Shown here piece after piece: positions 1 to 64,000 of a stretch of 64,000 nt of DNA (positions are counted from its first letter, which is position 1; each line of letters starts with the position of its first letter). The position numbers and the translations under genes are program-made. The DNA is taken from NCBI GenBank assembly GCA_002362065.1, contig DESX01000013.1, positions 1,567-65,566 on the forward strand, in the 5' to 3' direction. Source of the stretch: Solobacterium sp. UBA3303. Its GTDB lineage: Bacteria > Bacillota_I > Bacilli_A > Erysipelotrichales > Erysipelotrichaceae. Below the pieces are notes generated by a model. The model saw only the letters and a program-made list of their open reading frames with translations, searched no databases and was not told where the DNA came from.

Positions 1-1
1 C

Positions 2-1771
2 AAAACGTTTTTCTCCAAACCGTACAATGTGCTGCTGGTATTGTTCCTGGTCTTCCTGGGATTCCTTGTCGTACTCCCTCTGATCTCGATCGTCAGGGAT
101 ACCTTCATCGTTCACTCAGCTGAAAAATCCAGGGTCCATCAGGCAGTCGGCACGTTTACGACGTATCACTGGGAAAGACTGTTCGGCAAGCAGTTCTCCA
201 AATCCCTTCTGTGGGATCCTTTGAAGAACTCGATCGTGACAAGCGCCTGGGCATGTGTCGTTTCAATACTGATCGGCGGCTCCTTTGCCTGGCTGGTCTC
301 CCGCAGTGATATGCGCTGGAAAAAGCTTTTAACGAAACTTTTCATCTTCCCTTACATCATGCCGAGCTGGACACTGGCTCTGGCCTGGAAGAACTTTTTC
401 AAGAACATCGATATCACCGGTTCCAACGGTATCTTCTATTCCCTGACGGGTCTTCAGGTACCGACCTGGTTTGCCTATGGTGAATTCCCGATCATCATCG
501 TGACTGGTCTTCACTATGCGCCATTCGCCTATATCCTGATCGGCGGTATCCTGCACAACATGGATGCCAACCTCGAGGAAGCGGCGATCATCTTAAAGAC
601 GAGCCGTTTAAGGATGTTTTTACGCATCACGATCCCGATCGTCATGCCGGCCGTTCTTTCGACGATCATCCTGGTCTTCTCCGGCGCAATGGCATCCTTT
701 GCCACGCCGCAGTTCCTGGGCCTGCCGGTAAGATACTTCGTGCTGACGACCGAACTCTATGCTTCGATCAACGGCACCAATCCGGGCGTCGGCTATATCC
801 TGGCGATGATCATGATTTTGATCTCCGTCATCATCATGGCGGTCAACCAGCGTCTGATCGGAAGCCGCAAATCCTATGCGACCGTTACCGGCAAGAGTGC
901 CAACATCTCGATCTTCCATCTGGGTGTCTGGCGTACGCCGATCTCCATACTGGCCTTCATCGTCGTCATGTGCATGTCGGTCATCCCACTGGTCACCTTT
1001 GCCTTGGAATCCTTACTGGCATATACCGGTGTCTATGATTTCAGCAATCTGACATTAAGCTTCTGGATCGGCCAGGCACAGGGCCATGACACCTGGCAAT
1101 CGGAATCAGGCATCCTGCGTAACGCGGAAGTCTACCGCACCTTGTGGAACTCTTTGAAGCTTGCCTTCACCTGTTCTTTGGGTGCCGGAACATTAGGCTT
1201 CCTTGCCGGTTATTCGATCGTCCGAAGAAGGGGAAGTCTTCTTTCAAGACTGGTCGAAGATCTGACCTTTATCCCGTATCTGATCCCGTCCATGGCATTC
1301 TCGGCGATCTATCTGTCGATGTTTGCCACAAAGCACGGCATCATCCCGTCCTTGTACGGATCCTTTGCGATACTCGCTCTGATCGGTACGATCAAGTATC
1401 TGCCGATGGCTTCAAGAAGCGGCGTCAACTCGATGCTGCAGCTCTCGCCGGAGATCGAGGAAGCCGGTATCATCATGGGCGTTCCATGGGTCAAGCGCAT
1501 GACGCGCATCATCATCCCGATCGAAAAGACGACGATCGTTTCCGGCTATCTGCTGCCGTTCATATCAGCGATGAGGGAACTTTCACTGTTCGTCATCCTG
1601 GTCACAGCCAACAACAGAGTGCTCACCACATTGCTGCTGTTCTATGATGAGAAAGGCTACACCCAGTTCTCGAATGCGGTGAACCTGCTGATCATCATTG
1701 TCGTGCTTGTGATCAACTTTACGGTCGAGAAGCTGACAGGTGCTTCCATTGAAAAAGGTGTAGGAGGATAA
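2..1771 (+). CDS. ABC importer permease, fused two-domain type (5' end cut by window edge)
   Basis: The frame is open from nt 2 with no stop upstream of the GTG at 29, so the gene probably starts outside the window. Product is >580 aa and very hydrophobic, with two tandem MalF/MalG-type halves as in FbpB/ThiP-type permeases. An ABC ATPase gene follows 4 nt downstream. Confidence 0.85.
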   Translation, partial: KTFFSKPYNVLLVLFLVFLGFLVVLPLISIVRDTFIVHSAEKSRVHQAVGTFTTYHWERLFGKQFSKSLLWDPLKNSIVTSAWACVVSILIGGSFAWLVSRSDMRWKKLLTKLFIFPYIMPSWTLALAWKNFFKNIDITGSNGIFYSLTGLQVPTWFAYGEFPIIIVTGLHYAPFAYILIGGILHNMDANLEEAAIILKTSRLRMFLRITIPIVMPAVLSTIILVFSGAMASFATPQFLGLPVRYFVLTTELYASINGTNPGVGYILAMIMILISVIIMAVNQRLIGSRKSYATVTGKSANISIFHLGVWRTPISILAFIVVMCMSVIPLVTFALESLLAYTGVYDFSNLTLSFWIGQAQGHDTWQSESGILRNAEVYRTLWNSLKLAFTCSLGAGTLGFLAGYSIVRRRGSLLSRLVEDLTFIPYLIPSMAFSAIYLSMFATKHGIIPSLYGSFAILALIGTIKYLPMASRSGVNSMLQLSPEIEEAGIIMGVPWVKRMTRIIIPIEKTTIVSGYLLPFISAMRELSLFVILVTANNRVLTTLLLFYDEKGYTQFSNAVNLLIIIVVLVINFTVEKLTGASIEKGVGG

Positions 1772-1775
1772 AGAA

Positions 1776-2888
1776 ATGCCAACGATTAGATTAGTTGATA
1801 TAACCAAAAAATTCGGCAAGGGTTCCCTGGCCGTTGATAAACTGAACATGGAGATCAAAAACGGCGAATTCGTTTCGCTGCTGGGTCCTTCGGGCTGCGG
1901 CAAGACGACGACGCTTAGAATGATCGCGGGTCTTGAAACGCCGACGGAAGGTGAGATCTACTTTGATGATGAATGCGTCTTTTCCGATGAAAAGGGCATC
2001 AACCTTTCCCCGGACAAGCGAAACGTCGGTTTCCTGTTTCAGAACTATGCATTATGGCCTCACATGACGGTCTACAAGAACATCTCCTTTGGTCTTGAAA
2101 ACATGAAGTGGCCAAAAGACAAGATCGACGCAAGGGTCAAAGAGATCTGCAAGACCATGCGTATCGAAGAATACATGAACCGCTATCCGGCAGAGCTCTC
2201 TGGTGGTCAGCAGCAGCGTGTCGCCATCGCAAGAACACTGGCACCAAATCCAAAAGTCTTACTGATGGATGAACCTTTGTCCAACCTCGATGCGAAATTA
2301 AGGAACGACATGCGTGCCGAACTCAAGAGACTTCACAAGACGACGGATTCCACCTTCGTCTACGTCACCCATGACCAGTCGGAAGCCATGACGCTGTCCA
2401 GCAAGGTCGCTTTGATCAAGCTCGGCATCCTGCAGCAGTACTGCCCGCCGCTTGAGCTCTATGGCGAACCGGCCAACATCTTCTGTGCGGACTTCATGGG
2501 CAACCCGTCCATGAACTTCGTCGATGTCAAAGGCGTCAAGGACGGTGATTCTCTGATCTTAAGCAACGATCACTTCAAAGTGCGTTTCACGCCAAACGAA
2601 AAGATCGAACTGAAAGATAAGGATTATGTCATCGGTATCCGTCCGGAATTCGTGAAGATCTGCGATGATGGCATTGAAGCCAAAGTCATCTCATCCCTTC
2701 CTTCCGGCATGGAAACCACACTGTCCTTAGGCATTGGCACAGTCACACTGGCAGCCGTTGCCTTTGGCTCCGTTGACTACGCCATGGATTCCACCGTTCA
2801 TTTTGATTTTGAAGGAAACAGATACGTTCTCTTTGACAAGGAAAGTGAAGAGAACCTGACACTTGGATCCCTTGAGATCGTTGAATGA
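1776..2888 (+). CDS. ABC transporter ATP-binding protein (MalK/PotA/FbpC-like with C-terminal regulatory domain)
   Basis: Walker A GPSGCGKTT, signature LSGGQQQRV, Walker B LLMDEP. About 130 aa of TOBE-like C-terminal extension. SD aggagga lies upstream of the ATG. Confidence 0.93.
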   Translation: MPTIRLVDITKKFGKGSLAVDKLNMEIKNGEFVSLLGPSGCGKTTTLRMIAGLETPTEGEIYFDDECVFSDEKGINLSPDKRNVGFLFQNYALWPHMTVYKNISFGLENMKWPKDKIDARVKEICKTMRIEEYMNRYPAELSGGQQQRVAIARTLAPNPKVLLMDEPLSNLDAKLRNDMRAELKRLHKTTDSTFVYVTHDQSEAMTLSSKVALIKLGILQQYCPPLELYGEPANIFCADFMGNPSMNFVDVKGVKDGDSLILSNDHFKVRFTPNEKIELKDKDYVIGIRPEFVKICDDGIEAKVISSLPSGMETTLSLGIGTVTLAAVAFGSVDYAMDSTVHFDFEGNRYVLFDKESEENLTLGSLEIVE

Positions 2889-3532
2889 TGGAAAAGGAAC
2901 CATTTGAAAACAGAATGAATAAACTCGCAGGACGACTCACCAACATCGTCCTGCTTGGTTTTTTTACGCTTGTCTGCTCCCTGCCGGTCTTTACGGCAGG
3001 TGCGGCTTTTACCGCCTTGTATGTGTCGATGAAGCAGTATCTCAAATACGAGGAAGACAAGGCATTGAGGATCTTCTTTCCGGCCTTTAAGGAAAGATTC
3101 TGGATCTCGACGAAGGTCTTTCTTGTACATCTTGTTTTGATCGCGATCTTTGTCTGGGATCTTCTGTATTACCGGACCGGCAATTCGACGATCGACTACA
3201 TCGGCCAGGCGGGAAGCTTTTCTTTGCTGATGCTTAGCATATTTGAACTGACGGTGGTCTTTGTGGTGATCGGAGAGGAGCTTTGTGAAAACAAAGCCCT
3301 TGTCGTCATCAGGACCGCTCTGGATATGGCCTTTTCCTGTTTCAAGGAATCCGCTTCCCTGCTGGGATTAACGATCGCGGCAATCGTGATCTGCGTCGTG
3401 CTGTTAAGGCCGTTTATCCTGGTACTTCCGGGTGTGATCGCCTATCTTCACTATCCGATCATTGAAAAGATGCTAGAACGCTATCGTTTTCAAGTCAATC
3501 ACAAACAATATCTCAAGAGGGAAAAGAAATGA
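2885..3532 (+). CDS. DUF624 (YesL-like) integral membrane protein
   Basis: 215 aa with several TM helices. The N-terminus (NKLAGRLTNIVLLGFFTLVCSLPVFTAGAAFTALY) matches the YesL/DUF624 pattern usually found in carbohydrate ABC loci. ATGA overlap with the upstream ATPase gene. Confidence 0.65.
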   Translation: MMEKEPFENRMNKLAGRLTNIVLLGFFTLVCSLPVFTAGAAFTALYVSMKQYLKYEEDKALRIFFPAFKERFWISTKVFLVHLVLIAIFVWDLLYYRTGNSTIDYIGQAGSFSLLMLSIFELTVVFVVIGEELCENKALVVIRTALDMAFSCFKESASLLGLTIAAIVICVVLLRPFILVLPGVIAYLHYPIIEKMLERYRFQVNHKQYLKREKK

Positions 3533-4485
3533 AATATAAAAAGGTCGAACGTTTAGGGATCGAAGTTTCTGCGATCGCCTTAGGCACCTGGGGTATCGGC
3601 GCTGCCGGCTGGGGCGATGTGAAGGATGAAGAGTCGATCGAAACGATCCGCTATATGGTGGAGCGCGGTGTCAACGTCATCGATACCGCACCGGTCTATG
3701 GCCTTGGTCATTCCGAGATGATCGTCGGCAAAGCTTTGGGAGGCATCAGAGACAAGGTCTTCCTGGTCTCCAAATGCGGCATCACCCGCAAAAAGGCGAC
3801 CGGTTTTGGAAAGGATGGTCCAATAAGGGACTCTTCACCGGAAATGATCCTGAAACAGGTGGATGAAAGTCTGGAGAGATTAAAGACCGATCATCTTGAT
3901 CTCTTATTGATCCACTGGCCGGATGTCAATACGCCGTTTGAAAAGACCGCAGAGGCTCTTGAACAGCTCAAAGCGGAAGGAAAGATCCGCTTCAGCGGCA
4001 TCTGCAATTTTGAAAACGATCAGATCGACGCGTTCTATGAAACCGGACAGCTCGACTTTGCGCAATACCAGTATTCACTGCTGGAAGACAAGTGGCAAAG
4101 AAACCTTCACAAGTACCATGAGCTTGGCGTTGCCACGATGGCCTATGGTGCTTTGGGCGGCGGCATCCTGACGGGTGCTTATCGCAAGATGCCGACATTT
4201 GCGGATGATGACATGCGTCTGAACTTCTATCCGTTCTTTAAAGAGGGGCGCTTTGAAAAGACGATGGAGCTTCTTGAAGTGATGGATGAGATCGCAAAAA
4301 ATCACAATGTCGATGTCGGCGAGGTGGCGATCAATTACACGGCTGATCATAAAGATGTCACGATGGCCCTGGTCGGCTGTTCAAAGCCAAAACACGCAAA
4401 GATGAACTGCGATGCATTGGAGTGGCAGATGAGTGATGCAGAAAAAGCCATCCTGGAAGAGGCGGCAAAAAAAGCCCGTACATAA
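3529..4485 (+). CDS. aldo/keto reductase
   Basis: 318 aa. AKR hallmarks: GTWGIG near the N-terminus, IDTAPVYG (catalytic Tyr), LLLIHWPD, and a C-terminal NADPH-binding region. ATGA overlap with the upstream gene. Confidence 0.9.
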   Translation: MKYKKVERLGIEVSAIALGTWGIGAAGWGDVKDEESIETIRYMVERGVNVIDTAPVYGLGHSEMIVGKALGGIRDKVFLVSKCGITRKKATGFGKDGPIRDSSPEMILKQVDESLERLKTDHLDLLLIHWPDVNTPFEKTAEALEQLKAEGKIRFSGICNFENDQIDAFYETGQLDFAQYQYSLLEDKWQRNLHKYHELGVATMAYGALGGGILTGAYRKMPTFADDDMRLNFYPFFKEGRFEKTMELLEVMDEIAKNHNVDVGEVAINYTADHKDVTMALVGCSKPKHAKMNCDALEWQMSDAEKAILEEAAKKART

Positions 4486-4491
4486 ACAAAC

Positions 4492-4522
4492 AAAAATCCT
4501 GGCCTTGCGGTCAGGATTTTTT
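4492..4522. terminator. bidirectional intrinsic terminator between convergent genes
   Basis: aaaaatcctg (4492-4501) pairs with caggattttt (4512-4521) around a 10-nt loop. A-run and T-run on either side allow function on both strands. Confidence 0.7.
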
Positions 4523-4525
4523 CTT

Positions 4526-5011
4526 CTAGATCAGTTCGATCGTTTTGATCTTTTGCGGCTCCAATGGCTTATCGCGGAAGTCAGTTCTGACATTTGCGAT
4601 CTCATCGACGACTTCGATGCCGCTGGTGAGCTTGCCGAAAGCTGCGTACTGGCCATCGAGATGCGGTGCATCCTGGTGCATGATGAAGAATTGCGAAGAG
4701 GCGGAGTTCGGATCCATCGTTCTCGCCATTGAAAGGACGCCTCTGGTGTGCTTGAGCTCATTGACAAAGCCGTTGGAGAGGAATTCACCGCGGATGGTCT
4801 TTTCAGATCCGCCCATGCCTGTGCCGGTCGGATCGCCGCCCTGTATCATGAAGCCTTTGATGACTCTGTGGAAGATGATGCCGTCAAAGAATTTTTCCTT
4901 GATCAGCTGCACAAAATTGGCAACTGTTTCCGGCGCTGTGTCCGGATAAAGCTCGGCTTCCATCTGTTTTCCGTTTTCCATAATGATTCTGATTTTAATA
5001 TTTTCCATCAT
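4526..5011 (-). CDS. ppiB: peptidyl-prolyl cis-trans isomerase, cyclophilin type
   Basis: 161 aa. FHRVIKGFMIQGGDP and SMARTMDPNSASSQFFI are classic cyclophilin motifs. Confidence 0.93.
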   Translation of the reverse strand: MMENIKIRIIMENGKQMEAELYPDTAPETVANFVQLIKEKFFDGIIFHRVIKGFMIQGGDPTGTGMGGSEKTIRGEFLSNGFVNELKHTRGVLSMARTMDPNSASSQFFIMHQDAPHLDGQYAAFGKLTSGIEVVDEIANVRTDFRDKPLEPQKIKTIELI

Positions 5012-5081
5012 TCATAACCTCGTATCCTCATTCTAACATTTTGAGATATAATATTTTCAAATAAATAGATCGGAGGCAGAC

Positions 5082-6431
5082 ATGAACAGATATGTTGAAG
5101 ATGTAATAGCTTATGTTGAAGACAAATATGCCCATCAGCCTGAATTCGTCCAGACTGTAGAAGAAGTTCTGACTTCGATCGCTCCGGTCGTCGACAAACA
5201 CCCGGAGTATGAGAAAGCAGATCTTCTCAAGAGAATGGTCGAACCCGAAAGGATCTTCAGATTTCGGGTCGTATGGACGGATGATCAGGGAAAGACGCAG
5301 ACAAATGTGGGCTATCGCTGCCAGTTCAATGGTGCGATCGGACCTTACAAGGGCGGTCTTCGATTCAAGGACAATGTCAATGAAAGCCTGATGAAGTTCC
5401 TGGGTTTTGAACAGACATTCAAAAATTCACTGACCGGTCAGCCGATCGGCGGTGCAAAAGGCGGAAGTGATTTCGATCCGAAGGGCAAATCAGATGGCGA
5501 GATCATGCGTTTCTGCCAGAGTTTCATGACGGCTTTATACCGTTATATCGGACCGGATGTCGATGTACCGGCCGGTGACATCGGTGTCGGTTCCAGAGAG
5601 ATCGGCTATCTCTATGGCCAGTACAGAAGGCTCAAAGGCGCTTTTGAAAACGGCGTCCTCACCGGCAAGGGTTTAAGCTATGGCGGATCCCTGATCCGTC
5701 CGGAAGCGACCGGCTATGGTGCGATATATTATCTTGAAGAAGTTTTAAAACACGAAGGCGATTCGCTGCAAGGCAAAAAGATCGCAGTCTCCGGTTATGG
5801 CAATGTCTCCTGGGGCATCATGAAGAAAGCTGCCCAGCTGGGTGCCAAGGTCACCTACATGTCCGGTTCTGCCGGATACATCCATGACGAAGAGGGCATC
5901 TCCACGCCGGAGAAGCTGCAGTTCATCCTGGACCTTCGTGCCAGCAATTCCAAGGATCTGAAATCCTATGCGGATAAATTCGGCTGTGAGTTCTATCCGA
6001 ACCAGACCTTCTGGGGCGTCGATGACGTCGATATCTACATGCCTGCCGCAACGCAGAACGAAGTCGGCATGGCCGAAGCGGAAAAGATCGTGAAGTCCGG
6101 TATAAAGTACTATCTGGAAGTATCCAACATGCCGACATCCAACGAAGCGATACAGTATATGAAGGAGCACGGTATCATCGTGGCGCCATCCAAGGCAGTC
6201 AACGCCGGAGGCGTCGGTGTCTCGGCGCTTGAAATGTCACAGAACTCCGAGCGTCTTTCCTGGACGGAAGAGGAAGTCGACAACAGACTGAAGACCATGA
6301 TGAAGAACATCTACGACAAGTCTGTTGAAGCTGCAGCCCGTTATGGCCTGGGCTATGATCTGATCGCCGGAGGCAATATCGCCGGTTTTGAAAAAGTGGC
6401 ACAGGCGATGATGGAACAGGGTTTATTCTGA
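5082..6431 (+). CDS. gdhA: NADP-specific glutamate dehydrogenase
   Basis: 449 aa. PYKGGLRF and GQPIGGAKGGSDFDPKGKS (catalytic Lys region), plus Rossmann GYGNVSWG. Confidence 0.95.
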   Translation: MNRYVEDVIAYVEDKYAHQPEFVQTVEEVLTSIAPVVDKHPEYEKADLLKRMVEPERIFRFRVVWTDDQGKTQTNVGYRCQFNGAIGPYKGGLRFKDNVNESLMKFLGFEQTFKNSLTGQPIGGAKGGSDFDPKGKSDGEIMRFCQSFMTALYRYIGPDVDVPAGDIGVGSREIGYLYGQYRRLKGAFENGVLTGKGLSYGGSLIRPEATGYGAIYYLEEVLKHEGDSLQGKKIAVSGYGNVSWGIMKKAAQLGAKVTYMSGSAGYIHDEEGISTPEKLQFILDLRASNSKDLKSYADKFGCEFYPNQTFWGVDDVDIYMPAATQNEVGMAEAEKIVKSGIKYYLEVSNMPTSNEAIQYMKEHGIIVAPSKAVNAGGVGVSALEMSQNSERLSWTEEEVDNRLKTMMKNIYDKSVEAAARYGLGYDLIAGGNIAGFEKVAQAMMEQGLF

Positions 6432-6850
6432 TGGAAGCTTTAAAGGAATACGTAAAACACTATTACACAACTGAGAATTACAATTGCGCAGAGGCGATCA
6501 TTCATGGCGCCAATGACTGTTACGGACTCAACATTACCGAAGACGACATGAAGATGTTCGGCGCTTATGGTTCGGGCATCTATGCGGGACTTGTCTGCGG
6601 TGCTCTGGTCTCAGGAGCTGCCGTCTTATCGAAAATGGTCGTTGTAAACAAGGCCAGGGAAGAAGGCGACACGGTCAGACCCGTGATCAATGGCTTTGTA
6701 AGGACCTTCAACGAGATCCTGCAGGGCAACTCCTGCAGGGAGCTTCGCCCAAAGTACTTCAATCCCAAGGAGTCTTGCTTACAGACAGTGCTGCTGGCAA
6801 GCGAGGCACTGGAGATCTGCGTAAACAAACTGAAACAGGAGAGTATGTGA
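6431..6850 (+). CDS. C_GCAxxG_C_C family protein (putative redox-active)
   Basis: 139 aa. YNCAEAI and CGALVSG with further C-terminal Cys residues fit the C-GCAxxG-C-C family. Its start overlaps the gdhA stop (TGATG). Confidence 0.7.
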   Translation: MEALKEYVKHYYTTENYNCAEAIIHGANDCYGLNITEDDMKMFGAYGSGIYAGLVCGALVSGAAVLSKMVVVNKAREEGDTVRPVINGFVRTFNEILQGNSCRELRPKYFNPKESCLQTVLLASEALEICVNKLKQESM

Positions 6851-6869
6851 ATGCATACTCTTTTTCTTT
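6841..6869 (+). terminator. intrinsic terminator after gdhA operon
   Basis: gagtatgt/gcatactc 8-bp stem followed by tttttcttt. It overlaps the stop codon. Confidence 0.6.
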
Positions 6870-6914
6870 GATGTCTTATAATGAATATAGAACATATTTA
6901 TAAGGGGACATCAT

Positions 6915-8249
6915 ATGAAACTGAATTACAAGAGAACCTTTATCGTCGGACTGGCTTTTTTGTCGATCTGCGCCTTCTGGCAAATGTACGACAATGTCGT
7001 TCCGCTCATTTTGACGAATACCTTCCATCTCAATGAGACGTATTCCGGTGCGATCATGGCAGCCGACAATATCCTGGCACTTTTCCTTCTGCCGTTTTTC
7101 GGTTCCCTTTCCGACAAGACGGATACAAGGATCGGCAAGCGCATGCCTTACATCCTGTTTGGCACGGGCTGTGCGATCATACTGATGAACATACTGCCGT
7201 TTATCGATAACAGCTATTATACGCAGCCAAGCTCTTTCAAGATGATCAGCTTTGTCGTGGTACTGGGCCTGCTGCTGATCGCGATGGGCACCTACCGCTC
7301 GCCGGCCGTTGCCTTAATGCCGGATGTCACACCAAAACCGCTTCGTTCCAAGGCAAATGCGATCATCAATCTGATGGGTGCCGTCGGCGGCATCATCTAC
7401 TTAGGCATTGCGGCTGTTTTATATCCGAATTCCAAGACCGTTGGCGTTGCCCATGTCAATTACCAGATCTTATTCGTGGTCGTTTCGGCGATCATGTTTG
7501 TGGCTGTCGGACTCTTATTCCTGATCATCAAGGAAAAAGACCTCGTTCTGGAAAACAGACTTCTGGAATCCGAACATCCGGAATGGAACCTGGCTGAGGA
7601 AGACGGGTCCGGTCATGAACAATTGCCGCCGGAAGTCAAACGCTCTTTAGGTTTCCTTCTGGCATCGATCGCCTTATGGTTCATCGGCTACAACGGCGTC
7701 ACGACATGGTTTACGACCTATGTTGCCAACGTCATGGGCCAGGGCCTGGGCGGTGCTTCCACATGTCTTTTGGTGGCAACGGCAGGTGCGATCGTCTCCT
7801 ACATCCCGATCGGAAACATCGCTTCCAAGATCGGCCGCAGGAAGACCATCATGGGCGGTATCGTATTGTTGTCTTTGATGTTTGCACTTGGCTTTGTTCT
7901 GACCAACATCTTCAAGACCATCAACCTGATCATGTACATCTCCTTCGCTTTAGTCGGTCTTGCCTGGGCAGCGATCAACGTTAACTCGCTTCCGATGGTC
8001 GTTGAGATGTGCAAGGGTTCCGATATCGGCAAATTTACCGGTTACTATTACACCGCATCCATGGCGGCGCAGATCGTCACACCGATCCTGGCTGGTACTT
8101 TGATGCGTCTGATCTCCTACAAGATCCTGTTCATCTATTCGGCGTTCTTTGTCTTGCTGTCCTTTGTGACGATGACCCAGGTCAGACACGGCGACCAGAA
8201 GGTCGAGGCAAAGAAAGGCCTTGAGGCATACGAAGCAATGGATGACTAA
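6915..8249 (+). CDS. MFS transporter (GPH/SLC45-like)
   Basis: 444 aa with about 12 predicted TM helices and a central hydrophilic loop. An MFS-type loop (DKTDTRIGKRMPY) follows TM2. Confidence 0.8.
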   Translation: MKLNYKRTFIVGLAFLSICAFWQMYDNVVPLILTNTFHLNETYSGAIMAADNILALFLLPFFGSLSDKTDTRIGKRMPYILFGTGCAIILMNILPFIDNSYYTQPSSFKMISFVVVLGLLLIAMGTYRSPAVALMPDVTPKPLRSKANAIINLMGAVGGIIYLGIAAVLYPNSKTVGVAHVNYQILFVVVSAIMFVAVGLLFLIIKEKDLVLENRLLESEHPEWNLAEEDGSGHEQLPPEVKRSLGFLLASIALWFIGYNGVTTWFTTYVANVMGQGLGGASTCLLVATAGAIVSYIPIGNIASKIGRRKTIMGGIVLLSLMFALGFVLTNIFKTINLIMYISFALVGLAWAAINVNSLPMVVEMCKGSDIGKFTGYYYTASMAAQIVTPILAGTLMRLISYKILFIYSAFFVLLSFVTMTQVRHGDQKVEAKKGLEAYEAMDD

Positions 8250-8272
8250 AATGACCTGCGGGTCATTTTTTT
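8250..8272 (+). terminator. intrinsic terminator
   Basis: aatgacc-tgcg-ggtcatt hairpin followed by a T-run. Confidence 0.75.
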
Positions 8273-8339
8273 CTGCATATTCTTACAGGGAAGGAAAGAA
8301 ACAAGGGTAGCCATGGTACAATAGGGATGAAGGAATTTA

Positions 8340-9560
8340 TTGCATATGTATCAGGGAATCAATGTTTTCAGTGAGATCGCTCCTTTAAAAACGGTCCTGC
8401 TTCATCGGCCGGGTAAGGAGCTTTTAAATCTGACTCCGGACACGCTTTCGGAACTGCTTTTTGACGATATTCCGTTTCTCAAGATCGCCAGACAGGAACA
8501 TGACATCTTTGCCGGGATCTTAAGGGAGAACGGCGTCAAGGTCCTCTATCTGGAAGAGCTGATGCGGGAAGTCCTGGAAGACAAGGAAGTCAGAAAGGCC
8601 TTCATTCAGCAGTTTGTTGAAGAGGGCTGCTTTGACAAGCGCTATCACAAGTCGCTCATTTCGTATCTGGAAAGTTTTGAGGATGATCTGCAGCTGGTCT
8701 TGAAGACGATGGAAGGCATCAAGTACAATGAAGTGTCCTCCGACATCGAAGTCTCTCTCGCCGATCTGACCGGTGACAGCAACAACATGTTAGTTGCACC
8801 GATGCCAAACCTCTACTTCACCAGGGACCCGTTTGCCACGATCGGCAATGGCGTGTGCATCAACCGCATGTACTACGAGACGCGAAGAAGAGAGACCATC
8901 TATGGCGATTACATCTTCCATCACCATCCGCTATACAAGGATATCAGAAAATACTACGACCGCAAGGATCCGTATCACATCGAGGGCGGCGATATCCTCA
9001 ATCTCAGCAAGGAGACCATAGCCATCGGCATCTCGCAAAGGACGGAAGCCAATGCGATCGAATTTCTCGCAAAGCACATCTTTCACGATGAGCAGAGTCC
9101 TTTGAAGAAGATCCTGGTCTTCTCGATCCCGAAGAACCGTTCATTCATGCATCTGGACACCGTGTTCACCCAGATCGATCATGACAAGTTCACGATCCAT
9201 CCGATGATCTCGGATACACTGCGTGTCTTCTCGCTGGAAAGAGGAACACAGGGAAACTTCTCGATCAAAAGAGAAGACGATGGCCTGGAATCGATCTTAG
9301 CCAAAGCACTCAAATTAAGTTCGTGCAAGCTCATACGCTGCGGCGGCGATGATTATATCGCCTCACAAAGGGAACAGTGGAACGATGGTTCCAATACCCT
9401 GTGCATTGCGCCAGGCAAGATCTTAGTCTATGAACGCAATGAGATCACCAACCGCTTGCTGGAATCCTATGGCATTGAAGTCTTATGCATGCCAAGCTCC
9501 GAACTCTCCCGAGGACGAGGCGGACCGCGCTGCATGTCAATGCCGTTATACAGAAAATAA
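8340..9560 (+). CDS. arcA: arginine deiminase
   Basis: 406 aa. N-terminal SEIAPLKTVLLHRPGKEL and C-terminal RGRGGPRCMSMPL (catalytic Cys). TTG start at 8340 lies 6 nt after gaagga; the ATG at 8346 is an alternative. Confidence 0.95.
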   Translation: MHMYQGINVFSEIAPLKTVLLHRPGKELLNLTPDTLSELLFDDIPFLKIARQEHDIFAGILRENGVKVLYLEELMREVLEDKEVRKAFIQQFVEEGCFDKRYHKSLISYLESFEDDLQLVLKTMEGIKYNEVSSDIEVSLADLTGDSNNMLVAPMPNLYFTRDPFATIGNGVCINRMYYETRRRETIYGDYIFHHHPLYKDIRKYYDRKDPYHIEGGDILNLSKETIAIGISQRTEANAIEFLAKHIFHDEQSPLKKILVFSIPKNRSFMHLDTVFTQIDHDKFTIHPMISDTLRVFSLERGTQGNFSIKREDDGLESILAKALKLSSCKLIRCGGDDYIASQREQWNDGSNTLCIAPGKILVYERNEITNRLLESYGIEVLCMPSSELSRGRGGPRCMSMPLYRK

Positions 9561-9578
9561 TAAGAGGGGGAAAATAAT

Positions 9579-10580
9579 ATGAAATTACAGGGAAGAAGCT
9601 TTTTAAAACTTCTGGATTATTCAAGTGAAGAGATCGAATATCTGCTCGATCTGTCCGCACGCTTCAAACAGATGAAAAAGGAAGGGGTCCCGCACCGCTT
9701 CCTGGAAGGAAAAAATATCGTTCTTTTGTTTGAAAAGACCTCGACGAGGACAAGATGTTCCTTTGAAGTGGCAGGACATGACTTAGGCATGGGTGTGACC
9801 TATCTTGATGCCGCCTCTTCGCAAATGGGACACAAGGAATCGATCGCCGATACCGCAAGAGTTTTAGGCAGGATCTATGATGGCATCGAGTACCGCGGCT
9901 ATGGACAGAAGATCGTCGAAGATCTTGCGAAGTATGCCGGTGTGCCGGTCTTCAACGGTCTGACCGATGAATTCCATCCGACACAGATGCTGGCGGATGT
10001 TCTGACGATCAAGGAACATTTCGGCGACTACCGCGGCCGGAAGCTGGTCTTCATGGGTGACGCAAGAAACAATGTCGCCAATTCCTTAATGGTTGTATGC
10101 GCGAAGCTTGGCATCCATTTTGTTGCCTGTGCGCCAAAGCAGAACTTCCCGGAAGCTTCACTGGTCGAAGAATGCGAAAAGATCGCCAAAGCTAACGGCT
10201 CTACGGTCTCACTGATCTCCGATGTCAAAGAGGCAGTGACGGACGCCGATGTCATCTATACCGATATCTGGGTTTCGATGGGCGAAGCCAAGGAACTCTG
10301 GGCGGAACGTATCAGATTATTGAGTCCATACCAGGTCAACAAGGAAGTCATGAGTTATGCAAAGAAGGATGCGATCTTCCTTCATTGCCTGCCTTCCTTC
10401 CACGATCTCAATACGACAGTTGGCAAACAGATCTATGAGAAATTCGGTCTCAAAGAAATGGAAGTCAGCGACGACGTCTTTGAATCTGAACAGTCAAAAG
10501 TCTTTGATGAAGCGGAGAACCGCATGCACACGATAAAGGCGGTCATATATGCCTGCTTATCTGATGGAAAAGACTTCTGA
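9579..10580 (+). CDS. arcB: ornithine carbamoyltransferase (catabolic context)
   Basis: 333 aa. Motifs [13 protein letters not shown] and HCLP are present. Confidence 0.95.
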
Positions 10581-11481
10581 AACGATCGTTATCTCTCTGG
10601 GCGGAAACGCCCTTGGCTATGAACCGGCAAGTCAGATCGAGAATCTGAAAAAGGCGATCATCCCGATCGTAGATCTGATCGAAGATGGCCATATAGTCAT
10701 GATCAGTCACGGAAACGGTCCACAGGTCGGACTGATCTTAAAAGCGTTTGAAAACGCCAATGTGGATATGCCTCTGGCGGAATGCGGCGCGATGTCGCAG
10801 GGCTATATCGGCTATGAACTCAAGCAGGTCCTCGACAACGAGTTAAAGAAAAGGGGCCTTGAAAAACAAAGTGTCTGTATTGTTACCCAAACACTTGTCG
10901 ATGAAGATGATGAAGGCTTCTTTGAACAAAATAAGCCGATCGGAAGATTCTATACGAAGGACGAGGCGGAAAAGCTTTCCTTAAAGACCGGCTTCACGTA
11001 TAAGGATGATGCAGGAAGAGGCTATCGCCGCCACGTTTGCTCGCCAAGACCCAGACGGATCATTGAAGAACAAGCCATCCGAAAGTTGATGGATGAGTTC
11101 ATCGTGATCTGTGCCGGCGGAGGCGGTGTACCGGTCATTGAAAAAGACGGGGCACTTCAAGGCATCGATGCGGTCATCGACAAAGATCTTTGTTCGGCCC
11201 TGCTGGCACAAAGCATTGACGCAGACAAGCTGGTGATCCTGATGAAAGAAGACAACGTCTTCTATCATTTTGGGAAAGCAGATGAAGAAAAACTGGGAAG
11301 GGTATCCGCTTCAAAGATGTATCAGTATCTTGAAGAAGGCGAATTCGCCAAAGGAAGCATGTATCCGAAGGTCGAAGCCTGTCTGAACTTTGTAAGGGAT
11401 GGGAAACAGGCGATCATCACTTCCCCGGAACTGCTGAAAGAGGCTTTGAAAGGCAAAGCCGGTACGATCATTACGATTTAA
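10564..11481 (+). CDS. arcC: carbamate kinase
   Basis: VISLGGNAL and [11 protein letters not shown] chose the ATG at 10564 (MEKTSE...) rather than the ORF-track start at 10549, which lies deeper inside arcB. Confidence 0.92.
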
Positions 11482-11485
11482 AAGA

Positions 11486-11516
11486 AACGGTATGGATGAG
11501 CCATACCGTTGTTTTT
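11486..11516. terminator. bidirectional intrinsic terminator (arcC / convergent gene)
   Basis: aacggtatgg/ccataccgtt 10-bp stem, then gttttt. It overlaps the stop codon of the minus-strand gene. Confidence 0.75.
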
Positions 11517-12597
11517 ATATTGCTTTGTTGACTGTGACGATGAAGTCCTGGGCATTGGTGATGATGGACTTGGCGGATAAGGAACCGCGGTCCGCCAGCT
11601 TGTTGGCCGTAAATTCGGAGATATCGACACAATAGAAGTAGACCTGACGCATCCGTCCTTGTTTGTCTATGCGATAGGATGGAGTCATGTTTCCGACAGC
11701 GATTGAATGAAGCATCGTGGCGATGCATATGACGGTCGTCGCATCTTTGATCTGTTCACGCATCTTTTCCTGTGCTTCATAGACATCGCCAAACACGCAA
11801 GGAAGTGGTCCGTCATCGCGGATCGATCCGCCTAAAACGTACGGGACGTGATTCTTTTCGCAGGCATAGATGATGCCGTTATCGATCTTTTCGTTTTCAA
11901 TGAAGGAAGCAACACTTCCATAGTAACGTACACGGTTGATCGTATCGAGGTGATTGTAGTGTCCGTTCGGCATGGACTTTTGCGTATAGATATCCTGTCC
12001 CAAGGCAGTTTTGAGATAGGAACCTTCAAGATCATGCGTTGCCAGAGCGTTGCCGGCCAGTAAGGCATGTACATAGCCCTTGTCGACCAAAGAGGCAAAG
12101 GCGTCCTTGGAGTCCTTGTCAAAAGCGACAGCCGGGCCTAAGACCCAGACGATCTTTCCGTGTTCTCTGTCGTGTCTTAAGACATCGTATAATTCATCGT
12201 AGTCTTTGGAGAAAGCAGTCTCCCTGCTGCGGTTGAGACGGAAGGCAAAGACATCCTTGTCTTCTTCCGATTCCCTGAAGCCGTTAGGGTGGACATAGAT
12301 CCCGTCTTCACAGTTCTCGGTCCTGCCGCAGACGATCAGATCATCTTTTTTGATATTGCGGAATTCGATGACTTTGATCTGCCCATCCCTGTATGCCGCG
12401 ACGCAGTCCATGCGGCTTTCTTTGGCAAGCAGCCAGTTTCCTTCGACCTTGAAATATTCAGGGAAGATCGACATGGCGTGATAGCCTTCCGGGGCAACGC
12501 CGTCAAATGGTGCCTTGACGAGTTTTACATCAGGCGCCTCAGAAAAATGCTTCTCAGTGAAGTCAGGTTCATAGTATTGTCTCAATTGAAGATTCAT
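11515..12597 (-). CDS. TIGR00300 / LOR-SDH conserved-region family protein (archaeal-type ornithine cyclodeaminase-like)
   Basis: 360 aa. Motifs AGNALATHD, GHYNHLD, GGSIRDDGPLP and MLHSIAVGNM match my recollection of this family, which includes the C-terminal ornithine cyclodeaminase domain of cyanobacterial AgrE/ArgZ. The assignment is from memory only. Confidence 0.5.
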   Translation of the reverse strand: MNLQLRQYYEPDFTEKHFSEAPDVKLVKAPFDGVAPEGYHAMSIFPEYFKVEGNWLLAKESRMDCVAAYRDGQIKVIEFRNIKKDDLIVCGRTENCEDGIYVHPNGFRESEEDKDVFAFRLNRSRETAFSKDYDELYDVLRHDREHGKIVWVLGPAVAFDKDSKDAFASLVDKGYVHALLAGNALATHDLEGSYLKTALGQDIYTQKSMPNGHYNHLDTINRVRYYGSVASFIENEKIDNGIIYACEKNHVPYVLGGSIRDDGPLPCVFGDVYEAQEKMREQIKDATTVICIATMLHSIAVGNMTPSYRIDKQGRMRQVYFYCVDISEFTANKLADRGSLSAKSIITNAQDFIVTVNKAI

Positions 12598-12657
12598 AAA
12601 TGCCCTCCGCCTTCAGCATACCACATTAAATGCGGATTCAAGAAAGAAAAAAAGGAT

Positions 12658-13056
12658 CTAATGATCCTGATGCAGTGTATCTTTGAATACGTAGTATTTC
12701 TGATAGAAGAACTCGGTGACAAGGTTCACCAGCATGTTCAATATCGTCACAAGATAATCATTGAAATGAAGTGTCATAGTCAGATAGTTTCCGACGTAGG
12801 TCGACAATGGCGTAAAGATCAGATAGTAGAGGAAGACCTTGGCCATGGCAACCGGTACATTGGAAGCGGATTTGAAGGTGAAGTTGCGGTTGAGCGTAAA
12901 GTTCCAAAGGACCGATAAGATCAGCGAGATCAGATAGCTTGGCCACCACGCCATGTGAAAGGCGTCATGGAATAAGGCAAAACTTCCAAGCTGTATGATA
13001 CCGGCGGAAAGGGAAAACAATGTAAATTTGATGCTTTGAAGAAGATCTTTATTCAT
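12658..13056 (-). CDS. GtrA family membrane protein
   Basis: 132 aa, 4 TM helices, and a WNFTLNRNFTFKS motif typical of GtrA-like proteins. Confidence 0.8.
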   Translation of the reverse strand: MNKDLLQSIKFTLFSLSAGIIQLGSFALFHDAFHMAWWPSYLISLILSVLWNFTLNRNFTFKSASNVPVAMAKVFLYYLIFTPLSTYVGNYLTMTLHFNDYLVTILNMLVNLVTEFFYQKYYVFKDTLHQDH

Positions 13057-13459
13057 ATTTTCCTTTCAGATGATCGTTTGCCTGTTTTAAAACTTCCTTC
13101 ATGTTGTCGAAGGTGAGCTTTTCATAAGCTTCTTCATATGGAAGCAATAACATCGTTTCGACTTCCTCTTCCTGGGCGACCGGCGTCTGGTTTTCATAAT
13201 AGCCTAGGTAATAGACTGAAGTCTTTTCGATGCCGTTAGGCATGATGTAGACGAGCTCTTTTTCAAACGTTTCATCAAGTGTGACGTCGATCCCGGCCTC
13301 TTCTTTGATCTCACGAAGGGCAGCTTCTCTTCTGGTTTCCTTGTTTTCCAGATGCCCTTTCGGGAAACCGTAGTTTCCATGGAAATCTTTGATCAGAAGA
13401 TAGAGGATCGTATCGTTTTCGATCGTATAGGTGATCGCTCCTGCAGATATTTCAGACAT
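13049..13459 (-). CDS. NUDIX hydrolase
   Basis: Nudix box GFPKGHLENKETRREAALREIKEEAGI. The start is ambiguous: ATG at 13459 chosen, ORF-track TTG at 13492. 8-nt overlap with the gtrA-like gene. Confidence 0.85.
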   Translation of the reverse strand: MSEISAGAITYTIENDTILYLLIKDFHGNYGFPKGHLENKETRREAALREIKEEAGIDVTLDETFEKELVYIMPNGIEKTSVYYLGYYENQTPVAQEEEVETMLLLPYEEAYEKLTFDNMKEVLKQANDHLKGKYE

Positions 13460-13497
13460 ACCTTGATTATAAGCCCATCTCAAGAAAATCAAAAGGT

Positions 13498-13526
13498 TTG
13501 GTTAATGAGTGTCTTTGTTTTAAAAT
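13498..13526 (+). promoter_or_regulatory. candidate sigmaA promoter (TTGGTT-17-TAAAAT) directly upstream of lipid kinase gene
   Basis: -35 ttggtt at 13498-13503, 17-nt spacer, -10 taaaat at 13521-13526. The ATG at 13535 is only 8 nt downstream and no SD is visible. Confidence 0.35.
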
Positions 13527-13534
13527 AGTTACAT

Positions 13535-14404
13535 ATGAAACTGCTCTTACTGATCAACGCCCATTCCGGCGTGAAGAATTCCAAGGCAAATCTCTTAAGC
13601 GTCATCGACATCTTCTGCAGACATGGTTATGATGTATCTGCCTATGTCACACAAAAGAGGAATGATGCCTATGAATACCTGAGCAAAAACCGGGTGAAAT
13701 ACGATGTGGTCTGTGTCTTTGGCGGGGATGGAACGATGAATGAAGTCACCAATGCATTGATGCGAAAAGAACATAAGCCGCTGCTTGGTTATTTTCCAAG
13801 CGGAACGATGAACGATTTCGGATCCAATTTTGAGCTCGGGACGGATTTTATAAAGATCGCCGAGAGGATCTGCGAAGGAAACGTCCGGAAATATGATGTC
13901 GGGCAGTTCAATGGCCGCTACTTCAATTATGTGGCCGCATTTGGCGCGATGTGCGATGTGCCGTTCACCACAAAGCGCGATGCCAAGGAGGCCTTAGGCA
14001 ATATCGCCTACATCATGGAAGGCATTTCAAAACTGCCGGATATCCGCATGCACAAAGTCCGCTACACGATCGGCAGCCGGACCTATAAAAAAGATGTCCT
14101 GTTCGGACTGATCTATTCGGGGAATCGGGTGGCTGGCATGGAACTCGAAGACAAGAAGCGTTCGCGGATCGACGATGGCTACTTCAACGTATTGATCGTC
14201 GAGTATGTGCCAACCATATTCAATGCGCCGGATCTTTTATCGACGATCTTACAGCAGGATAAGTTCATCCACCGCTACCGCACCAAGGCGATCTCTCTGG
14301 AATTTGAAGATGACATCGTCTGGACACTGGATGGCGAAGAGGCGAAAGTCAAGGATAAAGTTGATATCACGATCATAAATAAAGCACTCAGTTTACTTGC
14401 CTGA
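13535..14404 (+). CDS. diacylglycerol/lipid kinase (YegS/DagK family)
   Basis: 289 aa. N-terminal LLLINAHSG and GGDGTMNEV motifs. Confidence 0.88.
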   Translation: MKLLLLINAHSGVKNSKANLLSVIDIFCRHGYDVSAYVTQKRNDAYEYLSKNRVKYDVVCVFGGDGTMNEVTNALMRKEHKPLLGYFPSGTMNDFGSNFELGTDFIKIAERICEGNVRKYDVGQFNGRYFNYVAAFGAMCDVPFTTKRDAKEALGNIAYIMEGISKLPDIRMHKVRYTIGSRTYKKDVLFGLIYSGNRVAGMELEDKKRSRIDDGYFNVLIVEYVPTIFNAPDLLSTILQQDKFIHRYRTKAISLEFEDDIVWTLDGEEAKVKDKVDITIINKALSLLA

Positions 14405-14416
14405 GTGCTTTTTTAA
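14381..14416. terminator. bidirectional intrinsic terminator
   Basis: aaagcactcag/ctgagtgcttt 11-bp stem, with tttt on the + strand and tttattt on the - strand. It overlaps the kinase stop codon. Confidence 0.7.
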
Positions 14417-14439
14417 GATCAGTTTGTTTTTTTGGATTT

Positions 14440-15120
14440 TTACTTCATCAGGCTCGTTAAGAGGCCGAGCAGTTCCGTACCGTTGGACTGTGTCTGTGTC
14501 GGTTTGTTTCCGCCTAAGAGACTTCCAAGCAGGTCAAGACCGCTGTTGGATGAAGAAGTGTTCGCAGAAGAACCGCCAAGCAGGGAACCTAATAAGCCGG
14601 CTGCCGGATTGGAGTTGGTGTTGGATACGTTTGCGCCACCGAGCAGGCCTGCGATATCAGAGAGGTCGATGCCGTCGGACAGGTCAACTTTGTTGGTCTG
14701 CGGTTTTGCGGCCTGCGCAGTCGTAGCTGTGGAAAGGCTGTTGAGCAAAGAAGGTGCGATCGCGTTCAGAACGCTGTTGACTTCCTTTGCGGACAGACCG
14801 GTCTGTTTTGCCAGTGAGCTGATGACCGATTTCTGATCAGAGCCTAAGATGTGGGCGATGATCTTTGCGCCGTCTGTTGAGTCAGCGTTGGAGATCTGTT
14901 GCGAAACAGTCTGTGTGCTGGTGTGCTGCGTCAAAGCAGATAAGAGGGAAGTAGCGCCTTCCTTCTTGGAAGCATTCTTCGTCAGATAAGTGATCAGAAG
15001 AGGTACTGCCATCATCAGCAGCTTAGAGATCGAACCGGAAGCAACGCCTGTCTTTTTGGATGCTGCATTGACAGAATCGTTGGTCGTTAATGCGCCTAAT
15101 AATAACTGTAAAAGATTCAT
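14440..15120 (-). CDS. DUF937 domain protein, low-complexity C-terminal half
   Basis: 226 aa. The N-terminus (MNLLQLLLGALTTNDSVNAASKKTG...) resembles DUF937. The Ser/Gly/Leu/Asn-rich tail repeats LLGSLLGG-type units. Confidence 0.6.
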   Translation of the reverse strand: MNLLQLLLGALTTNDSVNAASKKTGVASGSISKLLMMAVPLLITYLTKNASKKEGATSLLSALTQHTSTQTVSQQISNADSTDGAKIIAHILGSDQKSVISSLAKQTGLSAKEVNSVLNAIAPSLLNSLSTATTAQAAKPQTNKVDLSDGIDLSDIAGLLGGANVSNTNSNPAAGLLGSLLGGSSANTSSSNSGLDLLGSLLGGNKPTQTQSNGTELLGLLTSLMK

Positions 15121-15268
15121 TATTCAATTCTCCTTATTCTTTATTTTCATTGTACACTTTTTTTCCACGCAGTTGTCAATTCTTATATGCACGCAGACAA
15201 TGGAATGATTGGTACGAAGAGCACTAAATCTGACAGCTTTTTGACAAAAAAGTGATAATATTTATAGT

Positions 15269-17005
15269 ATGTTCAGATTATTAAAAAGATTTACAAAAGA
15301 CGGCTGGTGGGCCGCGTTATTAGGTCCGGTATTCACTGCCCTGGAAGTGGCGGTGGATGCTTTGATCCCGCTGGTCATGTCGGATATCATCGATAAAGGC
15401 ATATACGGCATGGGCGGAGACCTCGATTACATCTGGAACAGAGGTCTGTATATGATCCTGCTGGCTGTGCTTGGTGCAGTTTTCGGGTCCCTTTCGGGAT
15501 GGTTTTCTTCAGTCGCTTCGACAAGATTTATCCGCAATATCCGCTATGCGATGTTCTCCAAGATTCAGGAATTCAGCTTTGAGAACATTGAAAAGTATCC
15601 GGTTCCGACGGTCGTCATGCGTATGACGGCGGATATGCGTATGCTCAGGATGGCGTATGTGAGTATCGTCAGGATGCTGATCAGAGCACCATTCAACCTG
15701 ATCCTGTCGGCGTACTTTGTCTTCACGATGAATCCTTCACTGGCTTCGATCTTTGCCTTTACGATCCCGGTCTTAGGTGTCGGACTCATCTTTATCTATT
15801 CCAAGGCACATCCGCGCTTCCGTCAGATGATGCTCAAATTCGATGCACTCGATGCAAACCTCGAAGAAAATATCGAGGGTATCCGTGTCGTCAAGACCTT
15901 CGTCAGGGAAGACTACGAGAACAAGAAGTTCAATGCGGCTTCCGAAGGCGTCATGAAGGCACAGCGTTTTGCCGAAAACATCGTCATCCTCAACCGGCCG
16001 TTCTTTGAACTGGTCATGTATGTCTGCATGGTCATCATTGCCTGGGTCGGCGGCAGAGATGTCATCAATGGCACGATGACGACCGGCAATTTCATGGCTT
16101 ACATTTCCTATATCCGTGCGATCTTGTTTGCCTTATTGATGATCTCCAACGTCTTCTTACAGATCGTCATGGCACAGGCTTCGGTCGATCGTGCCAATGA
16201 GATCCTCGATGAAGAGCCGAAAGTTACGGATCACGATGCTGATGAGAGTCTGAACGTGGAAGAAGGAAGCATCGAATTCCGCAATGTCAGCTTCAAGTAT
16301 TCCGACGAGGCGCAAAAGAACGTCTTAAGCAACATCGATCTCAAGATCGAGTCGGGTGAAGTCATCGGAATCCTGGGTCCGACCGGTTCCTCCAAGTCGA
16401 CACTGGTACAGCTGATCCCGCGTCTTTACGATGTGACCCAGGGCGAAGTCTTAGTCGGCGGCCACAACGTCAGGGAATACAAACTGCACAATCTGCGTGA
16501 GGCAGTCGCCATGGTCTTACAGAAGAATACTTTATTCTCCGGTACGATCGAAGAGAATATGAAGTGGGGCAATCCAAACGCGACCCACGAAGAAGTCGTG
16601 GAAGCCTGCAAATATGCGCAGGCGGACGATTTCATTCAGGCGATGCCGATGAAATATGAAACAGAACTCGGCCAGGGCGGCGTCAATGTTTCCGGTGGCC
16701 AGAAACAGAGACTATGTATCGCAAGAGCTCTGATGAAACATCCGAAGATCATCATCCTCGATGATTCAACAAGTGCTGTCGATACCGATACCGATCATCG
16801 CATCCAGCTCGCTTTGAAGGAAAAGCTCGGCGGCATGACGACGATCATCATTGCCCAGCGCGTGGCTTCGGTCAAGGAAGCCAGCCGCATCATCATCATG
16901 AATGACGGCATGATCGAAGATATCGGCAATCATGAGGAACTCATGGCAAGGAATGAGGTCTATCGCGATCTCTACAATACACAGATGGAAGGAGCACTGG
17001 AATAA
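15269..17005 (+). CDS. ABC exporter, fused TMD-NBD half-transporter (degenerate-site subunit)
   Basis: 578 aa with 6 TM helices plus an NBD. Walker A GPTGSSKST, signature VSGGQKQR. Walker B IIILDD is followed by Ser, so Asp replaces the catalytic Glu. Confidence 0.92.
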   Translation: MFRLLKRFTKDGWWAALLGPVFTALEVAVDALIPLVMSDIIDKGIYGMGGDLDYIWNRGLYMILLAVLGAVFGSLSGWFSSVASTRFIRNIRYAMFSKIQEFSFENIEKYPVPTVVMRMTADMRMLRMAYVSIVRMLIRAPFNLILSAYFVFTMNPSLASIFAFTIPVLGVGLIFIYSKAHPRFRQMMLKFDALDANLEENIEGIRVVKTFVREDYENKKFNAASEGVMKAQRFAENIVILNRPFFELVMYVCMVIIAWVGGRDVINGTMTTGNFMAYISYIRAILFALLMISNVFLQIVMAQASVDRANEILDEEPKVTDHDADESLNVEEGSIEFRNVSFKYSDEAQKNVLSNIDLKIESGEVIGILGPTGSSKSTLVQLIPRLYDVTQGEVLVGGHNVREYKLHNLREAVAMVLQKNTLFSGTIEENMKWGNPNATHEEVVEACKYAQADDFIQAMPMKYETELGQGGVNVSGGQKQRLCIARALMKHPKIIILDDSTSAVDTDTDHRIQLALKEKLGGMTTIIIAQRVASVKEASRIIIMNDGMIEDIGNHEELMARNEVYRDLYNTQMEGALE

Positions 17006-18894
17006 TGGCAGACACAGGTTACAGACAGCTCAGGACTTCCAGAGCAAACGACGTGCTTGGCACGATCGGAAAGTGTTTCTCCTATATCGGGAAACGTTAC
17101 CGCTTCCGCTTTATCGCGGCGATCGTCTTTACGATCATCGCATCGATGACTGGTGTCATCTCATCCTATCTGTTCACACCGATCTTAAATAACTATGTCG
17201 TCCCATACATCGGACAGGAAAACCCGGATCTCAGCGGCTTCAAAAGGATGTTATTCGTGATGATCGCGGTCTATGTCACAGGCCTGGTCGCATCCTTCGC
17301 CTTCTCGAAACTGATGTCGATCGTTTCGACCGGTGTGCTTGATGACATGCGAAAAGACCTGTTCCGGGTCATGGAAAAACTCCCTGTGCGTTTCTTTGAT
17401 ACGAGGACGCATGGCGAAGTGATGAACTACTACACCAACGATATCGATACGATACGTCCGATGCTGGCGGATGGCTTCCCGACGCTGATCACCACGATGA
17501 TCACGATCGTGGGCTGCTTCAGCTTCATGTTTGCGCTGAATTTCCGTCTGAGCATCGTCATGGTCGTATTCCTGATCACGATGTTCTTCTTCACATTCTT
17601 CCTGGCCAAGGGTTCAAGAAAGACCTTTGCCGGACTGCAGAGAGAAGTTTCCAACATCAACGGCTATACGCAGGAGATGTTCTCCGGTCAGAAGGTCATC
17701 AAGGTCTTCAACCATGAAAAGGAAGCGATCGACGGCTTCCTGGAATTCAACGAGAGGCTTTACAACTATTCGCTTCGTTCCAATGCCTATGCATCGATGC
17801 TGATGCCGATCAACGGCAACCTGTCATACATCGCTTATGCGATCGTGGCAGTCCTTGGCGGACGCATGTGCATCGACGGCAGTATGCGGATCGGCGATCT
17901 GGCATCCTTCCTCTTGTTTGTCAGACAGTTTGCCGGACCGATCTCCAACCTTTCCCAGCAGTTCAACGGCATCATGATGTCGCTGGCCGGTGCAGAGAGA
18001 GTCTTCGATCTGATGGAGAAGGAAGCGGAACTCGACTACGGCATCATCGAACTGGTCAATGTCGAAGAAGACAAGGAAGAACTTGTCGAGACTGACAGGA
18101 AGACGGATCGCTGGGCATGGAAGATCCCGATCGATCCGCCAAAATATATCGAGCTTAAAGGCGATATCCGTTTAAACAACGTCACCTTCCGCTACAACGA
18201 AGGAAAGACGATCTTAAAGGACATCTCCTTATACGCCAACCCGGGTCAGAAGATCGCCTTTGTCGGTTCAACCGGTGCGGGCAAGACGACCATCACCAAC
18301 CTGATCAACCGTTTCTACGACGTGGAAGATCAGGAAGGCATGATCACCTTCGATGGCATCCCGATCAAGGAGATCAAGAAGGATGACTTGCGAAGATCCG
18401 TCGGTGTCGTTTTGCAGGACACGAACCTGTTCTCCGGTACGATCATGGACAATATCCGTTACGGAAGACTTGATGCGACCGATGAAGAATGCATCGCTGC
18501 CGCAAAGATCTCCAATGCGGATTCCTTCATTGAGAGACTGCCGCATGGCTATCAGACGGTGCTGAGTGCCAACGGATCCAATCTCTCGCAAGGCCAGAGG
18601 CAGCTGCTCAACATCGCAAGATGTGCGGTCGCCGATCCTCCGGTCATGGTTTTGGATGAAGCGACATCTTCGATCGATACCCATACCGAGAAGCTGATCG
18701 AAAAGGGTATGGATGAACTGATGAAAGGCCGTACGACCTTCGTCATCGCCCATCGTCTGTCGACCGTACGCAATGCCAATGCGATCATCGTCCTTGAACA
18801 CGGACAGATCATCGAACGCGGTGACCACGATGCTTTGATCGCCCAGAAGGGCAGATATTATCAGCTTTACACCGGCAAAGCCGAACTTGATTAA
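17005..18894 (+). CDS. ABC exporter, fused TMD-NBD half-transporter (consensus-site subunit)
   Basis: 629 aa. Walker A GSTGAGKTT, Walker B VMVLDEATS (catalytic Glu present), deviant signature LSQGQRQL. Start overlaps the upstream stop (ATAATG). Confidence 0.92.
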   Translation: MADTGYRQLRTSRANDVLGTIGKCFSYIGKRYRFRFIAAIVFTIIASMTGVISSYLFTPILNNYVVPYIGQENPDLSGFKRMLFVMIAVYVTGLVASFAFSKLMSIVSTGVLDDMRKDLFRVMEKLPVRFFDTRTHGEVMNYYTNDIDTIRPMLADGFPTLITTMITIVGCFSFMFALNFRLSIVMVVFLITMFFFTFFLAKGSRKTFAGLQREVSNINGYTQEMFSGQKVIKVFNHEKEAIDGFLEFNERLYNYSLRSNAYASMLMPINGNLSYIAYAIVAVLGGRMCIDGSMRIGDLASFLLFVRQFAGPISNLSQQFNGIMMSLAGAERVFDLMEKEAELDYGIIELVNVEEDKEELVETDRKTDRWAWKIPIDPPKYIELKGDIRLNNVTFRYNEGKTILKDISLYANPGQKIAFVGSTGAGKTTITNLINRFYDVEDQEGMITFDGIPIKEIKKDDLRRSVGVVLQDTNLFSGTIMDNIRYGRLDATDEECIAAAKISNADSFIERLPHGYQTVLSANGSNLSQGQRQLLNIARCAVADPPVMVLDEATSSIDTHTEKLIEKGMDELMKGRTTFVIAHRLSTVRNANAIIVLEHGQIIERGDHDALIAQKGRYYQLYTGKAELD

Positions 18895-18955
18895 AAAAGA
18901 CTGTAAATCTGATAAAAAAGATGTAAAATAGTATATGCACAAAAGAATATGATCT

Positions 18956-19032
18956 CAGGATGTAGCTCAGCTTGGTGGAGCGCTTGCTTCGGGTGTAAGA
19001 GGTCAAGGGTTCGAATCCCTTCATCCTGACCA
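18956..19032 (+). tRNA. tRNA-Pro (anticodon CGG)
   Basis: Hand-folded cloverleaf. Acceptor caggatg/catcctg, D-stem gctc/gagc, anticodon stem cttgc/gtaag with loop ttCGGgt. T-arm aaggg-ttcgaat-ccctt, discriminator A, encoded CCA. Confidence 0.85.
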
Positions 19033-19075
19033 TGTTCTTTTTTTGTATAATGAGAATGTATATGGAGATCAGCTT

Positions 19076-19921
19076 ATGAGTAAAGTGGCTTTGGTCCTGG
19101 AAGGCGGCGGACTTCGCGGTGTGTTTACCGGCGGAACGATCGACTGTTTTCTGGACAAAAAAATAGATTTTGATTATGTGGTCGGCGTCAGCGCCGGATC
19201 CTGCAATACCTTTGCCTATATCGGCAGACAAAGAGGCTATGCGAGAGCCTGCATGATACAGAAAGACCGTTCCAATTCCTTCTGGGGCGTATCGCAGATG
19301 AGGGAATCACACAAATTCGTGGATCTCGACAAGATCTTCTACGAGTACACGCAGCAGTATGATTTCGATTTTGACCGTTTCATTTCCAATCCGACGCCAT
19401 GGGATATGGTCGTATCCAACATCTATACCGGCAAGGCCGAGTATATGCATACAGATGACATCGAAAGATCAAGACTCATCGGCAAGGCGTCCTGCTCGAT
19501 GCCGGGCCTGACCGAACCGGTGAATATCGATGACCAGTTATATATGGATGGCGGTATCTGTGATTCGATCCCTGTGCAAAGAGCCCTGGATATGGGCTAT
19601 GACAAGGTCGTCGTCGTATTGACCAGGAAACAGGGAAATTATTCAAGGATCAACGATGCGGCATTGGCCTTGTTCAGAAGACTTTATGGAAAGTATCCGA
19701 ATTTCTATAAGGCACTGGAAAACAGGACACAGATGTATCACGATCAGGTCGATCTTTGTGAAAAGCTGGAGGCGGAAGGCAAAGTCATCATCATCCGCCC
19801 GACCATGCAGGAAGTCAGCAGGCTTGAATCCAACGAGGATGAACTGCTGATGTCCTATTACCATGGCTATACCAAGGCCAAGGAATTTGTCGATCAGATC
19901 AAAGACTGGAAAGAAAACTGA
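19076..19921 (+). CDS. patatin-like phospholipase
   Basis: GGGLRG oxyanion motif, GVSAG nucleophile elbow, DGG Asp motif. ATG at 19076 lies 7 nt after ggaga. TATAAT at 19046-19051 may be its -10. Confidence 0.88.
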   Translation: MSKVALVLEGGGLRGVFTGGTIDCFLDKKIDFDYVVGVSAGSCNTFAYIGRQRGYARACMIQKDRSNSFWGVSQMRESHKFVDLDKIFYEYTQQYDFDFDRFISNPTPWDMVVSNIYTGKAEYMHTDDIERSRLIGKASCSMPGLTEPVNIDDQLYMDGGICDSIPVQRALDMGYDKVVVVLTRKQGNYSRINDAALALFRRLYGKYPNFYKALENRTQMYHDQVDLCEKLEAEGKVIIIRPTMQEVSRLESNEDELLMSYYHGYTKAKEFVDQIKDWKEN

Positions 19922-20907
19922 TGGAAAAAGAAAGAAGTTCTCTGGCAAGTTTTATCAAAGCAGCATTCTTCATGCTGAGCCTTCTTTTGGTTCTGGCTGT
20001 CCTGACTTCTTTAAATACCGGAATATCCATGTTTGACAGGGAGGTGATGAGCCTTTTGAGCACGATCTTTATCCTATCCTTATGTATACTCGGCGTACTG
20101 GCTTTGAGCGTTTTTGCAGTTGCGATCTTCGGCTCAAAGAATACTTCAAGCGGCCAGTCAGCTTTGATCAAGGATAACACCCTTCGCTATGAAACAAAGG
20201 GTGAAAATGGCCGGAAGAAGAAAGTCAGCATCGACCTCAGAAAGATCGATTCCTATCTGAGTCAGTATTCCGAGCTCTACATGATCAGGGGAACAAAACT
20301 TGTAAAGAAAGACAAAAAGGCAAAGCCCAATGCCAATACATTATTCCTTGTAAAGGAAGATGGAAGTCAGATCTCACTCAATGAACTTTCAAAAGCCGAT
20401 GCGGCTTTCTACAATGAGGTCTGCGGCTTCCTTGACCGCATAAAAGATAAGGACGCGATCGACCTGTCGTTCCGCATGCGCAAGTATGCGGCGGAATCTG
20501 ATCTGATCCTTTCCGGAAGAGAGACTATGGCTAAGCTGAAGCTTCTTTCAAGGAAAGTCAAAAACAGAAAAGTCAAAGAAAAGATCAATGAAACGATCTC
20601 ACGGATCAAGGATGCAGAAGCCGGCATCATCGATCATTCCGATCAGTTACGAAAGCTTTACGATCATTATCTTCCGATGCTGGTGCAGATCACCGATGAC
20701 TACATCACGATGGAAGGACACGACCAGAGCATCGTCGATATCTCATCTTCCAGACAGAGGCTCCTTGATACCTTCGTGCTGATCGATTCAGTCTTTACAT
20801 CGATGGGAAGCGAGGAAGAAGCCATCGGCATTGAAGAGCTCGATGCGGATGTGCAGAAAGTAAACGCTTTACTTGCGAAAAACGATACAGAAACGCTGAA
20901 AAAGTGA
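19921..20907 (+). CDS. hypothetical membrane protein (2 N-terminal TM helices, coiled C-terminal domain; possibly XpaC-like)
   Basis: 328 aa. ATGA-type junction with the patatin gene. Resemblance of the C-terminal YDHYLPMLVQITDDYITME region to the XpaC family is weak and from memory. Confidence 0.4.
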   Translation: MEKERSSLASFIKAAFFMLSLLLVLAVLTSLNTGISMFDREVMSLLSTIFILSLCILGVLALSVFAVAIFGSKNTSSGQSALIKDNTLRYETKGENGRKKKVSIDLRKIDSYLSQYSELYMIRGTKLVKKDKKAKPNANTLFLVKEDGSQISLNELSKADAAFYNEVCGFLDRIKDKDAIDLSFRMRKYAAESDLILSGRETMAKLKLLSRKVKNRKVKEKINETISRIKDAEAGIIDHSDQLRKLYDHYLPMLVQITDDYITMEGHDQSIVDISSSRQRLLDTFVLIDSVFTSMGSEEEAIGIEELDADVQKVNALLAKNDTETLKK

Positions 20908-20974
20908 CGAAATATGTCGCTTTTTCTTTTCGTTTGGCTATAATGGATTTTGAATCTTTGAAAAGGAGCATTTT

Positions 20975-22393
20975 ATGATTGGAAAACAGACCAAGATCAT
21001 ATGCACACTGGGACCTGCTTCGGACAACTATGACACGATACTGAAGATGGCCCAGGAGGGTATGAATATCGTAAGACTGAATTTCTCCCATGGCAGTCAT
21101 GAAGAACATCTCGCCAGGATCAATACAGTCAGAAAAGTAGAAAAAGAAAACGGGATCAATCTGGGTATCATGCTGGATACCAAAGGACCGGAGATCCGTC
21201 TGGGAACATTCAAGAACGATGTCGAGACTTACCAGAAGGGTGAGATCGTTACGATACAAAGAGAAGATATCGAAGGTACGCACGATCGTTTCACGATACA
21301 GTGCAAGGAGATCTTCGATGACGTCGTACCGGGAAACTACATTTTAGTCAACGACGGCAAGCAGAAACTGACAGTTCTCGAAAACGATGGCAACGAGATC
21401 AAGGCGAGAGTCGAGGTCAATGGCCAGCTCGCTTCCAAGAAGGGCTGCAATGTGCCGGGCGTCAAACTCTCCATGCCGTTCATCTCGATGAAGGATGATG
21501 AAGATATCCGCTTCGGCTGCAACAACGATGTCGATTTCATCGCAGCATCCTTCGTCAGAAGACCGGAAGATGTCCTGAAGATCCGCAAGATCATTACGGA
21601 AATGGGCAAGCCGAAAATTCAGATCATCGCCAAGATCGAAAACCAGGAAGGTTTCGACAACCTCGACGAGATCCTTGAAGTCGCCGACGGCGTCATGGTC
21701 GCAAGAGGTGACCTGGGCGTTGAAGTTGAAACAGCCTTCGTCCCGATCTACCAGAAGAAGATCATCGAACAAGCCAACAAGAAAGGCAAGGCTGTCATCA
21801 CCGCAACACACATGCTCGATTCGATGACATCCAATCCGCGCTGTACAAGAGCGGAAGCATCCGATGTTTCCAACGCCGTACTCGATGGTTCCGATGCGGT
21901 CATGTTATCCGCAGAGACGGCAGCCGGTGAATACCCGGTCGAAGCGGTCTCCACGATGGCCAAGATCGCTGAGGCAACGGAAAAGATCATCCCTTACAGA
22001 GAAAACCTCGAACATGCCAAGATGACCAACAACAAGACGATCCAGGATGCGATCGGTATCGCGATCTCTGATGCAACTCTGACACTTGATATTGCGGCGA
22101 TCGTCGTCTTCACACAGGGCGGCACGACGGCAAGAAGGATATCCAAGTATCGTCCGCCTGTACCAATCTTTGCGGTCACCTTCACCAAGTCGACACAGGG
22201 CAAGCTTGAAGTCTACTGGGGCGTCAAGCCGATCTTCTCCTACGTGCAGAACAATATGACCAACGACGATGAACTCGCTTCTTCCGTCGTCAAATCCTAC
22301 GGCATCAAGCCGGGTTCACAGATCATCCTGTCCGCCGGTTATCCGACAGGCGAGGGTTCTGCCAACTTCATGAAGATCATCACAGTCAAGTAA
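20975..22393 (+). CDS. pyk: pyruvate kinase
   Basis: 472 aa. TKIICTLGPAS and MVARGDLGVEV motifs. Confidence 0.95.
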   Translation: MIGKQTKIICTLGPASDNYDTILKMAQEGMNIVRLNFSHGSHEEHLARINTVRKVEKENGINLGIMLDTKGPEIRLGTFKNDVETYQKGEIVTIQREDIEGTHDRFTIQCKEIFDDVVPGNYILVNDGKQKLTVLENDGNEIKARVEVNGQLASKKGCNVPGVKLSMPFISMKDDEDIRFGCNNDVDFIAASFVRRPEDVLKIRKIITEMGKPKIQIIAKIENQEGFDNLDEILEVADGVMVARGDLGVEVETAFVPIYQKKIIEQANKKGKAVITATHMLDSMTSNPRCTRAEASDVSNAVLDGSDAVMLSAETAAGEYPVEAVSTMAKIAEATEKIIPYRENLEHAKMTNNKTIQDAIGIAISDATLTLDIAAIVVFTQGGTTARRISKYRPPVPIFAVTFTKSTQGKLEVYWGVKPIFSYVQNNMTNDDELASSVVKSYGIKPGSQIILSAGYPTGEGSANFMKIITVK

Positions 22394-22401
22394 TGAAACA
22401 C

Positions 22402-22427
22402 AAAGTCATGTTCACGCATGACTTTTT
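22402..22427 (+). terminator. intrinsic terminator after pyk
   Basis: aaagtcatg/catgacttt 9-bp stem followed by a T-run. Confidence 0.75.
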
Positions 22428-22510
22428 CTATGCCAAAGTAGGATACCTGTTTTTGTTTATGACAGAGCTATAAGTGTTAAAATGGGGGTGTAAGGAGAGT
22501 CATATATCAT

Positions 22511-23704
22511 ATGAAAATAGGTGTTTATTATGTCGTTTCTTCAACAGCGGCAGCCGAGATCGCCAATTCCGGCAATTTCCCATGGCTGAAAAAACTGTCT
22601 GAAGAAACAGGTTTTGAATTTGAAGTGACAGATGCAGATCATATCAAAGACTACGATATGGCCGTTGAATTCATCGGCGGCGGCGGTACGGAAGGCATCT
22701 TCAAGAGAGATATGGACAAGCTTCCGCAGCCTTACTTCCTTTTGACGACCGGTGCCAACAACTCCCTGGCCGCTTCCATGGAGATCCTCTCTTACCTGAG
22801 ACAGAACGATCTTCCGGGTGAGATCATTCACGGCAGCGATGACTTCGTCGTAAAACGTATCAAGGAGCTCGCTCAGGTATTCAAGGCAAAGAAGAGACTT
22901 GACGGTTTCCGTATCGCGAGAGTCGGACATCCTTCCGACTGGCTGATCTCTTCCGATGTCGATGCGAATGATTCAAAGGAATACAACAACATCGAGATCA
23001 TCGATGTCACGATGGAAGAATTCTTTGAAGAGATCCACAAGAGAGAATACAAGGAAAACGAGTACACCAAGCTCATCAAATCCAAAGGCTATGATGAACA
23101 TGAGATCGAAGAAGCTTTATACATCTACGGTGCTTTAAGAAGGATCGTCGACAAGTATGAACTCAATGGCATCACCGTAAGATGCTTCGACTTGCTTGAT
23201 ACCGTTCATTCCACAGGCTGTGCCGCTCTGGCTATTCTGAATGCGGAAGGCATCTATGCGTCCTGTGAAGGCGATGTGCCGGCCCTCTTATCGATGGCTG
23301 TCATCGGTGAACTTTCCGAAAAGCCGGTCTTCATGGCCAACCCTTCAAGGATCGATACCGACAACAATGAGATCATCTTTGCGCATTGCACACTTCCGAT
23401 CAACATGCCAAGAAGCTTCGAGATCATGACGCACTTCGAGTCGCAGATCGGCGTTGCCTTCCGTGGCAAACTGCAGGAAGGCCCGATCACCGTCTTCAAG
23501 TGCGACGGCATGCTCAACGAATACTTCGTTTCTTCCGGAACACTGTTAGAGAACCTGTCGGAATTCAACCTTTGCCGTACACAGGTCAAGCTGAAACTCG
23601 ACAAGCCTGTCACATACTTCCTGACCGAATCGATCGGCAATCACCACCTGATCGTCGAAGGCGATTACGCAAAGCTTGTTGAAGAATTCTTCAAGTGGCT
23701 GTGA
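22511..23704 (+). CDS. L-fucose/L-arabinose isomerase-family protein (short, COG2407-like)
   Basis: 397 aa. GITVRCFDLL, GCAALAILN...SCEGDVPALLSM and C-terminal IGNHHLIVEGDY resemble the FucI/AraA-like catalytic core. Substrate unknown. Confidence 0.6.
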   Translation: MKIGVYYVVSSTAAAEIANSGNFPWLKKLSEETGFEFEVTDADHIKDYDMAVEFIGGGGTEGIFKRDMDKLPQPYFLLTTGANNSLAASMEILSYLRQNDLPGEIIHGSDDFVVKRIKELAQVFKAKKRLDGFRIARVGHPSDWLISSDVDANDSKEYNNIEIIDVTMEEFFEEIHKREYKENEYTKLIKSKGYDEHEIEEALYIYGALRRIVDKYELNGITVRCFDLLDTVHSTGCAALAILNAEGIYASCEGDVPALLSMAVIGELSEKPVFMANPSRIDTDNNEIIFAHCTLPINMPRSFEIMTHFESQIGVAFRGKLQEGPITVFKCDGMLNEYFVSSGTLLENLSEFNLCRTQVKLKLDKPVTYFLTESIGNHHLIVEGDYAKLVEEFFKWL

Positions 23705-23705
23705 T

Positions 23706-24143
23706 ATGAGCAACGAAGAACTCATTGCTCTGGCTTTTGAGGCCAGAGAAAAAGCCTACGCTCCATATTCCAACTGGAAGGTCGGAGCTGCCCTGTTAAC
23801 AAAAGACGGCAGGGTCTATAAGGGCTGCAACATTGAAAACAGCGGTTTTTCCGCAACGGTCTGTGCAGAACGCACGGCCTTCTTCAAGGCAATTTCAGAA
23901 GGCGTTTACGATTTTGAAAAGATCGCGATCGTCGGCGGAGATGCGAAGAGGGGGTCGGAAGGTTATTGCACACCATGCGGCGTCTGCAGACAGGTGATGT
24001 CCGAATTCTGCAGGCCGGATGAATTTAAGATCATCTGCGCAAAGTCGGTGAATGAGTATCATGAGTTCACCCTGCGTGAAATGCTTCCGGAATGCAACTA
24101 CATCACGGAAGCCAATGACGGCTACGGCTTCAAGGCCAGCTAA
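23706..24143 (+). CDS. cdd: cytidine deaminase
   Basis: Zinc motifs CAERTA and PCGVCRQ. ATG at 23706 is 1 nt after the upstream stop; the ORF-track start at 23676 overlaps the upstream gene. Confidence 0.92.
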   Translation: MSNEELIALAFEAREKAYAPYSNWKVGAALLTKDGRVYKGCNIENSGFSATVCAERTAFFKAISEGVYDFEKIAIVGGDAKRGSEGYCTPCGVCRQVMSEFCRPDEFKIICAKSVNEYHEFTLREMLPECNYITEANDGYGFKAS

Positions 24144-24150
24144 ACGAAAG

Positions 24151-24186
24151 AAAAGGCCATATCGTGCGATATGACCTTTTTTCTTT
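24151..24186. terminator. bidirectional intrinsic terminator (cdd / convergent hydrolase)
   Basis: ggccatatcg/cgatatgacc stem with one mismatch, flanked by an A-run and a T-run. Confidence 0.65.
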
Positions 24187-25169
24187 CAGAATTCTTTGAG
24201 CTGTTTCAGCAGGATCTCGTGCACCTTGATCGGATCCATGTGGTAGATGATCTCCGTATCGGCAGTATTTTCAAACATGCCTCTTCGGTCGACCACCATC
24301 TGTCCGTCCGCCATACCGCCGGAGATGTCGATATTGACGATCTCCTTTTTCTTTTCAAGTACGGCTGTCTCATCGATCAGAGGAATGACCGACGCGAAAT
24401 CGTAGATGCAGCAGTCATTCAATCCCCCGCCAAAGAGGTAATCACAGCGTTCGATATAGCCATGAAGCTCTTCATACAGGAAATCGGCGATCGGTGTATT
24501 CAAAGCCTTGATCTCTTCGAGATCTTTGATCGTATAGGTCGCACCTTCTTCGCAGGCTTCGATCGGACAGACAAGGCAGTGTGCACCGCTGTTTAAGACG
24601 ATCTGGGCAGCTTCCGGATCATCGTAGAAGTTGGCTTCTGCGACCGGAGTGCGGTTTCCAATGTATAAACCGCCGCCCATGATGTAGATCGTGCCGATTT
24701 TGTCGATGATCTCAGGATCGAGCCTTAAGGCCATGGCGATATTGGTCAAAGGACCAACAGCGCAGATGTCGATCTTTTCCTTTGAATTTTTAAGCGTTTC
24801 GATGATGTAAGTGCAGGCGTGCTTGTCTTCGACTTTCCTGTCAGGCATTGGCAAATCAAAATCCGGATCATGGATGAGGACCGGCTTTCCGTCTCTTTCC
24901 TTATAAATGGTCTGGATCAGTGTATTCTTTTCTCTTCCCTTGAAGAGGTCTCTGACCATCGGGCTGCTGCAGCCTTTATAGACCGGGATGTCCTTGTGAC
25001 AGAGATTTGAGACTTTCAAAGCATTCTTCACGACAGCATCCGCCGGGATGTTTCCTTTGACGCAGGTGATGGCGATCACTTCAAGCTCCTTGTTTGTCAG
25101 TAAGGCGATCAGAGCCACCGCATCATCACAGCCGATATCACAGTCAAAAATGATCTTATTGTGTTTCAT
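24186..25169 (-). CDS. nucleoside hydrolase (IUNH family)
   Basis: DCDIGCDD (DxDxxxDD) at the N-terminus. Start placed at ATG 25169 (MKHNKIIF...) with SD gaggt upstream. The ORF-track extension to 25280 has no support. Confidence 0.9.
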   Translation of the reverse strand: MKHNKIIFDCDIGCDDAVALIALLTNKELEVIAITCVKGNIPADAVVKNALKVSNLCHKDIPVYKGCSSPMVRDLFKGREKNTLIQTIYKERDGKPVLIHDPDFDLPMPDRKVEDKHACTYIIETLKNSKEKIDICAVGPLTNIAMALRLDPEIIDKIGTIYIMGGGLYIGNRTPVAEANFYDDPEAAQIVLNSGAHCLVCPIEACEEGATYTIKDLEEIKALNTPIADFLYEELHGYIERCDYLFGGGLNDCCIYDFASVIPLIDETAVLEKKKEIVNIDISGGMADGQMVVDRRGMFENTADTEIIYHMDPIKVHEILLKQLKEF

Positions 25170-25201
25170 CTTGTTTACCTCGATTTCAGTATAACAGATT
25201 A

Positions 25202-25230
25202 TTGACGGGTCCTTTTTGTCATGATAAATT
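25202..25230 (+). promoter_or_regulatory. candidate sigmaA promoter (TTGACG-17-TAAATT) for deaminase/phosphorylase operon
   Basis: Hexamers at 25202-25207 and 25225-25230 with a 17-nt spacer, in the divergent intergenic region. Confidence 0.4.
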
Positions 25231-25296
25231 GAAATTGTAAAGTTGCTTCTGTAGAAGTATAAGAGTGAATGAAGATTCATATCAACGAAGTTAGTT

Positions 25297-25326
25297 GGCC
25301 GGCTTTCAAAAAAGCTGGCTTATTTT
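25297..25326 (+). terminator. terminator-like hairpin inside the operon leader (possible attenuator)
   Basis: ggccggcttt (25297-25306) pairs with aaagctggct (25311-25320), 9-10 bp including G-U pairs, with a 4-nt loop, then ttatttt. It lies about 70 nt after the candidate promoter and 125 nt before the first gene. Confidence 0.4.
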
Positions 25327-25351
25327 CTCTATAGGAACTCAAGGAGCTTAT

Positions 25352-25459
25352 ATGAAAGACAATTTCAGGCTGAGCCTGTGGAAATGCCGCAGCGTTAAGA
25401 AGAATCTTCGGATGGAAGATCATCTTTTGTCATGCAAAGGGAGGAGTATTTATGAGTGA
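25352..25459 (+). CDS. possible 35-codon leader ORF overlapping the amidohydrolase start
   Basis: ATG at 25352 lies 6 nt after aaggag. Encodes MKDNFRLSLWKCRSVKKNLRMEDHLLSCKGRSIYE. Its TGA (25457-25459) overlaps the ATG at 25452. No homology evidence. Confidence 0.15.
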   Translation: MKDNFRLSLWKCRSVKKNLRMEDHLLSCKGRSIYE

Positions 25460-26789
25460 ATTTCTGATCAGGAATGCCGATGTGGCAGATCTAGAGGATC
25501 TGCGTACGGCGACGAAGGACATTTTGATCAAAGACGGACGCTTTGAAAAGATCGCCGATGTCATCGACCCTAACATGCATCCGGATGCGAGGGTCATCGA
25601 TGCCGGAAACAAGCTGGCGCTGCCGGGCTTTACGGACTGTCATTCCCATGTCTACCAGACCTTCATCAAGGGGCCGCTGGACGATCTTGTGATCACGGAG
25701 TGGCTCGTAAGGCTCTTCCGCTTTGAAGACGAAATGACCGATGAAGACTACTATTATGCAACGCTTCTTTCCTGTCTGAGTGCGATGCGTTTCGGTACGA
25801 CCACCATCAATGAGATGGGCGGCTACGAACATATGGATGCAGGTCTGCAGGCTTTTGAAGATGCCGGGATCCGCGTGACCTATGGCATCTCCACGACCGA
25901 TATCCCGGAAAACGAAGTGACGCCGATCATTTCCGTTGAAGAAGCGATTCGAAGAAGTGAGGAAGTCTATGCCAAGGCTCATGGAAGAAACCATGGTTTA
26001 ATGAGGGCTTCCGTTGCCCCGGCCGGATTACCGGCAGTGTCGGGTGAGATGGCAAAGGCGTTGAAGGCCTGGGCAAATGAGAGGGGGCTCATCTATCACA
26101 CCCATCTTGGCGAAGGAAAGATGGAGACCGAAAATGTGGCAAGGGCCTATGGCTTAAACGGCGAAGCCGAAGCTTTGCAGTACCTTGGAATCCTTGATAA
26201 CAAGACCCTTCTGGCCCATTCGATCTGGCTGAGCGATCATGAACTTGAGATCATCAAAGACAGTGGCGCAATACCGGTCCATTGTCCAAACACCAATATG
26301 AAGATCTCGGATGGCATCCCGAAGATCGCACAGATGCTAAAACTCGGCATCCCGGTCGCGATGGGCTGTGATGGCGAAGCATCCAGCGGCACCAAGGACA
26401 TGATCCGGGAAGGCAAGGCCGGCTCCTACCTGCAAAAGGCGGTGACTCTCGATCCGACCGTCATGGATGCGGCAACGACCTTCAAGATGATGACCGTCAA
26501 TGGCGCAAGAGCTCTGGGTTATGACGATCTCGGTGAGATCAAAGAAGGAAACCGGGCGGATCTGATCTTAGTCAACATGGAAGATGATCTTTCTTTGACC
26601 GATAGAGATCACAGGATCGGCAATCTTTTATATGCCGGTACCGGCCATGCCGTCGATACGGTCTTCGTTGAAGGAGAATTGAAACTGAAGGATAAACGTC
26701 TGCAGGGGTTTGATGAAGAAGAGATCATAAAAAAATGCAATGACCTGATCCACAAACTCAATGTGCGCACAGGCTATGTGAAGGAGTAA
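25452..26789 (+). CDS. amidohydrolase, nucleobase/nucleoside deaminase-like (MtaD/guanine-deaminase/chlorohydrolase subgroup)
   Basis: 445 aa. Metal ligands CHSHV (HxH), HTHLGE and GCDG Asp. Strong SD gggagga. Confidence 0.85.
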   Translation: MSEFLIRNADVADLEDLRTATKDILIKDGRFEKIADVIDPNMHPDARVIDAGNKLALPGFTDCHSHVYQTFIKGPLDDLVITEWLVRLFRFEDEMTDEDYYYATLLSCLSAMRFGTTTINEMGGYEHMDAGLQAFEDAGIRVTYGISTTDIPENEVTPIISVEEAIRRSEEVYAKAHGRNHGLMRASVAPAGLPAVSGEMAKALKAWANERGLIYHTHLGEGKMETENVARAYGLNGEAEALQYLGILDNKTLLAHSIWLSDHELEIIKDSGAIPVHCPNTNMKISDGIPKIAQMLKLGIPVAMGCDGEASSGTKDMIREGKAGSYLQKAVTLDPTVMDAATTFKMMTVNGARALGYDDLGEIKEGNRADLILVNMEDDLSLTDRDHRIGNLLYAGTGHAVDTVFVEGELKLKDKRLQGFDEEEIIKKCNDLIHKLNVRTGYVKE

Positions 26790-26791
26790 AT

Positions 26792-27625
26792 ATGAACGTC
26801 AGAGAAACAAAATATCTCGATTCCAAGGGAAGACTTTACTTTACCGGTTTAAAGGAAGGCGACATCGCCGAAACGGTGCTGATGCCGGGTGACCTGGCCC
26901 GTTCCAAGGTCATTGCCGGCTGTTTCAAGGATGCCCGTTTTATCAATGGTCAAAGGACCTACTACACCTATACGGGAAAGACACCGAATGATGTGCCGAT
27001 CTCTGTCGTTTCTTCCGGCATGGGACCTCTGGCGGTCTCGACGGTCGCGGAAGAGTGTGCACAGATCGGCATGAAGAACCTGATCCGGGTCGGAACAGGT
27101 GCGGCATTATTGACCGACTACAAGCCGGGCAGGATCATCATTGCCACAGGCTGTGTTCGAGGAGATGGCAATTCCTATGAATACGTGCCTGCCGAATATC
27201 CGGCGATCGCTGACCCGTATGTGACGATGGCCTTGATCAAGGCGGCAAAGGAATTCGGTGAAGATCCGATCGTCGGCTTGTACAGAGCTCACGATTCCTA
27301 TTACCGGGAAACGAGCACTGCCATGATCGATACCTATGAGCGGATGAAACCGTGGGTCGATGCCGGAGTCAAGATGGTCGAAAACGAATCGGCGACTCTG
27401 TTTACCGTCGGTCCGCAGCTGGGCCTTCGCTGCGGTTCGATCTGCGTATCCCACACCTCCATGGTCGAAGATACGATCTACTACACCGGACCGAAATCAG
27501 AGGAAGCTTATCCGGAAGCCTTTGAAGATGACTTCATGGACAAGCGCATCCTTGTATGTTCAAAGATCGCGATCCGGGCAGCTGAGATCATTGATGAAAT
27601 GGAAAAGAAAGGAGTCATACGATGA
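26792..27625 (+). CDS. nucleoside phosphorylase, PNP/UDP family 1, paralog 1
   Basis: 277 aa. Udp-like blocks MPGDLAR, SSGMGPLA, RVGTGAA and VENES. Confidence 0.85.
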   Translation: MNVRETKYLDSKGRLYFTGLKEGDIAETVLMPGDLARSKVIAGCFKDARFINGQRTYYTYTGKTPNDVPISVVSSGMGPLAVSTVAEECAQIGMKNLIRVGTGAALLTDYKPGRIIIATGCVRGDGNSYEYVPAEYPAIADPYVTMALIKAAKEFGEDPIVGLYRAHDSYYRETSTAMIDTYERMKPWVDAGVKMVENESATLFTVGPQLGLRCGSICVSHTSMVEDTIYYTGPKSEEAYPEAFEDDFMDKRILVCSKIAIRAAEIIDEMEKKGVIR

Positions 27626-28428
27626 TGAACGACAAGATCAAGAATGGCTTTGATTCTATACCACAGCTTGAAAAAGACGGTACGGTCCATCATCTTGGCA
27701 TCGATCATTCGATGATCGGTGATGGCGTGATATTAACTTCCAACCTGGAACGCGTCGAAGTGATCAAGGACCGCTTCAAGGATGCAAAAAGGATGGCTTT
27801 TCATCGCGAATACATCACTTATACCGGAGAATACAATGGCACAAGGATGTCGGCCATGTCGATCGGCAATGGCTGCATGCCCACAGAGATCGCCGTCGAA
27901 GAGTTGAGACACATCGGCTGCAATCGCATGATCAAGGTGGGATCCTGCTACGCGATCGATCCGGATATAAAACCGGGAACGATCTTTGTCCCGCAGGGAG
28001 CCTGCCGCTGCGAAGGGGCGACACTGGAATACGTCAATATACAATACCCGGCAGTTTCCGATCTTGACAGCTTCTTTGCGATCCTGCAGAGTGCGAAAGA
28101 ACTGGGGAAGGATGTGACGACCGGTATCATTCGCACACATGATGCATTGTTCCTGGAGTCTCCGTTTGCCCATGAGGGCGTTAAGGAAAGGATCGCGCCA
28201 TGGCAAAAGGTCGGTGTGTCCTGCGTGGATAACGAGTGTGCGACGATGTTTACGGTCGCTTCGATCCTGCAGATGCAGGCGGGCTGCATCTATGTGGTCA
28301 CGGACAACCTGGCGACAGGCGAAGCGATGGACTACGAAAAGGACTATGGACCAAAGATGGATGAGGTCATCGATATCGCGGTCCTGGCCATGTCGAAACT
28401 GATCAAAGGGGAAGAATATGAAATATAG
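27622..28428 (+). CDS. nucleoside phosphorylase-family protein, paralog 2 (degenerate motifs)
   Basis: 268 aa. Same fold blocks but divergent: SNLER, IGNGCMP, KVGSCYA and VDNEC. ATGA overlap with paralog 1. Confidence 0.75.
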   Translation: MMNDKIKNGFDSIPQLEKDGTVHHLGIDHSMIGDGVILTSNLERVEVIKDRFKDAKRMAFHREYITYTGEYNGTRMSAMSIGNGCMPTEIAVEELRHIGCNRMIKVGSCYAIDPDIKPGTIFVPQGACRCEGATLEYVNIQYPAVSDLDSFFAILQSAKELGKDVTTGIIRTHDALFLESPFAHEGVKERIAPWQKVGVSCVDNECATMFTVASILQMQAGCIYVVTDNLATGEAMDYEKDYGPKMDEVIDIAVLAMSKLIKGEEYEI

Positions 28429-29227
28429 ATCAGTGAAGCTGACCAATGAGAACGGCAAGATGTGGCATATCGGCCTCGATGAACATGACTGCGGAAAACA
28501 CTTCATCCTGCCTGCCGATCCGGCCAGATGCGAGATGGTCGCAAAGCATTTTGAAAACGGAAAGCTCATGGCCGTTTCCAGAGGCAATCCGACCTACACC
28601 GGAACCTATCACGATATCCCGGTTTCGGTCATGTGCACCGGCATGGGTGCAATGGCGGTCTCGGTGGCCGTCGAGGAGCTCAAACATCTTGGCGTGAAAA
28701 CGATGATCCGTATGGGTACCTGCGGATCCTTGCAGCCATCACTTCCGGAAAACTGCTTTGTCATAGCGACCGGCGCGGTGCGCGGTGAAGGCGCATCAAA
28801 AGAATACATTCCACTTGAATATCCGGCCATTGCCGATGTCGATGTGGTCTGTGCCTTACGCAAGGCGTGCGAAGAATACGGCGTCAAGCCATACCTTGGC
28901 ATCATCCGCAGCCACGATTCCTTTTACATTGAATCGCCAGGTGCCCATGAAGGCTATATGGAAAGGATCCGGCCATGGACCGATGCCGGTGTTCTGGCAG
29001 TGGAAAATGAATCCGCAGCCCTGTTTACGGTCTCCTCATTGCTGGGCGGTATCCGCTCGGGTACGATCCTTTTGTGCGGCGGCTGGCTTGGTGAGAATCA
29101 TGGAACCATGTCGACATCCAACAAAGAGGATTATGCGCAAAAAGTCGATCTGATGACAAAGATCACTTTACGGGCGATCGAGATCATCGATGGGCTGGAT
29201 GATCTTGAAGATATCAGGGAAGACTAG
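28418..29227 (+). CDS. nucleoside phosphorylase, PNP/UDP family 1, paralog 3 (most canonical)
   Basis: 269 aa. LPADPAR, CTGMGAMA, RMGTCGS and VENES. SD aggggaag. 11-nt overlap with paralog 2. Confidence 0.88.
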   Translation: MKYRSVKLTNENGKMWHIGLDEHDCGKHFILPADPARCEMVAKHFENGKLMAVSRGNPTYTGTYHDIPVSVMCTGMGAMAVSVAVEELKHLGVKTMIRMGTCGSLQPSLPENCFVIATGAVRGEGASKEYIPLEYPAIADVDVVCALRKACEEYGVKPYLGIIRSHDSFYIESPGAHEGYMERIRPWTDAGVLAVENESAALFTVSSLLGGIRSGTILLCGGWLGENHGTMSTSNKEDYAQKVDLMTKITLRAIEIIDGLDDLEDIRED

Positions 29228-29869
29228 ATGAAACACCTGGATCTGAAAGCGTTCTGTATCCGCTTTGCGATCAGCTTTCTTTCTTCATTGATCTCAAGTT
29301 TCGGTATCGGCTGTTACTACAACTGCGGTTTCGGGACCGATCCGATCACGATCTTTGTCGATGGCTTACATGGCCACTACGGATTAAGCTATGGGACGAT
29401 CTCCACATTCTGCAACATCATACAGACCATACTGATCTTTATGTTCATACGAAAATACCTGGGTCCGGGCACTCTGCTGGGCGTCTTGACGGGCGGGCCG
29501 TTCATCGATCTGTTTGAAGGGATGATGCGAAACCTGTTTCCTGCCGATACGACAGCTTTAACTGTCAGGATCGTCATCCTGTTCGTCGGACTGGTAACGA
29601 CCGGTATTGGCTACGGCATGGGGATTGCGGCAGAGATGGGTGTTGGCTGTTTTCAGTTTCTGCCCTTGTTTCTGAGTGAAAAGACGCCGCTGGAATTAAA
29701 GTACACGCAGGTCATCACGGACGCTTTGTTTTTCCTTGCCGGTTATCTGCTGGGCGGGGTGATCGGCATCGGTTCGATCGTTTCAGTCCTGTTTACAGGC
29801 TATTTCCTGGACATCGGCTTGAAGCTGACCTATGGGATGACAAAGGATGTCGGACCGTGGTATAAATGA
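29228..29869 (+). CDS. small polytopic membrane protein (YczE/YyaS/YitT-like)
   Basis: 213 aa with 5-6 TM helices. The ATG directly follows the stop of paralog 3. Family assignment from memory of the N-terminal G..G.DP pattern. Confidence 0.5.
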   Translation: MKHLDLKAFCIRFAISFLSSLISSFGIGCYYNCGFGTDPITIFVDGLHGHYGLSYGTISTFCNIIQTILIFMFIRKYLGPGTLLGVLTGGPFIDLFEGMMRNLFPADTTALTVRIVILFVGLVTTGIGYGMGIAAEMGVGCFQFLPLFLSEKTPLELKYTQVITDALFFLAGYLLGGVIGIGSIVSVLFTGYFLDIGLKLTYGMTKDVGPWYK

Positions 29870-29887
29870 ACGTTCTGTGCATGATTC

Positions 29888-30046
29888 CGGATACCCGTCC
29901 TTGAATTTTGCCATACGGGATCCGCACTTAAAGAAAAACACAGTAAGAACTCCCCATGTTCTGACTGCTTTGTTTCCAGTATGAGCCGACGCATGTATAT
30001 CCGGCCGGTTTATATGGAAGAAACAGCGGAAAGCTTATGGGGAGTT
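29888..30046 (+). other. structured intergenic RNA candidate (two strong helices)
   Basis: Helix 1: cggatacccgt (29888-29898) pairs with acgggatccg (29915-29924), 10 bp with one bulge. Helix 2: aactccccat (29948-29957) pairs with atggggagtt (30037-30046), 10 bp enclosing about 80 nt. Confidence 0.3.
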
Positions 30047-30082
30047 TGTCTTGTATCTGTTTCTTTGACTGCAGCTCATTTC

Positions 30083-30116
30083 ACAGGCACCTTGGAAGAT
30101 GCCTGTTTTATTTTTG
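30083..30116 (+). terminator. intrinsic terminator about 215 nt after the operon's last stop codon
   Basis: acaggca/tgcctgt 7-bp stem with a 10-nt loop, then ttttattttt. Confidence 0.65.
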
Positions 30117-30278
30117 GCTTTTTAAGCGAACCGTAAGAAGAAAGCTACTTGTAACCATCAAAGAAGAGATGGTAATATTGAGATAGAGATGTATATATGA
30201 AAAGCAAAATGTATCCGATATGATAGAGGTCGTTTTTTATGTATGCAGATCCATTTTTTAGGAAAGAAGGAGAAAAAG

Positions 30279-31463
30279 ATGAAGAAATTTCTTACGTTAG
30301 CTCTCGCTGTCCTCCTCACTTTGTGCTTATTTGGCTGCGCAAAGAAGGAAGGCGGAAACGAGGGGAACACTGAACCTGCAGCTGCTGAGGAAGATTACGA
30401 TGTCGTATTCCTCGCTGACTTAGGTTCGATTTATGATGGCGGCTTCAACGAGCATTCATTCTACGGTATCAAGGATTACTGTGAAGAGAATGGTCTGAAG
30501 TACACTTACTTACAGCCAGCAGGCTCCGATGATGCATCCAGAACGACGATCTTCGAACAGGCAGTCAACCAGATGCATGCGGAAGTACTCGTAGCAGTCG
30601 GCTTCTTATGGGATGCTGCACTTTGCCAGGAGATTCCAAACTATCCGGATGTCAAGGTCATCTTCGTCGATGCCGATGACTTGTACAACATCGACTACGA
30701 CTACGATGGTGTCGATGATTCACTTCCTCATCAGGACAACCTGGCTATGATCACATTCGCTGAACAGGATTGCGGTTACATGGCTGGTTACGCTGTTGTC
30801 AAAGACGGTTACAGAAACCTCGCCTTCATGGGCGGTATGGCTGTTCCGGCTGTTGTCAGATTCGGCTATGGCTTCATCGAAGGTGCTGAAGATGCGGCTG
30901 AAGAACTCGGTCTTGCAAAAGGTTCCATCGATATGAAGTACTTCTACACAGGTACATTCGATGCTTCTCCGGATATCGTTACCAGAGCTTCTGAATGGTA
31001 CACCAACGGCACAGAGATCATCTTCTCCTGCGGTGGTACGATCGTCAACTCTGTCATCCAGGCTGCTAAGGATGGCGAAAACAGAAAGATCGTCGGTGTC
31101 GATACCGATGAATACTTCACAAGAGCTGCTGACGGCGCTGAAAACGAACCGATCTTCGTCACTTCTGCTATGAAGGACCTCGAGATCACGATCTACAGAG
31201 CTGTCAAGGCTGCTTACGCCGGTGGTTCTGAATGGAAAGCTTACACTGATGCCGGTCTGATCCGCTTAGGTGCTAAGGAAGACGGCGCGATCTTGGCTCC
31301 ATACAGAGCTGAAAACTGGAATACATTCACAGAGGATGATTACAACGCTGTCAAACAGCAGGTCATCGCTGTTCATGACACTCTGCCGACGGAAGTTGAC
31401 GGTGTCAACGGTGCTCCGGTTGATGGTTACGAATACGTCAACGTTACTTATTTCGAGCAGTAA
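30279..31463 (+). CDS. BMP-family ABC substrate-binding lipoprotein (nucleoside-binding type)
   Basis: Signal peptide with lipobox LFGC (MKKFLTLALAVLLTLCLFGC). SD aaggaga. PnrA/Med/BmpA-like body. The ORF-track start at 30243 was rejected in favour of the ATG at 30279. Confidence 0.88.
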   Translation: MKKFLTLALAVLLTLCLFGCAKKEGGNEGNTEPAAAEEDYDVVFLADLGSIYDGGFNEHSFYGIKDYCEENGLKYTYLQPAGSDDASRTTIFEQAVNQMHAEVLVAVGFLWDAALCQEIPNYPDVKVIFVDADDLYNIDYDYDGVDDSLPHQDNLAMITFAEQDCGYMAGYAVVKDGYRNLAFMGGMAVPAVVRFGYGFIEGAEDAAEELGLAKGSIDMKYFYTGTFDASPDIVTRASEWYTNGTEIIFSCGGTIVNSVIQAAKDGENRKIVGVDTDEYFTRAADGAENEPIFVTSAMKDLEITIYRAVKAAYAGGSEWKAYTDAGLIRLGAKEDGAILAPYRAENWNTFTEDDYNAVKQQVIAVHDTLPTEVDGVNGAPVDGYEYVNVTYFEQ

Positions 31464-31487
31464 TTTAATCGATCTGATGATATAAAA

Positions 31488-31511
31488 GAGAGGTGCTGCA
31501 AGGCACCTCTC
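31488..31511 (+). promoter_or_regulatory. intercistronic stem-loop after the binding-protein gene
   Basis: gagaggtgc/gcacctctc 9-bp stem with only a weak T tract. This is typical of partial termination or mRNA stabilisation that raises binding-protein expression over the membrane components. Confidence 0.45.
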
Positions 31512-31538
31512 TTCGCCTTTATTTGTGAAAGGATAGAT

Positions 31539-33077
31539 ATGGAAAACACGGAAAATATCATTGAATTCCGTCACATAACAAAGAGGTTCCCGGGCATCAT
31601 CGCCTGCAATGATATCTCACTGGATATCCGCAAAGGAGAGATCCACGCCTTGCTTGGTGAAAACGGCGCGGGAAAATCCACGCTGATGAGCGTCCTTTTT
31701 GGTATGTATACGCCTGAAGAAGGCACGATAGCGATCAGGGGGAAAGAAGTAAAGATCACCAATCCGCGCGTCGCTACGGAACTGGGTATCGGTATGGTGC
31801 ATCAGCATTTCAAACTGGTTCAGAATTACACAGTCTTACAGAATATCATTTTAGGCAGTGAGACCCTCAAAGGACCGTTCCTTGATATGGACAGCTGCCG
31901 CAAGAAGGTCGTAGAGCTCTCGGAAAAGTACGGGCTGGCGATCGATCCGGATGCCCTCATTGAAAACATCACGGTCGGTCAGCAGCAGCGCTGCGAGATC
32001 TTAAAGATGCTGTATCGAGAAGCTGAGATACTGATCTTTGATGAACCTACGGCTGTTTTGACTCCGCAAGAGATCGATGAACTTATGGAGATCATGAAGG
32101 GACTGGCCAAGGAAGGCCATACGATCCTGTTCATCTCCCATAAACTCGAAGAAATAAAAAGAGTATCTGACAGGGTCACAGTCTTAAGAAGAGGCAAACT
32201 GATCAAGACCCTGGATGCGGCTTCAACGACGACCACCCAGATGGGCGAACTGATGGTAGGAAGGGAAGTCTCCTTCCACGTCGACAAGAAGCCGGCAGAT
32301 CCGAAAGAAGAAGTACTCAAAGTCGAACATCTGACGATGATCAACGATGAGACCAAGAAGAAAGTCGTCAATGACGTCTCCTTCTCCGTAAGAAAAGGAG
32401 AGATCCTCGCGATCGCGGGAATCGACGGCAACGGACAAAGTGAGCTGATCTACGGTCTGACCGGCATCATGCCGATCAATGAAGGAAAGATCACCATCAA
32501 CGGCGTGGATTATACGAAGAAATCCATCCGTGAACGAAACCTGATCATGTCCCACATTCCGGAAGACAGACACAAGTATGGTCTGATCCTCGATTATCCT
32601 TTGTCCTACAACCTGGCTTTGAAGAATTACTTCAAACCGGATTTCGTATCCAAAACAGGCTTTTTGAAATTCAATAAATTTGACACTTACGCCGATGAAC
32701 TGATCGACCGTTTCGATATCCGTTCCGGTCAGGGCAAGGACACGATGGCCAGATCGATGTCCGGCGGCAACCAGCAGAAAGCGATCGTCGCCAGAGAGAT
32801 CGACCAGAATTCCGATGTCTTAGTGGCCGTACAGCCGACCAGAGGTCTGGATGTCGGTGCGATCGAATTCATTCACAAGCAGCTGGTCGAACAAAGAGAC
32901 AAGGGCAAGGCAGTCTTACTGATGTCGTTTGAACTCGATGAAGTCATGGACGTCGCGGACCGTGTGATCGTCATGTTTGAAGGCGAGATCATGGGCAACC
33001 TCGATCCGAAGAAAGTCTCTGTCGAAGAGATGGGCTTGTACATGGCCGGTGTCAAAAGAGAGGAGAAAGCACAATGA
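31539..33077 (+). CDS. ABC transporter ATP-binding protein, duplicated NBD (sugar/nucleoside CUT2 type)
   Basis: 512 aa. NBD1 has GENGAGKST, VGQQQRCE and ILIFDEP. NBD2 has GIDGNGQSE and MSGGNQQK. Confidence 0.93.
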   Translation: MENTENIIEFRHITKRFPGIIACNDISLDIRKGEIHALLGENGAGKSTLMSVLFGMYTPEEGTIAIRGKEVKITNPRVATELGIGMVHQHFKLVQNYTVLQNIILGSETLKGPFLDMDSCRKKVVELSEKYGLAIDPDALIENITVGQQQRCEILKMLYREAEILIFDEPTAVLTPQEIDELMEIMKGLAKEGHTILFISHKLEEIKRVSDRVTVLRRGKLIKTLDAASTTTTQMGELMVGREVSFHVDKKPADPKEEVLKVEHLTMINDETKKKVVNDVSFSVRKGEILAIAGIDGNGQSELIYGLTGIMPINEGKITINGVDYTKKSIRERNLIMSHIPEDRHKYGLILDYPLSYNLALKNYFKPDFVSKTGFLKFNKFDTYADELIDRFDIRSGQGKDTMARSMSGGNQQKAIVAREIDQNSDVLVAVQPTRGLDVGAIEFIHKQLVEQRDKGKAVLLMSFELDEVMDVADRVIVMFEGEIMGNLDPKKVSVEEMGLYMAGVKREEKAQ

Positions 33078-34198
33078 GCGTGAAGACGAAAAAGAAATTT
33101 GAGATCGCCAATTACACAGGCTTGTTGTCCTCTTTGATCGCCATCGTCGGCGGTCTGATCATTGCCTTCATAGTACTGATGGCGACCAATCCTTCCAAGG
33201 GCTTATCTGCCTTCGTCACGCTGATCACCGGCGGTTTCCAGCTTGGCGGCATGAAAAACCTTGGAACCCTGTTCTACTTTGCGACCCCGATCCTTTGTAC
33301 CGGCGTTGCGATGTGTCTGGCTTTCCAGGCCGGTATCTTCAATATCGGCGGACCTGGCCAGTATTCGGTCGGTGCTCTTGCAGCGATCTTAACATCTTTG
33401 TATTTTTCCAAGAACCTTCCGGCACCTTTGACCTGGATCGTACCGCTGATCGTTGCGACGTTCGCCGGTGCGGCCTGGGCATTCATTCCGGGCGTTTTAA
33501 AGGCATACTTCAACGTCAACGTGGTCATCGGTACCATCATGTTCAACTACATCGAAATGTACTACATGATGCACTGGATCAATGACTACTGCTACGATGC
33601 AATGAAAGGCCAGACCAGGGCCATCCCGGCGCAGTGCCGTCTGCCGCAGGCATTCATGCCTGCCATCACGCAGAACAAGACGGCAGATATCGGAATTTTG
33701 ATCGCGATCTTGTTTGCAGTACTTGCCTGGGTATTGATCGAGAAGACGAAACTCGGCTATGAACTGAAAGCCTGCGGCAAGAATGCCGAAGCTTCCCGCT
33801 ATGCCGGCATCCGTTCCAAGAGGAACATCATGATCTCGATCTTGCTGTCCGGTGCGCTTTGCGGCCTGGGCGGTGGTCTGACACACTTATCAGCTTCCGG
33901 AACCTACATCACGATGAAGGAACAGCTGGCGGCAGAAGGCTTCAATGGTATCGCAGTATGCTGTCTTGCCAACAACAATCCGCTCGGTGCGATCCTTGGT
34001 GCTTTGTTCCTTGCGTTCCTGACGGTCGGCGGCAACTACATGCAGATCTTCGGTTTCCAGAGAGAGATCGTTTCAGTTATCACATCCGTTATCATTTACT
34101 TCGCTGCATTCTCTTTGTTCCTGAAGCAGATCCTTGAGAGGCTTCTGATGAAACAGAAGACGCAGATCAATAAGGTCACGGGAGAGGAGCTCAAATAG
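33074..34198 (+). CDS. ABC transporter permease (BPD_transp_2 type)
   Basis: 374 aa, about 10 TM helices, ATGA overlap with the ATPase gene. Confidence 0.88.
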   Translation: MSVKTKKKFEIANYTGLLSSLIAIVGGLIIAFIVLMATNPSKGLSAFVTLITGGFQLGGMKNLGTLFYFATPILCTGVAMCLAFQAGIFNIGGPGQYSVGALAAILTSLYFSKNLPAPLTWIVPLIVATFAGAAWAFIPGVLKAYFNVNVVIGTIMFNYIEMYYMMHWINDYCYDAMKGQTRAIPAQCRLPQAFMPAITQNKTADIGILIAILFAVLAWVLIEKTKLGYELKACGKNAEASRYAGIRSKRNIMISILLSGALCGLGGGLTHLSASGTYITMKEQLAAEGFNGIAVCCLANNNPLGAILGALFLAFLTVGGNYMQIFGFQREIVSVITSVIIYFAAFSLFLKQILERLLMKQKTQINKVTGEELK

Positions 34199-34199
34199 T

Positions 34200-35156
34200 A
34201 TGGAAATGTTCTACTTTATCGCACGATATTTCATGTATTTCTTCATTCCGCTCCTGGTCGTCTCCATCAGCGGCATGTTCTCCGAGCGAAGCGGTGTCAT
34301 CCATATGGGTCTGGATTCCGTCATGGTCTGGTCCTGTATGTGGGGCGTCCTCTGTCTGCAATGGCTCGATGGCGTTGTAGCCGGTCAGCTGAGACTGATC
34401 ATCGCATTGCTGTTTGCCGGTGTCATGGGTGTCCTGCTGACGCTGTTATTGGCGTTTGCGGCCATCAACCTGAACGCCGATCAGACGATCGTCGGCATGG
34501 CGATGAATACCTTTGCGCCAGCCTTCTGTATCTTCTTTGCCAGAGTACTGCAGAATGGTTCGGAACATTTGTCGATCCGCAATGACTTCCTGATCGAAAG
34601 GATACCTGTCCTTGCCGATATACCAATCATCGGTCCGATGTTCTTTACAAGGACCTACATCACCAACTTCATCGGTATTGCGATCTTCATCATTTCGGCG
34701 ATCATCCTCAACAAGACCAGATTCGGTTTGAGAATGTGCGCGTGTGGTGAAAACCCGCAGGCAGCCGAATCCTTGGGTGTCAACGTACAGAAGTACAGAT
34801 ATGCCGCTTTGATCATCGCCGGCTTCATCGGCGGTATGGGCGGTCTGATGTACATCCTGCCGGTTGCGACCCACTACTCGCAGACCGTCGGCGGTTACGG
34901 TTATCTGGCAATGTCGGTTCTGATCTTTGGTCAGTGGCGTTCGATCCCGTTACTTGGTGCGGCAGCGTTCTTTGCTTTCTGCAAGACCATCGCCAACGCC
35001 TATTCCGGTATCCCGCTTTTAAACAACCTGGGTCTTCCGGCTGCGTTCTACAAGAGCCTTCCGTTCATCATCACTTTGATCGCTCTGGCGATCACGTCAA
35101 AGCACGACCACGCGCCAAAGGCGTCCGGTCAGCCTTACGACAAGTCGATGCGTTAA
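34200..35156 (+). CDS. ABC transporter permease (BPD_transp_2 type)
   Basis: 318 aa, polytopic, starts 1 nt after the upstream stop. Confidence 0.88.
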   Translation: MEMFYFIARYFMYFFIPLLVVSISGMFSERSGVIHMGLDSVMVWSCMWGVLCLQWLDGVVAGQLRLIIALLFAGVMGVLLTLLLAFAAINLNADQTIVGMAMNTFAPAFCIFFARVLQNGSEHLSIRNDFLIERIPVLADIPIIGPMFFTRTYITNFIGIAIFIISAIILNKTRFGLRMCACGENPQAAESLGVNVQKYRYAALIIAGFIGGMGGLMYILPVATHYSQTVGGYGYLAMSVLIFGQWRSIPLLGAAAFFAFCKTIANAYSGIPLLNNLGLPAAFYKSLPFIITLIALAITSKHDHAPKASGQPYDKSMR

Positions 35157-35172
35157 TATCTGTCCTTATAAG

Positions 35173-35203
35173 TTCAGCCGGAGCGAATCCGGCTGAATTT
35201 TTT
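35173..35203 (+). terminator. intrinsic terminator after nucleoside ABC operon
   Basis: ttcagccgga/tccggctgaa 10-bp stem, 5-nt loop, tttttt. Confidence 0.8.
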
Positions 35204-35225
35204 GTTTGTGATATCATCATATCAG

Positions 35226-36044
35226 GTGAAAAAGTTTATTCTTTGTCTCATCATACTGGCTCTTTCCTTCCTCTTCTTTTTTCAGAAGCGGGCTTTTGTA
35301 CATGGGCCAGCCATCTTTTCCTGGCATGACGATGTACTGGATGAGAAAAAGGAAGTCCTTTTTTCCTTAATGAAGGACTACGGACTAAAGGAAGTTTATC
35401 AGTATTTTTCTTCCGGTCTGGAAAATGAAGAGATCCTCTCCTTTATCGAAGAATGCAAAAACAATCAGATCAGAGTCTTTGCTCTGCTGGGAGAGGCAAA
35501 CTGGGCCTTGCAGGAGGACGGGGCTTCTTTGATCAGGGCCATGGAGAGATTTGATGAACTTGAAATCGATGGCTTTGTGATCGATATCGAACCGCATCTG
35601 TTAAAGGATTTCAAGGAAGATGATCAAAGGATCATGGACTGCTTTGCATCCTGTCTGGAAAAGGGGAGAACTTATGCGAAAGAAAAAAACAAGGAATTCA
35701 TCGTCTGTCTTCCATACCATTTTGACCGCTACGAACAGCTTGAAAAGATCATCGATAAAGGCCTTGATACACTGGCGATCATGAATTATTACCGCAGGGA
35801 TGAGATCGCACATCTCGAAACGGAAGCATCCTTGTGTAAGAAATATAACAAGACTCTGATCACGATCTATGAGTTTCAGAAGGCCGGTACTTATGGGCTG
35901 GAAGAGATCAATACGTACCATATGGAAGGATTTGAATCTTTAAGAAGAAGCTATGAATTGATGCGCTTGCATTATAATAAAAATAGTTTTAATTTCGCGA
36001 TCCACGAGTTTGAATCGTTCAAAGAAGCTGAAGCATATGAATGA
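35226..36044 (+). CDS. membrane-anchored hypothetical protein with GH18-like DGxxxDxE motif
   Basis: N-terminal TM (KKFILCLIILALSFLFFF). DGFVIDIE at 35568-35591. Alternating pattern compatible with a TIM barrel. Start uncertain: GTG 35226 chosen, since TTG 35202 lies inside the terminator T-run. Confidence 0.45.
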   Translation: MKKFILCLIILALSFLFFFQKRAFVHGPAIFSWHDDVLDEKKEVLFSLMKDYGLKEVYQYFSSGLENEEILSFIEECKNNQIRVFALLGEANWALQEDGASLIRAMERFDELEIDGFVIDIEPHLLKDFKEDDQRIMDCFASCLEKGRTYAKEKNKEFIVCLPYHFDRYEQLEKIIDKGLDTLAIMNYYRRDEIAHLETEASLCKKYNKTLITIYEFQKAGTYGLEEINTYHMEGFESLRRSYELMRLHYNKNSFNFAIHEFESFKEAEAYE

Positions 36045-36732
36045 GGTATCCAGGCAGGAAAGAAAGTTTCTGATCACATTGGATCAGTATTATCGTTTTA
36101 AGGCGGATCTTGACAAGATCATGATCCCTGACGAACACAATCAGACGGATGGCTATTCGATCCGTTCTCTTTATTATGATTCCATCGATGACCGGGACTT
36201 CGAAGAAAAGGAAGAGGGCATCGAGCTAAGACGAAAGATCCGTTTAAGGAACTATGGTCCGGATACACCGTTTGCTCTGCTGGAGATGAAGCAGAAGGAA
36301 GGCTCCAACCAGAAGAAGCGTTCCCTTCGCTTGAGCAAAGAGGATGCATCGCTTTTATGCAAGGGCATCTATTCTCCGCTTTTGACAAGTGATGAGAAGT
36401 TTGGTCTTGAATGTTATGCATTAATGAATATGCACTGCTACCGGCCAAAGGCGATCGTGGAATACAAGCGTCAGGCATATATTGCCAAGGAAAACAGGAT
36501 CAGGGTGACCTTTGACCATCACATCATCGGCACGGAATCCAATTACGATGTCTTCGATGCGGATCTGCAGCAGTTTCCTCTGCTGGACCCGTATCTTGTG
36601 GTCATGGAAGTCAAATACAATGGCTTTTTGTTAAGCTATATCAAAGATATGTTAAGACAATGTGATCGAAGTGAACTGTCGGTAGGCAAATATGCCTTAT
36701 CGCGGACTTTGAGCAAGCATTTCAATTTTTAA
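36037..36732 (+). CDS. VTC-domain (polyphosphate polymerase / triphosphate-tunnel, CYTH-like) protein
   Basis: About 231 aa with no TM. Alternating charged beta-strand motifs ERKFLI, IRSLYYDS, RKIRLRNY, LEMKQKEG, RVTFD and VMEVKY are typical of tunnel metalloenzymes. ATG 36037 overlaps the upstream stop by 8 nt. Confidence 0.7.
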   Translation: MNEVSRQERKFLITLDQYYRFKADLDKIMIPDEHNQTDGYSIRSLYYDSIDDRDFEEKEEGIELRRKIRLRNYGPDTPFALLEMKQKEGSNQKKRSLRLSKEDASLLCKGIYSPLLTSDEKFGLECYALMNMHCYRPKAIVEYKRQAYIAKENRIRVTFDHHIIGTESNYDVFDADLQQFPLLDPYLVVMEVKYNGFLLSYIKDMLRQCDRSELSVGKYALSRTLSKHFNF

Positions 36733-36743
36733 GGGGAAAGAGA

Positions 36744-37421
36744 ATGAGTACATTTATTTCGGAACTGATCAATGAAAGCGGCGTACTGACTTTGCAGGAG
36801 ATCGTGATGCATATCACTGCCTCAGCGATCTTAGGCTTTATCGTCTACCTGTCCTACTGGTATACCCATGCGGGAACCGCCTATTCCAAGAAATTCAACG
36901 TTTCCTTGCTGACACTGGCGATCCTGACCGGCACAGTCATGACCGTCATCGGCAACAACATCGTCCTTTCTTTAGGTATGGTCGGTGCACTTTCCATCGT
37001 ACGTTTCCGTACAGCGATCAAGGATTCAAGAGATACGACCTACATCTTCTGGGCGATCATCATCGGTATCTGCTGCGGTGTCGGTGACTACGTCGTTGCC
37101 GGTATCGGCTCAGCCGTGACGTTTATCATCCTGCTGCTGCTTGGAAGAGTACGCAATGAAAACAGGATCTTACTGATCATCCGTGCCTCCAAGGCAGACA
37201 GCTCCAAGATCGAAGAACTGGTCTTTTCCTATTTTGACAAGAGGGCACTACTTAGAGTCCGCAATACAACAAGAGATCATGTCGAGCTGATCTATGAAAT
37301 GCCTCGCAGCATCTGGCAGCTCAACTATAAGAAAGATACCGATATCGCTGACGCTTTATACGCTCTTGAAGGCGTGGAATACGTCAATACCGTCACACAG
37401 TCTGATGAGATAACGGGGTAA
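36744..37421 (+). CDS. DUF4956 integral membrane protein
   Basis: 225 aa, about 4 TM helices, with conserved LSIVRFRTAIKDSRDTTYIFWAIIIGICCGVG, then a soluble C-terminal domain of about 90 aa. Confidence 0.7.
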   Translation: MSTFISELINESGVLTLQEIVMHITASAILGFIVYLSYWYTHAGTAYSKKFNVSLLTLAILTGTVMTVIGNNIVLSLGMVGALSIVRFRTAIKDSRDTTYIFWAIIIGICCGVGDYVVAGIGSAVTFIILLLLGRVRNENRILLIIRASKADSSKIEELVFSYFDKRALLRVRNTTRDHVELIYEMPRSIWQLNYKKDTDIADALYALEGVEYVNTVTQSDEITG

Positions 37422-37424
37422 GCG

Positions 37425-38945
37425 ATGTCGAAAGGCTCCCTGATCACGTTTGTCCTGGTCGCGGCAGTCTTAGGCTTTTCCTTCTTTTTTGAGCGAAGCG
37501 AAAACCTGATCGTCAGATCAAGACACGAACAGCACAAAGAATACGCATCCGTAAGCGATCTCGGTGAAGATCCTTTTAAGGATGCCTCTTTGTCTAGCCA
37601 CCTGCCGATCCTTGTGATCGAAACAGGCGGGCAGAAGATCCCGGGGGCTCCAGTCGCCAATGCGCTTGGACATCTCGACCACTACGAACTTTCCGATGAC
37701 GGCTCAGACCAGATCAAAGTGAAAGTATCCGAGATCTCCAAAAAAGATTCCTGGCACCACGACAGCGATGAAGCAGACAAGAGCTACGATGCTTTGTTTC
37801 GCATACGCGGCAACTCTTCACGCTGGTTTTCCAAAAAATCCTACCGTATCCGTCTTGTCGATGAAACCCTTCAGGATATCGATGCGCCATTCCTTGACAT
37901 GAAGGAAGGAAATCAATGGGCACTCTACGGACCATTCCTTGACAAGACTTTGATCCGCAATTACATGTGGATGAATATTGCCTCCAGGATCATGCCTGGC
38001 TACACGCCGGAAGTTCGTTTCTGCGAAGTTATGATCGATGGCGAATACCAGGGCGTTTATGTTCTGATGGAGATGATCGAAACGGGTGATGGCCGTGTCG
38101 ATCTGAGTGAATATGAACCGGGCGATCTGGCCATGAGCTATATGGTCAGGATCGAACCGCGCGTCAATCCGGAAAAACAGGTCGATAATTTCTCTTTCTA
38201 TACCTATCGCATGGAGACAGGAAGGAATGTTGAGATCATCTATCCGCCTTTGAAATACCAGGATGAGAGAGTCAAACGCTATGTCGAGACCGACCTTTCG
38301 GAAGTGGAACGCAAGATCTTCGGTGCGGAAACAGCCGATGGAAGCCATGCCTGGAAAGACGAGATCGATCTTGACAGCTTCATCAATTACTACATCATTG
38401 AAGAATTTTTAGGTATCAACGATACCTTCTCCGCTTCGACTTATTTTTACCGCGATGTCAGAGGAAAACTCTGCATCGGTCCGGTCTGGGATTTCAACAA
38501 CGCGCTTGACAACTTCTTCCAGCCGGTGCCGGACGATGATTTCATCCTTGCACAGAGAGGCTGGTTTGCCCAGATGATGAAGGACAAGGATTTCGTCGAA
38601 CGCGCCATACGCCGCTACAAACAGCTAAGAGAAGGCATCCTATCCGATGAAAACCTTTTGACATACATCAAAGAGACCGAAGACTACCTTGGTCCGGCGA
38701 TCGAAAGAAACTTCGAAGTCTGGGGCTACTCCTTTGACCCGGATAAGGTCACAAGCAGAGAGAGACGCAGTTTTATGGAGGGAGGCCTGGATGGCATCCA
38801 TACGCTGAATCCGGAAGATTATGCCGAGGCAAACGAGATGATGATCGATTATCTGCTAGATCATTCCCACTGGCTCGATGAAAACATCGATTCCTTACGC
38901 CAGTATTGTCATCCGTCCAAGTTCTCCGGACAGATCATTGAATAG
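37425..38945 (+). CDS. CotH-family atypical kinase, N-terminally membrane-anchored
   Basis: 506 aa. TM LITFVLVAAVLGFSFFF. CotH-like blocks YRIRLVDE, LYGPFLDKTLIRNYMWMNIA, EVMIDGEYQGVYVLMEMIE and GPVWDFNNA. Confidence 0.75.
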   Translation: MSKGSLITFVLVAAVLGFSFFFERSENLIVRSRHEQHKEYASVSDLGEDPFKDASLSSHLPILVIETGGQKIPGAPVANALGHLDHYELSDDGSDQIKVKVSEISKKDSWHHDSDEADKSYDALFRIRGNSSRWFSKKSYRIRLVDETLQDIDAPFLDMKEGNQWALYGPFLDKTLIRNYMWMNIASRIMPGYTPEVRFCEVMIDGEYQGVYVLMEMIETGDGRVDLSEYEPGDLAMSYMVRIEPRVNPEKQVDNFSFYTYRMETGRNVEIIYPPLKYQDERVKRYVETDLSEVERKIFGAETADGSHAWKDEIDLDSFINYYIIEEFLGINDTFSASTYFYRDVRGKLCIGPVWDFNNALDNFFQPVPDDDFILAQRGWFAQMMKDKDFVERAIRRYKQLREGILSDENLLTYIKETEDYLGPAIERNFEVWGYSFDPDKVTSRERRSFMEGGLDGIHTLNPEDYAEANEMMIDYLLDHSHWLDENIDSLRQYCHPSKFSGQIIE

Positions 38946-38950
38946 AGATT

Positions 38951-41023
38951 ATGAGACGATTCGTTGCGATATTGACAGTTTTGTTCCTGGTCATGGTGGG
39001 TTTCTACTATTCTTACTTCCATGCCGGATTCTATTTCGTAAGTGATGATCAGCCGATCAGCGCATTTTCCTATGCGGCAGGCAAAGAGATCTGCGTCAAT
39101 GAAGAAAAGACAGATATCCGCTGTGTCGATCTTTCCGCATCCCTGCCGGGGAAAAATTACATGGATTTCTCCATGAAAAAAGAAGATTATCTGGAGTGCT
39201 TTTCTCTGATCGAAGATTTAGGAGCCAACGCGGTCCGCGTCTCTTCGATCATGGATCAGGACTTCTACGATTCCTTTTTTGAGTACAACCAGACAAAAGG
39301 AAAGCTGTATTTGATACAGGGCATCTCCTTCAGTGATGCGATCCGAAAGAGTGTAAGGGATGGCTATGATTCCGGTCTTTACGATGAGCTTATCTCAACG
39401 GGAAAGACCGCCATCGATATCATTCACGGCAAAAGGGACATCTTCAATTTTGCCAGAGGCGAGTACGGTTTCTTCCGAAAGGACCTCTCAGATCTCGTAC
39501 TTGGCTTTGAACTGCTGGGCGGTTTTGATCCGGATATGGTCTCCTATACCGACCATCGTTTAGTCAAGGCTAAAACAAGCAGGCGAAATTACGTTTATCC
39601 GTCCGAAGACGCCTCCGTGTTTGAAACTCTGCTTTGTGATGCCATGGATGAGCTGTTCAGCTATGAAGGAAACAAGTATGGAACGCAAAGGCTCATCGGC
39701 GTGCAGATCGACAAGGGCACAGACCTCGTCCATTACGAAGAAGTCTACGAACGCCAGTTAAGCAAGTATGCCTACATCGATCCGCAGCATATCCAGACCA
39801 CTGAAACCAACAAAGCGGGATTCTATGTCGATTACCATCTTTCGATGACGATGATGGACCATGACATCGATCCTTCCACGCAGAAAGCCTACAAGGTACT
39901 TGAAGATCTGAATGAAAGCTACAGCTCCTATTGCGGAATGCTTGGAAGATACCATACGATGCCTTTGATCGCGACTTTCTCGGCCACGTCGGGCTTTCTT
40001 GCGGACAACGTCAATGATGAAGCCAATGATGAGACCATGCAGGGGCAGGAACTCGTCAATACATATAAGACCGTGAAAAACTGCGGTTTTGCCGGTGCAG
40101 CTGTCTCATCCTTGCAGGATATCTATTCGGCAAGCAGTTTCAATACCGCTTTCGCAACAGACACGTCCAACGCCTATTTATGGCACGAACTCTTGTCCGA
40201 AGGACAGAACTCCGGCCTGGTCGCTTTTGAAGCGGAGAGCTCACATTTTGCGGATGGCGATGGAAGCGAATGGAAGGCCGAAGATCTTGTGATCGACGCC
40301 GAAAAGAAAGTCTATCTTTCTTATGATTATGAAGGTCTCCATATCTTTGTCAAAGACGCAAAGGAAAGCGATCTGCTCTACCTTCCTATTGATACAAATG
40401 ACAGCCTTGGTGCAAGGAAAGCCAATGTCTGTCCGTTTGGCTTTGACCGGGCTGCCGACTTCATTTTGAAGATCCATGGAACAGATGATACGATCCTCTA
40501 TGTTCAGGAAAGACAGGATGCGACAAGAGAAAACTTCCGCTACGAGATGGAAGGTGAGAACGCCTTCAGCGATGTTCCGGAGGCGGATACCAATCAGTTC
40601 GTGATCGTCAATTTTGCTTTGAACAATCCTTATCTCACCGACAAGATCGATCCGCAAAGCCGTGCCTTGCAAAGACTGGGCAAACAGGAAGCCGGAAGGC
40701 TCATCCGCGGTAATGGCAACCCATATGATGCGAATTATGATTCTTTGAGCAGTTTCTGCTTTGGTGAAGATGGGGTTGAAGTATTGATCCCATGGCTGAT
40801 GTTAAATGTCGGGGATCCTTGCAACATGCGGATCCATCAGGACTACTATCGTAATTACGGTGTCGATTTCAAGAAGATCGACAAGATCTATATCGGCCTG
40901 AGCAGTGATGCAAGAGTCATTGAACTCAAACCATTCAGTGTCAAAGGCTGGGGCGATGTGAAATATGTGATGCGGACGAAGAAGAGCTATGAAGTTTTAG
41001 GAAATGTCTGGAGGGCTGAATAG
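38951..41023 (+). CDS. large membrane-anchored hypothetical protein (possible glycoside-hydrolase-like N-terminal domain)
   Basis: 690 aa. N-terminal TM FVAILTVLFLVMVGFYY. LIEDLGANAVRVSSIMDQDFYD resembles TIM-barrel glycosidase openings. No confident family. Confidence 0.35.
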   Translation: MRRFVAILTVLFLVMVGFYYSYFHAGFYFVSDDQPISAFSYAAGKEICVNEEKTDIRCVDLSASLPGKNYMDFSMKKEDYLECFSLIEDLGANAVRVSSIMDQDFYDSFFEYNQTKGKLYLIQGISFSDAIRKSVRDGYDSGLYDELISTGKTAIDIIHGKRDIFNFARGEYGFFRKDLSDLVLGFELLGGFDPDMVSYTDHRLVKAKTSRRNYVYPSEDASVFETLLCDAMDELFSYEGNKYGTQRLIGVQIDKGTDLVHYEEVYERQLSKYAYIDPQHIQTTETNKAGFYVDYHLSMTMMDHDIDPSTQKAYKVLEDLNESYSSYCGMLGRYHTMPLIATFSATSGFLADNVNDEANDETMQGQELVNTYKTVKNCGFAGAAVSSLQDIYSASSFNTAFATDTSNAYLWHELLSEGQNSGLVAFEAESSHFADGDGSEWKAEDLVIDAEKKVYLSYDYEGLHIFVKDAKESDLLYLPIDTNDSLGARKANVCPFGFDRAADFILKIHGTDDTILYVQERQDATRENFRYEMEGENAFSDVPEADTNQFVIVNFALNNPYLTDKIDPQSRALQRLGKQEAGRLIRGNGNPYDANYDSLSSFCFGEDGVEVLIPWLMLNVGDPCNMRIHQDYYRNYGVDFKKIDKIYIGLSSDARVIELKPFSVKGWGDVKYVMRTKKSYEVLGNVWRAE

Positions 41024-42088
41024 ATGCGGATAATCATTGAGGGTGTGATCTATTTCTATCTGTTCATTTGTGCGGCACTTCTTCTTTTCAATGTGATCTA
41101 CATCTACCGGCAGACACAGAAAGAGAAAAACAAGGAAAAACGGATCGAAAGCTGGAAACAGAAACTGAAAAAAGACAAACAGAATACGATCCTGGATGAT
41201 AAGACCGTTGAAAAACTCAAGGATGCACAGCATCTGACTGGTCTTTACAATGCGATGGACGCAGTGCTCAAAGACAAGAAGAAACGTCTGACCTTCTACA
41301 AGAAGAACATGGCCGCTTTTCAGAAGCTGGCTCTGGAATATGAAAAACATAATGCCATGGAGAAGGCCTTCTTTGCCTATGTGCTGGCTTCCTTCGAATT
41401 CGACGGTACCGCAAACGAGGGCATCATGTCGCAGATCATGCTGCAGTGCTTTGAAGATTCAACGATCTACTGCAGAGAGAATCTTTTACACGCTTTGTAT
41501 GCGTTAGGAAAGAGCCAGGCGATCGAACATGGCTTTGCCTTGCTCAATGAGAATGACTGGTATCATTCGCCAAAGCTGATCGCGGATGGATTATTGAAAT
41601 ACAGGGGCGATCAGAAGGAACTGTGCGAACGCTTGTGGCGTCACCACGATGAATGGCGCGATTATCTTTTAGTCGGTGTCGTTCAATACGCCTCCATGTG
41701 CAAGGATGATTTCTTCAACGATGAACTGTTAAAAGATCTGCAGGACAAGGATACGCAGGATGAAGTCCGTTTTGCGATCATCCGTTATTTCATGCACCAC
41801 AAGGATGAAAAGATCCTGCCGCTTCTTTTAAGCTATGCCAGGGAAGAAGGGACCGATGACCGCTTTGCGATCCCGGCCTGTCTGAGCCTGCAGTCTTATC
41901 CTTGTGAAGAAAGCATCGATGCCCTGTGTCAGGCGATGCATTCAAGAAACTGGTATGTGCGTAAAAATGCTGTGATCTCTTTATATAAACTCAAAGCCGA
42001 CAAAAAAGCCTCCGAAAATCTGGGGGATGACCGTTATGCAAGAGAGATGTTTGAATATGTCGGCGCATCTTTGAAGGAGGCCGCATGA
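41024..42088 (+). CDS. membrane-anchored HEAT/ARM-like repeat protein
   Basis: 354 aa. N-terminal TM, lysine-rich linker, then helical repeats (LLHALYALGKSQAIEHGFALL, IDALCQAMHSRNWYVRKNAVISLYKL). The ATG directly follows the upstream TAG. Confidence 0.45.
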   Translation: MRIIIEGVIYFYLFICAALLLFNVIYIYRQTQKEKNKEKRIESWKQKLKKDKQNTILDDKTVEKLKDAQHLTGLYNAMDAVLKDKKKRLTFYKKNMAAFQKLALEYEKHNAMEKAFFAYVLASFEFDGTANEGIMSQIMLQCFEDSTIYCRENLLHALYALGKSQAIEHGFALLNENDWYHSPKLIADGLLKYRGDQKELCERLWRHHDEWRDYLLVGVVQYASMCKDDFFNDELLKDLQDKDTQDEVRFAIIRYFMHHKDEKILPLLLSYAREEGTDDRFAIPACLSLQSYPCEESIDALCQAMHSRNWYVRKNAVISLYKLKADKKASENLGDDRYAREMFEYVGASLKEAA

Positions 42089-43488
42089 GCACAATGGTCA
42101 ATGCGATCCTGAAATTCGGTCAGGTCTTCTTCCTGATCTATCTGATGATCTATGCGTCCTATCTTTTCCTTTCGGTCGCGGTCGGTGCCAACAAGCTCTA
42201 TAAGGAAGACCATCGCCGCAGCATCAAGAACGAACTCAAACACGATTACTATTTCCCGGTATCGATCTTAGTACCGGCCTATAACGAGGAAGTCACGATC
42301 ATCGAAAGTGTGGAATCTTTGCTGAGCCTTGATTACCGGCTTTATGAAGTCATCGTCGTCGATGACGGATCCAAGGATGATACCGCAAAAGTTCTGATCG
42401 ATCACTTCCATATGCACAAGGTCTCCAAGCCGATCCGCATTGCCGTACCTTGTAAGCCGATCCTGGAGGTCTATGAGGCTCCGGGCACCAAAAAGAAACT
42501 GACGCTGATCCGCAAAGTAAACGGCGGAAAGGGCGATGCCTTAAATGTAGGCATCAACGCTTCCCAGTATCCGTATTTTGTCTGTATCGATGCAGACTCG
42601 ATGCTGCAGACCGACTCTTTGACCCGTATCATTCAGCCGGCCATGGAAGATGATGATATCGTGGCTGTCGGCGGACTGATCCGTGTGGCACAGTGTGTCC
42701 GTTTTGACGGCGACAAGGTCTCATACCACCTCTCTGACAATTTCTTAGCTTCCATGCAGGTCATGGAATACGACCGTTCCTTCCTGGCTTCAAGGATCTT
42801 ACTGGATGGATTCAACGGCAACCTGATCATTTCCGGTGCCTTTGGCCTGTTCAAGAAGGATGTCGTCATTGCGGCGGGCGGTTATGCCAACAACACGCTG
42901 GGTGAAGATATGGAACTCGTCGCAAAGCTGCACGTCTTCTGCCGCAACAATAATATGCGCTATTCGATCCGCTATGAACCGAATGCCATCTGCTGGTCGC
43001 AGGCTCCTGCTTCTTTAGGCGATCTGATGAAACAGAGACGAAGATGGCACCTGGGTCTGTTCCAGTGCATGACCAGATACGGCTTCATGTTTGGCAAACT
43101 GCGCTATGGACTGGTCGGAACCGTCTCGTATTTCTACTATCTGATGTATGAGCTGTATTCGCCGTTCATCGAAGTCTTCGGTTTATTCGTGACTTTGCTG
43201 GCATTATTCAATGGCCAGCTCAATATACCGTTCCTGATCCGTTTCCATCTTCTGTTTGCGATCTACGGTTCGATCTTAACGATCACCGCATTCTTCCAGA
43301 GGATCTATACGCAAAACCTGAAGATCTCACGAAGCGACCTGTACCGGGCCATACTGATGTGTTTTATTGAAAACATCTTCTTCCGTTTCGTTCTCGATTA
43401 TGTGCGTTTCAATGCCTTTTTAGGCTATGGCAAAAACAAGAACAACTGGGGCTCGATCAAGCGTTTCAAACACTCGGAGGCAAAATAA
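42085..43488 (+). CDS. processive family-2 glycosyltransferase (polysaccharide synthase)
   Basis: 467 aa. VVVDDGSKDDT, DADS, GEDMEL and QRRRW (43033-43047). One or two N-terminal and about 4 C-terminal TM helices. No PilZ domain. ATGA overlap with the upstream gene. Confidence 0.85.
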   Translation: MSTMVNAILKFGQVFFLIYLMIYASYLFLSVAVGANKLYKEDHRRSIKNELKHDYYFPVSILVPAYNEEVTIIESVESLLSLDYRLYEVIVVDDGSKDDTAKVLIDHFHMHKVSKPIRIAVPCKPILEVYEAPGTKKKLTLIRKVNGGKGDALNVGINASQYPYFVCIDADSMLQTDSLTRIIQPAMEDDDIVAVGGLIRVAQCVRFDGDKVSYHLSDNFLASMQVMEYDRSFLASRILLDGFNGNLIISGAFGLFKKDVVIAAGGYANNTLGEDMELVAKLHVFCRNNNMRYSIRYEPNAICWSQAPASLGDLMKQRRRWHLGLFQCMTRYGFMFGKLRYGLVGTVSYFYYLMYELYSPFIEVFGLFVTLLALFNGQLNIPFLIRFHLLFAIYGSILTITAFFQRIYTQNLKISRSDLYRAILMCFIENIFFRFVLDYVRFNAFLGYGKNKNNWGSIKRFKHSEAK

Positions 43489-43494
43489 AGCAAC

Positions 43495-44253
43495 ATGAAA
43501 AAGAAAAAATTCTCATTCCTCAAACTGATCCTGGGCATACTCGTGGTCTTTTTGCTGTTGTGTGCAGGCGGTGTTTTTTACATCTATCAGAAAGTCAATG
43601 ACATCGGAAAATACAAGGATGAATTATCCTATGATTATCAATCGAAGATGGCTGAAAACGAAGGGAAGACCTTTGAAGACTTCATCTTCTACGATAAAGA
43701 GGCGATGGTCTTTGAATATAAAGTTCCTGCCTATTTTCTCTATGAGATCATCAATGAAGAGTCGATGGCTGAAATACTTGCCCTTCCTGAAGAACTTGAG
43801 ATCGCCGATGTCGGCGTGAAGCTGATGTTTGAAGAAAAGGAAGCTGACATCTATCTTTCCTTGAAATACCGCAATCTGATCAACACCTGTCTTGTTATTA
43901 AAACGGATATGCGTCTGAAAGAAGATCAGAGCGCTGTACAGCTTCTTTACAGAGATCTCTTTGTGATCGATGAGGAAGTCAGTGAATACGTCAGACAGAA
44001 CGTCCTGATGGAAAAGGGCACATTGTTATTTGAACACAAGTTCCCTGTCCATGTGCCATACTACAGAATGCCGGATTATCGCCCTGCTTTCATCCATGAT
44101 CTGGATTTTGACAAGGAATACATATACGCAAAATATGATATTGCCTCGGCAATGAAGGAATACCTTGCCCAGACGGAATATAACGAAGATTCCTTTGAAG
44201 AATGCATGGAGAAGGTGTACCTCGAAGTGCGTATGAACGGGATCGCCCATTGA
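43495..44253 (+). CDS. membrane-anchored hypothetical protein
   Basis: 252 aa. N-terminal KKKK plus TM (LKLILGILVVFLLLCAGGVFYIY) and an acidic extracytoplasmic domain. No recognisable family. Confidence 0.4.
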   Translation: MKKKKFSFLKLILGILVVFLLLCAGGVFYIYQKVNDIGKYKDELSYDYQSKMAENEGKTFEDFIFYDKEAMVFEYKVPAYFLYEIINEESMAEILALPEELEIADVGVKLMFEEKEADIYLSLKYRNLINTCLVIKTDMRLKEDQSAVQLLYRDLFVIDEEVSEYVRQNVLMEKGTLLFEHKFPVHVPYYRMPDYRPAFIHDLDFDKEYIYAKYDIASAMKEYLAQTEYNEDSFEECMEKVYLEVRMNGIAH

Positions 44254-44288
44254 ATGTATAATAGAATCGTTAAGAGGAGAATTACTGT

Positions 44289-44801
44289 ATGAAAACTTTG
44301 ATCGCTTATTTCTCGCATATCGGCGAAAATCTTCAGAACAATGAGATCGTTGAACTGAAGAAAGGCAATACGGAAGTCGTTGCAGAAAAACTGCAGCAGC
44401 TCACAGGCGGTGATCTTTACAAGATCGAGGAAGAAGAAGCATATCCTTACAAATATGACGACTGCTTAAGAAGAGCGAGAAGGGAAGATGAAAACAATGA
44501 GCACCCTGCTTTAAAGGGCGGTGTCAAACTGAATATGGACGACTACGATGAAGTCTACATCGGTTTCCCGATCTGGTATCGCACATACCCGAGAGCCGTC
44601 GCAACATTCTTAGGAATGTATGATTTTTCCGGCAAGACCGTTTATCCGTTCTGCACCAATGATGAAGGAACGTTCGGCATTTCTTTATTGGAGATGCAGG
44701 GAAGCATCAAAGGCGCTGAGATCTGCGATGGACTTGCAATCCGCGGTGTCGATGTGAACAATTCCGATGCCCGCATCCGGGCATATGTAGGTCTCTTATG
44801 A
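44289..44801 (+). CDS. flavodoxin-family protein
   Basis: 170 aa. N-terminal LIAYFSHIGEN and FPIWYRTYP pattern seen in short flavodoxin-like proteins. Confidence 0.7.
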   Translation: MKTLIAYFSHIGENLQNNEIVELKKGNTEVVAEKLQQLTGGDLYKIEEEEAYPYKYDDCLRRARREDENNEHPALKGGVKLNMDDYDEVYIGFPIWYRTYPRAVATFLGMYDFSGKTVYPFCTNDEGTFGISLLEMQGSIKGAEICDGLAIRGVDVNNSDARIRAYVGLL

Positions 44802-45637
44802 GAAGAAAAGACGCAGTCTTACTGAACGATCCCGATCCGTTTCATTCGATCGTTCCCTATGTGATGCCAAAGCGCACGGAAGCGGAAGTTTCCACGACCT
44901 GCACCTTTGATATTACGGATCTTCTTTCGATGATCAAGAAGGACAACGAAGAAAAGGGGACCAACTACAAGCTGTTTCATTGCATCTGCACGGCCATCGG
45001 CAAGACGATCTATCATCGTCCGAAGATGAACATCTTCATCGCCGGCCGCAAGTTCTGGCAAAGGAATGACATTACCCTGTCTTTCGTTGCCAAGCAGAGG
45101 TTCGCCGATGAGGCGGAAGAGACGCTGATGACCCTCAAGGTCAAAGAGGACATGGATCTTGATCAGATCTCAAAGATCATCCTGGGCGATGTGAAAAAGG
45201 CAAGAAGTGCCGGCACCAATTCTCTGGACAAGACGATGGAGATCGTCGGCAAGCTGCCGCGTTTCGTTCTGGAGATCTTCTTCTGGATACTCAGCCGCAT
45301 GGAATACCATGGCGTCTATCCGCAGGACCTTGCCAAAGGCGATCCGAATTATACGACCTGCCTGCTTTCAAACCTTGGTTCGATCGGTGCGGATTCCTGT
45401 TATCACCATCTGTCCAACTTCGGTACCAATTCGATGATGGGCACGATCGGTACGATCTATCAGGATGACAAGGGAAGAGACAAAGTCGAGATGACGATCA
45501 CGCTCGATGAAAGGATCGCGGACGGTTTCTATTTCGCAAGATCCCTGAAACTCTTGAAGTACCTTATGGAACATCCGCAGCTTCTGAAAGAAAAGATCGC
45601 CGATCCGATCCCGGAAGAGATCATGAAGAGTTTATAA
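44798..45637 (+). CDS. 2-oxoacid dehydrogenase E2 / CAT-fold acyltransferase-like protein lacking the catalytic His
   Basis: 279 aa. Catalytic-domain-like layout ending in LDERIADG (45506-45526) where E2 enzymes have DHRxxDG. ATGA overlap with the flavodoxin gene. Confidence 0.55.
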   Translation: MRRKDAVLLNDPDPFHSIVPYVMPKRTEAEVSTTCTFDITDLLSMIKKDNEEKGTNYKLFHCICTAIGKTIYHRPKMNIFIAGRKFWQRNDITLSFVAKQRFADEAEETLMTLKVKEDMDLDQISKIILGDVKKARSAGTNSLDKTMEIVGKLPRFVLEIFFWILSRMEYHGVYPQDLAKGDPNYTTCLLSNLGSIGADSCYHHLSNFGTNSMMGTIGTIYQDDKGRDKVEMTITLDERIADGFYFARSLKLLKYLMEHPQLLKEKIADPIPEEIMKSL

Positions 45638-45657
45638 GCCGCTGCTGCGGCTTTTTT
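45636..45657 (+). terminator. intrinsic terminator closing the ten-gene operon
   Basis: aagccgc-tgct-gcggctt followed by tttt. It overlaps the stop codon. Confidence 0.8.
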
Positions 45658-45741
45658 CGTGCGCAGACAATTTCGTTTATCACAGGTATCGTTTTTCTTA
45701 TATAATGTAAGAGGTTACATTTAAGGAGATTTTGTATCATT

Positions 45742-47148
45742 ATGACTAAAATCGAAAAGGAAAAGCGTGAGCTGGAACGTCTGGAGAGAGCTGAAGCTTT
45801 TCACAATCACAAACACTATTTTGCGATCCTCATCGTCGTTTTAAGTATCGTCTATATCGTCGATGAGCTCGCTTCTTCCGTTCGTGGTGTCGTTGAAGTA
45901 CAGACGATCCGCGATCTGTTCAACGTCGTCTATCCGTCTTCGGATTACGACAAGGCGACAGCAACTTTGGGCTTTGTCACGATGGCCGGCTATCTGAGCT
46001 ATCTGATCTCGCCGTTCTACAAGTCACTCGCTGACCGCTGGGGCAGAAAGCCGTTTTTGATCATCAACACCTTAGGCATGGGCTTAGGCATGTTGCTGTG
46101 CATCATTTCAAAGTCCGTTGCCGTCTACATCATCGGTACGGTCGTATTGACATTCTTCACGCCGAACGATGTACAGGTCATCTACATCATGGAATGTGCC
46201 CCGACGGAACACCGCGCAAAACTCTGCTCGATCACCAAGGGTCTGGCACTGATCTCCGTATCTTCATTAGGTCTTTTCGTCAAGCTCTTCGTCAACGATG
46301 CCGTACCAAGCACCTGGCGCAATGTCTTCATCATCCCGATCATCCTGGCTTTCCTGATCGGTTTTGCGGCGATCTATTTCGTATCCGAAACACCGGTCTT
46401 CACGCAAAGAAGGCTCAAATACCTCAGAAGCAGTGAAGAAGAAAGGATTCAGGCCATCAAGGAAGAACGTGCCAACGAAGAAAAAGAAAAAGAGAAGGCC
46501 GTTTCCGTCTGGGATGCCTTCCGCTATATCCTCGGTCACAAGCAGACCAGAGCCATCGCTTTGGTCGCCTTGCTGATGATGTTTTCGACCGGTTATACCG
46601 GCAAGTATCAGCCGATGCTGGAAGCCGGCAGATACAATGGCGTCATGACGACCGATGCGATCAACGTCGTATTGATGTTTTATCCGGTCATCAACGGTAT
46701 CTTTACGATCATCGGCGGTTTCATCACTGATGCGTTAGGACGCAAGAAGTCCGCTTTGATCCTTGGCTTATGGGCTGCCGTAGGTCTTGGCATCTTCGCG
46801 TATGGCTGCATCCGTCCGATGAATCCTTGGATCATGGGCCTTGCCTATGGTATCTCGATCGCCGGCTTATGGTCGATCTCCGATATGATCTTCTTTGTCA
46901 TCACTTCCGAATCCACACCGACCCAGATGCGTGCTTCCGTCGTCGGTTCCATGCAGCTGATCGGCATGTTTGGTGTCGGTTTCAATATGGTCTACAACAA
47001 CGTCGTCACGATGATCGCCGGTTCGACCAACCTGCCGATGGTCCTGACGATCGCTTACCTGCCTTTGATGGCGATCGCACTTGTCATCATGATGCTTCGC
47101 GTCAAAGAGACCAAGGGCGTCGATCTGGAAAATGTCCAGGTAGATTAA
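45742..47148 (+). CDS. MFS transporter
   Basis: 468 aa, 12 TM helices, charged central loop (EERIQAIKEERANEEKEKEK), and an MFS loop motif LADRWGRKP. TATAAT at 45701-45706 lies upstream. Confidence 0.85.
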   Translation: MTKIEKEKRELERLERAEAFHNHKHYFAILIVVLSIVYIVDELASSVRGVVEVQTIRDLFNVVYPSSDYDKATATLGFVTMAGYLSYLISPFYKSLADRWGRKPFLIINTLGMGLGMLLCIISKSVAVYIIGTVVLTFFTPNDVQVIYIMECAPTEHRAKLCSITKGLALISVSSLGLFVKLFVNDAVPSTWRNVFIIPIILAFLIGFAAIYFVSETPVFTQRRLKYLRSSEEERIQAIKEERANEEKEKEKAVSVWDAFRYILGHKQTRAIALVALLMMFSTGYTGKYQPMLEAGRYNGVMTTDAINVVLMFYPVINGIFTIIGGFITDALGRKKSALILGLWAAVGLGIFAYGCIRPMNPWIMGLAYGISIAGLWSISDMIFFVITSESTPTQMRASVVGSMQLIGMFGVGFNMVYNNVVTMIAGSTNLPMVLTIAYLPLMAIALVIMMLRVKETKGVDLENVQVD

Positions 47149-47149
47149 G

Positions 47150-48109
47150 ATGTTCTGGGTCTTGCTTATACTGATCATCCTGCTGCTGCTTGCATTGGCG
47201 GCAGGATTTGTCATTTTCAATTCGGTCTTTCTTTACAACGACCAAAACAAGGGCGATGATTCTTCTGCACTCGATCCTTCTTCGATCGATTCCGACAGCG
47301 ACCTGATGCGCCCGACGGCCGGAAAGTATTACGCTTTTCGTGCGCCTTACATCAAGAAATTCAATGAACTTCCTTTGAAGGAATTATCGATCACGTCATT
47401 CGATGATCTGAAACTCTACGGTTATCTGCTGGAAGGTGATCCGAAGGAAGTCGTCATCTGTGTCCATGGCTATAAATCCTCGATGCAGGAAGATTTTGCC
47501 GACCGCGTATCCATCTACCTGGAGAGAGGTTCGACGATCCTGCTTCTGAATGACCGTGCCCATGGCAAATCGGAAGGCAAGTATCTCGGCTTCTCCGAAC
47601 ACGACAAACGTGATGTGGCCAAGTGGGTCGATCTGATCAATGAAATGTATGATGAACCGCGTATCTACCTGCATGGTGTATCCATGGGCGGTGCGACCGT
47701 CATCCATTGTGCCAATTCGAAACTGAAGAACGTCAAAGGCATCATCGATGACTGCGGCTTTGATTCGATCGAAGGCATCTCCAAATATCTGATCAAGGAC
47801 GTCTATCATCTGCCTTACTTCCCGTTTGGCGATCTCGCCTGGTTCTGGTCCGTGGTCATCACCGGCGTGAGCTTCAATACCTCAAAGGGCGAAGAGTGCG
47901 TAAGGGATACGGATATCCCGATCCTGTTCATCCATGGCAAGGAAGACCATTTCGTTCCTTGTTTCATGTCAGAGAAGATGTATGAGGCTTGCGTTTCGCC
48001 AAAGGAACTGCATCTGATCGAAGGCTGCGGCCATGCGGCAGCCTATATGATGGCGACTGAAGAATATACAGAAGCAGTCAACAGATTGCTTGACGGAGGA
48101 TTCAAGTGA
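47150..48109 (+). CDS. alpha/beta hydrolase, N-terminally anchored
   Basis: 319 aa. TM at the N-terminus, nucleophile elbow GVSMG, HG oxyanion motif (VHGYKSS), C-terminal GCGH. Confidence 0.85.
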   Translation: MFWVLLILIILLLLALAAGFVIFNSVFLYNDQNKGDDSSALDPSSIDSDSDLMRPTAGKYYAFRAPYIKKFNELPLKELSITSFDDLKLYGYLLEGDPKEVVICVHGYKSSMQEDFADRVSIYLERGSTILLLNDRAHGKSEGKYLGFSEHDKRDVAKWVDLINEMYDEPRIYLHGVSMGGATVIHCANSKLKNVKGIIDDCGFDSIEGISKYLIKDVYHLPYFPFGDLAWFWSVVITGVSFNTSKGEECVRDTDIPILFIHGKEDHFVPCFMSEKMYEACVSPKELHLIEGCGHAAAYMMATEEYTEAVNRLLDGGFK

Positions 48110-49881
48110 GATATCTCGGTGTCGATTACTACCCCGAACAGTGGGGCATGGAGATGGTCGATGAAGACCTCGATAATATAAAGGAACTTGGCGCAGATCT
48201 GATCCGGATCGGCGATTTTGCCTGGGACCGCTTTGAACCGGAAGAAGGGAAATATGAGTTTTCCTTCTTTGATGAAGTCATCGAAAAGGCGAAGAAACAC
48301 GGCCTGAAAGTCATGATGTGCGTGCCGACCGCCACAATGCCGGCCTGGCTCTATCACAAGTATCCCGAGGTCATGAACGTCGATGAGAAGGGCTACGCAC
48401 AGCCTTATGGGGCAAGAAGGGGCTACTGCTACAACAGCGAGGTCTATATTCAAAAGGCCGTTGCTTTAGCGGAACAGCTCGCAGATCACTACAAGGATGA
48501 AGATGCGATCGTCGCCTGGCAGGTCGACAATGAACTTGGCCACGAAGGATCGGACAAGTGCTATTGCGAAAACTGTCAAAAGAGCTTTACTTCGTATCTG
48601 AAGGAAAAATACAAGGATATCGCTGAGCTCAACTACAGATGGGGAACTTCCTTCTGGAGCCAGACCTACAATGACTTTGAGCAGATCTGTGTGCCTTGGC
48701 CCGGCTTTACGCCGCAGAATCCGTCGCTGCGTCTGGAGTATGCAAGATTTCGCAACGAGTCGGCAGTGAGATACATCAAGGCACTTGTGGATGCGGTCAA
48801 AAAACATGATCATAAACATCCGGTGAGCCACGACTTTGAAGGTGGCATCATCAACAAGAATTTCTCACCGTTTGAGGTGGCAAAAAACCTTGATTTTGTT
48901 TCCTACAACAATTACCCGGTCTGGGGCGGTCAGAAGGAACCGCTGAGCGACAGCGATCTGTCCTTCTCGCTTGCCTTTGCCCGAGGCTTCAAAAACGAAG
49001 CATTCTGGGTGACCGAATCCATCATGGGCCAGCAGGGCCACAACGATATCGGTTATGCCCCAAAACCAAACGAGGCGAAAAAGTGGGCACTCGATTCTCT
49101 TGATGAAGGTGTGGAAAGTCTGATCTTCTTCCGTTACCGCGGATTTACCAAGGGTGCGGAACAGTTCTGTTTTGGCATACTCGATGCCGACAATGAAAAA
49201 CGAAGGAAGTATTACGAGACCAAAGCCTTCTTTGAAGAAGCCAGGAAGAAAGAAGTCGGCTGTCCGAAGAATGATGTGTGCATCGTCTACGATTACGATT
49301 CCAAGTCTTCAATGGCTTTACAGAGACAATCCAACGTCTTCTCCTATGAAAAGGAGTGTCAGAAGCTTTACAGACAGCTTTACAAGCGAGGGATCGGCTG
49401 CGATGTCATTGATTCGTCCTGCGATCTGAATAAATACAAGATCGTCCTTCTTCCATACATGATCATCATGTCCGATGATTTCAAAAAGAAGCTGAAGGAA
49501 TACTGCTTCAACGGCGGAATTGCCGTTCTGACGGCCCGCAGCGCCTGGAAGGACAAGGACAACAACCTCGTCTTCGGCAAACGCCTGCCGGTTGGTCTGG
49601 AAGATCTTTGCGGCTGTGTGATCGAAGAACACGAATCCTTGCTGGATGGCCAGTCGTCACTTTGTGAGATGAACGGTCTTGAAGGAAGAGGCTTCGTCTT
49701 TGAGGAACTGCTGGAACTGCGGGGTGGCACGCCGTTAGTCATGTGGAAAGACAATCCGTTTGGTGATTTTGCGGCTGCGGTAAGGAATGACTATGGAAAA
49801 GGCCGTGCCTACTACCTGGGTTCTTCCTTTGAAGAAGCGGTCCTTGACAGATTGTTTGATGAGATACTTGAGGAGCTTTAA
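48106..49881 (+). CDS. beta-galactosidase, GH42 family
   Basis: 591 aa. N-terminal GVDYYPEQW and WQVDNELG (acid/base Glu). Somewhat shorter than typical GH42 enzymes. Confidence 0.88.
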   Translation: MRYLGVDYYPEQWGMEMVDEDLDNIKELGADLIRIGDFAWDRFEPEEGKYEFSFFDEVIEKAKKHGLKVMMCVPTATMPAWLYHKYPEVMNVDEKGYAQPYGARRGYCYNSEVYIQKAVALAEQLADHYKDEDAIVAWQVDNELGHEGSDKCYCENCQKSFTSYLKEKYKDIAELNYRWGTSFWSQTYNDFEQICVPWPGFTPQNPSLRLEYARFRNESAVRYIKALVDAVKKHDHKHPVSHDFEGGIINKNFSPFEVAKNLDFVSYNNYPVWGGQKEPLSDSDLSFSLAFARGFKNEAFWVTESIMGQQGHNDIGYAPKPNEAKKWALDSLDEGVESLIFFRYRGFTKGAEQFCFGILDADNEKRRKYYETKAFFEEARKKEVGCPKNDVCIVYDYDSKSSMALQRQSNVFSYEKECQKLYRQLYKRGIGCDVIDSSCDLNKYKIVLLPYMIIMSDDFKKKLKEYCFNGGIAVLTARSAWKDKDNNLVFGKRLPVGLEDLCGCVIEEHESLLDGQSSLCEMNGLEGRGFVFEELLELRGGTPLVMWKDNPFGDFAAAVRNDYGKGRAYYLGSSFEEAVLDRLFDEILEEL

Positions 49882-49892
49882 AGCTCCTTTTT
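49871..49892 (+). terminator. intrinsic terminator
   Basis: Palindrome aggagctttaaagctcct followed by a T-run. It overlaps the stop codon. Confidence 0.65.
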
Positions 49893-49936
49893 ATAAAATG
49901 GTGTTTTACATATAATAGAGACAGGAGATTAAGAAT

Positions 49937-51361
49937 ATGTTTAAAACGATCGAACAGGCAAAAAAATATATTGCAGAAAACGATATCCGTTTCATCGACC
50001 TCAAACTCGTCGACCTTCGCGGACGTTTCCGCCACATTTCCATCCCGGCGGAACGACTGACAGAAAAGCTGATGGAAGACGGCATCGGTTTTGATGCATC
50101 CAACTACGGCTATGCCAGAGTTGAAAAATCGGATATGGTCTTTTATCCGGATCTGCAAAGTGCGTATCTTGAACCTTACGCAAAGGCAAAGACCCTTTCG
50201 ATGATGGCGAATGTCTATGTCATCGGTGAAAAGAACGTGCCGTTTGAACAGTATCCGCGCAACGTGATCCGGGCGGCAGTGGATCTGATGAAGAAGGAAG
50301 GTGTTGGTGATGAATTCATCATCGGTCCGGAATACGAGTTTTCCGTATTTGATACGATGACCTATAAAGTCTCGGGCAATGAAGTTTCCTATCAGCTGAC
50401 AAGCGAAGAATCCGAATGGTCTTCAAACGCCGAAGGAAGCAGCGGCTATCACACTTTGGGCAAAGGCGGCTATCACTACGATCAGCCGGCTGACATCAAC
50501 TTCGATCTGAGAAATGAGATCTGTGAGAAGATGAAGGACTGCGGCATCCGGGTGAAATACCATCATCATGAAGTCGGCGGCAGCGGACAGATGGAGATCG
50601 AGGTGGAACTTGATGAAGTCTGCAAGCTCGCCGATGATACGATGCTGAGCAAGTATCTGATCCGCAATTGCGCAAAGGCGTATGGCAAGACTGCGACCTT
50701 CATGCCAAAACCGATCTTTGATGAAGCAGGAAACGGCATGCATGTACACATGATCGTCAGAAAAGACAAGGAAAACGTCTTCTATGAAAAGGGCAATTAT
50801 GCCGATCTTTCCAAGACGGCCATGTATTTCATCGGCGGATTATTGAAGCATATCGGATCCTTATGCGCATTTTGCGATCCTTCGACCAATTCCTACAAGA
50901 GACTGGTACCGGGCTTTGAAGCACCGGTCACCGTCGGTTATGCCAGCGCCAACCGTTCTGCGGTGATCCGTATCCCGAGCTACGCCAAGAGCAAGGACGT
51001 CGTCCGCTTCGAACTGCGCAATCCGGATGCGACCTGCAATCCATACTTCGCCTATGCGGCGATACTGATGGCGGGACTCGATGGCATCCGCAACAGGATC
51101 GATCCAAATGATCACAACTGGGGACCATTCGACTTCAACCTCTACAATCTGAGTGATGAGGAAAAGGCGAAGCTCGAACATTTGCCGACTTCTTTAGATG
51201 AAGCGATTCAGGCCTTAAGAGACGACCATGACTACCTGCTTGAAGGAAATGTCTTCTCTAGTCAGATCATCGAAAACTGGATCAAGGCCATCACAAAGGA
51301 AAGGAACGAGATCGAAAAGATCCCGCATCCAGGTGAGTTCAGGCTCTATTACGATCTGTAG
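49937..51361 (+). CDS. glnA: glutamine synthetase (type I)
   Basis: 474 aa. FMPKPIFDEAGNGMHVHM and NSYKRLVPGFEAPV motifs. Confidence 0.93.
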   Translation: MFKTIEQAKKYIAENDIRFIDLKLVDLRGRFRHISIPAERLTEKLMEDGIGFDASNYGYARVEKSDMVFYPDLQSAYLEPYAKAKTLSMMANVYVIGEKNVPFEQYPRNVIRAAVDLMKKEGVGDEFIIGPEYEFSVFDTMTYKVSGNEVSYQLTSEESEWSSNAEGSSGYHTLGKGGYHYDQPADINFDLRNEICEKMKDCGIRVKYHHHEVGGSGQMEIEVELDEVCKLADDTMLSKYLIRNCAKAYGKTATFMPKPIFDEAGNGMHVHMIVRKDKENVFYEKGNYADLSKTAMYFIGGLLKHIGSLCAFCDPSTNSYKRLVPGFEAPVTVGYASANRSAVIRIPSYAKSKDVVRFELRNPDATCNPYFAYAAILMAGLDGIRNRIDPNDHNWGPFDFNLYNLSDEEKAKLEHLPTSLDEAIQALRDDHDYLLEGNVFSSQIIENWIKAITKERNEIEKIPHPGEFRLYYDL

Positions 51362-51419
51362 AGCGCTTTTTCAAGAGACTTGTTATAATAATGAGGTATT
51401 TATTTTTCGGGAGGAATAG

Positions 51420-53393
51420 ATGATGGAACGTGAACGTCCTGTATTTCCAAAACGCGCTGTTGTAACAGGCGGTATGCCTTATGGCAATAAAACACTGCAT
51501 TTCGGCCATGTCGGCGGAATGTTCGTACATGCGGATGTCTTTGCCCGCTTTTTGAGAGACCGCATCGGAAAAGACAATGTCGTCTTCGTATCCGGTACGG
51601 ACTGCTACGGTTCGCCGATCGCGGAAGGTTACCGCAAGAAGGTCGAAGCAGAAGGCTACAAGGGAACGATCGAAGACTACGTCAATGAAAACCATGAAGC
51701 ACAGGAAAAGACTCTCAGGGATTACAAGATCTCCCTGGATCTTTTTGGCGCGTCAGGTCTTGGCGATACCAAGGAAATTCACCAGGAAGAGACCAACGAA
51801 TTCATCACGACTTTATATAAGAACGGCTGGCTGGAGAAGATGGTCACCAAACAGTTCTACGATCCGAAATACCACTGCTTCCTCAACGGCAGACAGGTCG
51901 TCGGCAAATGCCCGATCGAACACTGCCAGTCCGAGAAGGGCTATGCGGATGAGTGTGATCTCGGCCACCAGTACATGCCGGAAGAACTGATCGACCCGAA
52001 ATCAACCCTTTCCGGTGAGACGCCGGAGATGCGCGATGTCACCAACTGGTATTTCAAACTGACGGAATTCAACGATCTGCTCAAACAGTACGTTGAAGAC
52101 ATCAAGACGAAGAAGAACGAACGCAAGATCGTCGCCGAGACGATGGAAGAATCCCTTGGCGCACCGGTCATCTATATCCAGGAAAAGTTCCTCGATCAGT
52201 ACAAGGCGATCGAAGACAAGCTGCCGGCACATGAAAACTCCGACCTTGAAAACATCAAGGGCAGTTTCATCGTCACCTTCGACAAGCTTGAGCTTCGTGA
52301 AAAGGCCTGCCCGATCCTGACGGCTGCCAATATCCACTACCGTACCGGCAAGACACTGGTTCCGTTAAGACTTACGGGCAATATCGAATGGGGCGTCAAA
52401 GCGCCAAAGCTTGAAGACGAGGAAGACCTGACGGTCTGGGTATGGCCGGAGAGCCTCTGGGCACCGATCTCGTTCACCAAGGCCTACTTCAAGAGAAAAG
52501 GCATGCCGGATGATGAATGGAAGCGATTCTGGTGTGACAAGGAAGCGAAGGTCTTCCAGTTCATCGGTCAGGACAACATCTACTTCTATGGTGTTGCCCA
52601 AATGCCGCTTTGGATGGCACAGCAGGGAAGCAAGGATCTCACGATCCATCCGGAAAACGGAGACCTGCAGTTATCGACTCTGGTCGCCAACCACCACATC
52701 CTGTTTTTAGACAAGAAGGCATCCTCTTCCGGTTCGATCAAACCGCCGATGGCTGCCGACTTGCTGAACTACTATACAGCTGATCAGCTCAGGGCTCACT
52801 TCATTTCCCTGGCTCTTGGAAACAAGTCTGTCAGCTTCATGCCGCAGCCTTTGAATCCGGAAGCCAACACGAATGAACCGGATCCTGTCTTAGCGCAGGG
52901 CAACTTATACACCAACGTCCTCAACCGTATGGTCAGAGGCTGCTTCTACTCCGCACAGAAGTATTTCAATGGCGTACTTCCATATGGCGAGGTTTCTCAA
53001 CAGTACAAGCAGATCGCTGAGAGGACCATCCTCAACTACGAATCACACATGTATCGTTATGAACTCCACCAGGTCATGAACGATCTTGATTCCTATATCC
53101 GCAACGCATCGAAGTTCTGGTCAAAGAACTCAAACAACGAAGAAAACATCAGACAGACGCTGATCGATGCCTTCTATATGGTGAGAGTTGCGGCTGTACT
53201 TTCTCACCCGGTCGTACCGGATGGCTGTGAGAAGATCTGTGACTACCTTAATGTCGACCCTGACAAGTTCTTCAGCTGGGATCACATCTTTGAAGATATC
53301 TATGATCTTGTTGAAGACAAGGAAGATCACAAGCTCAAAGAGCTCAAGGAAAAAGAAGACTTCTATGTTAAACACCCAAGCCAGTTTAAGTAA
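51420..53393 (+). CDS. metG: methionyl-tRNA synthetase-like class I aminoacyl-tRNA ligase with deviant KMSKS
   Basis: 657 aa. [11 protein letters not shown] (HIGH), [18 protein letters not shown] and a Cys knuckle CPIEHC...C. The KMSKS position reads KASSS (52716-52730). No C-terminal EMAP/Trbp111 domain. Confidence 0.7.
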
Positions 53394-54471
53394 GACCAGG
53401 AAGCAGATCGAAAGCATCGCGATCACCAATAACATCGCCTTATCGGAAGATGATTCAGCTGTGATCATCATCGATCAGACAAAGATCCCCAATGCGCTGG
53501 AATACAAAAAGATCTCCGATCTCGAGTCGGCTTATGAGGCCATCAAAAAACTCGAAGTCCGGGGTGCTCCGGCGATCGGCATCTTTGCCGGCTACACGAT
53601 GTATGTGCTCGCACTAAAAAACAGGGATCTTTCCTATGAAGATTTCTATCAGGCTTTTGAAAGCGACAAGGAATATCTCAATTCTTCCCGTCCGACGGCG
53701 GTCAATCTTTCCTGGGCGTTGAACCGGATGGAAAAAGTCGTCACGGACAATAAGGAAAAGGGTGTTGAAGAGATCCTGTCCCTGCTGAAGGAAGAAGCCT
53801 TGAAGATCCACAATGAAGACATTGAAATGTGTCTGAAGATCTGTGAATACGGTTTATCCTTACTGAAGGATGGCGATGGCGTATTGACCCATTGCAATGC
53901 CGGTCCTTTGGCAACTTCCTACGGGACGGCGCAGGGGCCTTTCCTTCTTGCGAAGGCAAGAGGCATGAACATCAAAGTCTTTGCGGATGAGACAAGACCT
54001 CTGTTACAAGGAGCGAGGCTGACATCCTTTGAACTGAGCAGAGCGGGCGTCGATGTGACGCTGATCTGCGACAACATGGCTTCGATCGTCATGAAAAATG
54101 GCTGGATCAATGCCTGCTTTGTCGGCTGTGACCGCATCGCGGCGAATGGCGATGTGGCAAACAAGATCGGCACATCCGGTGTAGCGATCTTGGCGAAACA
54201 TTATGGCATACCTGTCTATTCTTTAGGACCGACTTCGACGATCGATATGAACTGCCCGGATGGCGATCATATAAAGATCGAACTGCGCGATCCCGATGAG
54301 ATCAAGGAAATGTGGTATGAAAGACCGATGGCACCAAAGGAAGTCAAGTGTTACAATCCTTCCTTCGATGTGACGGATCATGAATTATTGAGCGGCATCG
54401 TGACGGAAAAAGGCATCGTCTATCCGCCGTTTGATATCAACTTGAAGAAACTGTTTGATGAGGATCATTAG
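53365..54471 (+). CDS. mtnA: S-methyl-5-thioribose-1-phosphate isomerase
   Basis: [26 protein letters not shown] and [18 protein letters not shown]. The first in-frame ATG compatible with the family N-terminus is 53365, overlapping the upstream gene by 29 nt. The ORF-track start at 53188 was rejected. Confidence 0.88.
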
Positions 54472-54886
54472 ATTATTTATCTATTATTCACTTCAGATGA
54501 CCTGGGGCATCCTGCAGAACGTCCTGGGTCTTTTCGTATGGCTCTACGTACTTGCGACCGGACCGAAAGAAAAAAGACACTTCTTCTACGGAGCCCTGGT
54601 GACCCGCTGGAATTCAAAAGCCTCGATGTCTCTGGGAATGTTCTTATTTCTGGGAACGGATGATGAACGGGTCATCGTCCATGAGTATGGGCACTCGATT
54701 CAGTCTTTGATCTTAGGACCATTCTATCTTCCGGTCATCGGCATCCCGTCCTTTATCTGGGCCAATTCGCCGCATTACATCCGCAACCGAAAAAGAGGAA
54801 GGTACAAGTACACTTCCTTCTATCCGGAAAAATGGGCAAATCATCTTGGCAGATTATTTACCGGCAAGATGCCGATCAATTATTGA
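54455..54886 (+). CDS. small membrane protein with HExxH motif
   Basis: 143 aa, 2-3 TM helices, VHEYGHSIQ. Overlaps the mtnA 3' end by 17 nt. Confidence 0.45.
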
Positions 54887-55547
54887 GGATATAGGCGATC
54901 CCTTTGGCAGTCCTGAATTCAGGATCCTTGAAGTGATTCCCCTCATTCATCTCAAAAAATACGTGACATGTTTCATTAAGCTCAGAAGCGATCGTCCTTG
55001 TTTTATCTTCGACGGCAGCCATGAGCTTGTTTTTTGTATGGCTTTCCTGATCACCCAGGGAAAGATAGATCTGATCGACCTGTCTTGAAAGAGGATGACT
55101 TCTGGTGAATTCGTGAAAGTCCGGGTACCATAAGGAACCGGAGGCTGAAACGATCTTTTTGAAACGATCGCTTGTAAAAGCGGCATACAGGGCAAAAAGA
55201 CCCGCCAGGGAATAGCCGGCCAGGGCATGGTATGACGAGCGGATATCCATCTTCAAAAGTGCCTCTTCCACCGATGGAAGGATCTTCGTTTCAATGTATG
55301 AAAGATGTTCGTCTGCCTTTCCGGCAAAGGGTTTTGTTCCTTTGAAGACCGGTTTGCAATACCAGGGACTCAGATCATCGTTCCAGTCATTGACCGGGAT
55401 GGCGATCAAAACAAAATCCTTTTGTGTAAGTGAAGCGATCTCCTCAAAAAGGATCTTTCCTTCCTTGCGGTCGCTGTTGAGAAAGATGAACGGGATCTTT
55501 TCTTTATGGTTATTTCTGGTATAGATTTCACATTTTTCGATCTGCAT
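54876..55547 (-). CDS. alpha/beta hydrolase (putative esterase, PF00756-like)
   Basis: Start placed at ATG 55547 (MQIEKCEIY...), 1 nt after the upstream gene's stop. AGYSLAG nucleophile region. The ORF-track N-terminal extension overlaps the peptidase gene and was rejected. Confidence 0.75.
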   Translation of the reverse strand: MQIEKCEIYTRNNHKEKIPFIFLNSDRKEGKILFEEIASLTQKDFVLIAIPVNDWNDDLSPWYCKPVFKGTKPFAGKADEHLSYIETKILPSVEEALLKMDIRSSYHALAGYSLAGLFALYAAFTSDRFKKIVSASGSLWYPDFHEFTRSHPLSRQVDQIYLSLGDQESHTKNKLMAAVEDKTRTIASELNETCHVFFEMNEGNHFKDPEFRTAKGIAYILNN

Positions 55548-55548
55548 A

Positions 55549-57000
55549 TTACGATCTTGTTTCCTGTAAACGGATGACTTCCTTGTAGTAATCGACAGCC
55601 AGAGGCAGGGTATCGATATTGAGATTCTCATCGATGCCATGCATCTTCGATAACTGATCTCTTGAGACGTTGACCGGTTCGAAGCGGACGCAGGCGTCGA
55701 CATGTTTGTCATAGAACCTTGAATCCGTGCCACCCGTCACGACATATGGAAGGACACAGACGCCGGGGAAGACCTTTTCAATGGCTGTTTTGCATAAGGC
55801 AAATTGCAGACCGTTGAGGTCAAGGGAGCTTGTCGGATCGGTGCAGTTGACTTCCTCGACTTCCAGGTCATATTTTGAAGCGATCTTTCTGACGATTGCA
55901 AGTGACTCTTTTCTTCCTTCAAACGGGATGAAGCGCAGGTTGGCAGTGACATAGGCTTCCTGCGGGATGACGTTGTAGGCGTTGGATCCCTTCTGCATCG
56001 TGAAGCACATCGTCGTCTGCAGCATCGCCGCACCCTGGGATGAGATTGCCGGCATGACTTTCTTTAACAGCGGCTTGAACAGCCAGAGATTGTGGAAGAC
56101 CATCTTTAACGGGAAACTTTCGCAGTACGGTGCCAGCGTCTTCAGCATGCCTTCGACAGCCGGCGTGAATTCCACTTTGAATGGCGAATGGTTTTCGATC
56201 TCGGCTTCAAATTTCGCAAGTCTGGCGATCGGGGTGTTTTTGCCCGGGGAAGAGGAATGGCCGCCGTTTCCCTTGGCGATGATCTTAATGTCGCCATAGC
56301 CTTTTTCAAAGATGCCGACTGCGGCGAAGTTGCCTTTGACGCCGGGGATCGGATCTTCGGTGATCGTTCCGCCTTCATCGCAGACCATGTATGGCCGGAT
56401 GCCTTTATCGGTGAACCACTTTACGATCTTAGGTGCTCCATCGCCGCCGATCTCTTCGGTACAGCTTGAACCGAGATAGATATCACAATCCGGCACATAG
56501 CCGTCTTTGATCATCTCTTCGACCGCCTGATAGAAGGCGAAGACACCGCATTTGACATCGAAGCTTCCTCTTCCATGGATCACATCGTCCACGATCCGTC
56601 CTTCAAAAGGCGGATAGGTCCAATCTCCTTCGGCAGGTACGACATCAAGATGGCTGATCAGCACGATCGGTTTCTTGTCTTCACGTTTTCCTTTGTAGCG
56701 GACCAGAAGGTTTCCGTCGATATCGTATTTCTCACATTGGGCAAAGACATTCGGGAAGAGTCCTTCCATGACTTTGTGAAGTCTGCGGAACTTTTCCGGA
56801 TCTTCGATACCGCGATGGGATACCGTCTCCACCTGTATCATTTTCTGCAGTTTCAAAGCGTAGTCTTCAAAACGCTTCCGATCAGTGGAACCATGATAGA
56901 TGGATGTCTTTTTTTCAAGAAACAATGCGCGCAATGCGGCAACGCCAAGTGCGATCACCAGTAAAGCGATCAGTATCAGGATGATCTTCATAGCAGGCAC
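55549..57000 (-). CDS. M20-family metallopeptidase, N-terminally anchored
   Basis: 483 aa. TM at the N-terminus. HLDVVPAEG, SCTEEIGG and CDEGG match M20 metal-ligand blocks. Confidence 0.88.
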   Translation of the reverse strand: MPAMKIILILIALLVIALGVAALRALFLEKKTSIYHGSTDRKRFEDYALKLQKMIQVETVSHRGIEDPEKFRRLHKVMEGLFPNVFAQCEKYDIDGNLLVRYKGKREDKKPIVLISHLDVVPAEGDWTYPPFEGRIVDDVIHGRGSFDVKCGVFAFYQAVEEMIKDGYVPDCDIYLGSSCTEEIGGDGAPKIVKWFTDKGIRPYMVCDEGGTITEDPIPGVKGNFAAVGIFEKGYGDIKIIAKGNGGHSSSPGKNTPIARLAKFEAEIENHSPFKVEFTPAVEGMLKTLAPYCESFPLKMVFHNLWLFKPLLKKVMPAISSQGAAMLQTTMCFTMQKGSNAYNVIPQEAYVTANLRFIPFEGRKESLAIVRKIASKYDLEVEEVNCTDPTSSLDLNGLQFALCKTAIEKVFPGVCVLPYVVTGGTDSRFYDKHVDACVRFEPVNVSRDQLSKMHGIDENLNIDTLPLAVDYYKEVIRLQETRS

Positions 57001-57074
57001 CTCTTTTCTTTCATTATAAGCTTTGACAGGAATGAATTGAAATTGGCGAATAAAAATGATAATATACTAGTGCT

Positions 57075-57151
57075 GTCCATGTAGCTCAGTTGGATAGAGC
57101 ATCCGCCTTCTAAGCGGACGGTCGGGAGTTCGAGTCTCTCCATGGACGCCA
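57075..57151 (+). tRNA. tRNA-Arg (anticodon TCT)
   Basis: Hand-folded. Acceptor gtccatg/catggac, D-arm gctc-agttggat-agagc, anticodon stem tccgc/gcgga with loop ctTCTaa. T-arm gggag-ttcgagt-ctctc, discriminator G, encoded CCA. Confidence 0.88.
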
Positions 57152-57163
57152 CTTTGAAAAATG

Positions 57164-57187
57164 ACACCTGATAAAAGGTGTTTTTTT
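57164..57187 (+). terminator. intrinsic terminator after tRNA-Arg
   Basis: acacct/aggtgt stem followed by ttttttt. Confidence 0.6.
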
Positions 57188-57304
57188 AATGTCTGTGTTG
57201 TAATTGATCGATCACTTCACACTTTCTTTAGCTTTTTTCATATGTCAGAGAAGAAAAAAATCTCCGGCCGGAAGCAGGAAAGAAGAAACAATGTTATAAA
57301 TATC

Positions 57305-57350
57305 TTGACAGAATTGTATGAATGTATTAATGTATTAATGTATTAATACA
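57305..57350 (+). promoter_or_regulatory. promoter (TTGACA-17-TAATGT) overlapped by tandem TGTATTAA repeats and a TGTATTAATACA palindrome (candidate YtrA-type operator)
   Basis: ttgaca at 57305-57310. 8-mers tgtatgaa, tgtattaa, tgtattaa and tgtattaa at 57315-57346. Perfect 12-bp palindrome at 57339-57350, 16 nt before the GntR start. Confidence 0.55.
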
Positions 57351-57366
57351 AATGAAAGGACGAACT

Positions 57367-57726
57367 ATGGAATGGAAATTCTTGGATGATATTCCGATCT
57401 ATTTGCAGATCATAGAGCGGATAAAAGTCGATATCGTATCCGGCAGGTATGCATCCGGTGACAAGCTTCCGGCAGTGCGGGATCTGGCCACGGAGGCGGG
57501 AGTCAATCCCAACACCGTGCAAAGAGCCTTCCAGGAACTGGAACGGCAGGGTCTCGTACAAAGCGAAAGGACATCGGGCAGATACGTATCGATCGATGAT
57601 GAAAAAAAGAAAGAGCTTCAAAGAGATCTTTCACAGGACTGCATCAGGAAACTCTTTGAAGACTTGCGAAACCTGGGCATGGATGATCAGATGATCAAGG
57701 ATGCCGTTGGCAAATGGGAGGAATGA
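57367..57726 (+). CDS. GntR-family transcriptional regulator, YtrA subfamily (short)
   Basis: About 119 aa. wHTH GDKLPAVRDLATEAGVNPNTVQRAFQELERQGLV and a short helical C-terminus. ATG 57367 lies after aagga. Confidence 0.88.
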   Translation: MEWKFLDDIPIYLQIIERIKVDIVSGRYASGDKLPAVRDLATEAGVNPNTVQRAFQELERQGLVQSERTSGRYVSIDDEKKKELQRDLSQDCIRKLFEDLRNLGMDDQMIKDAVGKWEE

Positions 57727-57728
57727 AT

Positions 57729-58424
57729 ATGGAAACATTGGTATGTGAAGGCCTTTGCAAGGACTACGGTTCGATCAAGGCCTTGAATCATGTCGATCTG
57801 TCACTGAGCGAAGGAAAGATCGTCGGACTGCTGGGACCAAACGGTTCGGGCAAGACGACGCTGATCAAGATGGCTTCAAGACTGCTGGTACCAAGTGCCG
57901 GAAAGATCACGATCTGCGGCGAAGTGCCAAGCGAAAAGACCAAGGCGATCGTATCCTATCTTCCGGACAGGAACGTTTTGCCGGAGTATATGAACTGTGA
58001 TGAACTGGTGCAGATGTATCAGGATTTCTTTTCCGATTTTGAATCGGGGAGGGCATATGAGATGCTGGGATCACTGGATATCGATCCGAAGATGCCTTTG
58101 CGCAAGATGTCCAAGGGCACCAGGGAAAAGGTACAGCTGATCCTGACGATGTCAAGAAGGGCAAAGCTCTATCTGCTCGATGAGCCGATCGCCGGTGTCG
58201 ATCCGGCAGCCAGGGATTATATCTTGCGCACGATCATCTCCAATTACGATGAAAATGCGACGGTACTGATCTCGACGCATCTGATCGCAGATGTCGAGAA
58301 TGTCCTTGATGAAGCCATCTTTCTGAAGGAAGGCAGGATCATCCTGCACGAGAATGCGGATGAATTGAAAGAAAAAACAGGAAAGAGTATCGATGAATAT
58401 TTCAGGGAGGTCTTCGCATGTTAG
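57729..58424 (+). CDS. ABC transporter ATP-binding protein
   Basis: Walker A GPNGSGKTT, Walker B LYLLDEP, deviant signature MSKGTREK. Start ATG 57729 is 7 nt after ggagga. Confidence 0.9.
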   Translation: METLVCEGLCKDYGSIKALNHVDLSLSEGKIVGLLGPNGSGKTTLIKMASRLLVPSAGKITICGEVPSEKTKAIVSYLPDRNVLPEYMNCDELVQMYQDFFSDFESGRAYEMLGSLDIDPKMPLRKMSKGTREKVQLILTMSRRAKLYLLDEPIAGVDPAARDYILRTIISNYDENATVLISTHLIADVENVLDEAIFLKEGRIILHENADELKEKTGKSIDEYFREVFAC

Positions 58425-59155
58425 GAAAACTGATCAAATATGATTTCAAAGCACTTGCGAAAAACATGTTTCCGATCTACGCATTGATGATCGCACTGAC
58501 ATTTGCGTGTTCACTGATGATCCGTTTCAACCTGGAACGCAGTTTTGTTTTCGGTATCGCGATGTTTGCCTGGGTCGTATCGATGTCTTCTTCTTTTGCG
58601 ATCACGATCTGGATGACCGTCATGCGTTTCTACCACGGCTTATTGAAGAATGAAGGCTATCTGTCCTTTGCCCTGCCGGTAAAGACGGCGACCCATATCC
58701 TGGCCAAGGCTTTCAACGCCCTCATCTGGGCGGTGGTCGAAGTGATCGCCCTGGGGATCTGCGCTCTGATATTTGCCTTTACGGTCGCGCCGCTCAGGGA
58801 TCTGATGGAAGCATTCAAATACTTCTTTACGATCGATGCGGATTTCTATCTGATGTTATTGCAGATGGCGCTGCTTGGTGCACTGGAACTGCTGGCTGGC
58901 GACTGCCTGTTCTTTGCGGCTTTTTCGATCGCGCATCTGTTTGACAGGCACCAGAAGCTGATCGCCGGAGTATTCGTGGTATTGATGTTTATCTTAAGGG
59001 GCTTCCTGTTCCCGCCACGCTTCTCGATGGAGTTTGGCCCGGGATCGGAATTCGTCCTTCTGCATCCGCTTCTGTTCATCATTCCGCTTGCACTGACAAT
59101 CGTATACTCCCTTGTGACCTGGTATATCCTTGATAAAAAACTCAACCTGCAATGA
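58418..59155 (+). CDS. polytopic membrane protein (ABC-2-like permease partner)
   Basis: 245 aa, about 6 TM helices, overlaps the ATPase gene by 7 nt. Confidence 0.6.
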   Translation: MLGKLIKYDFKALAKNMFPIYALMIALTFACSLMIRFNLERSFVFGIAMFAWVVSMSSSFAITIWMTVMRFYHGLLKNEGYLSFALPVKTATHILAKAFNALIWAVVEVIALGICALIFAFTVAPLRDLMEAFKYFFTIDADFYLMLLQMALLGALELLAGDCLFFAAFSIAHLFDRHQKLIAGVFVVLMFILRGFLFPPRFSMEFGPGSEFVLLHPLLFIIPLALTIVYSLVTWYILDKKLNLQ

Positions 59156-59871
59156 CGAAAAAACTGCTGACATTTGTTTTCATCCTTCTTCTGATGATCG
59201 CAGCCTGCCTGGGCTTTCTGGGCTATCAGGGCTACATCCGCTATCAAAGGGAGATCGAAAAGCTGCCGATACAGGAAGCGGTGAAAGCTTATACGGAAAA
59301 AGAAGACTATGTCACGTTTGAGCAGATCGATGAAGACTTCGTCAATGCGGTCATCGCTGTGGAAGACAAGCGTTTCTTTACAAGAAAGGGTTATGATCTG
59401 ATCGCTCTTGTCAGGGCACTCTGGCACAATATCCGTTACAAGGATCTTGTGGAAGGGGGTTCGACCATCTCCGAGCAGATCGCCAAGAACCTGTATCTGG
59501 AAGGCTATGTCGATGGTCTGGAAGAAAAGGCGGCAGAGATCTTCCTGATGTTTGATCTGGAAAGACACTTTTCCAAGAAAGAACTCTTTGCCTTATACGC
59601 CAATATGAATTACTATGGCGATGGCTACTGGGGCATCGCACAGGCATGCGAAGGCTACTATGGCCTGAAACCGGATGAACTGTCCCTGGCTAAGGCTGCC
59701 ATCCTGGCGGGCATCCCCAATGCGCCAGCCATCTACCAGCTTTCCGATGGCTATCAATATGCCAAAGAAAGGCAGGCCTGGGTCTTACAGACGATGCTGA
59801 ACAACGAAATGATCACAGAGTCTGAAATGGAAGAGGCCCTGAAGGAAGATGTTAAACCAATAGAAAAATGA
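59152..59871 (+). CDS. monofunctional peptidoglycan glycosyltransferase (GT51)
   Basis: 239 aa. N-terminal TM, AVEDKRFF and GGSTISEQ motifs, no transpeptidase domain. ATGA overlap with the upstream gene. Confidence 0.9.
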   Translation: MTKKLLTFVFILLLMIAACLGFLGYQGYIRYQREIEKLPIQEAVKAYTEKEDYVTFEQIDEDFVNAVIAVEDKRFFTRKGYDLIALVRALWHNIRYKDLVEGGSTISEQIAKNLYLEGYVDGLEEKAAEIFLMFDLERHFSKKELFALYANMNYYGDGYWGIAQACEGYYGLKPDELSLAKAAILAGIPNAPAIYQLSDGYQYAKERQAWVLQTMLNNEMITESEMEEALKEDVKPIEK

Positions 59872-59897
59872 GAGTCTCACTAACGAGACTCTCTTTC
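59868..59897. terminator. bidirectional intrinsic terminator between convergent genes
   Basis: gagagtctc/gagactctc 9-bp stem with tttcatt on the + strand. It overlaps both stop codons. Confidence 0.65.
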
Positions 59898-60578
59898 ATT
59901 CAGAAAACCTTTGAGTATTTCAATGGAAGCGGAAGTGCCGATCCTTTCGGCTCCGGCTTCCAGCATCTTTTTGCAGGTATCCCAGTCGCGGATCCCGCCG
60001 GCAGCTTTGACTTTGACTTCTTCGCCAACCGTTTCCTTCATCAGTTTTACATCTTCAACAGTTGCCCCGGATGTTCCAAAACCGGTCGATGTCTTGATGA
60101 AATCGGGCTTTACCTTCTTTGCGATCAGGGCAGCCTGTTTTATCTCTTCCTTGCTGAGATAGCAGTTTTCGAAGATGACTTTGACAAGTATATTGTTCTG
60201 ATGACAGATATCGGTGATGGCCTTCATCTCTTCTTCAATGTATTGAAGATCGCCATCCTTGAGTTTTCCGACATTTAGGACATAGTCGATCTCATCGGCA
60301 CCTTCCTCGATCGCCTTTTTCGTTTCAAAGCATTTGGTTTCGATGCTGGTCTGTCCCAGAGGGAAACTGATGGCTGCACCGACATGGATGTCCGTACCTT
60401 CAAGAAGCTTTTTGCATAACGGGACCGGATAAGAATTGATGGCAACCATTTTGAAATGGTATTGTTTTGCCTCGGTGCAGAGCTTTTCAAAATCGGCTCG
60501 TTTTGCGTAGGCTTTTAAGAAGGTGTGGTCAAACAGCTGACACAGCTTGTCGCGATCAAGTGTTTCAATATCGATCAT
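59880..60578 (-). CDS. deoC: deoxyribose-phosphate aldolase
   Basis: Start at ATG 60578 (MIDIETLD...). Motifs FDHTFLK, VKVIFE and FIKTSTGF (Schiff-base Lys). ATGA overlap with the upstream hydrolase. The 111-codon ORF-track extension was rejected. Confidence 0.92.
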   Translation of the reverse strand: MIDIETLDRDKLCQLFDHTFLKAYAKRADFEKLCTEAKQYHFKMVAINSYPVPLCKKLLEGTDIHVGAAISFPLGQTSIETKCFETKKAIEEGADEIDYVLNVGKLKDGDLQYIEEEMKAITDICHQNNILVKVIFENCYLSKEEIKQAALIAKKVKPDFIKTSTGFGTSGATVEDVKLMKETVGEEVKVKAAGGIRDWDTCKKMLEAGAERIGTSASIEILKGFLNERESR

Positions 60579-61549
60579 AACTGCTCCCGAAATGCGTCGA
60601 TGAAGATCTTCGAGAAAAGCTTCGGATCGCCGTTGAAGGCAAAATACACGTTCCGGTTTTCCTGCTTTGCCCGCTGGTCGACGCAGGTCTGACCTTCCGT
60701 GAGACCGGAAAGGGAAACTTCGACATTGCAGAATTTCACATCCTTTAAAACATCCCTGTCGATCAGATAGGCGATGCAAAGCGGATCGTGAAGGGCACAG
60801 GAATGAGGAACTTTTAGAGGCTGGGCATAGTCGTGGACCTTGATGCGCCGTTCGATCAGATCGGCCGCAAAGACGGAAGCCGGTGTGTTGATCTGCTTGA
60901 GTTTTTCGCAATCCTCCTGCGTAATGTAGGCGGCATGGGTCGCATCGAGCGGGACCATCGTGATCTTTGCGCCGCAGTGAAGGACTCTTTGCGCCGCTTC
61001 CGGATCATCATAGATATTGAATTCGGCAGCTAGCGTGGCGTTTGTGATGTTCCAGCCGCCGCCCATGATGACGATTTCTTCGATGTTTTTGACGATATCC
61101 GGTTCCATGACCAAAGCTACCGCAAGATTGGTCAGAGGCCCGACGGCAACGATCGTGACCGGTTCTTTGGCGTTTTTGAAATATTCGACATAGAAGTTTG
61201 GCGCGTTGAGCGTTTCGATCCTTCCATCCGATGCAGGAAGGTCAAAAAGTTCCTGGTGGATGTGGATCTTGTTTCCTTTCTCGTCGTAGGCGTCCGCATT
61301 GGCCGTCGGCGGGATGCGCGGATAAACGACATTTTTGACTAAGGATCCGGAACATCCTTTGTAGACCGGGAAATCTGCGTGCAGCAAATCCCTGATGCGC
61401 AGTGTGTTTTCCGTCGTGTATTGAATCGGCTGGTTTCCTTTGACGGTGCATACGCCGATCAGATCGATATCCTTGTGTAAGTATGCCAGCATGACCGCGC
61501 AGGCATCATCGGATCCGGTATCAACGTCGAGTATGATCTTTCTTGGCAT
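60575..61549 (-). CDS. nucleoside hydrolase (IUNH family)
   Basis: 324 aa. DVDTGSDD N-terminal motif. SD aaggagag upstream. Confidence 0.9.
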   Translation of the reverse strand: MPRKIILDVDTGSDDACAVMLAYLHKDIDLIGVCTVKGNQPIQYTTENTLRIRDLLHADFPVYKGCSGSLVKNVVYPRIPPTANADAYDEKGNKIHIHQELFDLPASDGRIETLNAPNFYVEYFKNAKEPVTIVAVGPLTNLAVALVMEPDIVKNIEEIVIMGGGWNITNATLAAEFNIYDDPEAAQRVLHCGAKITMVPLDATHAAYITQEDCEKLKQINTPASVFAADLIERRIKVHDYAQPLKVPHSCALHDPLCIAYLIDRDVLKDVKFCNVEVSLSGLTEGQTCVDQRAKQENRNVYFAFNGDPKLFSKIFIDAFREQL

Positions 61550-61561
61550 GGTTTCTCTCCT

Positions 61562-61594
61562 TAAAAAGAAGGAGGAACGATCCTGTTCCTCCTT
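61562..61594 (-). terminator. intrinsic terminator after rubrerythrin gene
   Basis: aaggaggaac/gttcctcctt 10-bp stem. On the minus strand it is followed by cttttt. Confidence 0.7.
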
Positions 61595-61649
61595 ATGGTA
61601 CGTAAGAGTTTACTGATCTGTTTCAGATCAATCGGTTTGAGTTGGCGAT

Positions 61650-62240
61650 TTACTCACCAAAGAGTCTCTTTAAAAGACCTTCGAGAGCCTTGCCGTGTCT
61701 TGCCTCATCTCTTGCCATCTCATGAACGGTGTCATGGATCGCATCGAGGTTGTACTTCTTTGCCAGAGTTGCGAGCTCAGTCTTGCCGGCTGTTGCGCCA
61801 TATTCGCAGTCAACTCTCCACTTGAGGTTGGCTTTGGTGGAAGCTGTCATATTCTTTTCAAGATCTGTTCCTAAGAGTTCAGCGAACTTGGCTGCATGTT
61901 CTGCTTCTTCGAAAGCGGCCTTTTCCCAATACAGACCAGCTTCAGGGTAGCCTTCTCTGTAGGCGACTCTTGACATTGCCAGGTACATGCCGACTTCAGA
62001 GCATTCACCGTTGAAGTTGGAGACCAGCTGGTCATAGATGTATTTCTTGTCGACATCCGGAATGCCCGGGTTGTTTTTGACAGTCTCGCCATAGACACCG
62101 AACTTGTGTTCAGCGGCAAGCTTCATCTCACCTTTGACTTCTTCGAAGTTTTCAGCACCTGTATGGCATACCGGACACTCAGCAGGGGCTGCATCTCCTT
62201 CATATACATAACCACAAACTTTACAAACAAATTTTGCCAT
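61650..62240 (-). CDS. rbr: reverse rubrerythrin (N-terminal rubredoxin-like, C-terminal di-iron ferritin-like domain)
   Basis: CKVCGY...CPVC at the N-terminus. ExxH pairs FEEAEH and RDEARH. Start at ATG 62240 after aaggagag. Confidence 0.88.
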
Positions 62241-62337
62241 TAGAATCTCTCCTTTTATTACCTCCATTATCTCATATTTTTAAAGAAATAGCTTTCCGTG
62301 ATACAATAAACATGTGCTTATATAGCTAAACATAATT

Positions 62338-63432
62338 ATGACAAAAAAGGAAAGAGAGATCCTTGAGATCATCAAGGAAGATCCGACGATCGAGCAGAGT
62401 GAGATCGCAAGGATCCTTTCGATCTCAAGAAGTACAGTTGCCGTTCATATCTCATCCCTGCAGAAAAAAGGATATCTTTTAGGCAAGGGCTACATCGTGG
62501 CGGAGGAAGACTATATCGTCGGGATCGGGGCTTCCAACGTCGACGTCTATGGAAAATCAAGGATCCCATTAAGGCCGCACTATGATCATCCGGCGGATAT
62601 CCTAACGTCTGTCGGCGGCGTGATGCACAACATCGTCACCAATTACACATTATTAGGCGGCAAGGCCCGCATGATCACGGCGATCGGCGATGACAGCTAT
62701 GGAAAGCTGATCTTGGAGGATTTCCGTCAGCATCAGATCGATATCTCCGAATCCGTCAAGGCAAGCGGACCATCCGGGGTTTTCATTCAGATACAGGATG
62801 AAAACAACGACATGCATATGGCGATCTGCGATATGTCTGTCTTAGATAAGATCACGCCCGACTTCATCGAATCCAAGCGAAAACTATTGACCAACGCAAG
62901 GCTCGTGGTCATCGATCCTTCCTTGTCGGAAGCATGTATCGAAAAGATCATTTCCATCTGCAAGTCCGTGACACCGATCTGCATCGATCCGATCTCGGAC
63001 AACTTCGCTTTGAAGATCAAGCCATACGTCAAAGACTTCGCTTTGATCAAGCCGAACCGCTATGAACTTGAAAAGCTCGCGGATATGAAGATCGAAACAA
63101 AGGCCGATATGGAAAAAGCCTGCAGGGTCCTGATCGGCCAGGGTTGCAAAAAGGTCCTGCTTTCTTTGGGAAAAGATGGTATCCTGTACATGGATGAAAA
63201 GACGAAGATCATCCGTCATTTCAAGGAAGAAAAGCACATGGTCAACGCTTCCGGAGCCGGTGATGCCTTAATGGCTTCGATGTTATATGGAATGGTCAAG
63301 GGATATACGATCTCTGACACCATCGACTTAGGGCTGGCGGCCGGCATTGCGGCGATACGCTCAAAGGAAGCGATCAATGAAGACTTATCAATCAAGCTTT
63401 TGAAGCAGATCATAAAGGAGAGTAAAAAATGA
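62338..63432 (+). CDS. psuK: pseudouridine kinase-like PfkB kinase fused to an N-terminal winged-helix domain
   Basis: 364 aa. wHTH ([40 protein letters not shown]) plus a ribokinase fold with [12 protein letters not shown] overlap with psuG. Confidence 0.8.
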
Positions 63433-64000
63433 ATTACCAGAAGTATTTATCCATCACACCGGAGATCGAAGAGGCATTAAAGGAAGGAAGACCTGTTGTT
63501 GCATTGGAGTCAACGATCCTTTCCCATGGCATGCCTTATCCCGAGAATATCGAATTTGCCCACAAGGTCGAAGAGATCGTCAGAGGCGAAGGCTGTATCC
63601 CGGCTACGACCGCGATCATCGGCGGCAAGCTCAAAGTCGGTCTGAATTCCGATGAACTTGAGCTCATGTGCAAGGGCGAAAACATCGCCAAGGCTTCAAG
63701 AAGAGACGTCGCCGTCTATCTTTCCAATGGCCAGACAGCCGCAACGACAGTCGCGACGACGATGCTGATCGCAGATATGGCAGGTATTCGTATCTTTGCG
63801 ACCGGCGGTATCGGCGGTGTGCACAGAGGTGCCCAGCAGACGATGGATATCTCAGCAGACCTGCAGGAATTTGCCCACACCAATGTCTGTGTCGTTTCCG
63901 CAGGATGCAAGTCGATCCTCGATATCGGCCTGACACTCGAATATCTTGAGACCTATGGTGTTCCGGTACTCGGCTATCAGACAGATGAGTTCCCGGCATT
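63429..64000 (+). CDS. psuG: pseudouridine-5'-phosphate glycosidase (3' end cut by window edge)
   Basis: My own translation from the ATG at 63429: [41 protein letters not shown]...[11 protein letters not shown]...[28 protein letters not shown]. This is characteristic of PsuG/YeiN. The frame is open to the window end. Confidence 0.9.

Follow-up and report, generated by a model that had tools for sequence, protein, structure and literature searches.

A Bacillota gene cassette, within a ten-gene operon of Solobacterium sp. UBA3303, that may join a processive GT2 synthase to a VTC, DUF4956 and CotH phosphate trio

The necrotic-enteritis-associated chromosomal locus NELoc-2 of Clostridium perfringens, described by Lepp et al. 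in 2010, encodes a VTC protein (230-232 aa), a DUF4956 protein (222-226 aa, annotated as 'tubulin/FtsZ'), a CotH protein (497 aa), a hypothetical protein (685 aa), a HEAT protein (377 aa) and a GT2 protein (466 aa, annotated as 'chitin synthase') (PMC2879425). A deacetylase has been reported for NELoc-2 as well (PMC11677781). In 2020, Gram-positive Pel loci were described as carrying the trio of VTC, DUF4956 and CotH as accessory genes (PMC7112168); the accessory genes of these loci are cotH, 'PPP', DUF4956 and DUF4832, represented by SIR_1591-1594 in S. intermedius (PMC7112168, PMC12345266). Deletion of the S. intermedius DUF4956 and CotH homologs altered Pel levels and halved aggregation, deletion of the VTC gene had no clear effect, and Pel production continued in the absence of the trio (PMC12345266, 2025). 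The same paper predicted the S. intermedius CotH, which carries an FN3 domain, to be secreted, and did not find the trio synteny outside Pel loci (PMC12345266).

In the window, the whole stretch of 64,000 nucleotides from Solobacterium sp. UBA3303 that was analysed, six genes have the order of NELoc-2 and nearly equal product sizes (231, 225, 506, 690, 354 and 467 aa), a comparison made on order and size only. The first-pass annotation had considered this composition undescribed and the trio to be without an assigned role. Neither view holds, since the composition is the core of NELoc-2 (PMC2879425) and the trio is a known Pel accessory set with a genetic phenotype (PMC7112168, PMC12345266). 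NELoc-2 is variably present, like the cassettes described below, and has an adjacent resolvase, as has one of them (L002). It differs in a duplicated VTC-DUF4956 pair split by the resolvase, in a polysaccharide deacetylase that most strains carry, in a sigma/anti-sigma pair and in the absence of window genes 8-10.

The ten-gene operon is real. An ORF check of the window placed all ten ORFs on the + strand at the coordinates of the first-pass annotation, and the nine junctions from gene 1 to gene 10 are −8, 11, 3, 5, 0, −4, 6, 35 and −4 nt. The upstream boundary is the intrinsic terminator of a Bmp-type ABC transporter operon (35170..35200, + strand; 13-bp stem with 6 GC pairs, dG −20.2 kcal/mol, T-rich tail with 7 T), only about 25 nt from the start of gene 1. 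An extended −10-like sequence, TGATATCAT, is located at 35209-35217, 5′ of gene 1; no consensus promoter for the operon was found upstream of gene 1. The downstream terminator (45636..45653, + strand; 7-bp stem with 5 GC pairs, dG −11.5, tail TTTTCGTGCG) overlaps the stop codon of gene 10. Terminator-like matches inside the operon were weak, with 5-6 bp stems and a dG no stronger than −6.1. The earlier description of ten co-directional genes between two strong terminators is confirmed. A promoter-like site of the next gene downstream (MFS) is found at 45677-45706. The AT-richness that had been noticed by eye was confirmed, although the difference is slight: no other 10.4-kb stretch of the window has so low a GC content (46.5% versus 48.4%), and GC3 is 0.57 versus 0.62 (Mann-Whitney p=0.015).

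The functional unit is smaller than these ten genes. Gene 8 (43495..44253, + strand) encodes an anchored protein of 252 aa that matched no Pfam or NCBIfam family and was found in strain-level copies from the same species. Gene 9 (44289..44801, + strand) encodes a 170-aa flavodoxin (Pfam Flavodoxin_4, 5e-21), and gene 10 (44798..45637, + strand) a 279-aa E2/CAT-fold-like protein that weakly matched 2-oxoacid_dh (2e-7) in its C-terminal part only, with no sequence relative in the PDB. The earlier label of gene 10 as an E2/CAT-fold acyltransferase-like protein needs correction, in that the catalytic His of such enzymes is replaced by a Glu, 'DERIADG' standing in place of 'DHRxxDG'. The tight junctions of 6, 35 and −4 nt, the lack of a terminator between gene 7 and gene 10 and an arrangement kept in at least four strain-level metagenome contigs would suit a single dedicated pathway of all ten genes, in which the flavodoxin and the CAT-fold protein also modify a secreted glycan. 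We regard such a pathway as very improbable: homologs of genes 8-10 were absent from all 170 other loci examined, NELoc-2 and most cassettes stop at the GT2 gene, gene 10 is without the catalytic His, and the products of genes 9 and 10 lack signals for membrane insertion or secretion. Genes 8-10 are co-transcribed, lineage-specific riders with no conserved link to the genes before them.

Genes 1-7, on the other hand, form a conserved mobile cassette, in which gene 1 is an optional seventh member. All six of VTC-DUF4956-CotH-690aa-HEAT-GT2 were present in this order in 51 of 56 species-level genomes sampled, and the range of the six genes covers Lachnospiraceae, Oscillospiraceae, Clostridium, Filifactor, Streptococcus agalactiae, Erysipelotrichaceae and a Planococcus plasmid. 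Co-occurrence of VTC, DUF4956, CotH and GT2 across genomes, named beforehand as the decisive test, is very strong. The distance matrices of the cassette genes were correlated (r 0.65-0.89, Mantel p 0.001). Horizontal mobility within Bacillota, and with it the accessory origin proposed earlier, is supported by the plasmid copy, by flanks that differ in every taxon and by the slightly low GC content. The most frequent neighbours of the cassette were GGDEF/EAL (c-di-GMP) genes, in 13 of 78 loci; c-di-GMP enzymes nearby are typical of synthase-dependent polysaccharide systems. We read the locus, with a rough probability of 0.55, as a mobile Bacillota exopolysaccharide cassette in which a synthase module is combined with a phosphate trio that modifies the polymer, followed by the three trailing genes. 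The co-occurrence in one order and the co-evolution of the genes agree with the earlier proposal of a synthase-dependent glycan system coupled to phosphate handling, and we infer that a HexNAc-type polymer receives phosphate or polyphosphate.

The distribution of the genes showed that the cassette is composed of two modules. The 690-aa/HEAT/GT2 synthase module occurred without the trio in loci L097-L100, and in each of the 80 metagenome loci from a divergent clade the trio stood without the synthase module. In this clade its neighbours were GT2, GT4, GtrA, Bac_transf, LCP, PelG and NAGPA phosphodiester glycosidases with phosphoesterases, which fits a glycan-directed phosphate role. The trio was thus present in Pel loci, one of them a full one (L170), and in Wzy/LCP-type glycan loci; a heteroglycan cluster on plasmid pNP95 carried it as well. 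Its presence outside Pel loci contradicts the statement of the 2025 paper.

Pfam agreed with the earlier family calls for VTC, DUF4956, CotH, HEAT, processive GT2 and flavodoxin, and the catalytic motifs of VTC, CotH and GT2 are intact as judged from sequence. Gene 7 (42085..43488, + strand; Glycos_transf_2 1e-25, Chitin_synth_2 3e-9) encodes a membrane-embedded processive synthase with a single hydrophobic segment at the N-terminus and several at the C-terminus. Every motif of a processive GT2 is invariant (D94, D169-x-D171, G273-E274-D275 and Q317-R-R-R-W321), and its PDB relatives are distant only (BcsA, chitin synthase, HAS). The best NCBIfam model was PgaC_IcaA at 150 bits, far below the 422-bit cutoff, so that the polymer sugar cannot be assigned from this match. 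A hint of HexNAc is given by a fusion of the 690-aa protein to a CE4 deacetylase, adjoining a GT2 49% identical to gene 7, and by the deacetylase of NELoc-2 (PMC11677781). The HEAT gene, gene 6 (41024..42088, + strand; HEAT_2 5e-10), is always located directly upstream of the GT2 gene, and its product is probably a partner of the synthase. It has one N-terminal TM segment followed by a K/R-rich stretch in 54 of 54 homologs, and together with natural 690-TM-HEAT fusion proteins (P0196, P0210, P0234) this positive-inside pattern predicts a cytoplasmic HEAT domain. Five of the ten proteins do have a single N-terminal hydrophobic segment, as was claimed, but the accompanying claim that most of their mass lies outside does not extend to the HEAT protein.

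Gene 5 (38951..41023, + strand) matched no Pfam family and belongs to a family of 2105 representatives. Its AF2 model (pLDDT 83.4, pTM 0.84) combines a clan GH-A-like TIM barrel with a C-terminal beta-sandwich, the best Foldseek matches being GH157 (E 3e-11), GH2 and GH5, and the positive-inside counts place the C-terminus outside (35 vs 4). In relatives that are not linked to a trio the ancestral motifs survive, namely 'G-x-E-W' (strand 4) and 'AEFG' (strand 7). In 53 of 64 trio-linked copies the nucleophile is replaced by G or S or falls in a gap; the window copy is one of them and reads 'GGFD' and 'AT-FS'. Both catalytic glutamates are gone from the window copy, which most likely serves polymer binding or scaffolding, not hydrolysis. 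Gene 1 (35226..36044, + strand; 272 aa) has an N-terminal anchor or signal, with a C-terminus predicted outside (21 vs 6), and an uncertain start codon, a GTG with a poor RBS. It had been labelled a GH18-motif protein, a label replaced here by that of a plain, small 8-stranded TIM barrel (AF2 model, pLDDT 90.2): no Pfam family or GH18 family model was matched, Foldseek gave generic TIM-barrel matches only, GH18, GH26 and GH1 among them (TM 0.5-0.6), and D120-x-E122-P123 after strand 4 is invariant. In 35 of 73 loci, a homolog immediately preceded the VTC gene.

The soluble VTC-domain protein of gene 2 (36037..36732, + strand), named 'polyphosphate polymerase domain-containing protein' by NCBI, has a triphosphate-tunnel fold and no hydrophobic segment, and matched PF09359 with an E of 9e-42 over positions 2-230 of 235. 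The family comprises 5672 clusters at 90% identity, and its alternating charged residues stay invariant down to 28% identity: R6/E8/K10, R43, R65/K67/R69/R71 and E83/K85/K87, as well as R145, R156/T158/D160, E191/K193 and K218. The solved structure of Vtc4 in the PDB was not reached from the bacterial proteins by sequence or profile search, and the putative polyphosphate polymerase activity is therefore assigned by Pfam membership and this residue pattern. Gene 3 (36744..37421, + strand; PF16316 1e-12, MgtC 4e-5) encodes a DUF4956 protein with about four MgtC-like TM segments, a C-terminal soluble domain and the invariant SLGMVGALSIVRFRTAIKDxRD. DUF4956 adjoined VTC in 59 of 59 loci of the divergent clade and in nearly all of 80 close loci. 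Gene 4 (37425..38945, + strand; PF08757 5e-52) encodes a CotH-family kinase with an N-terminal TM anchor. The family profile matched B. cereus CotH 5jd9 (E 1e-8), and the catalytic D228 and D251 of B. subtilis correspond to D333 ('INDTF') and D356 ('VWDFNN'), both invariant, as is K137.

In the proposed mechanism, the GT2 synthase would polymerise and export a beta-linked polymer whose sugar is probably an N-acetylhexosamine, as in PNAG or chitin, working with the membrane-anchored HEAT partner, and the anchored 690-aa protein would handle the polymer outside the cell, with gene 1 as an optional extra extracytoplasmic enzyme. The cytoplasmic VTC-type enzyme may convert ATP to polyphosphate or a related phosphoanhydride at the membrane, and DUF4956 may pass or present this product across it. 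CotH, with ATP or the VTC-derived donor, would then transfer phosphate to the growing glycan, or to a protein of the complex that secretes it, and so change the charge, retention or amount of the polymer.

The positive-inside counts for CotH are ambiguous (18 vs 24), with a K/R-rich flank after the TM segment in the window protein, and a cytoplasmic CotH would have no need of an exported donor. It could then be a tethered Ser/Thr protein kinase that switches HEAT/GT2 on and off, with VTC and DUF4956 as a phosphate/energy-status sensor or local nucleotide/polyP buffer and the glycan left unphosphorylated. Protein kinase activity is common to all CotH proteins characterised so far (PMC7821199), such a role was proposed by Whitfield et al. 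for the Pel loci of streptococci, which lack c-di-GMP signalling (PMC7112168), the S. intermedius trio mutants changed the amount of polymer without abolishing it (PMC12345266), and MgtC, which DUF4956 resembles, regulates ATP and phosphate homeostasis. We consider this account unlikely, though the least so of the alternatives. The glycan machineries that the trio accompanies are of four mechanistically distinct kinds (Pel, GT2/HEAT, Wzy-type and LCP-linked) and offer no common protein target, the NAGPA glycosidases and phosphoesterases point to phosphate on the glycan, and secretion is predicted for the CotH of S. intermedius (PMC12345266). Also, CotH and the extracytoplasmic 690-aa protein diverge at the same pace (p-distances 0.58 and 0.59), faster than the cytoplasmic and membrane enzymes (0.35-0.42).

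CotH accompanied VTC-DUF4956 in 29 of 35 loci and was thus sometimes missing, in contrast to the absolute pairing of VTC and DUF4956. These two might make and export polyphosphate as a product in itself, a polyanion ionically cross-linking a cationic, partly de-N-acetylated polymer, like eDNA with Pel, the role of CotH being separate. Pel is indeed a cationic GalN/GalNAc polymer, relatives of the PgaC-like synthase carry CE4 deacetylases, and polyphosphate synthesis is coupled to membrane translocation in the eukaryotic VTC complex (PMC9911596). This is nevertheless doubtful, more so than a regulatory CotH: no deacetylase was found within the window operon and none recurred near the 78 cassettes surveyed, DUF4956 had no detectable relation to Vtc1-type or other VTC channel subunits, polyphosphate export by a DUF4956-type family would have to be assumed for bacteria, and most loci do have CotH, which co-evolves with the other genes. 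Modification of the polymer by the trio remains the reading that we prefer.

Compared to known systems, Pel loci share with the window the trio beside synthase-dependent machinery and a TM-anchored TIM barrel plus beta-domain protein. The machinery is PelD/E/A/F/G (GT4) in place of GT2/HEAT, the trio order is CotH-VTC-DUF4956, and hhalign detected no relation of the Pel DUF4832 hydrolase to the 690-aa family or to gene 1 (probabilities 1.5% and 6%). PNAG systems (PgaABCD, IcaADBC) likewise have a processive GT2 with QxxRW, an extracytoplasmic TIM-barrel protein and c-di-GMP enzymes nearby, and a CE4 deacetylase as in PgaB is fused in cassette relatives; the window operon has the HEAT partner in place of PgaD/IcaD, PgaA and IcaC. 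To our knowledge, Pga/Ica systems have no phosphate module. The eukaryotic VTC complex (Vtc4 with the Vtc1/2/3 channel) has the same Pfam catalytic domain, a conserved charged tunnel and an obligatory membrane partner, which by analogy suggests coupled synthesis and translocation, although the window protein has no SPX or Vtc1-type (DUF202) TM domain and its partner is an unrelated MgtC-like protein. The Bacillus spore-coat kinase CotH shares the family, the Asp pair and the Lys with gene 4, which is unlike it in being membrane-anchored in a vegetative glycan operon, in occurring in non-sporulating taxa such as Streptococcus and in having no CotB/CotG-like Ser-rich substrate encoded nearby. 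The cassette itself is not new; new relative to these systems are its split into two modules, the GH-A fold and nucleophile loss of the 690-aa protein, the predicted cytoplasmic HEAT domain, c-di-GMP enzymes as the most frequent neighbours and the copy on a Planococcus plasmid.

The unit conserved across genomes consists of six to seven genes, not of the ten that the first-pass annotation had joined in one envelope pathway. The VTC alignment (gene 2) was scanned against one genome per GTDB species, which gave 442 relatives, and the best 80 of these 442 were examined. Among these 80, all six genes VTC, DUF4956, CotH, the 690-aa protein, HEAT and GT2 (genes 2-7) were present in the same order in 51 of the 56 loci with enough downstream sequence, a very strong outcome for the co-occurrence test that had been named. 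Of the five exceptions, three were streptococci that lacked HEAT as a gene of its own, and the other two were a rearrangement and a deletion. A homolog of gene 1 was found directly 5′ of VTC in 35 of 73 loci, and the few detectable relatives of the 690-aa protein were located in contigs with the order VTC-DUF4956-CotH-690-HEAT-GT2. The pairwise distance matrices of the six proteins correlated (r 0.65-0.89, Mantel p 0.001), and the cassette genes therefore share one history. A true ten-gene pathway would also include the 252-aa anchored protein, the flavodoxin and the E2/CAT-like protein of genes 8-10, which were also present, amid unchanged chromosomal surroundings, in strain-level copies of this species. 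By phmmer and tblastn, none of the three had a homolog in any other locus, and the idea of ten genes as one conserved pathway is not supported; genes 8-10 are three unrelated trailing genes. The genes flanking the locus in the window adjoined no other cassette examined.

The nearest relative among genomes was a goat-jejunum MAG of the Erysipelotrichaceae (VTC 78% and GT2 87% identical), and homologs were found in C. gallinarum (L038), C. tunisiense (L037) and Clostridium sp. UBA4548 (L027). The 67-kb, non-mobilizable plasmid NZ_CP059541.1 of Planococcus maritimus XJ11 carried a complete seven-gene cassette (L089, 4470-12824), with a gene of the Qat anti-phage system (qatC) a few kb away. GGDEF/EAL c-di-GMP enzymes were the most recurrent neighbours: 13 of 78 loci carried them, frequently immediately 3′ of GT2; the window itself contained no gene for a c-di-GMP enzyme, and a deacetylase was not found as a recurrent neighbour in the 78 cassettes surveyed. 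In Oscillospiraceae bacterium 38-13 a resolvase gene (L002, 5113-5721) is positioned just 5′ of the cassette, echoing the resolvase inside NELoc-2, the C. perfringens counterpart. Cassettes without a separate HEAT gene occurred in Streptococcus sp. and S. agalactiae ATCC 13813 (L036, L058, L060). An 890-aa protein without a Pfam family was encoded 5′ of VTC in S. agalactiae, and in L060 the apparent 854-aa GT2 reading frame, which terminates in a tRNA_edit domain, is probably an artefact created by a masked stretch. A 936-aa reading frame in L066 (11457-14267) joins the CotH N-lobe (to about residue 320) in frame to the 690-aa protein at about residue 105 and has lost both the catalytic lobe of CotH and the 690 anchor. 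This 'CotH-690 fusion' was rejected as evidence on topology since it is the product of an in-frame deletion, and L066 probably represents a cassette in decay.

The description of the operon in the window was largely confirmed. Ten plus-strand reading frames between 35226 and 45637 were recovered, with junctions of -8, 11, 3, 5, 0, -4, 6, 35 and -4 nt. The bracketing terminators correspond to the region's two strongest terminator-like hairpins, one upstream at 35170-35200 (13-bp stem, -20.2 kcal/mol) and one downstream at 45636-45653 (7-bp stem, -11.5 kcal/mol). As reported, no strong terminator was found inside, the internal candidates having stems of 5-6 bp and none being stronger than -6.1 kcal/mol. 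The family assignments were upheld by Pfam and NCBIfam for VTC, DUF4956, CotH, HEAT_2, GT2 with QRRRW and Flavodoxin_4, and the products of genes 1, 5 and 8 matched no family in either collection. Five products had a single N-terminal hydrophobic segment, as proposed. The E2/CAT fold suggested for gene 10 (44798-45637), which starts 4 nt inside the end of the flavodoxin gene, retained a weak partial match to 2-oxoacid_dh, but the catalytic His is replaced by Glu, with 'DERIADG' where E2/CAT enzymes have DHRxxDG / HHxxxDG; an exact look-up of gene 10 returned no record. The AT-rich character of the locus was real, no other 10.4-kb stretch of the window having a lower GC content, but the difference amounted to only two points (46.5% vs 48.4%), and its GC3 was 0.57 vs 0.62 (p=0.015).

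The upstream terminator and the putative GTG start of gene 1 are separated by about 25 nt, an extended -10-like TGATATCAT is located at 35209-35217, and an RBS-like AGGTGA overlaps the start codon (within 35157-35240). No consensus sigma-70 promoter was found upstream of gene 1, and an Rfam scan of 34000-46500 detected no riboswitch and no other known RNA. Transcription of the operon may rely in part on read-through from the upstream ABC transporter genes. That transporter, of the Bmp/PnrA type, belongs to a nucleoside-salvage block 5′ of the locus (25452-35156; also L091, 1-9120) which further contains an amidohydrolase, three tandem PNP_UDP_1 phosphorylase paralogs and a DUF6198 protein. On the 3′ side follow an MFS transporter, an alpha/beta hydrolase, a GH42 beta-galactosidase, glutamine synthetase and MetRS.

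The cassette is composed of two separable modules, 690/HEAT/GT2 (genes 5-7) and the trio VTC/DUF4956/CotH (genes 2-4). The former was found without the trio as a 690-TM-HEAT fusion followed by GT2 (L097, L098), as a three-gene operon of 690, HEAT and GT2 (L099) and in a variant that also encodes an HD-type protein and has several paralogs of 690 (L100), and a stand-alone 690 paralog had no HEAT or GT2 partner nearby (L007). The trio without the synthase module was represented by 80 metagenome loci picked for resembling the divergent VTC of the Pseudobutyrivibrio plasmid pNP95 (28% identical). DUF4956 adjoined VTC in all 59 loci with room for it, CotH was present in 29 of 35, and no 690, HEAT or processive GT2 was present in any of the 80. 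In the 48 of these loci that were at least 8 kb long, the recurrent neighbours were small GT2 (n = 18), GT4 (n = 8), GtrA (n = 7), giant NAGPA phosphodiester-glycosidase/metallophosphatase proteins (n = 7), LytR-CpsA-Psr (n = 6), Bac_transf (n = 6) and PelG (n = 6). L170 displayed a full Pel locus with DUF2194, DUF3492-GT4, PelG, CotH, VTC, DUF4956 and DUF4832. Because it is present without the synthase module in Pel and other glycan loci, the trio is a portable module, shared by surface-glycan loci of at least three unrelated mechanistic types.

Previous work described an accessory gene set contiguous with the Gram-positive pelDEADAFG and made up of cotH, a 'poly-phosphate polymerase', DUF4956 and DUF4832 (Whitfield et al. 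2020, PMC7112168). In S. intermedius, deletion of the DUF4956 and CotH homologs changed Pel levels and cut aggregation in sputum medium by more than half; the DUF4832 protein was an active hydrolase, and none of the four accessory genes was needed for Pel to be made (PMC12345266). Synteny of the trio was stated not to have been found outside Pel loci (PMC12345266), and this statement is corrected by the loci presented here.

Other settings of these genes were also encountered. In Pseudobutyrivibrio xylanivorans pNP95 (L090, 8221-11360), CotH-VTC-DUF4956 lies inside a heteropolysaccharide cluster with a GT2, two GT4, acyltransferases, pyruvyl transferases, a GT61, a GH99-like protein and a phosphodiester-glycosidase gene of ~6.2 kb. 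Proteins of ~2100 aa adjoined the trio in L136 (1960-8292) and six other metagenome loci; they join an NAGPA phosphodiester glycosidase, a purple-acid/metallophosphatase domain and BspA-type LRRs and may be enzymes acting on phosphodiester-linked glycans. A variant operon (L095 and L096, 1340-8257) encoded a distant DUF4956 protein (23% identity), a short 345-aa CotH-like protein, a 690-CE4 deacetylase fusion, a 245-aa protein and a GT2, and contained no VTC.

Gene 7 is predicted to encode a processive membrane-embedded GT2 synthase of the BcsA/PgaC/chitin synthase/HAS type. Its motifs D94, D169/D171, G273-E-D275 and Q317RRRW321 (D, DxD, GED and QxxRW) were invariant, hydrophobic segments were located at 4-35 and, after the catalytic domain, at 357-440, and a distant full-length match to BcsA was obtained. 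The best curated model was the TIGR03937 equivalog for the PgaC/IcaA PNAG synthase, with a score of 150.4 bits, below its cutoff of 422.3, and the GT2 profile singled out no specific synthase type in the PDB. Counts of K+R on either side of the first hydrophobic segment placed the HEAT domain inside the cell in 54 of 54 cases, and the C-terminus of the 690-aa protein (35 vs 4) and of the gene 1 product (21 vs 6) outside; for CotH the positive-inside rule divided the homologs 18 vs 24 and decided for neither side. In the 690-TM-HEAT chains (P0196, P0210, P0234), the two halves are separated by a second TM and a K/R-rich stretch, which agrees with a 690 part outside and a HEAT part inside. It is well supported that GT2 and its cytoplasmic HEAT partner would form a synthase making and exporting a polymer, and that the 690-aa protein would bind or act on this polymer outside the cell. 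A polymer of the N-acetylhexosamine type is moderately supported by the affinities to PgaC/IcaA and chitin synthase, the fusion to CE4 seen in a relative and the deacetylase of NELoc-2.

The 690-aa protein was modelled (pLDDT 83.4, pTM 0.84) as an anchored clan GH-A (beta/alpha)8 barrel with a C-terminal beta-sandwich, and Foldseek matched it to GH157, GH2 and GH5 with E down to 3e-11. Relatives without the trio kept the classical pair, 'G-x-E-W' following strand 4 and 'AEFG' following strand 7; the window protein has 'GGFD' and 'AT-FS' at these sites, so that both glutamates, acid/base and nucleophile, are missing. The nucleophile was absent in 53 of 64 trio-linked copies (Glu 11, Gly 30, Ser 14, gap 5). 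Glu was kept in 5 of 5 relatives outside the full six-gene cassette, one of which retains distant DUF4956 and CotH-like genes, a difference with a Fisher p of ~4e-4 from a small count and not phylogenetically corrected. Judged from these residues, acquisition of the trio appears to go with loss of the glycosidase nucleophile. The family comprised 2105 representative clusters. Chain P0192, which resembles PgaB and PelA, joins 690 to a CE4 deacetylase and adjoins a GT2 49% identical to that of the window, and six members of ~1070-1110 aa (P0170, P0217, P0224, P0233, P0247, P0256) have an N-terminal extension of ~380 aa without a Pfam match.

Gene 1 had been proposed as a GH18 protein, and this could not be sustained: it had no Pfam match, kept D-x-E alone of DxxDxDxE, and its model (pLDDT 90) was a plain, generic TIM barrel of eight strands, with strand 4 followed by an invariant D-x-E-P. 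One of 33 homologs matched the GH18 model (E 0.008). A 'putative GH97' (10yv) sharing an LDVEP motif was discarded, the profile match (E 0.05) not being significant. With hhalign, gene 1 showed no relation to the 690-aa family (probability 1.3%), and the Pel-linked DUF4832 hydrolase was related to neither. Compensation by gene 1 for the lost 690 nucleophile was likewise dismissed, as no association was found (Fisher p=0.31).

Gene 2 encodes a 231-aa single-domain protein that covered nearly the whole of PF09359 (143.6 bits, cutoff 23, 9e-42), a family of 5672 clusters at 90% identity. Alternating R/K/E residues typical of a triphosphate tunnel were invariant across 28-78% identity. Tunnel-lining residues of Vtc4 include R264, R266 and E426 (PMC9911596). 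The invariant charged residues are putative counterparts of these, by pattern rather than by alignment to Vtc4, for which single-sequence and profile searches of PDB sequences gave no match. DUF4956 was matched at 1e-12 with a weak MgtC match alongside, and CotH matched PF08757 with 177.8 bits (5e-52). A single-sequence PDB search with CotH found nothing, and the family profile alone reached 5jd9, where the invariant D333 and D356 align to B. cereus D224 and D247; they also align with the catalytic D228 and metal-binding D251 of B. subtilis, and the Lys of 'KKSY' is kept.

In the route that we infer for the trio as a whole, VTC would act at the membrane to produce polyphosphate or a different phosphoanhydride, DUF4956 would couple that product to the membrane or translocate it, and CotH would phosphorylate either the glycan or some part of the machinery. 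Polyphosphate might instead serve as a matrix polyanion in its own right. CotH might also be a regulatory protein kinase. Since the trio consistently accompanies mechanistically unrelated glycan pathways, and also phosphodiester glycosidases and phosphoesterases, guilt by association favours a glycan-directed role over control of a single synthase. The phosphate-transfer route can be extended to VTC and DUF4956 as a bacterial counterpart of the VTC complex exporting inner-face polyphosphate as donor, an extracytoplasmic CotH as glycan kinase in an ATP-free compartment, and the nucleophile-less GH-A protein repurposed for the phosphorylated polymer, by binding or phosphate-dependent transfer; we give this full scheme roughly one chance in six. 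If true, it would amount to a general portable 'surface-glycan phosphorylation module' for Pel, GT2/HEAT and Wzy/LCP-type glycans. The hosts of this widespread cassette include gut commensals and pathogens (necrotic-enteritis C. perfringens, S. agalactiae ATCC 13813, Filifactor alocis), and the locus bears on the roles of VTC-domain proteins in bacteria and of CotH kinases outside spores, and on whether matrix polymers are phosphorylated or decorated with polyphosphate by bacteria. The portable trio, the stand-alone synthase module and the nucleophile loss with trio acquisition are testable handles.

Compared with known systems, the eukaryotic VTC complex has an SPX sensor domain and Vtc1-type channel subunits that are absent here, where the sole membrane partner is DUF4956/MgtC-like. 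The CotB/CotG-type substrate genes of the Bacillus spore-coat CotH are also absent, and the cassette occurs in non-sporulating streptococci. PelF (GT4 with DUF3492), PelG, the PelA deacetylase (DUF2194) and PelD/E of the Pel system are all absent from the window operon, whereas they are present in L170. No paper found gives a biochemical function to the cassette or trio proteins, and apart from NELoc-2 the literature searches turned up nothing on the GT2-type cassette, functional studies included. The composition, which had been taken as undescribed, was catalogued without function in the same order and sizes as NELoc-2 (Lepp et al. 2010, PMC2879425). The gene table of that locus lists VTC (230-232 aa), a 'tubulin/FtsZ' membrane protein (222-226 aa), CotH (497), a hypothetical protein (685), HEAT (377) and a GT2 'chitin synthase' (466), where the locus stops (PMC2879425); the 'tubulin/FtsZ' protein is DUF4956, and the C. 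perfringens proteins of the cassette are CP4_0463-0468. New here are the two-module structure, the trio outside Pel loci, the degenerate glycosidase, plasmid carriage and the c-di-GMP neighbours. Compared by gene order and protein sizes, the window shares with NELoc-2 six families in the same order on one strand, and the locus is a further instance of this catalogued, functionally uncharacterised cassette, followed by three trailing genes.

Follow-up and report, generated by a model that had tools for sequence, protein, structure and literature searches.

A predicted Vtc4-like tunnel enzyme and an MgtC-like DUF4956 membrane protein in a conserved operon with a PgaC-like glycosyltransferase

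Gene content of the operon

The window analyzed here is a stretch of 64,000 nucleotides from Solobacterium sp. UBA3303 (assembly GCA_002362065.1, contig DESX01000013.1). It holds the genes of a VTC-family protein and a DUF4956 membrane protein as neighbors in an eight-gene operon (35202-44253), which encodes, in this order, the exported protein g280, the VTC protein, the DUF4956 protein, a CotH kinase, p690, a HEAT-repeat protein, a PgaC-like family-2 glycosyltransferase (GT2) and p252 (Table 1). The upstream edge of the operon is marked by an intrinsic-terminator-like hairpin. The g280 stop and the VTC start overlap by 8 nt. The spacing between the VTC and DUF4956 genes is exactly the 11 nt given in the first-pass annotation, and the ribosome-binding site GGGGAAAGAG lies within this gap. 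The start codon of the VTC gene is ATG 36037, not TTG 36010, because more than 100 orthologs have 231 aa and begin with MNEV.

Table 1. Features of the operon region (window coordinates)
Feature	Coordinates	Strand	Basis or remark
Intrinsic-terminator-like hairpin, 13-bp stem and T run	35170..35200	+	closes upstream ABC-transporter genes
g280, 280 aa, N-terminal hydrophobic anchor	35202..36044	+	no Pfam/PDB match
Vtc4-like triphosphate-tunnel enzyme (predicted), 231 aa, soluble, cytoplasmic	36037..36732	+	Pfam VTC, model, Foldseek, residue map
DUF4956/MgtC-like membrane protein, 225 aa	36744..37421	+	PF16316, model, Foldseek
CotH-family kinase-fold protein, 506 aa, single N-terminal membrane anchor	37425..38945	+	Pfam CotH, E 5e-52
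p690, 690 aa, N-terminal anchor, predicted extracytoplasmic	38951..41023	+	no Pfam/PDB match; corresponds to CP4_0466 of NELoc-2
HEAT-repeat protein, N-terminal anchor then strongly basic stretch	41024..42088	+	Pfam
Multi-pass family-2 glycosyltransferase	42085..43488	+	Pfam GT2 families; membrane segments
p252, 252 aa, N-terminal anchor	43495..44253	+	no family match; closes the tightly spaced run

The GT2 protein resembles PgaC/IcaA, chitin synthases and cellulose synthases, and scores 150 bits against TIGR03937 (PgaC_IcaA), which is under the cut-off of 422. In this operon it probably serves as the polysaccharide synthase-translocase. An N-terminal hydrophobic segment is present in 74 of 75 CotH orthologs, and the charge bias around it favors the N-in orientation in 61 cases versus 1; the kinase domain is thus predicted to be extracellular. 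The protein has conserved polar residues. The HEAT repeats are predicted to be cytoplasmic because the anchor precedes a strongly basic stretch. Searches with g280, p690, p252 and the CotH protein gave no match among PDB sequences, and the first three had no Pfam match even at E values up to 10.

Among the window ORFs of at least 180 aa, Pfam searches found neither PPK1/PPK2 genes nor homologs of pelF (GT4), pelG, pelD, pelE or pelA. A pel locus was rejected because these ORFs include no pel genes. A mobile island was also rejected for this window; the G+C content of the window is uniform, and housekeeping genes make up the flanks.

Fold and active site of the VTC protein

The VTC ORF matches Pfam VTC (PF09359) with an E value of 9.3e-42 and 143.6 bits (cut-off 23) over profile positions 2-230 of 235. 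The first-pass annotation had proposed a stand-alone tunnel-domain protein of about 231 aa with alternating charged strands, and this description holds: PF09359 is the sole Pfam family in the protein, an SPX domain is absent, a hydrophobic segment was not found in it, and all of the claimed strand motifs are present (QERKF, IRSLYYD, RRKIRLRN, LEMKQKEG, IRVTFDH and VMEVKYN). The NCBI name is "polyphosphate polymerase domain-containing protein".

The AlphaFold model of the protein has a pLDDT of 95.4 and a pTM of 0.91. In a Foldseek search with this model, ranks 1-12 were occupied by VTC tunnel domains and rank 14 by YgiF. The best matches were the Vtc4 structures 3g3r and 3g3q (E about 1e-13, TM 0.70-0.74), and the Vtc4 matches spanned E values of 6e-14 to 1e-12; YgiF and CYTH enzymes or cyclases were also matched, with scores weaker than those of Vtc4. 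The relationship to Vtc4 can also be traced by sequence profiles. A phmmer search of PDB sequences with the single protein gave no match, a profile of 20 close homologs missed Vtc4, and a profile of the C-terminal part only did not recover it. A profile built from 114 family members reached Vtc4 with an E value of 1e-10, and hhalign aligned the family with fungal Vtc4 fragments over 224 columns at a probability of 98.3%. The closed beta-tunnel fold, as modeled, is closest to that of yeast Vtc4, in agreement with the identity originally suggested for this protein. It shares the beta-tunnel fold, the Pfam family and the mapped residues with the yeast tunnel domain (3G3Q/3G3R, 7YTJ, 8I6V), but the identity is only about 17%, and the stand-alone protein of 231 aa lacks the SPX domain, the C-terminal three-helix membrane domain and the Vtc1-type (DUF202) partner of Vtc4.

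The loss of essential tunnel residues, named beforehand as evidence against a Vtc4-like enzyme, was not found after alignment. The basic residues Lys10, Arg69, Arg71, Lys85 and Lys94 correspond to Lys200, Arg264, Arg266, Lys281 and Lys294 of Vtc4, and Tyr143, Arg145, Arg156, Glu191, Lys193 and Lys218 correspond to Tyr359, Arg361, Arg373, Glu426, Lys428 and Lys458. In the alignment of 114 sequences, each mapped catalytic or substrate residue is either invariant or conserved to at least 90%. Because every mapped catalytic residue of Vtc4 is kept, the protein is probably an active Vtc4-type enzyme. Polyphosphate (polyP) synthesis is plausible.

Several positions differ from Vtc4. Ser stands at the position of Lys455, and the position of Ser457 is Gly in the window protein and Ser in the family consensus. 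Hydrolytic triphosphate tunnel enzymes (TTMs) have an acidic patch (E2, E4, E90 and E171 in AtTTM3), which Vtc4 lacks (PMC4641920). Among the mapped patch positions, two are basic in the bacterial family (Arg6 and Lys193), as in Vtc4. However, an invariant Glu8 occupies the position of Vtc4 Thr198, which is that of Glu4 in AtTTM3 and, in the ExExK motif of hydrolytic TTMs, that of the second Glu; the chemistry may therefore differ from that of Vtc4.

The DUF4956 protein

The DUF4956 ORF matches PF16316 (E 9.6e-13, 48.6 bits, cut-off 30.6), and the same Pfam label is carried by thousands of homologs. The structural model, of moderate confidence (pLDDT 74), has helices at residues 17-42, 48-69, 73-91, 95-113 and 116-133, followed by a beta-alpha-beta-beta-alpha-beta domain (141-219). 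Of the architecture suggested in the first-pass annotation, four transmembrane helices and a soluble tail, the tail is thus present, whereas five helices fit the model better than four. The C-terminal domain is ACT-like and predicted to be cytoplasmic. Among the operon's proteins this one is the most conserved. A basic loop on the cytoplasmic side (RFRTAIKDSRD) is invariant, and the acidic tail at the C terminus (QSDEITG) is conserved as well.

The MgtC/SapB family PF02308 aligns to residues 59-137 with 24.4 bits, under the cut-off of 31.4, and the best Foldseek matches of the model are the two solved C-terminal domains of MgtC (2lqj and 7qa5), with weak E values (2e-3 and 1e-2). There was neither a Pfam match to DUF202 (Vtc1) nor a Foldseek match to VTC membrane chains. 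By sequence and model, the protein resembles MgtC, with its membrane domain and ACT-like tail, and not the Vtc1-type channel of VTC. Like MgtC/SapB/YhiD proteins, it combines a membrane domain of several helices with an ACT-like domain after it in the cytoplasm; unlike them, it has invariant motifs of its own and the acidic tail, and its PF02308 score is below the cut-off. No transport function is known for MgtC. The proposed role as a VTC-type membrane partner was not supported, as the only outside similarity is to MgtC.

Occurrence of the module and its possible function

The neighborhood was counted in 80 Firmicutes genome loci. DUF4956 is directly 3' of VTC in 75 of them, CotH comes next in 71, the genes of p690, the HEAT-repeat protein and GT2 follow in 60-66, and an ortholog of g280 precedes VTC in 35. 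Distant representatives (33-39% identity) have VTC followed by DUF4956 in all seven sampled cases, and short spacers between the two genes also occur elsewhere. The adjacency is far beyond chance. No VTC-DUF4956 fusion was found among the longer representatives; their extra N-terminal parts are either coiled coils or multi-pass domains of an unrelated kind. In two variants the VTC domain and a multi-pass membrane domain form one protein, in line with an action at the membrane. The operon also occurs on plasmids in other genomes, with the order from VTC to GT2 on a Planococcus plasmid (PGAP annotation), and on plasmid pNP95 the trio of VTC, DUF4956 and CotH lies within another kind of glycan cluster. 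At least three unrelated synthesis systems are accompanied by the trio: pel, the PgaC-like GT2, and a mixed GT2/GT4/GT61 cluster. In two Agathobaculum species, VTC is found without DUF4956 or CotH, among GGDEF/EAL genes and beside HEAT and GT2 genes.

The gene arrangement is not new. NELoc-2 of C. perfringens (CP4_0463-CP4_0468; Lepp et al. 2010, PMC2879425) has these genes in an identical order, starting with VTC, the membrane protein and CotH, and the products are of nearly equal length: 230-232, 222-226, 497, 685 (hypothetical), 377 (HEAT) and 466 aa (glycosyltransferase), compared with 231, 225, 506, 690, 354 and 467 aa in the window. In contrast to the window, the VTC/membrane-protein pair is duplicated there, with a resolvase between the copies. 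The membrane protein was mislabelled 'tubulin/FtsZ GTPase', and the study included no functional test. The trio was also described beside Gram-positive pel operons of streptococci, clostridia and bifidobacteria, in the last case joined by a DGC/PDE gene (Whitfield et al. 2020, PMC7112168). The pel-linked version likewise comprises CotH, a protein with a polyP-polymerase domain and a membrane protein with MgtC-like helices and an ACT domain, along with a further exported gene; the position of g280 is that of the glycoside hydrolase there. However, it follows pelDEADAFG (GT4 PelF, PelG), whereas the window has the PgaC-like GT2 synthase and no pel gene. A 2025 study of S. intermedius (SIR_1591-1594; PMC12345266) removed the genes of the trio one at a time. 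Deletions of the DUF4956 and CotH homologs altered aggregation and the amounts of Pel, which were raised in the former and lowered in the latter, whereas neither aggregation nor Pel was affected when the VTC homolog SIR_1593 was deleted. The same study stated that the trio is not found outside pel loci, which is contradicted by the at least 60 loci with the PgaC-like GT2 operon. Our literature search found no biochemically tested VTC protein from bacteria. The window pair is a further member of a known, published and already annotated module, and adds nothing beyond the other members.

The pair had been proposed to form a two-component machine. Instead, it makes up two-thirds of a conserved trio with the exported CotH protein, inside polysaccharide-synthesis operons, and nearly always comes with CotH and glycan genes, indicating that it is not a self-contained unit. 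We tentatively favor, at somewhat less than even confidence, a conserved accessory module in which the Vtc4-like enzyme, the MgtC-like DUF4956 protein and the outward CotH protein serve the phosphate chemistry or control of a surface polysaccharide. The module travels with cell-surface polysaccharide genes, here a NELoc-2-type operon around the PgaC-like processive GT2. The tunnel enzyme would use a nucleoside triphosphate to form phosphoanhydride bonds at the inner membrane face, docked on DUF4956, and its most likely product would be short or long polyP, as for Vtc4. Together with CotH, this product may then act in phosphate chemistry on the secreted polysaccharide, or in its control. The fold, profile and residue matches to Vtc4, the conserved gene order, the recurrence of the trio in other glycan clusters, the VTC variants with a fused membrane domain, the predicted outward orientation of CotH and the altered Pel amounts and aggregation of the DUF4956- and CotH-homolog mutants speak for this proposal. 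A passage of the product through DUF4956 would be a less likely, speculative part of the proposal. The null phenotype of SIR_1593, Glu8, the lack of a relation of DUF4956 to Vtc1 and the solitary VTC of Agathobaculum were counted against this proposal.

Passage through DUF4956 is central to two readings that we consider improbable. In one of them, VTC and DUF4956 alone would be a synthase-translocase, threading cytoplasmic polyP through a DUF4956 channel to give extracellular polyP independently of PPK. The intact Vtc4-type tunnel, the near-universal adjacency with short spacers, the conservation of DUF4956 with its basic cytoplasmic loop, and an extracellular CotH partner, which would need a phosphoryl donor there, are in line with such a channel. 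However, DUF4956 is MgtC-like and not similar to Vtc1/DUF202, the pair hardly ever occurs apart from CotH and glycan genes, and the unequal phenotypes of the S. intermedius mutants together with the VTC-only Agathobaculum loci argue against an obligate pair. The other reading, of equally low probability, takes the trio as a self-sufficient system of extracellular phosphate chemistry: polyP made inside would pass DUF4956 and, outside, donate phosphoryl groups to CotH acting on the polysaccharide, or ionically cross-link a cationic exopolysaccharide.

A regulatory function of the module is unlikely, though not strongly so. The MgtC-like protein, with its ACT-like C-terminal domain as the sensor, and the tunnel enzyme would tune the polysaccharide synthase post-translationally, replacing or complementing c-di-GMP control, with an intracellular role for any polyP or nucleotide product. 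The opposite effects of the DUF4956- and CotH-homolog deletions on Pel are consistent with this function, as are the GGDEF/EAL genes around the Agathobaculum VTC, the DGC/PDE gene in bifidobacteria (PMC7112168) and Salmonella MgtC, which, as cited in PMC12345266, works by binding other membrane proteins. It leaves the invariant outward-facing kinase partner unexplained, and the association with three unrelated synthesis systems is easier to reconcile with a modifying function than with a regulator specific to one synthase. It is improbable that the tunnel protein is not a polymerase but a TTM/CYTH-type hydrolase or cyclase (tripolyphosphatase, NTPase or nucleotide cyclase). Glu8 and the weaker Foldseek matches to YgiF and CYTH cyclases point in this direction, and AtTTM3, whose tunnel center is much like that of Vtc4, is a tripolyphosphatase only (PMC4641920). 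Against it stand the basic residues at two of the mapped patch positions (Arg6 and Lys193), the closeness to VTC proteins by fold and profile, by several orders of magnitude, and Lys218, the counterpart of Lys458, a catalytic residue of Vtc4 that is dispensable in AtTTM3 (PMC4641920).

At the residue level, the result is a complete mapped Vtc4 active site with one clade-specific Glu. The genomic context widens the question raised in S. intermedius in 2025, as the trio belongs with at least three unrelated polysaccharide systems and not with pel alone. Members of the Vtc4-type family occur widely across Firmicutes, also in pathogens (C. perfringens NELoc-2, S. agalactiae and the S. milleri group). 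PolyP synthesis in bacteria is ascribed to PPK1 and PPK2; the Vtc4-type family, if active, would be a third route, tied to biofilm-matrix polysaccharides. Should the trio prove to be self-sufficient in the way described above, it would represent the first bacterial polyP pathway of the VTC type that does not depend on PPK, and the first biochemical role for an MgtC-like membrane domain.

Composition and surroundings of the operon

The adjacent genes for a Vtc4-like tunnel enzyme (VTC) and a DUF4956 membrane protein, in which the first-pass annotation had seen a possible split bacterial counterpart of the VTC polyphosphate (polyP) polymerase/translocase, are present as described. Both have Pfam matches, and the reading frames of 231 and 225 aa are separated by an 11-nt spacer with a good ribosome-binding site. 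We placed the VTC start at the ATG at 36037 because many orthologs are 231 aa long and start with MNEV. The DUF4956 protein also gave a sub-threshold score against MgtC PF02308 (24.4 bits, cut-off 31.4). The pair lies within a co-directional run of eight genes (35202-44253) with overlaps or spacers of at most 11 nt throughout.

Features of the window, with occurrence among the 80 best loci (Clostridia, Erysipelotrichia and Streptococcus, including S. agalactiae ATCC 13813; several absences are contig ends)
Feature	Position	Strand	Description	Loci
Arginine deiminase cluster	8340-12597		Arginine deiminase, ornithine carbamoyltransferase, carbamate-kinase-like protein; ArgZ-like gene on opposite strand	
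Nucleoside-salvage block	24186-35156		Nucleoside hydrolase, amidohydrolase, three tandem PNP_UDP_1 phosphorylase genes, BMP-lipoprotein ABC transporter; directly upstream of operon	
Hairpin	35170-35200		Strong, terminator-like; closes salvage block, upstream of eight-gene run	
g280	35202-36044	+	280 aa, anchored at the N-terminus; matches no family	35/80, before VTC
VTC	36037-36732	+	Vtc4-like tunnel enzyme, 231 aa; PF09359, E 9.3e-42, nearly full profile	
DUF4956	36744-37421	+	MgtC-like membrane protein (from model), 225 aa; PF16316, E 9.6e-13	75/80, directly after VTC
DUF4956 acidic tail	37398-37421	+	Q-S/N-D-E-I-S/T-G	
CotH	37425-38945	+	CotH kinase family; PF08757, E 5e-52	71/80, next in order
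p690	38951-41023	+	690 aa, anchored at the N-terminus; matches no family	66/80, conserved position
HEAT	41024-42088	+	HEAT-repeat protein	60/80, conserved position
GT2	42085-43488	+	Multi-pass family-2 glycosyltransferase	64/80, conserved position
p252	43495-44253	+	252 aa, anchored at the N-terminus; matches no family	

The GT2 protein is similar to PgaC/IcaA and to chitin or cellulose synthases, with a TIGR03937 score of 150 bits that is below the cut-off. From their predicted topology, g280, p690 and p252 appear to be extracytoplasmic, and the catalytic domain of GT2 and the repeats of HEAT appear to be cytoplasmic. The g280 protein has no match in Pfam or PDB sequences and occupies the slot that SIR_1591, a glycoside hydrolase, has where the operon is linked to pel. 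Its motif EIDGFVIDIEPH (residues about 118-130) may resemble catalytic strands seen in TIM-barrel proteins similar to glycoside hydrolases. The remaining window is ordinary chromosome of even G+C, with nucleoside salvage, arginine deiminase pathway, pyruvate kinase, glutamine synthetase and MetRS genes. No PPK1 or PPK2 domain was found among window ORFs of at least 180 aa.

Fold and active site of the tunnel protein

The VTC family comprises 4096 clusters at 50% identity (E <1e-3), and a structure model built from 114 diverse members is of high quality (pLDDT 95.4, pTM 0.91). The Foldseek search of this model against the PDB ranked the Vtc4 tunnel domains at the top (3g3r and 3g3q; E 6e-14 to 1e-13; TM 0.70-0.74), followed by Vtc2/3 and then by E. 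coli YgiF and CYTH enzymes (E 2e-8 and weaker). The family sequence profile also reaches Vtc4 (E 1e-10), and hhalign aligned the family with fungal Vtc4 fragments at 98.3% probability over 224 columns.

K10, R69, R71, E83, K85, K94, Y143, R145, R156, D160, E191 and K218 correspond to Vtc4 K200, R264, R266, E279, K281, K294, Y359, R361, R373, D377, E426 and K458, and basic residues are shared at R6 (R196) and K193 (K428). Two positions differ, E8 (T198) and G217 (S457), and the bacterial family consensus at the latter is Ser. The Vtc4 tunnel residues, whose absence the first-pass annotation would have counted against its reading, are thus retained, because every mapped residue except G217 is either invariant or conserved in at least 90% of the 114 aligned sequences. 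In hydrolytic TTM enzymes, an acidic patch (AtTTM3 E2, E4, E90 and E171) forms a second metal site; Vtc4 has basic residues in its place, which guide the growing chain, and K458 is catalytic in Vtc4, whereas the equivalent Lys is dispensable in AtTTM3 (Martinez et al. 2015, PMC4641920). The bacterial family is like Vtc4 at R6 and K193 but has the invariant Glu E8 in place of the invariant fungal Thr, which is a real clade-specific difference. We read the active site, from its sequence, as probably competent and polymerase-like; the chances that the enzyme truly synthesizes polyP seem roughly even.

The membrane protein and CotH

Of all operon products, DUF4956 shows the highest conservation (50-88% identity in the 80 loci), with a near-invariant stretch, LSLGMVGALSIVRFRTAIKDSRDTTYIFW, that includes a basic loop. 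In its model, of moderate quality (pLDDT 74), about five membrane helices precede a beta-alpha-beta-beta-alpha-beta domain; five helices are a better reading than the four first proposed. The charge distribution suggests that the N-terminus is outside and the soluble domain inside. In Foldseek, the two MgtC C-terminal domains with solved structures were the best matches (2lqj, E 2e-3; 7qa5, E 1e-2), ACT and NikR-type domains ranked after them, and no VTC membrane chain was among the matches. DUF4956 is therefore, as modeled, MgtC-like and unrelated to the Vtc1 channel. According to the literature as cited in PMC12345266, MgtC proteins work through binding other membrane proteins, and none is known there to transport. 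The acidic tail forms the very end of the protein in about 75 of 79 orthologs (L001-L090) and is disordered in the model; one idea is that this peptide could dock into the basic VTC tunnel or plug it.

An N-terminal hydrophobic segment is present in 74 of 75 CotH orthologs. In 61 of them this segment has more positive charge on its N-side flank than on its C-side flank and the reverse holds in 1, so that the kinase-fold domain should face outwards. Many polar residues of CotH are at least 95% conserved.

Distribution and possible role of the module

In a scan of one genome per species, a close VTC relative was found in 480 species. Distant representatives (33-39% identity) have DUF4956 downstream in 7/7 cases, then CotH wherever the downstream DNA suffices, and usually a GT2 gene close by. 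In the loci L086 (8001-9494), L087 and L088 (2233-3894), the VTC domain is joined to an unrelated N-terminal multi-pass membrane domain (P0250, P0235); DUF4956 still follows, then CotH where the contig permits, and DHHW and GT2 genes lie upstream. The Planococcus maritimus plasmid NZ_CP059541.1 (67 kb, Bacillales; L091 4470-12824) carries the identical operon, complete with seven genes (PGAP: hypothetical, polyphosphate polymerase domain-containing, DUF4956, CotH kinase family, hypothetical, HEAT repeat, glycosyltransferase), and horizontal movement is therefore possible. On the Pseudobutyrivibrio xylanivorans plasmid pNP95 (L092 6221-9360), VTC, DUF4956 and CotH (the trio) are ordered CotH, VTC, DUF4956 in a different glycan cluster with GT2, GT4, GT61 and acyl- and pyruvyl-transferases, which is a third kind of polysaccharide context. 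As an informative exception, two Agathobaculum species (L021 3000-10200; L012) have VTC next to HEAT and GT2, and EAL, GGDEF-EAL and membrane GGDEF genes instead of DUF4956 and CotH, an arrangement that connects the tunnel enzyme with c-di-GMP signalling.

The window operon adds one more instance of a module that is already known, annotated and published. C. perfringens NELoc-2 (CP4_0460-0468; PMC2879425) contains these same genes, coding for proteins of matching length. Whitfield et al. (2020) described accessory genes contiguous with the pel operons of Gram-positive bacteria, namely cotH, a gene for a poly-phosphate polymerase, DUF4956 and DUF4832 (PMC7112168). A 2025 mBio study deleted the four S. 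intermedius genes: loss of SIR_1592, a membrane protein with MgtC-like helices and an ACT domain, raised Pel and lowered aggregation, loss of the CotH protein SIR_1594 lowered Pel, and no phenotype was seen in the absence of SIR_1593, the polyP-polymerase-domain protein (PMC12345266). Contrary to its claim that CotH/VTC/DUF4956 synteny is absent outside pel loci, in more than 60 of the 80 loci (L001-L080) the trio is instead accompanied by genes for a PgaC-like GT2, a HEAT-repeat protein and the protein of 690 aa. Our literature search found no published biochemical test of any bacterial VTC protein.

The trio travels with at least three unrelated polysaccharide synthesis systems. The observations fit an accessory module that serves cell-surface polysaccharides and in which a Vtc4-type enzyme of the cytoplasm is combined with an MgtC-like membrane protein and a predicted outward-facing kinase-fold protein. 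The tunnel enzyme would act at the membrane, on DUF4956, and form phosphoanhydride bonds from NTP, most likely yielding polyP; the trio would modify or control the secreted polymer. Export of this polyP through DUF4956 is an attractive putative route because a kinase outside the cell requires a donor and a cationic polysaccharide a counter-polyanion. However, DUF4956 groups with MgtC rather than the VTC channel, the S. intermedius VTC and DUF4956 homologs have unequal mutant phenotypes (PMC12345266), and Agathobaculum has VTC without DUF4956. A purely regulatory trio and a tunnel protein with non-polymerase TTM chemistry are rival readings to the accessory module. The first-pass observation is confirmed and its interpretation partly supported.

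New here are the demonstration, residue by residue, that the Vtc4 active site is complete in a bacterial VTC protein and differs by one clade-specific Glu, the fold-based assignment of DUF4956 as MgtC-like, the prediction that CotH faces outwards, and the linkage of the trio mostly to PgaC-like GT2 rather than pel.

What the first reader, a model, noticed from the sequence alone, without database searches (positions are those of the whole stretch)
37425..38945. Extracytoplasmic CotH-family kinase in a non-spore-coat context, next to a glycan synthase
CotH is an atypical kinase first described for Bacillus spore-coat protein phosphorylation. It is structurally related to the secretory-pathway Fam20 kinases, one of which (Fam20B) phosphorylates a sugar.

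This copy has an N-terminal TM anchor, so the kinase domain is predicted to sit outside the cytoplasm. It is embedded between a putative phospho-polymer module and a polysaccharide synthase, and I see no sporulation genes nearby. This raises two testable ideas:
- its substrate is a glycan or envelope protein rather than a coat protein;
- its phosphoryl donor outside the cell could be supplied by the neighbouring VTC/DUF4956 pair.
Basis: partly seen in the sequence, partly recalled or inferred. Interest (0 to 1): 0.65.

Follow-up and report, generated by a model that had tools for sequence, protein, structure and literature searches.

The report
Exported CotH kinase in polysaccharide operon
This gene encodes a membrane-anchored, probably outward-facing CotH-type kinase that always travels with two polyphosphate-related genes inside a widely conserved exopolysaccharide-synthesis operon, so it most likely adds phosphate to a secreted sugar polymer or its export machinery rather than to spore coats; the gene association is already published, but the mechanism is unknown.

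Summary
ORF 37425-38945 is a CotH-family kinase (Pfam E=5e-52; best structural match B. cereus CotH). It has an N-terminal signal-anchor, and both catalytic aspartates (D333, D356) are invariant.

It lies in a tight operon: small TIM-barrel-like protein, VTC polyphosphate-polymerase-like, DUF4956, CotH, 690-aa glycoside-hydrolase-fold protein, HEAT-repeat membrane protein, processive GT2 synthase. All 80 related genome loci keep this order where the contig allows. A Planococcus plasmid has it too, and by gene order and sizes it matches C. perfringens NELoc-2.

The CotH/VTC/DUF4956 triad also occurs:
- alone in Deinococcus and Nonomuraea;
- inside a heteropolysaccharide locus in Pseudobutyrivibrio;
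- per the literature, next to Gram-positive pel operons, where S. intermedius deletions alter Pel levels.

No sporulation genes are in the window.

Best reading (inferred, about 0.45): a trans-membrane phosphate module modifies the exopolysaccharide or its apparatus, with the phosphoryl donor supplied through VTC/DUF4956. The gene association is not new (Whitfield 2020; mBio 2025; Lepp 2010). New here are the non-Pel synthase context and the breadth of the triad. Interest is moderate: real and mechanistically open, but biochemistry is untested.

The parts
35170..35200 (+). Intrinsic-terminator-like hairpin (13-bp stem plus T run) that ends the upstream Bmp/ABC transporter unit and marks the 5' boundary of the operon
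   Evidence: sequence
35226..36044 (+). g272/g280: membrane-anchored protein with no Pfam family. It is probably a small TIM-barrel glycoside-hydrolase-like protein. It is an optional cassette member, present in 28/80 related loci and on the Planococcus plasmid.
   Evidence: start used by gene callers; weak profile hit to the 275-aa 'putative GH97' 10yv, E=0.013; invariant D120-x-E122
36037..36732 (+). VTC-domain protein (triphosphate-tunnel, polyphosphate-polymerase-like), 231 aa, with no TM segment or signal peptide, so cytoplasmic
   Evidence: Pfam PF09359 E=1.1e-41 covering profile 2-230/235. About 20 invariant basic and acidic residues across 14 homologues. No TM segment.
36744..37421 (+). 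DUF4956 membrane protein: an MgtC-like multi-pass TM region (about residues 20-135) plus a C-terminal soluble domain. It is the most conserved cassette protein (up to 88% identity).
   Evidence: Pfam PF16316 E=1e-12, MgtC E=4e-5; TM segments; conservation. The S. intermedius homologue is described as 4 TM plus a cytoplasmic ACT domain (PMC12345266).
37425..38945 (+). CotH-family atypical kinase, 506 aa.
- Signal-anchor at residues 4-22.
- Juxtamembrane R33/Q36/H37 motif.
- N-terminal beta domain at about residues 56-125.
- Kinase core at residues 126-483.
- Glycine-rich-loop-like RGNSSR (128-133) and K137.
- Catalytic D333 (codon at 38421).
- Metal-binding D356 (codon at 38490).
38951..41023 (+). 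p690: N-in/C-out anchored protein with a clan GH-A (beta/alpha)8 barrel plus C-terminal beta-sandwich domains. It has no Pfam family. The canonical nucleophile Glu is not conserved.
   Evidence: AlphaFold pLDDT 83. Foldseek matches GH157 endo-beta-1,3-glucanase at E=3e-11, plus GH2 and GH5. Residue analysis. Charge flanks.
41024..42088 (+). HEAT-repeat protein with one N-terminal TM segment followed by a strongly basic stretch, so the repeat domain is predicted to be cytoplasmic. Probably a scaffold or regulatory partner of the synthase.
   Evidence: Pfam HEAT_2 E=5e-10; sequence; conserved in 73/80 loci
42085..43488 (+). Membrane-integrated processive GT2 synthase (PgaC/IcaA-, chitin- and cellulose-synthase-like) with DDG93, DAD169, GED273 and QRRRW317 motifs
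   Evidence: Pfam and NCBIfam (PgaC_IcaA E=7e-44 but below the equivalog cut-off); BcsA similarity over residues 16-404; motifs
43495..45637 (+). Species-specific tail of the transcription unit: a 252-aa anchored protein, a flavodoxin, and a 279-aa protein with weak similarity to the 2-oxoacid dehydrogenase acyltransferase catalytic domain. None is conserved in other species' cassettes.
   Evidence: (no hits in the 80 loci)
45636..45653 (+). Terminator-like hairpin that ends the unit

Best explanation
The gene encodes the kinase subunit of a conserved three-part phosphate module: a cytoplasmic VTC/TTM polyphosphate-polymerase-like enzyme, the DUF4956 membrane protein, and an exported CotH kinase. 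This module is built into a synthase-dependent exopolysaccharide cassette made of a processive GT2 synthase, a HEAT-repeat membrane partner, and one or two glycoside-hydrolase-fold proteins.

Shown by computation:
- CotH family membership and fold.
- Intact catalytic aspartates.
- An export-type N-terminus.
- Operon structure.
- Strict co-occurrence of the triad, and conservation of the cassette across many species and on a plasmid.
- Absence of a sporulation context.

Inferred: the kinase domain sits on the outer face of the membrane, where ATP is scarce. VTC makes polyphosphate (or another condensed phosphate) from cytoplasmic ATP. DUF4956 passes it across the membrane. CotH uses it to phosphorylate the nascent polysaccharide or an exposed component of the secretion apparatus. 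This would change the polymer's charge, retention or amount.
For: - Family and fold: Pfam E=5e-52; Foldseek top hits 5JDA/5JD9.
- Active site: D333 and D356 are invariant in 18 diverse homologues. Two independent methods align them to B. cereus D224/D247, with the same 23-residue spacing as B. subtilis D228/D251. The N-lobe motif RGxxxRxFxKKSY aligns with 92% hhalign probability.
- Export: across 117 homologues the N-flank has net charge +2 with no acidic residues, and acidic residues follow the TM segment directly. The Deinococcus triad CotH has a classic Sec signal peptide. The S. intermedius homologue is described as secreted (PMC12345266).
- Cytoplasm / membrane / outside layout: VTC has no TM segment and DUF4956 is multi-pass.
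- Linkage: the order VTC-DUF4956-CotH-p690-HEAT-GT2 is kept in all 80 loci wherever the contig is long enough. Intergenic gaps range from -8 to 11 nt.
- The triad recurs in four contexts: a Planococcus plasmid (full cassette), Deinococcus (alone), Pseudobutyrivibrio (inside a GT61/GT2/GT4/acyl- and pyruvyl-transferase locus), and Nonomuraea.
- Literature: the triad sits next to Gram-positive pel operons (PMC7112168). Deleting the S. intermedius CotH and DUF4956 genes changes Pel level and halves aggregation (PMC12345266).
- Biofilm-polysaccharide role: 28/80 loci are flanked by GGDEF/EAL genes on the same strand.
- Transcription: low-depth metatranscriptome contigs from ruminant gut cover several of the operon's genes.
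Against: - No biochemical evidence exists for any step.
- Topology is only predicted. Counting K/R alone gives 1 on the N side against 3 on the C side in this protein.
- No member of the CotH family is known to use polyphosphate or to act on a sugar.
- DUF4956 has no detected homology to the yeast VTC channel domain.
- In S. intermedius, deleting the VTC-domain gene (SIR_1593) gave no reported phenotype, and the other two deletions had opposite effects on Pel amount. That fits a regulatory role at least as well as a decorating role.
- VTC-DUF4956 pairs also exist without CotH (Acetoanaerobium), so the pair has a function of its own.
- The RNA evidence is thin, and DNA carry-over cannot be excluded.
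Confidence: 0.45

Rival explanations
1. CotH is a regulatory Ser/Thr protein kinase. It phosphorylates exposed parts of the synthase apparatus (p690, g272, synthase loops) or itself, and so tunes polymer output. It uses ATP from the environment or from lysed cells. VTC/DUF4956 affect phosphate or polyphosphate homeostasis independently.
For: - The only characterised CotH enzymes are protein kinases (PMC7821199).
- Whitfield et al. proposed exactly this role for pel-linked CotH (PMC7112168).
- The S. intermedius mutants change the amount of Pel rather than abolishing it, and in opposite directions.
- Streptococcal pel loci lack c-di-GMP control, so another regulator is expected.
Against: - It does not explain why VTC and DUF4956 are kept next to CotH in every context, including loci with no glycan genes.
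- 28/80 cassette loci already carry c-di-GMP enzymes.
- No Ser/Lys/Arg-rich CotB/CotG-like substrate is encoded in the operon.
- Extracellular ATP supply is unexplained.
Confidence: 0.25
2. VTC/DUF4956 export polyphosphate as a matrix polyanion in its own right, for example to cross-link a cationic polymer or bind metals. CotH is mainly a binding or anchoring protein, or it handles the polyphosphate chain (transfer, capping or length control) rather than phosphorylating glycan hydroxyls.
For: - VTC-DUF4956 occur without CotH in Acetoanaerobium, next to a PLD-type phosphotransferase.
- Pel, one partner polymer, is cationic (own knowledge).
- Fungal CotH proteins act as surface ligands (own knowledge; papers listed).
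- VTC-linked CotHs replace the catalytic-loop Asn with Ser/Thr and gain a basic residue at position 348. This hints at a donor or ligand different from Mg-ATP.
Against: - Both catalytic aspartates, the Gly-rich-loop motif and K137 are invariant, which argues for catalysis.
- No deacetylase that would make a cationic polymer is present in this cassette.
Confidence: 0.17
3. The kinase domain is cytoplasmic (N-out/C-in anchor). It phosphorylates the cytoplasmic HEAT-repeat protein or the synthase, using ordinary ATP.
For: - In this protein the 15 residues after the TM segment hold 3 K/R against 1 before it.
- The N-tail is only 3 residues long and could flip.
- ATP supply would need no special explanation.
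Against: - Across 117 homologues the N-flank is +2 with no acidic residues, while the C-flank has net charge about 0 with D/E directly after the TM segment.
- The Deinococcus homologue has a cleavable-type signal peptide.
- The S. intermedius homologue is reported as secreted.
- Many CotH relatives are fused to extracellular domains (PMC8250860).
Confidence: 0.1
4. It is the orthologue of the Bacillus spore-coat kinase, acting on coat proteins in a sporulating host.
For: - Same Pfam family.
- Many host lineages of the cassette (Oscillospiraceae, Lachnospiraceae) include spore formers.
Against: - Only about 14% identity to B. cereus CotH.
- It has a signal-anchor and is in an operon with a polysaccharide synthase.
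- There are no sporulation genes in the 64 kb window.
- The same cassette is in Planococcus, Dubosiella and a Coriobacteriaceae MAG.
- The B. cereus cotH neighbourhood has no VTC or DUF4956 gene.
Confidence: 0.02

Closest known systems
Accessory genes of Gram-positive pel operons: cotH / polyphosphate polymerase / DUF4956 / DUF4832 (Whitfield et al. 2020, PMC7112168; S. intermedius SIR_1591-1594, mBio 2025, PMC12345266)
   Same: - The same three families (CotH predicted secreted, VTC-type polyP-polymerase domain, DUF4956 = MgtC-like TM plus cytoplasmic domain) are contiguous with a synthase-dependent exopolysaccharide operon.
- They are accompanied by an anchored TIM-barrel glycoside hydrolase.
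- The context is non-sporulation.
   Different: - The partner here is not Pel. There is no PelF (GT4), PelG, PelD or PelA deacetylase. Instead there is a membrane GT2 with QxxRW plus a HEAT-repeat protein.
- This CotH has no FN3 domain and is anchored rather than released.
- The hydrolase-fold protein is 690 aa with no DUF4832 Pfam hit.
- The 2025 paper states that the three-gene synteny was not found outside Pel loci. Searches show that it is.
Clostridium perfringens NELoc-2 genes CP4_0460-CP4_0468 (Lepp et al. 2010, PMC2879425)
   Same: Same gene order and near-identical product sizes. NELoc-2 has VTC 232 aa, a 226-aa membrane protein (mis-named tubulin/FtsZ), CotH 497, hypothetical 685, HEAT 377 and a 'chitin synthase' GT 466. 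The window has 231, 225, 506, 690, 354 and 467.
   Different: - NELoc-2 has the VTC/membrane pair duplicated around a resolvase, and a sigma factor upstream.
- Homology is judged from the published table only; I could not fetch the sequences.
- That paper annotated the genes individually and did not treat them as one polysaccharide system.
Bacillus subtilis / B. cereus CotH spore-coat kinase (PDB 5JD9/5JDA; Nguyen et al. 2016; Freitas et al. 2020, PMC7821199)
   Same: - Same Pfam family and the same atypical kinase fold.
- Catalytic Asp and metal-binding Asp are conserved, 23 residues apart.
- N-lobe RGxxxRxFxKKSY and LIRN motifs are conserved.
   Different: - About 14% identity.
- About 120 extra N-terminal residues, comprising the anchor and a beta domain.
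- An insertion at about residues 219-280.
- Ser338/Thr339 in place of the His-Asn of the catalytic loop.
- Exported rather than mother-cell cytoplasmic.
- No CotG/CotB-type substrates nearby.
Fam20 secretory-pathway kinases (Fam20C, and Fam20B xylose kinase)
   Same: Works like, if the hypothesis is right: a signal-anchored atypical kinase that acts on secreted substrates outside the cytosol. Fam20B sets the precedent for a sugar acceptor (own knowledge).
   Different: - No sequence or fold-search evidence of membership. There was no Fam20 Pfam hit, and the fold hits after CotH were PI3K/PI4K.
- Fam20 enzymes use ATP imported into the Golgi lumen. No such ATP pool exists outside a Gram-positive cell.
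Yeast VTC complex (Vtc4 polyphosphate polymerase coupled to a membrane channel)
   Same: The VTC/TTM catalytic domain matches at full length (Pfam E=1e-41), and it is genetically paired with a multi-pass membrane protein. This suggests coupled synthesis and translocation.
   Different: - The catalytic domain is a free-standing 231-aa protein.
- There is no SPX domain.
- The membrane partner is DUF4956 (MgtC-like), not the DUF202-type VTC transmembrane domain.
- Polyphosphate synthesis is untested.

Membership tests
CotH kinase family (PF08757) | Full-length match to the family profile above the curated threshold | tested here: met
   177.8 bits against a cut-off of 23.8, E=5.2e-52, profile positions 2-321 of 322
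CotH kinase family (PF08757) | Atypical protein-kinase-like fold of B. cereus CotH | tested here: met
   Foldseek top two PDB hits are 5JDA/5JD9, E=2.3e-12, TM 0.68 normalised to the target. The model has pLDDT 72.
CotH kinase family (PF08757) | Catalytic Asp (B. subtilis D228) and metal-binding Asp (D251) | tested here: met
   D333 and D356 are invariant. Global hhalign and MAFFT --add both align them to B. cereus D224/D247. The spacing is 23 residues in all three proteins. The residue roles come from PMC7821199. The B. cereus sequence was read from a frameshifted gene in L081. The local C-lobe alignment is not significant on its own.
CotH kinase family (PF08757) | Phosphotransferase activity | not testable with these tools
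   Needs an enzyme assay
Spore-coat CotH orthologue | Cytoplasmic (mother-cell) protein in a sporulation gene context (cotG/cotB partners) | tested here: not met
   The protein has a signal-anchor. About 55 window ORFs contain no sporulation genes. The cassette is present in non-sporulating taxa.
pel-associated cotH/PPP/DUF4956 accessory set | Contiguous CotH, VTC-type polyP-polymerase domain and DUF4956 genes | tested here: met
pel-associated cotH/PPP/DUF4956 accessory set | Contiguity with pelDEADAFG (PelF GT4, PelG, PelD, PelE, PelA deacetylase) | tested here: not met
   There are no Pel families in Pfam or NCBIfam scans of any operon protein. The synthase is a GT2.
Synthase-dependent exopolysaccharide system | Membrane-embedded processive GT2 with D, DxD, (T/G)ED and QxxRW motifs | tested here: met
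   DDG93, DAD169, GED273 and QRRRW317, with 4 or more TM segments. BcsA match over residues 16-404, E=1e-7.
Synthase-dependent exopolysaccharide system | Extracytoplasmic glycoside hydrolase dedicated to the polymer | tested here: inconclusive
   p690 has a clan GH-A barrel fold, but the expected nucleophile Glu is absent in the window protein and in most cassette homologues. g272 gives only a weak TIM-barrel hit.
Synthase-dependent exopolysaccharide system | c-di-GMP control | tested here: inconclusive
   There are no GGDEF, EAL or PilZ genes in the window. GGDEF/EAL genes flank the cassette in 28/80 related loci. No receptor was identified.
PNAG synthase PgaC/IcaA (TIGR03937) | Score above the equivalog cut-off | tested here: not met
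   150 bits against a cut-off of 422. There is no PgaB/IcaB-type deacetylase in the operon.
VTC polyphosphate polymerase | Complete VTC/TTM tunnel domain | tested here: met
   PF09359 E=1.1e-41, profile positions 2-230 of 235. Invariant basic and acidic tunnel-type residues.
VTC polyphosphate polymerase | Fused or associated VTC (DUF202) transmembrane channel and SPX domain | tested here: not met
   The protein has 231 aa and no TM segment. Its neighbour is DUF4956, MgtC-like.
Fam20-type secretory kinases | Sequence or fold membership | tested here: not met
   No Fam20 Pfam hit and no Fam20 structure among the top 50 fold matches

The most novel reading that the evidence does not exclude
The triad is a trans-membrane phosphoryl relay.
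- A free-standing bacterial VTC enzyme polymerises phosphate from cytoplasmic ATP.
- DUF4956 threads the chain outward.
- The exported CotH kinase uses polyphosphate, not ATP, to phosphorylate (or polyphosphorylate) a nascent exopolysaccharide.

If true, this would be three firsts: a bacterial counterpart of the yeast VTC synthase-translocase, a polyphosphate-driven kinase of the protein-kinase-like fold, and a glycan kinase in the CotH family. It would also answer how a kinase can work outside a cell that has no extracellular ATP pool.
Probability: 0.15. Interest if true: 0.85.

Novelty: new variant of a known kind. Interest (0 to 1): 0.55.

Why it matters
Extracellular CotH-domain proteins are very common: 11,144 clusters at 50% identity match this one at E<=1e-3. 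Only the Bacillus spore-coat enzyme has a known substrate.

This cassette and its relatives sit in many gut Clostridia, in a C. perfringens locus associated with necrotic enteritis, and next to pel operons that drive streptococcal aggregation. Knowing what the CotH/VTC/DUF4956 module does would explain a recurrent feature of Gram-positive biofilm-matrix loci.

The strict pairing of an exported kinase with a cytoplasmic polyphosphate-polymerase-like enzyme and a membrane protein gives a concrete, testable answer to where an extracellular kinase gets its phosphoryl donor.

Cultured carriers are available for experiments: Anaerotignum lactatifermentans DSM 14214, Dubosiella muris, Neglectibacter timonensis, Alitiscatomonas aceti, and Planococcus maritimus XJ11 (plasmid-borne).

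Tried and rejected
- phmmer of the CotH protein against PDB sequences found nothing relevant.
- A profile of 18 homologues reached 5JD9 only through the N-lobe (E=3.5e-4).
- A profile of residues 300-400 alone found nothing. The C-lobe mapping therefore rests on global alignments and spacing.
- My third large protein search, seeded with an 87-aa 5JD9 fragment, returned only truncated proteins. I recovered most of a B. cereus cotH from a frameshifted long-read assembly instead.
- The primary CotH structure paper (PMC4922149) is not held. Residue roles therefore come from Freitas et al. 2020.
- The VTC protein and a VTC profile gave no significant PDB sequence match, so Vtc4 catalytic residues could not be mapped one-to-one.
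- A p690 profile against PDB sequences gave only noise, namely RNase H at E about 0.2. Only the fold search was informative.
- NCBIfam gave no family for CotH, VTC, p690, g272 or p252.
- The exact window CotH protein is not in the contig index. A 99% identical one is, in gut metagenomes.
- Rejected: Pel membership, PgaC equivalence and spore-coat orthology. See the membership tests.
- I did not use the metagenome scan or the viral collection, because the genome and plasmid collections answered the context question.
Full report
**1. Observation**

The ORF 37425..38945 (+) exists exactly as described and encodes 506 aa.

- Family: it matches Pfam CotH (PF08757) end to end, at E=5.2e-52 and 177.8 bits against a gathering score of 23.8.
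- Fold: an AlphaFold2 model built on 18 homologues has mean pLDDT 72 and pTM 0.76. Its two best PDB matches are the B. cereus CotH kinase structures 5JDA and 5JD9, at Foldseek E=2.3e-12 and TM 0.68 on the target. PI3K/PI4K lipid kinases follow, and no Fam20 entry is in the top 50.
- Anchor: residues 4-22 are a single hydrophobic segment.

The feature is real and far beyond chance.

**2. Catalytic residues**

B. subtilis CotH is inactivated by D228Q and D251A (Freitas et al. 2020, PMC7821199).

Direct sequence searches barely connect this protein to Bacillus CotH. I therefore recovered a B. cereus cotH from a frameshifted assembly (L081) and aligned it to a profile of this protein's family.

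- N-lobe: it aligns with 92% hhalign probability. RGNSSRWFSKKSY matches RGAHIREFEKKSY, LIRN matches LIRN, and QGVY matches QGVY.
- C-lobe: global hhalign and MAFFT --add both place D333 on B. cereus D224 and D356 (in PVWD) on D247 (in IPWD).
- Spacing: the 23-residue spacing equals that of B. subtilis D228/D251. The 4-residue offset matches the difference in protein length, which I give from my own knowledge.
- Conservation: D333, D356, R128, G129, N130, S131, S132, R133, K137, R178 and N179 are invariant in 18 homologues at 47-63% identity. The corresponding positions are kept, in places with conservative changes, in the distant triad-linked CotHs of Planococcus, Deinococcus and Pseudobutyrivibrio.

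One difference stands out. Where B. cereus has DGFVHN (Asp+5 = Asn, as in the canonical kinase catalytic loop), all four VTC-linked CotHs have Ser-Thr or Ser-Leu. They also carry a basic residue at position 348. The enzyme therefore looks catalytically competent, with a modified catalytic loop.

**3. Topology**

In 117 full-length homologues, the flank before the TM segment averages +2 with essentially no acidic residues (typically MRR or MRK). The flank after it has about two basic and two acidic residues, usually with D/E right after the helix. This is the layout of a Sec signal-anchor with the C-terminus outside.

- Supporting evidence: the Deinococcus triad CotH has a textbook cleavable-type signal peptide. 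The S. intermedius homologue is described as secreted (PMC12345266).
- Caveat: a bare K/R count for this particular protein (1 before, 3 after) is ambiguous. I treat the outward orientation as probable, not shown.
- Other operon proteins: VTC has no TM segment. DUF4956 is multi-pass. p690 (RR before the helix, DD after it) is predicted N-in/C-out. The HEAT protein has a very basic stretch after its helix, so its repeats should be cytoplasmic.

**4. The operon**

A strong terminator-like hairpin at 35170-35200 ends the upstream Bmp/ABC transporter genes, and another lies at 45636-45653. The genes between them are packed with gaps of -8 to +35 nt:

- g272: anchored, with a weak small-TIM-barrel signal.
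- VTC: PF09359, E=1e-41.
- DUF4956: PF16316, with weak MgtC similarity.
- CotH.
- p690: no Pfam family. A confident model (pLDDT 83) shows a clan GH-A barrel plus beta-sandwich domains. The best match is a GH157 endo-beta-1,3-glucanase at E=3e-11, followed by GH2 and GH5.
- A HEAT-repeat membrane protein.
- A GT2 synthase with the DDG, DAD, GED and QRRRW motifs of processive beta-glycan synthases. It resembles BcsA over 390 residues.
- A species-specific tail: p252, a flavodoxin and p279.

The synthase scores far below the PgaC/IcaA equivalog cut-off, and no deacetylase is present, so the polymer cannot be named.

p690 lacks the Glu of the 'AEFG' nucleophile motif that more distant homologues keep. 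It may be a binding module, or it may use a different mechanism.

**5. Conservation**

A profile scan of one genome per species returned 263 relatives. I examined the 80 closest loci.

- Every locus has the order VTC-DUF4956-CotH-p690-HEAT-GT2 wherever the contig extends far enough. Counts are CotH 80, DUF4956 77, p690 77, VTC 75, HEAT 73 and GT2 71. g272 is present in 28 and p252 in none.
- Hosts are mostly gut Clostridia (Oscillospiraceae, Lachnospiraceae, Anaerotignum, Neglectibacter). They also include Erysipelotrichaceae (Dubosiella, plus the closest locus, a goat-jejunum MAG at 62% CotH, 88% DUF4956 and 87% GT2 identity) and a Coriobacteriaceae MAG.
- Cytoplasmic and membrane components are far more conserved than the predicted exported ones. 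This fits the predicted topology.
- In 28 of the 80 loci, a GGDEF gene sits just upstream and/or EAL genes sit just downstream on the same strand. This is a hallmark of biofilm exopolysaccharide systems. The window has none.
- The window sequence itself comes from ruminant gut metagenomes.
- Low-depth metatranscriptome contigs cover parts of DUF4956, CotH, p690, HEAT, GT2 and p252. This is weak evidence of expression.

**6. The triad beyond this cassette**

tblastn against annotated plasmid records showed five contexts:

- (a) The complete cassette on a Planococcus maritimus plasmid.
- (b) CotH-VTC-DUF4956 alone, with no glycan genes, on a Deinococcus taeanensis replicon.
- (c) The triad inside a heteropolysaccharide locus with GT61, GT2, GT4, acyltransferases and pyruvyl transferases on a Pseudobutyrivibrio plasmid.
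- (d) VTC-DUF4956-CotH in Nonomuraea.
- (e) One VTC-DUF4956 pair without CotH, followed by a PLD/cardiolipin-synthase-like gene, in Acetoanaerobium.

So CotH of this clade is always found with VTC and DUF4956. The triad attaches to at least three different kinds of surface-glycan pathway. The VTC/DUF4956 pair can also work without CotH.

**7. What was already known**

- Lepp et al. 2010 (PMC2879425) listed C. perfringens NELoc-2 genes with the same order and sizes.
- Whitfield et al. 2020 (PMC7112168) described cotH, a polyphosphate polymerase, DUF4956 and DUF4832 as an accessory group contiguous with pel operons in streptococci, clostridia and bifidobacteria. They suggested a regulatory kinase role.
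- The 2025 S. intermedius study (PMC12345266) showed three things. The DUF4832 protein is an active glycoside hydrolase. Deleting the DUF4956 and CotH genes changes Pel level (up and down respectively) and more than halves aggregation in sputum medium. The VTC-gene deletion had no reported phenotype.
- That study says the three-gene synteny was not found outside Pel loci. My results show otherwise. It does not discuss phosphorylation of the polymer: the stem 'phosphorylat' has zero occurrences.

**8. Mechanism**

Shown by computation: family, fold, intact active site, operon structure, strict genetic linkage, and the non-sporulation context.

Inferred: an exported kinase has no ATP pool, so its obligate partners are the natural source of a donor.

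- A complete VTC tunnel domain is, in yeast, a polyphosphate polymerase that feeds its product through a membrane channel (own knowledge).
- Here it is a soluble protein paired with a highly conserved multi-pass membrane protein.
- I therefore favour, at about 0.45, a module that carries phosphate from cytoplasmic ATP to the outer face, where CotH transfers it to the polymer or to an exposed apparatus component.
- The recurrence of the triad among glycan-decorating enzymes (acyl- and pyruvyl-transferases) in Pseudobutyrivibrio tips me towards a glycan acceptor. Nothing here tests that.

Rivals, detailed in their own sections:

- a regulatory protein kinase;
- polyphosphate export as a matrix component, with CotH handling or binding it;
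- a cytoplasmic orientation;
- spore-coat orthology, which is effectively excluded.

**9. Verdict**

It is a new variant of a known kind: the published CotH/VTC/DUF4956 module, here joined to a GT2/HEAT synthase cassette rather than to Pel. Interest is 0.55. The full polyphosphate-relay and glycan-kinase reading has roughly 0.15 probability and would be of high interest if true.

Noticed in passing
L008, L018, L025-L031, L039, L041, L067, L074 and others (28 of 80 loci); for example L008:16242-20250 and L029:17030-20872: GGDEF and/or EAL (c-di-GMP turnover) genes flank the cassette on the same strand in about a third of species. The GGDEF gene takes the slot where g272 sits in other loci, and EAL genes lie just after the GT2. 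The window's copy has none.
   Followed up: partly
window 38951-41023 (p690), residues ~183-192 and ~339-345: The fold is a clan GH-A glycoside-hydrolase barrel. The nucleophile Glu of the 'AEFG' motif, kept in distant homologues P0135-P0138, is replaced in the window ('ATFS') and in most cassette homologues ('AAGFG'). The window and its closest relative also lack the 'GxEW' Glu. The protein may be non-catalytic or may use substrate-assisted chemistry.
   Followed up: partly
window 37521-37535 (CotH residues 33-37): A juxtamembrane R-x-x-Q-H motif ('RYHQH' in most homologues) is invariant in the membrane-anchored cassette CotHs, including the Planococcus one. It is absent from the signal-peptide CotH of Deinococcus. 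It may be a docking or metal/phosphate-binding site next to the membrane.
   Followed up: no
window 38436-38441 and 38466-38468 (CotH S338, T339, K348): VTC-linked CotHs carry Ser-Thr where B. cereus CotH has His-Asn (the Asp+5 Asn of the kinase catalytic loop). They also have a conserved basic residue before the metal-binding Asp. This is compatible with a donor other than Mg-ATP, but it rests on an alignment with a single Bacillus sequence.
   Followed up: partly
L090 (Acetoanaerobium noterae NZ_CP154629) 5920-9042: A VTC-DUF4956 pair without CotH is followed by a PLD/cardiolipin-synthase-like gene and preceded by a two-component system. P-type cation ATPases lie on both sides. The pair therefore has partners other than CotH.
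   Followed up: partly
L082 (Planococcus maritimus plasmid NZ_CP059541) 4470-12824: The whole seven-gene cassette is plasmid-borne in a non-sporulating member of the Bacillales. This indicates horizontal mobility and offers a tractable aerobic host for experiments.
   Followed up: partly
window 43495-45637: Three further genes lie between the GT2 and the terminator: a 252-aa anchored protein, a flavodoxin, and a 279-aa protein with weak similarity to the 2-oxoacid dehydrogenase acyltransferase catalytic domain. They appear only in this species' version of the operon, and their role is unknown.
   Followed up: partly
window 24186-35156: A nucleoside-salvage island lies immediately upstream. It holds an inosine-uridine nucleoside hydrolase, an amidohydrolase, three tandem PNP_UDP_1 phosphorylase paralogues (26792-29227), and a Bmp-type binding protein with its ABC transporter. 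A second nucleoside hydrolase is at 60575-61549.
   Followed up: no
window 8340-12597: A complete arginine deiminase pathway cluster (arginine deiminase, ornithine carbamoyltransferase, carbamate-kinase-type amino-acid kinase) sits next to an ArgZ-like arginine dihydrolase C-terminal-domain gene on the opposite strand.
   Followed up: no
window 51420-54471: The listed methionyl-tRNA synthetase ORF (51420-53393) and the IF-2B-family ORF (53188-54471, TTG start) overlap by about 200 nt. The second gene probably starts further downstream than the mechanical ORF call.
   Followed up: no
L081 2501-3558 (B. cereus-group assembly, ENA ERZ1330323): cotH is split into three ORFs by frameshifts in a long-read assembly. 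These are most likely sequencing indels rather than a real pseudogene. The neighbours (histidine phosphatase, Nudix, polysaccharide synthesis protein) include no VTC or DUF4956 gene.
   Followed up: partly
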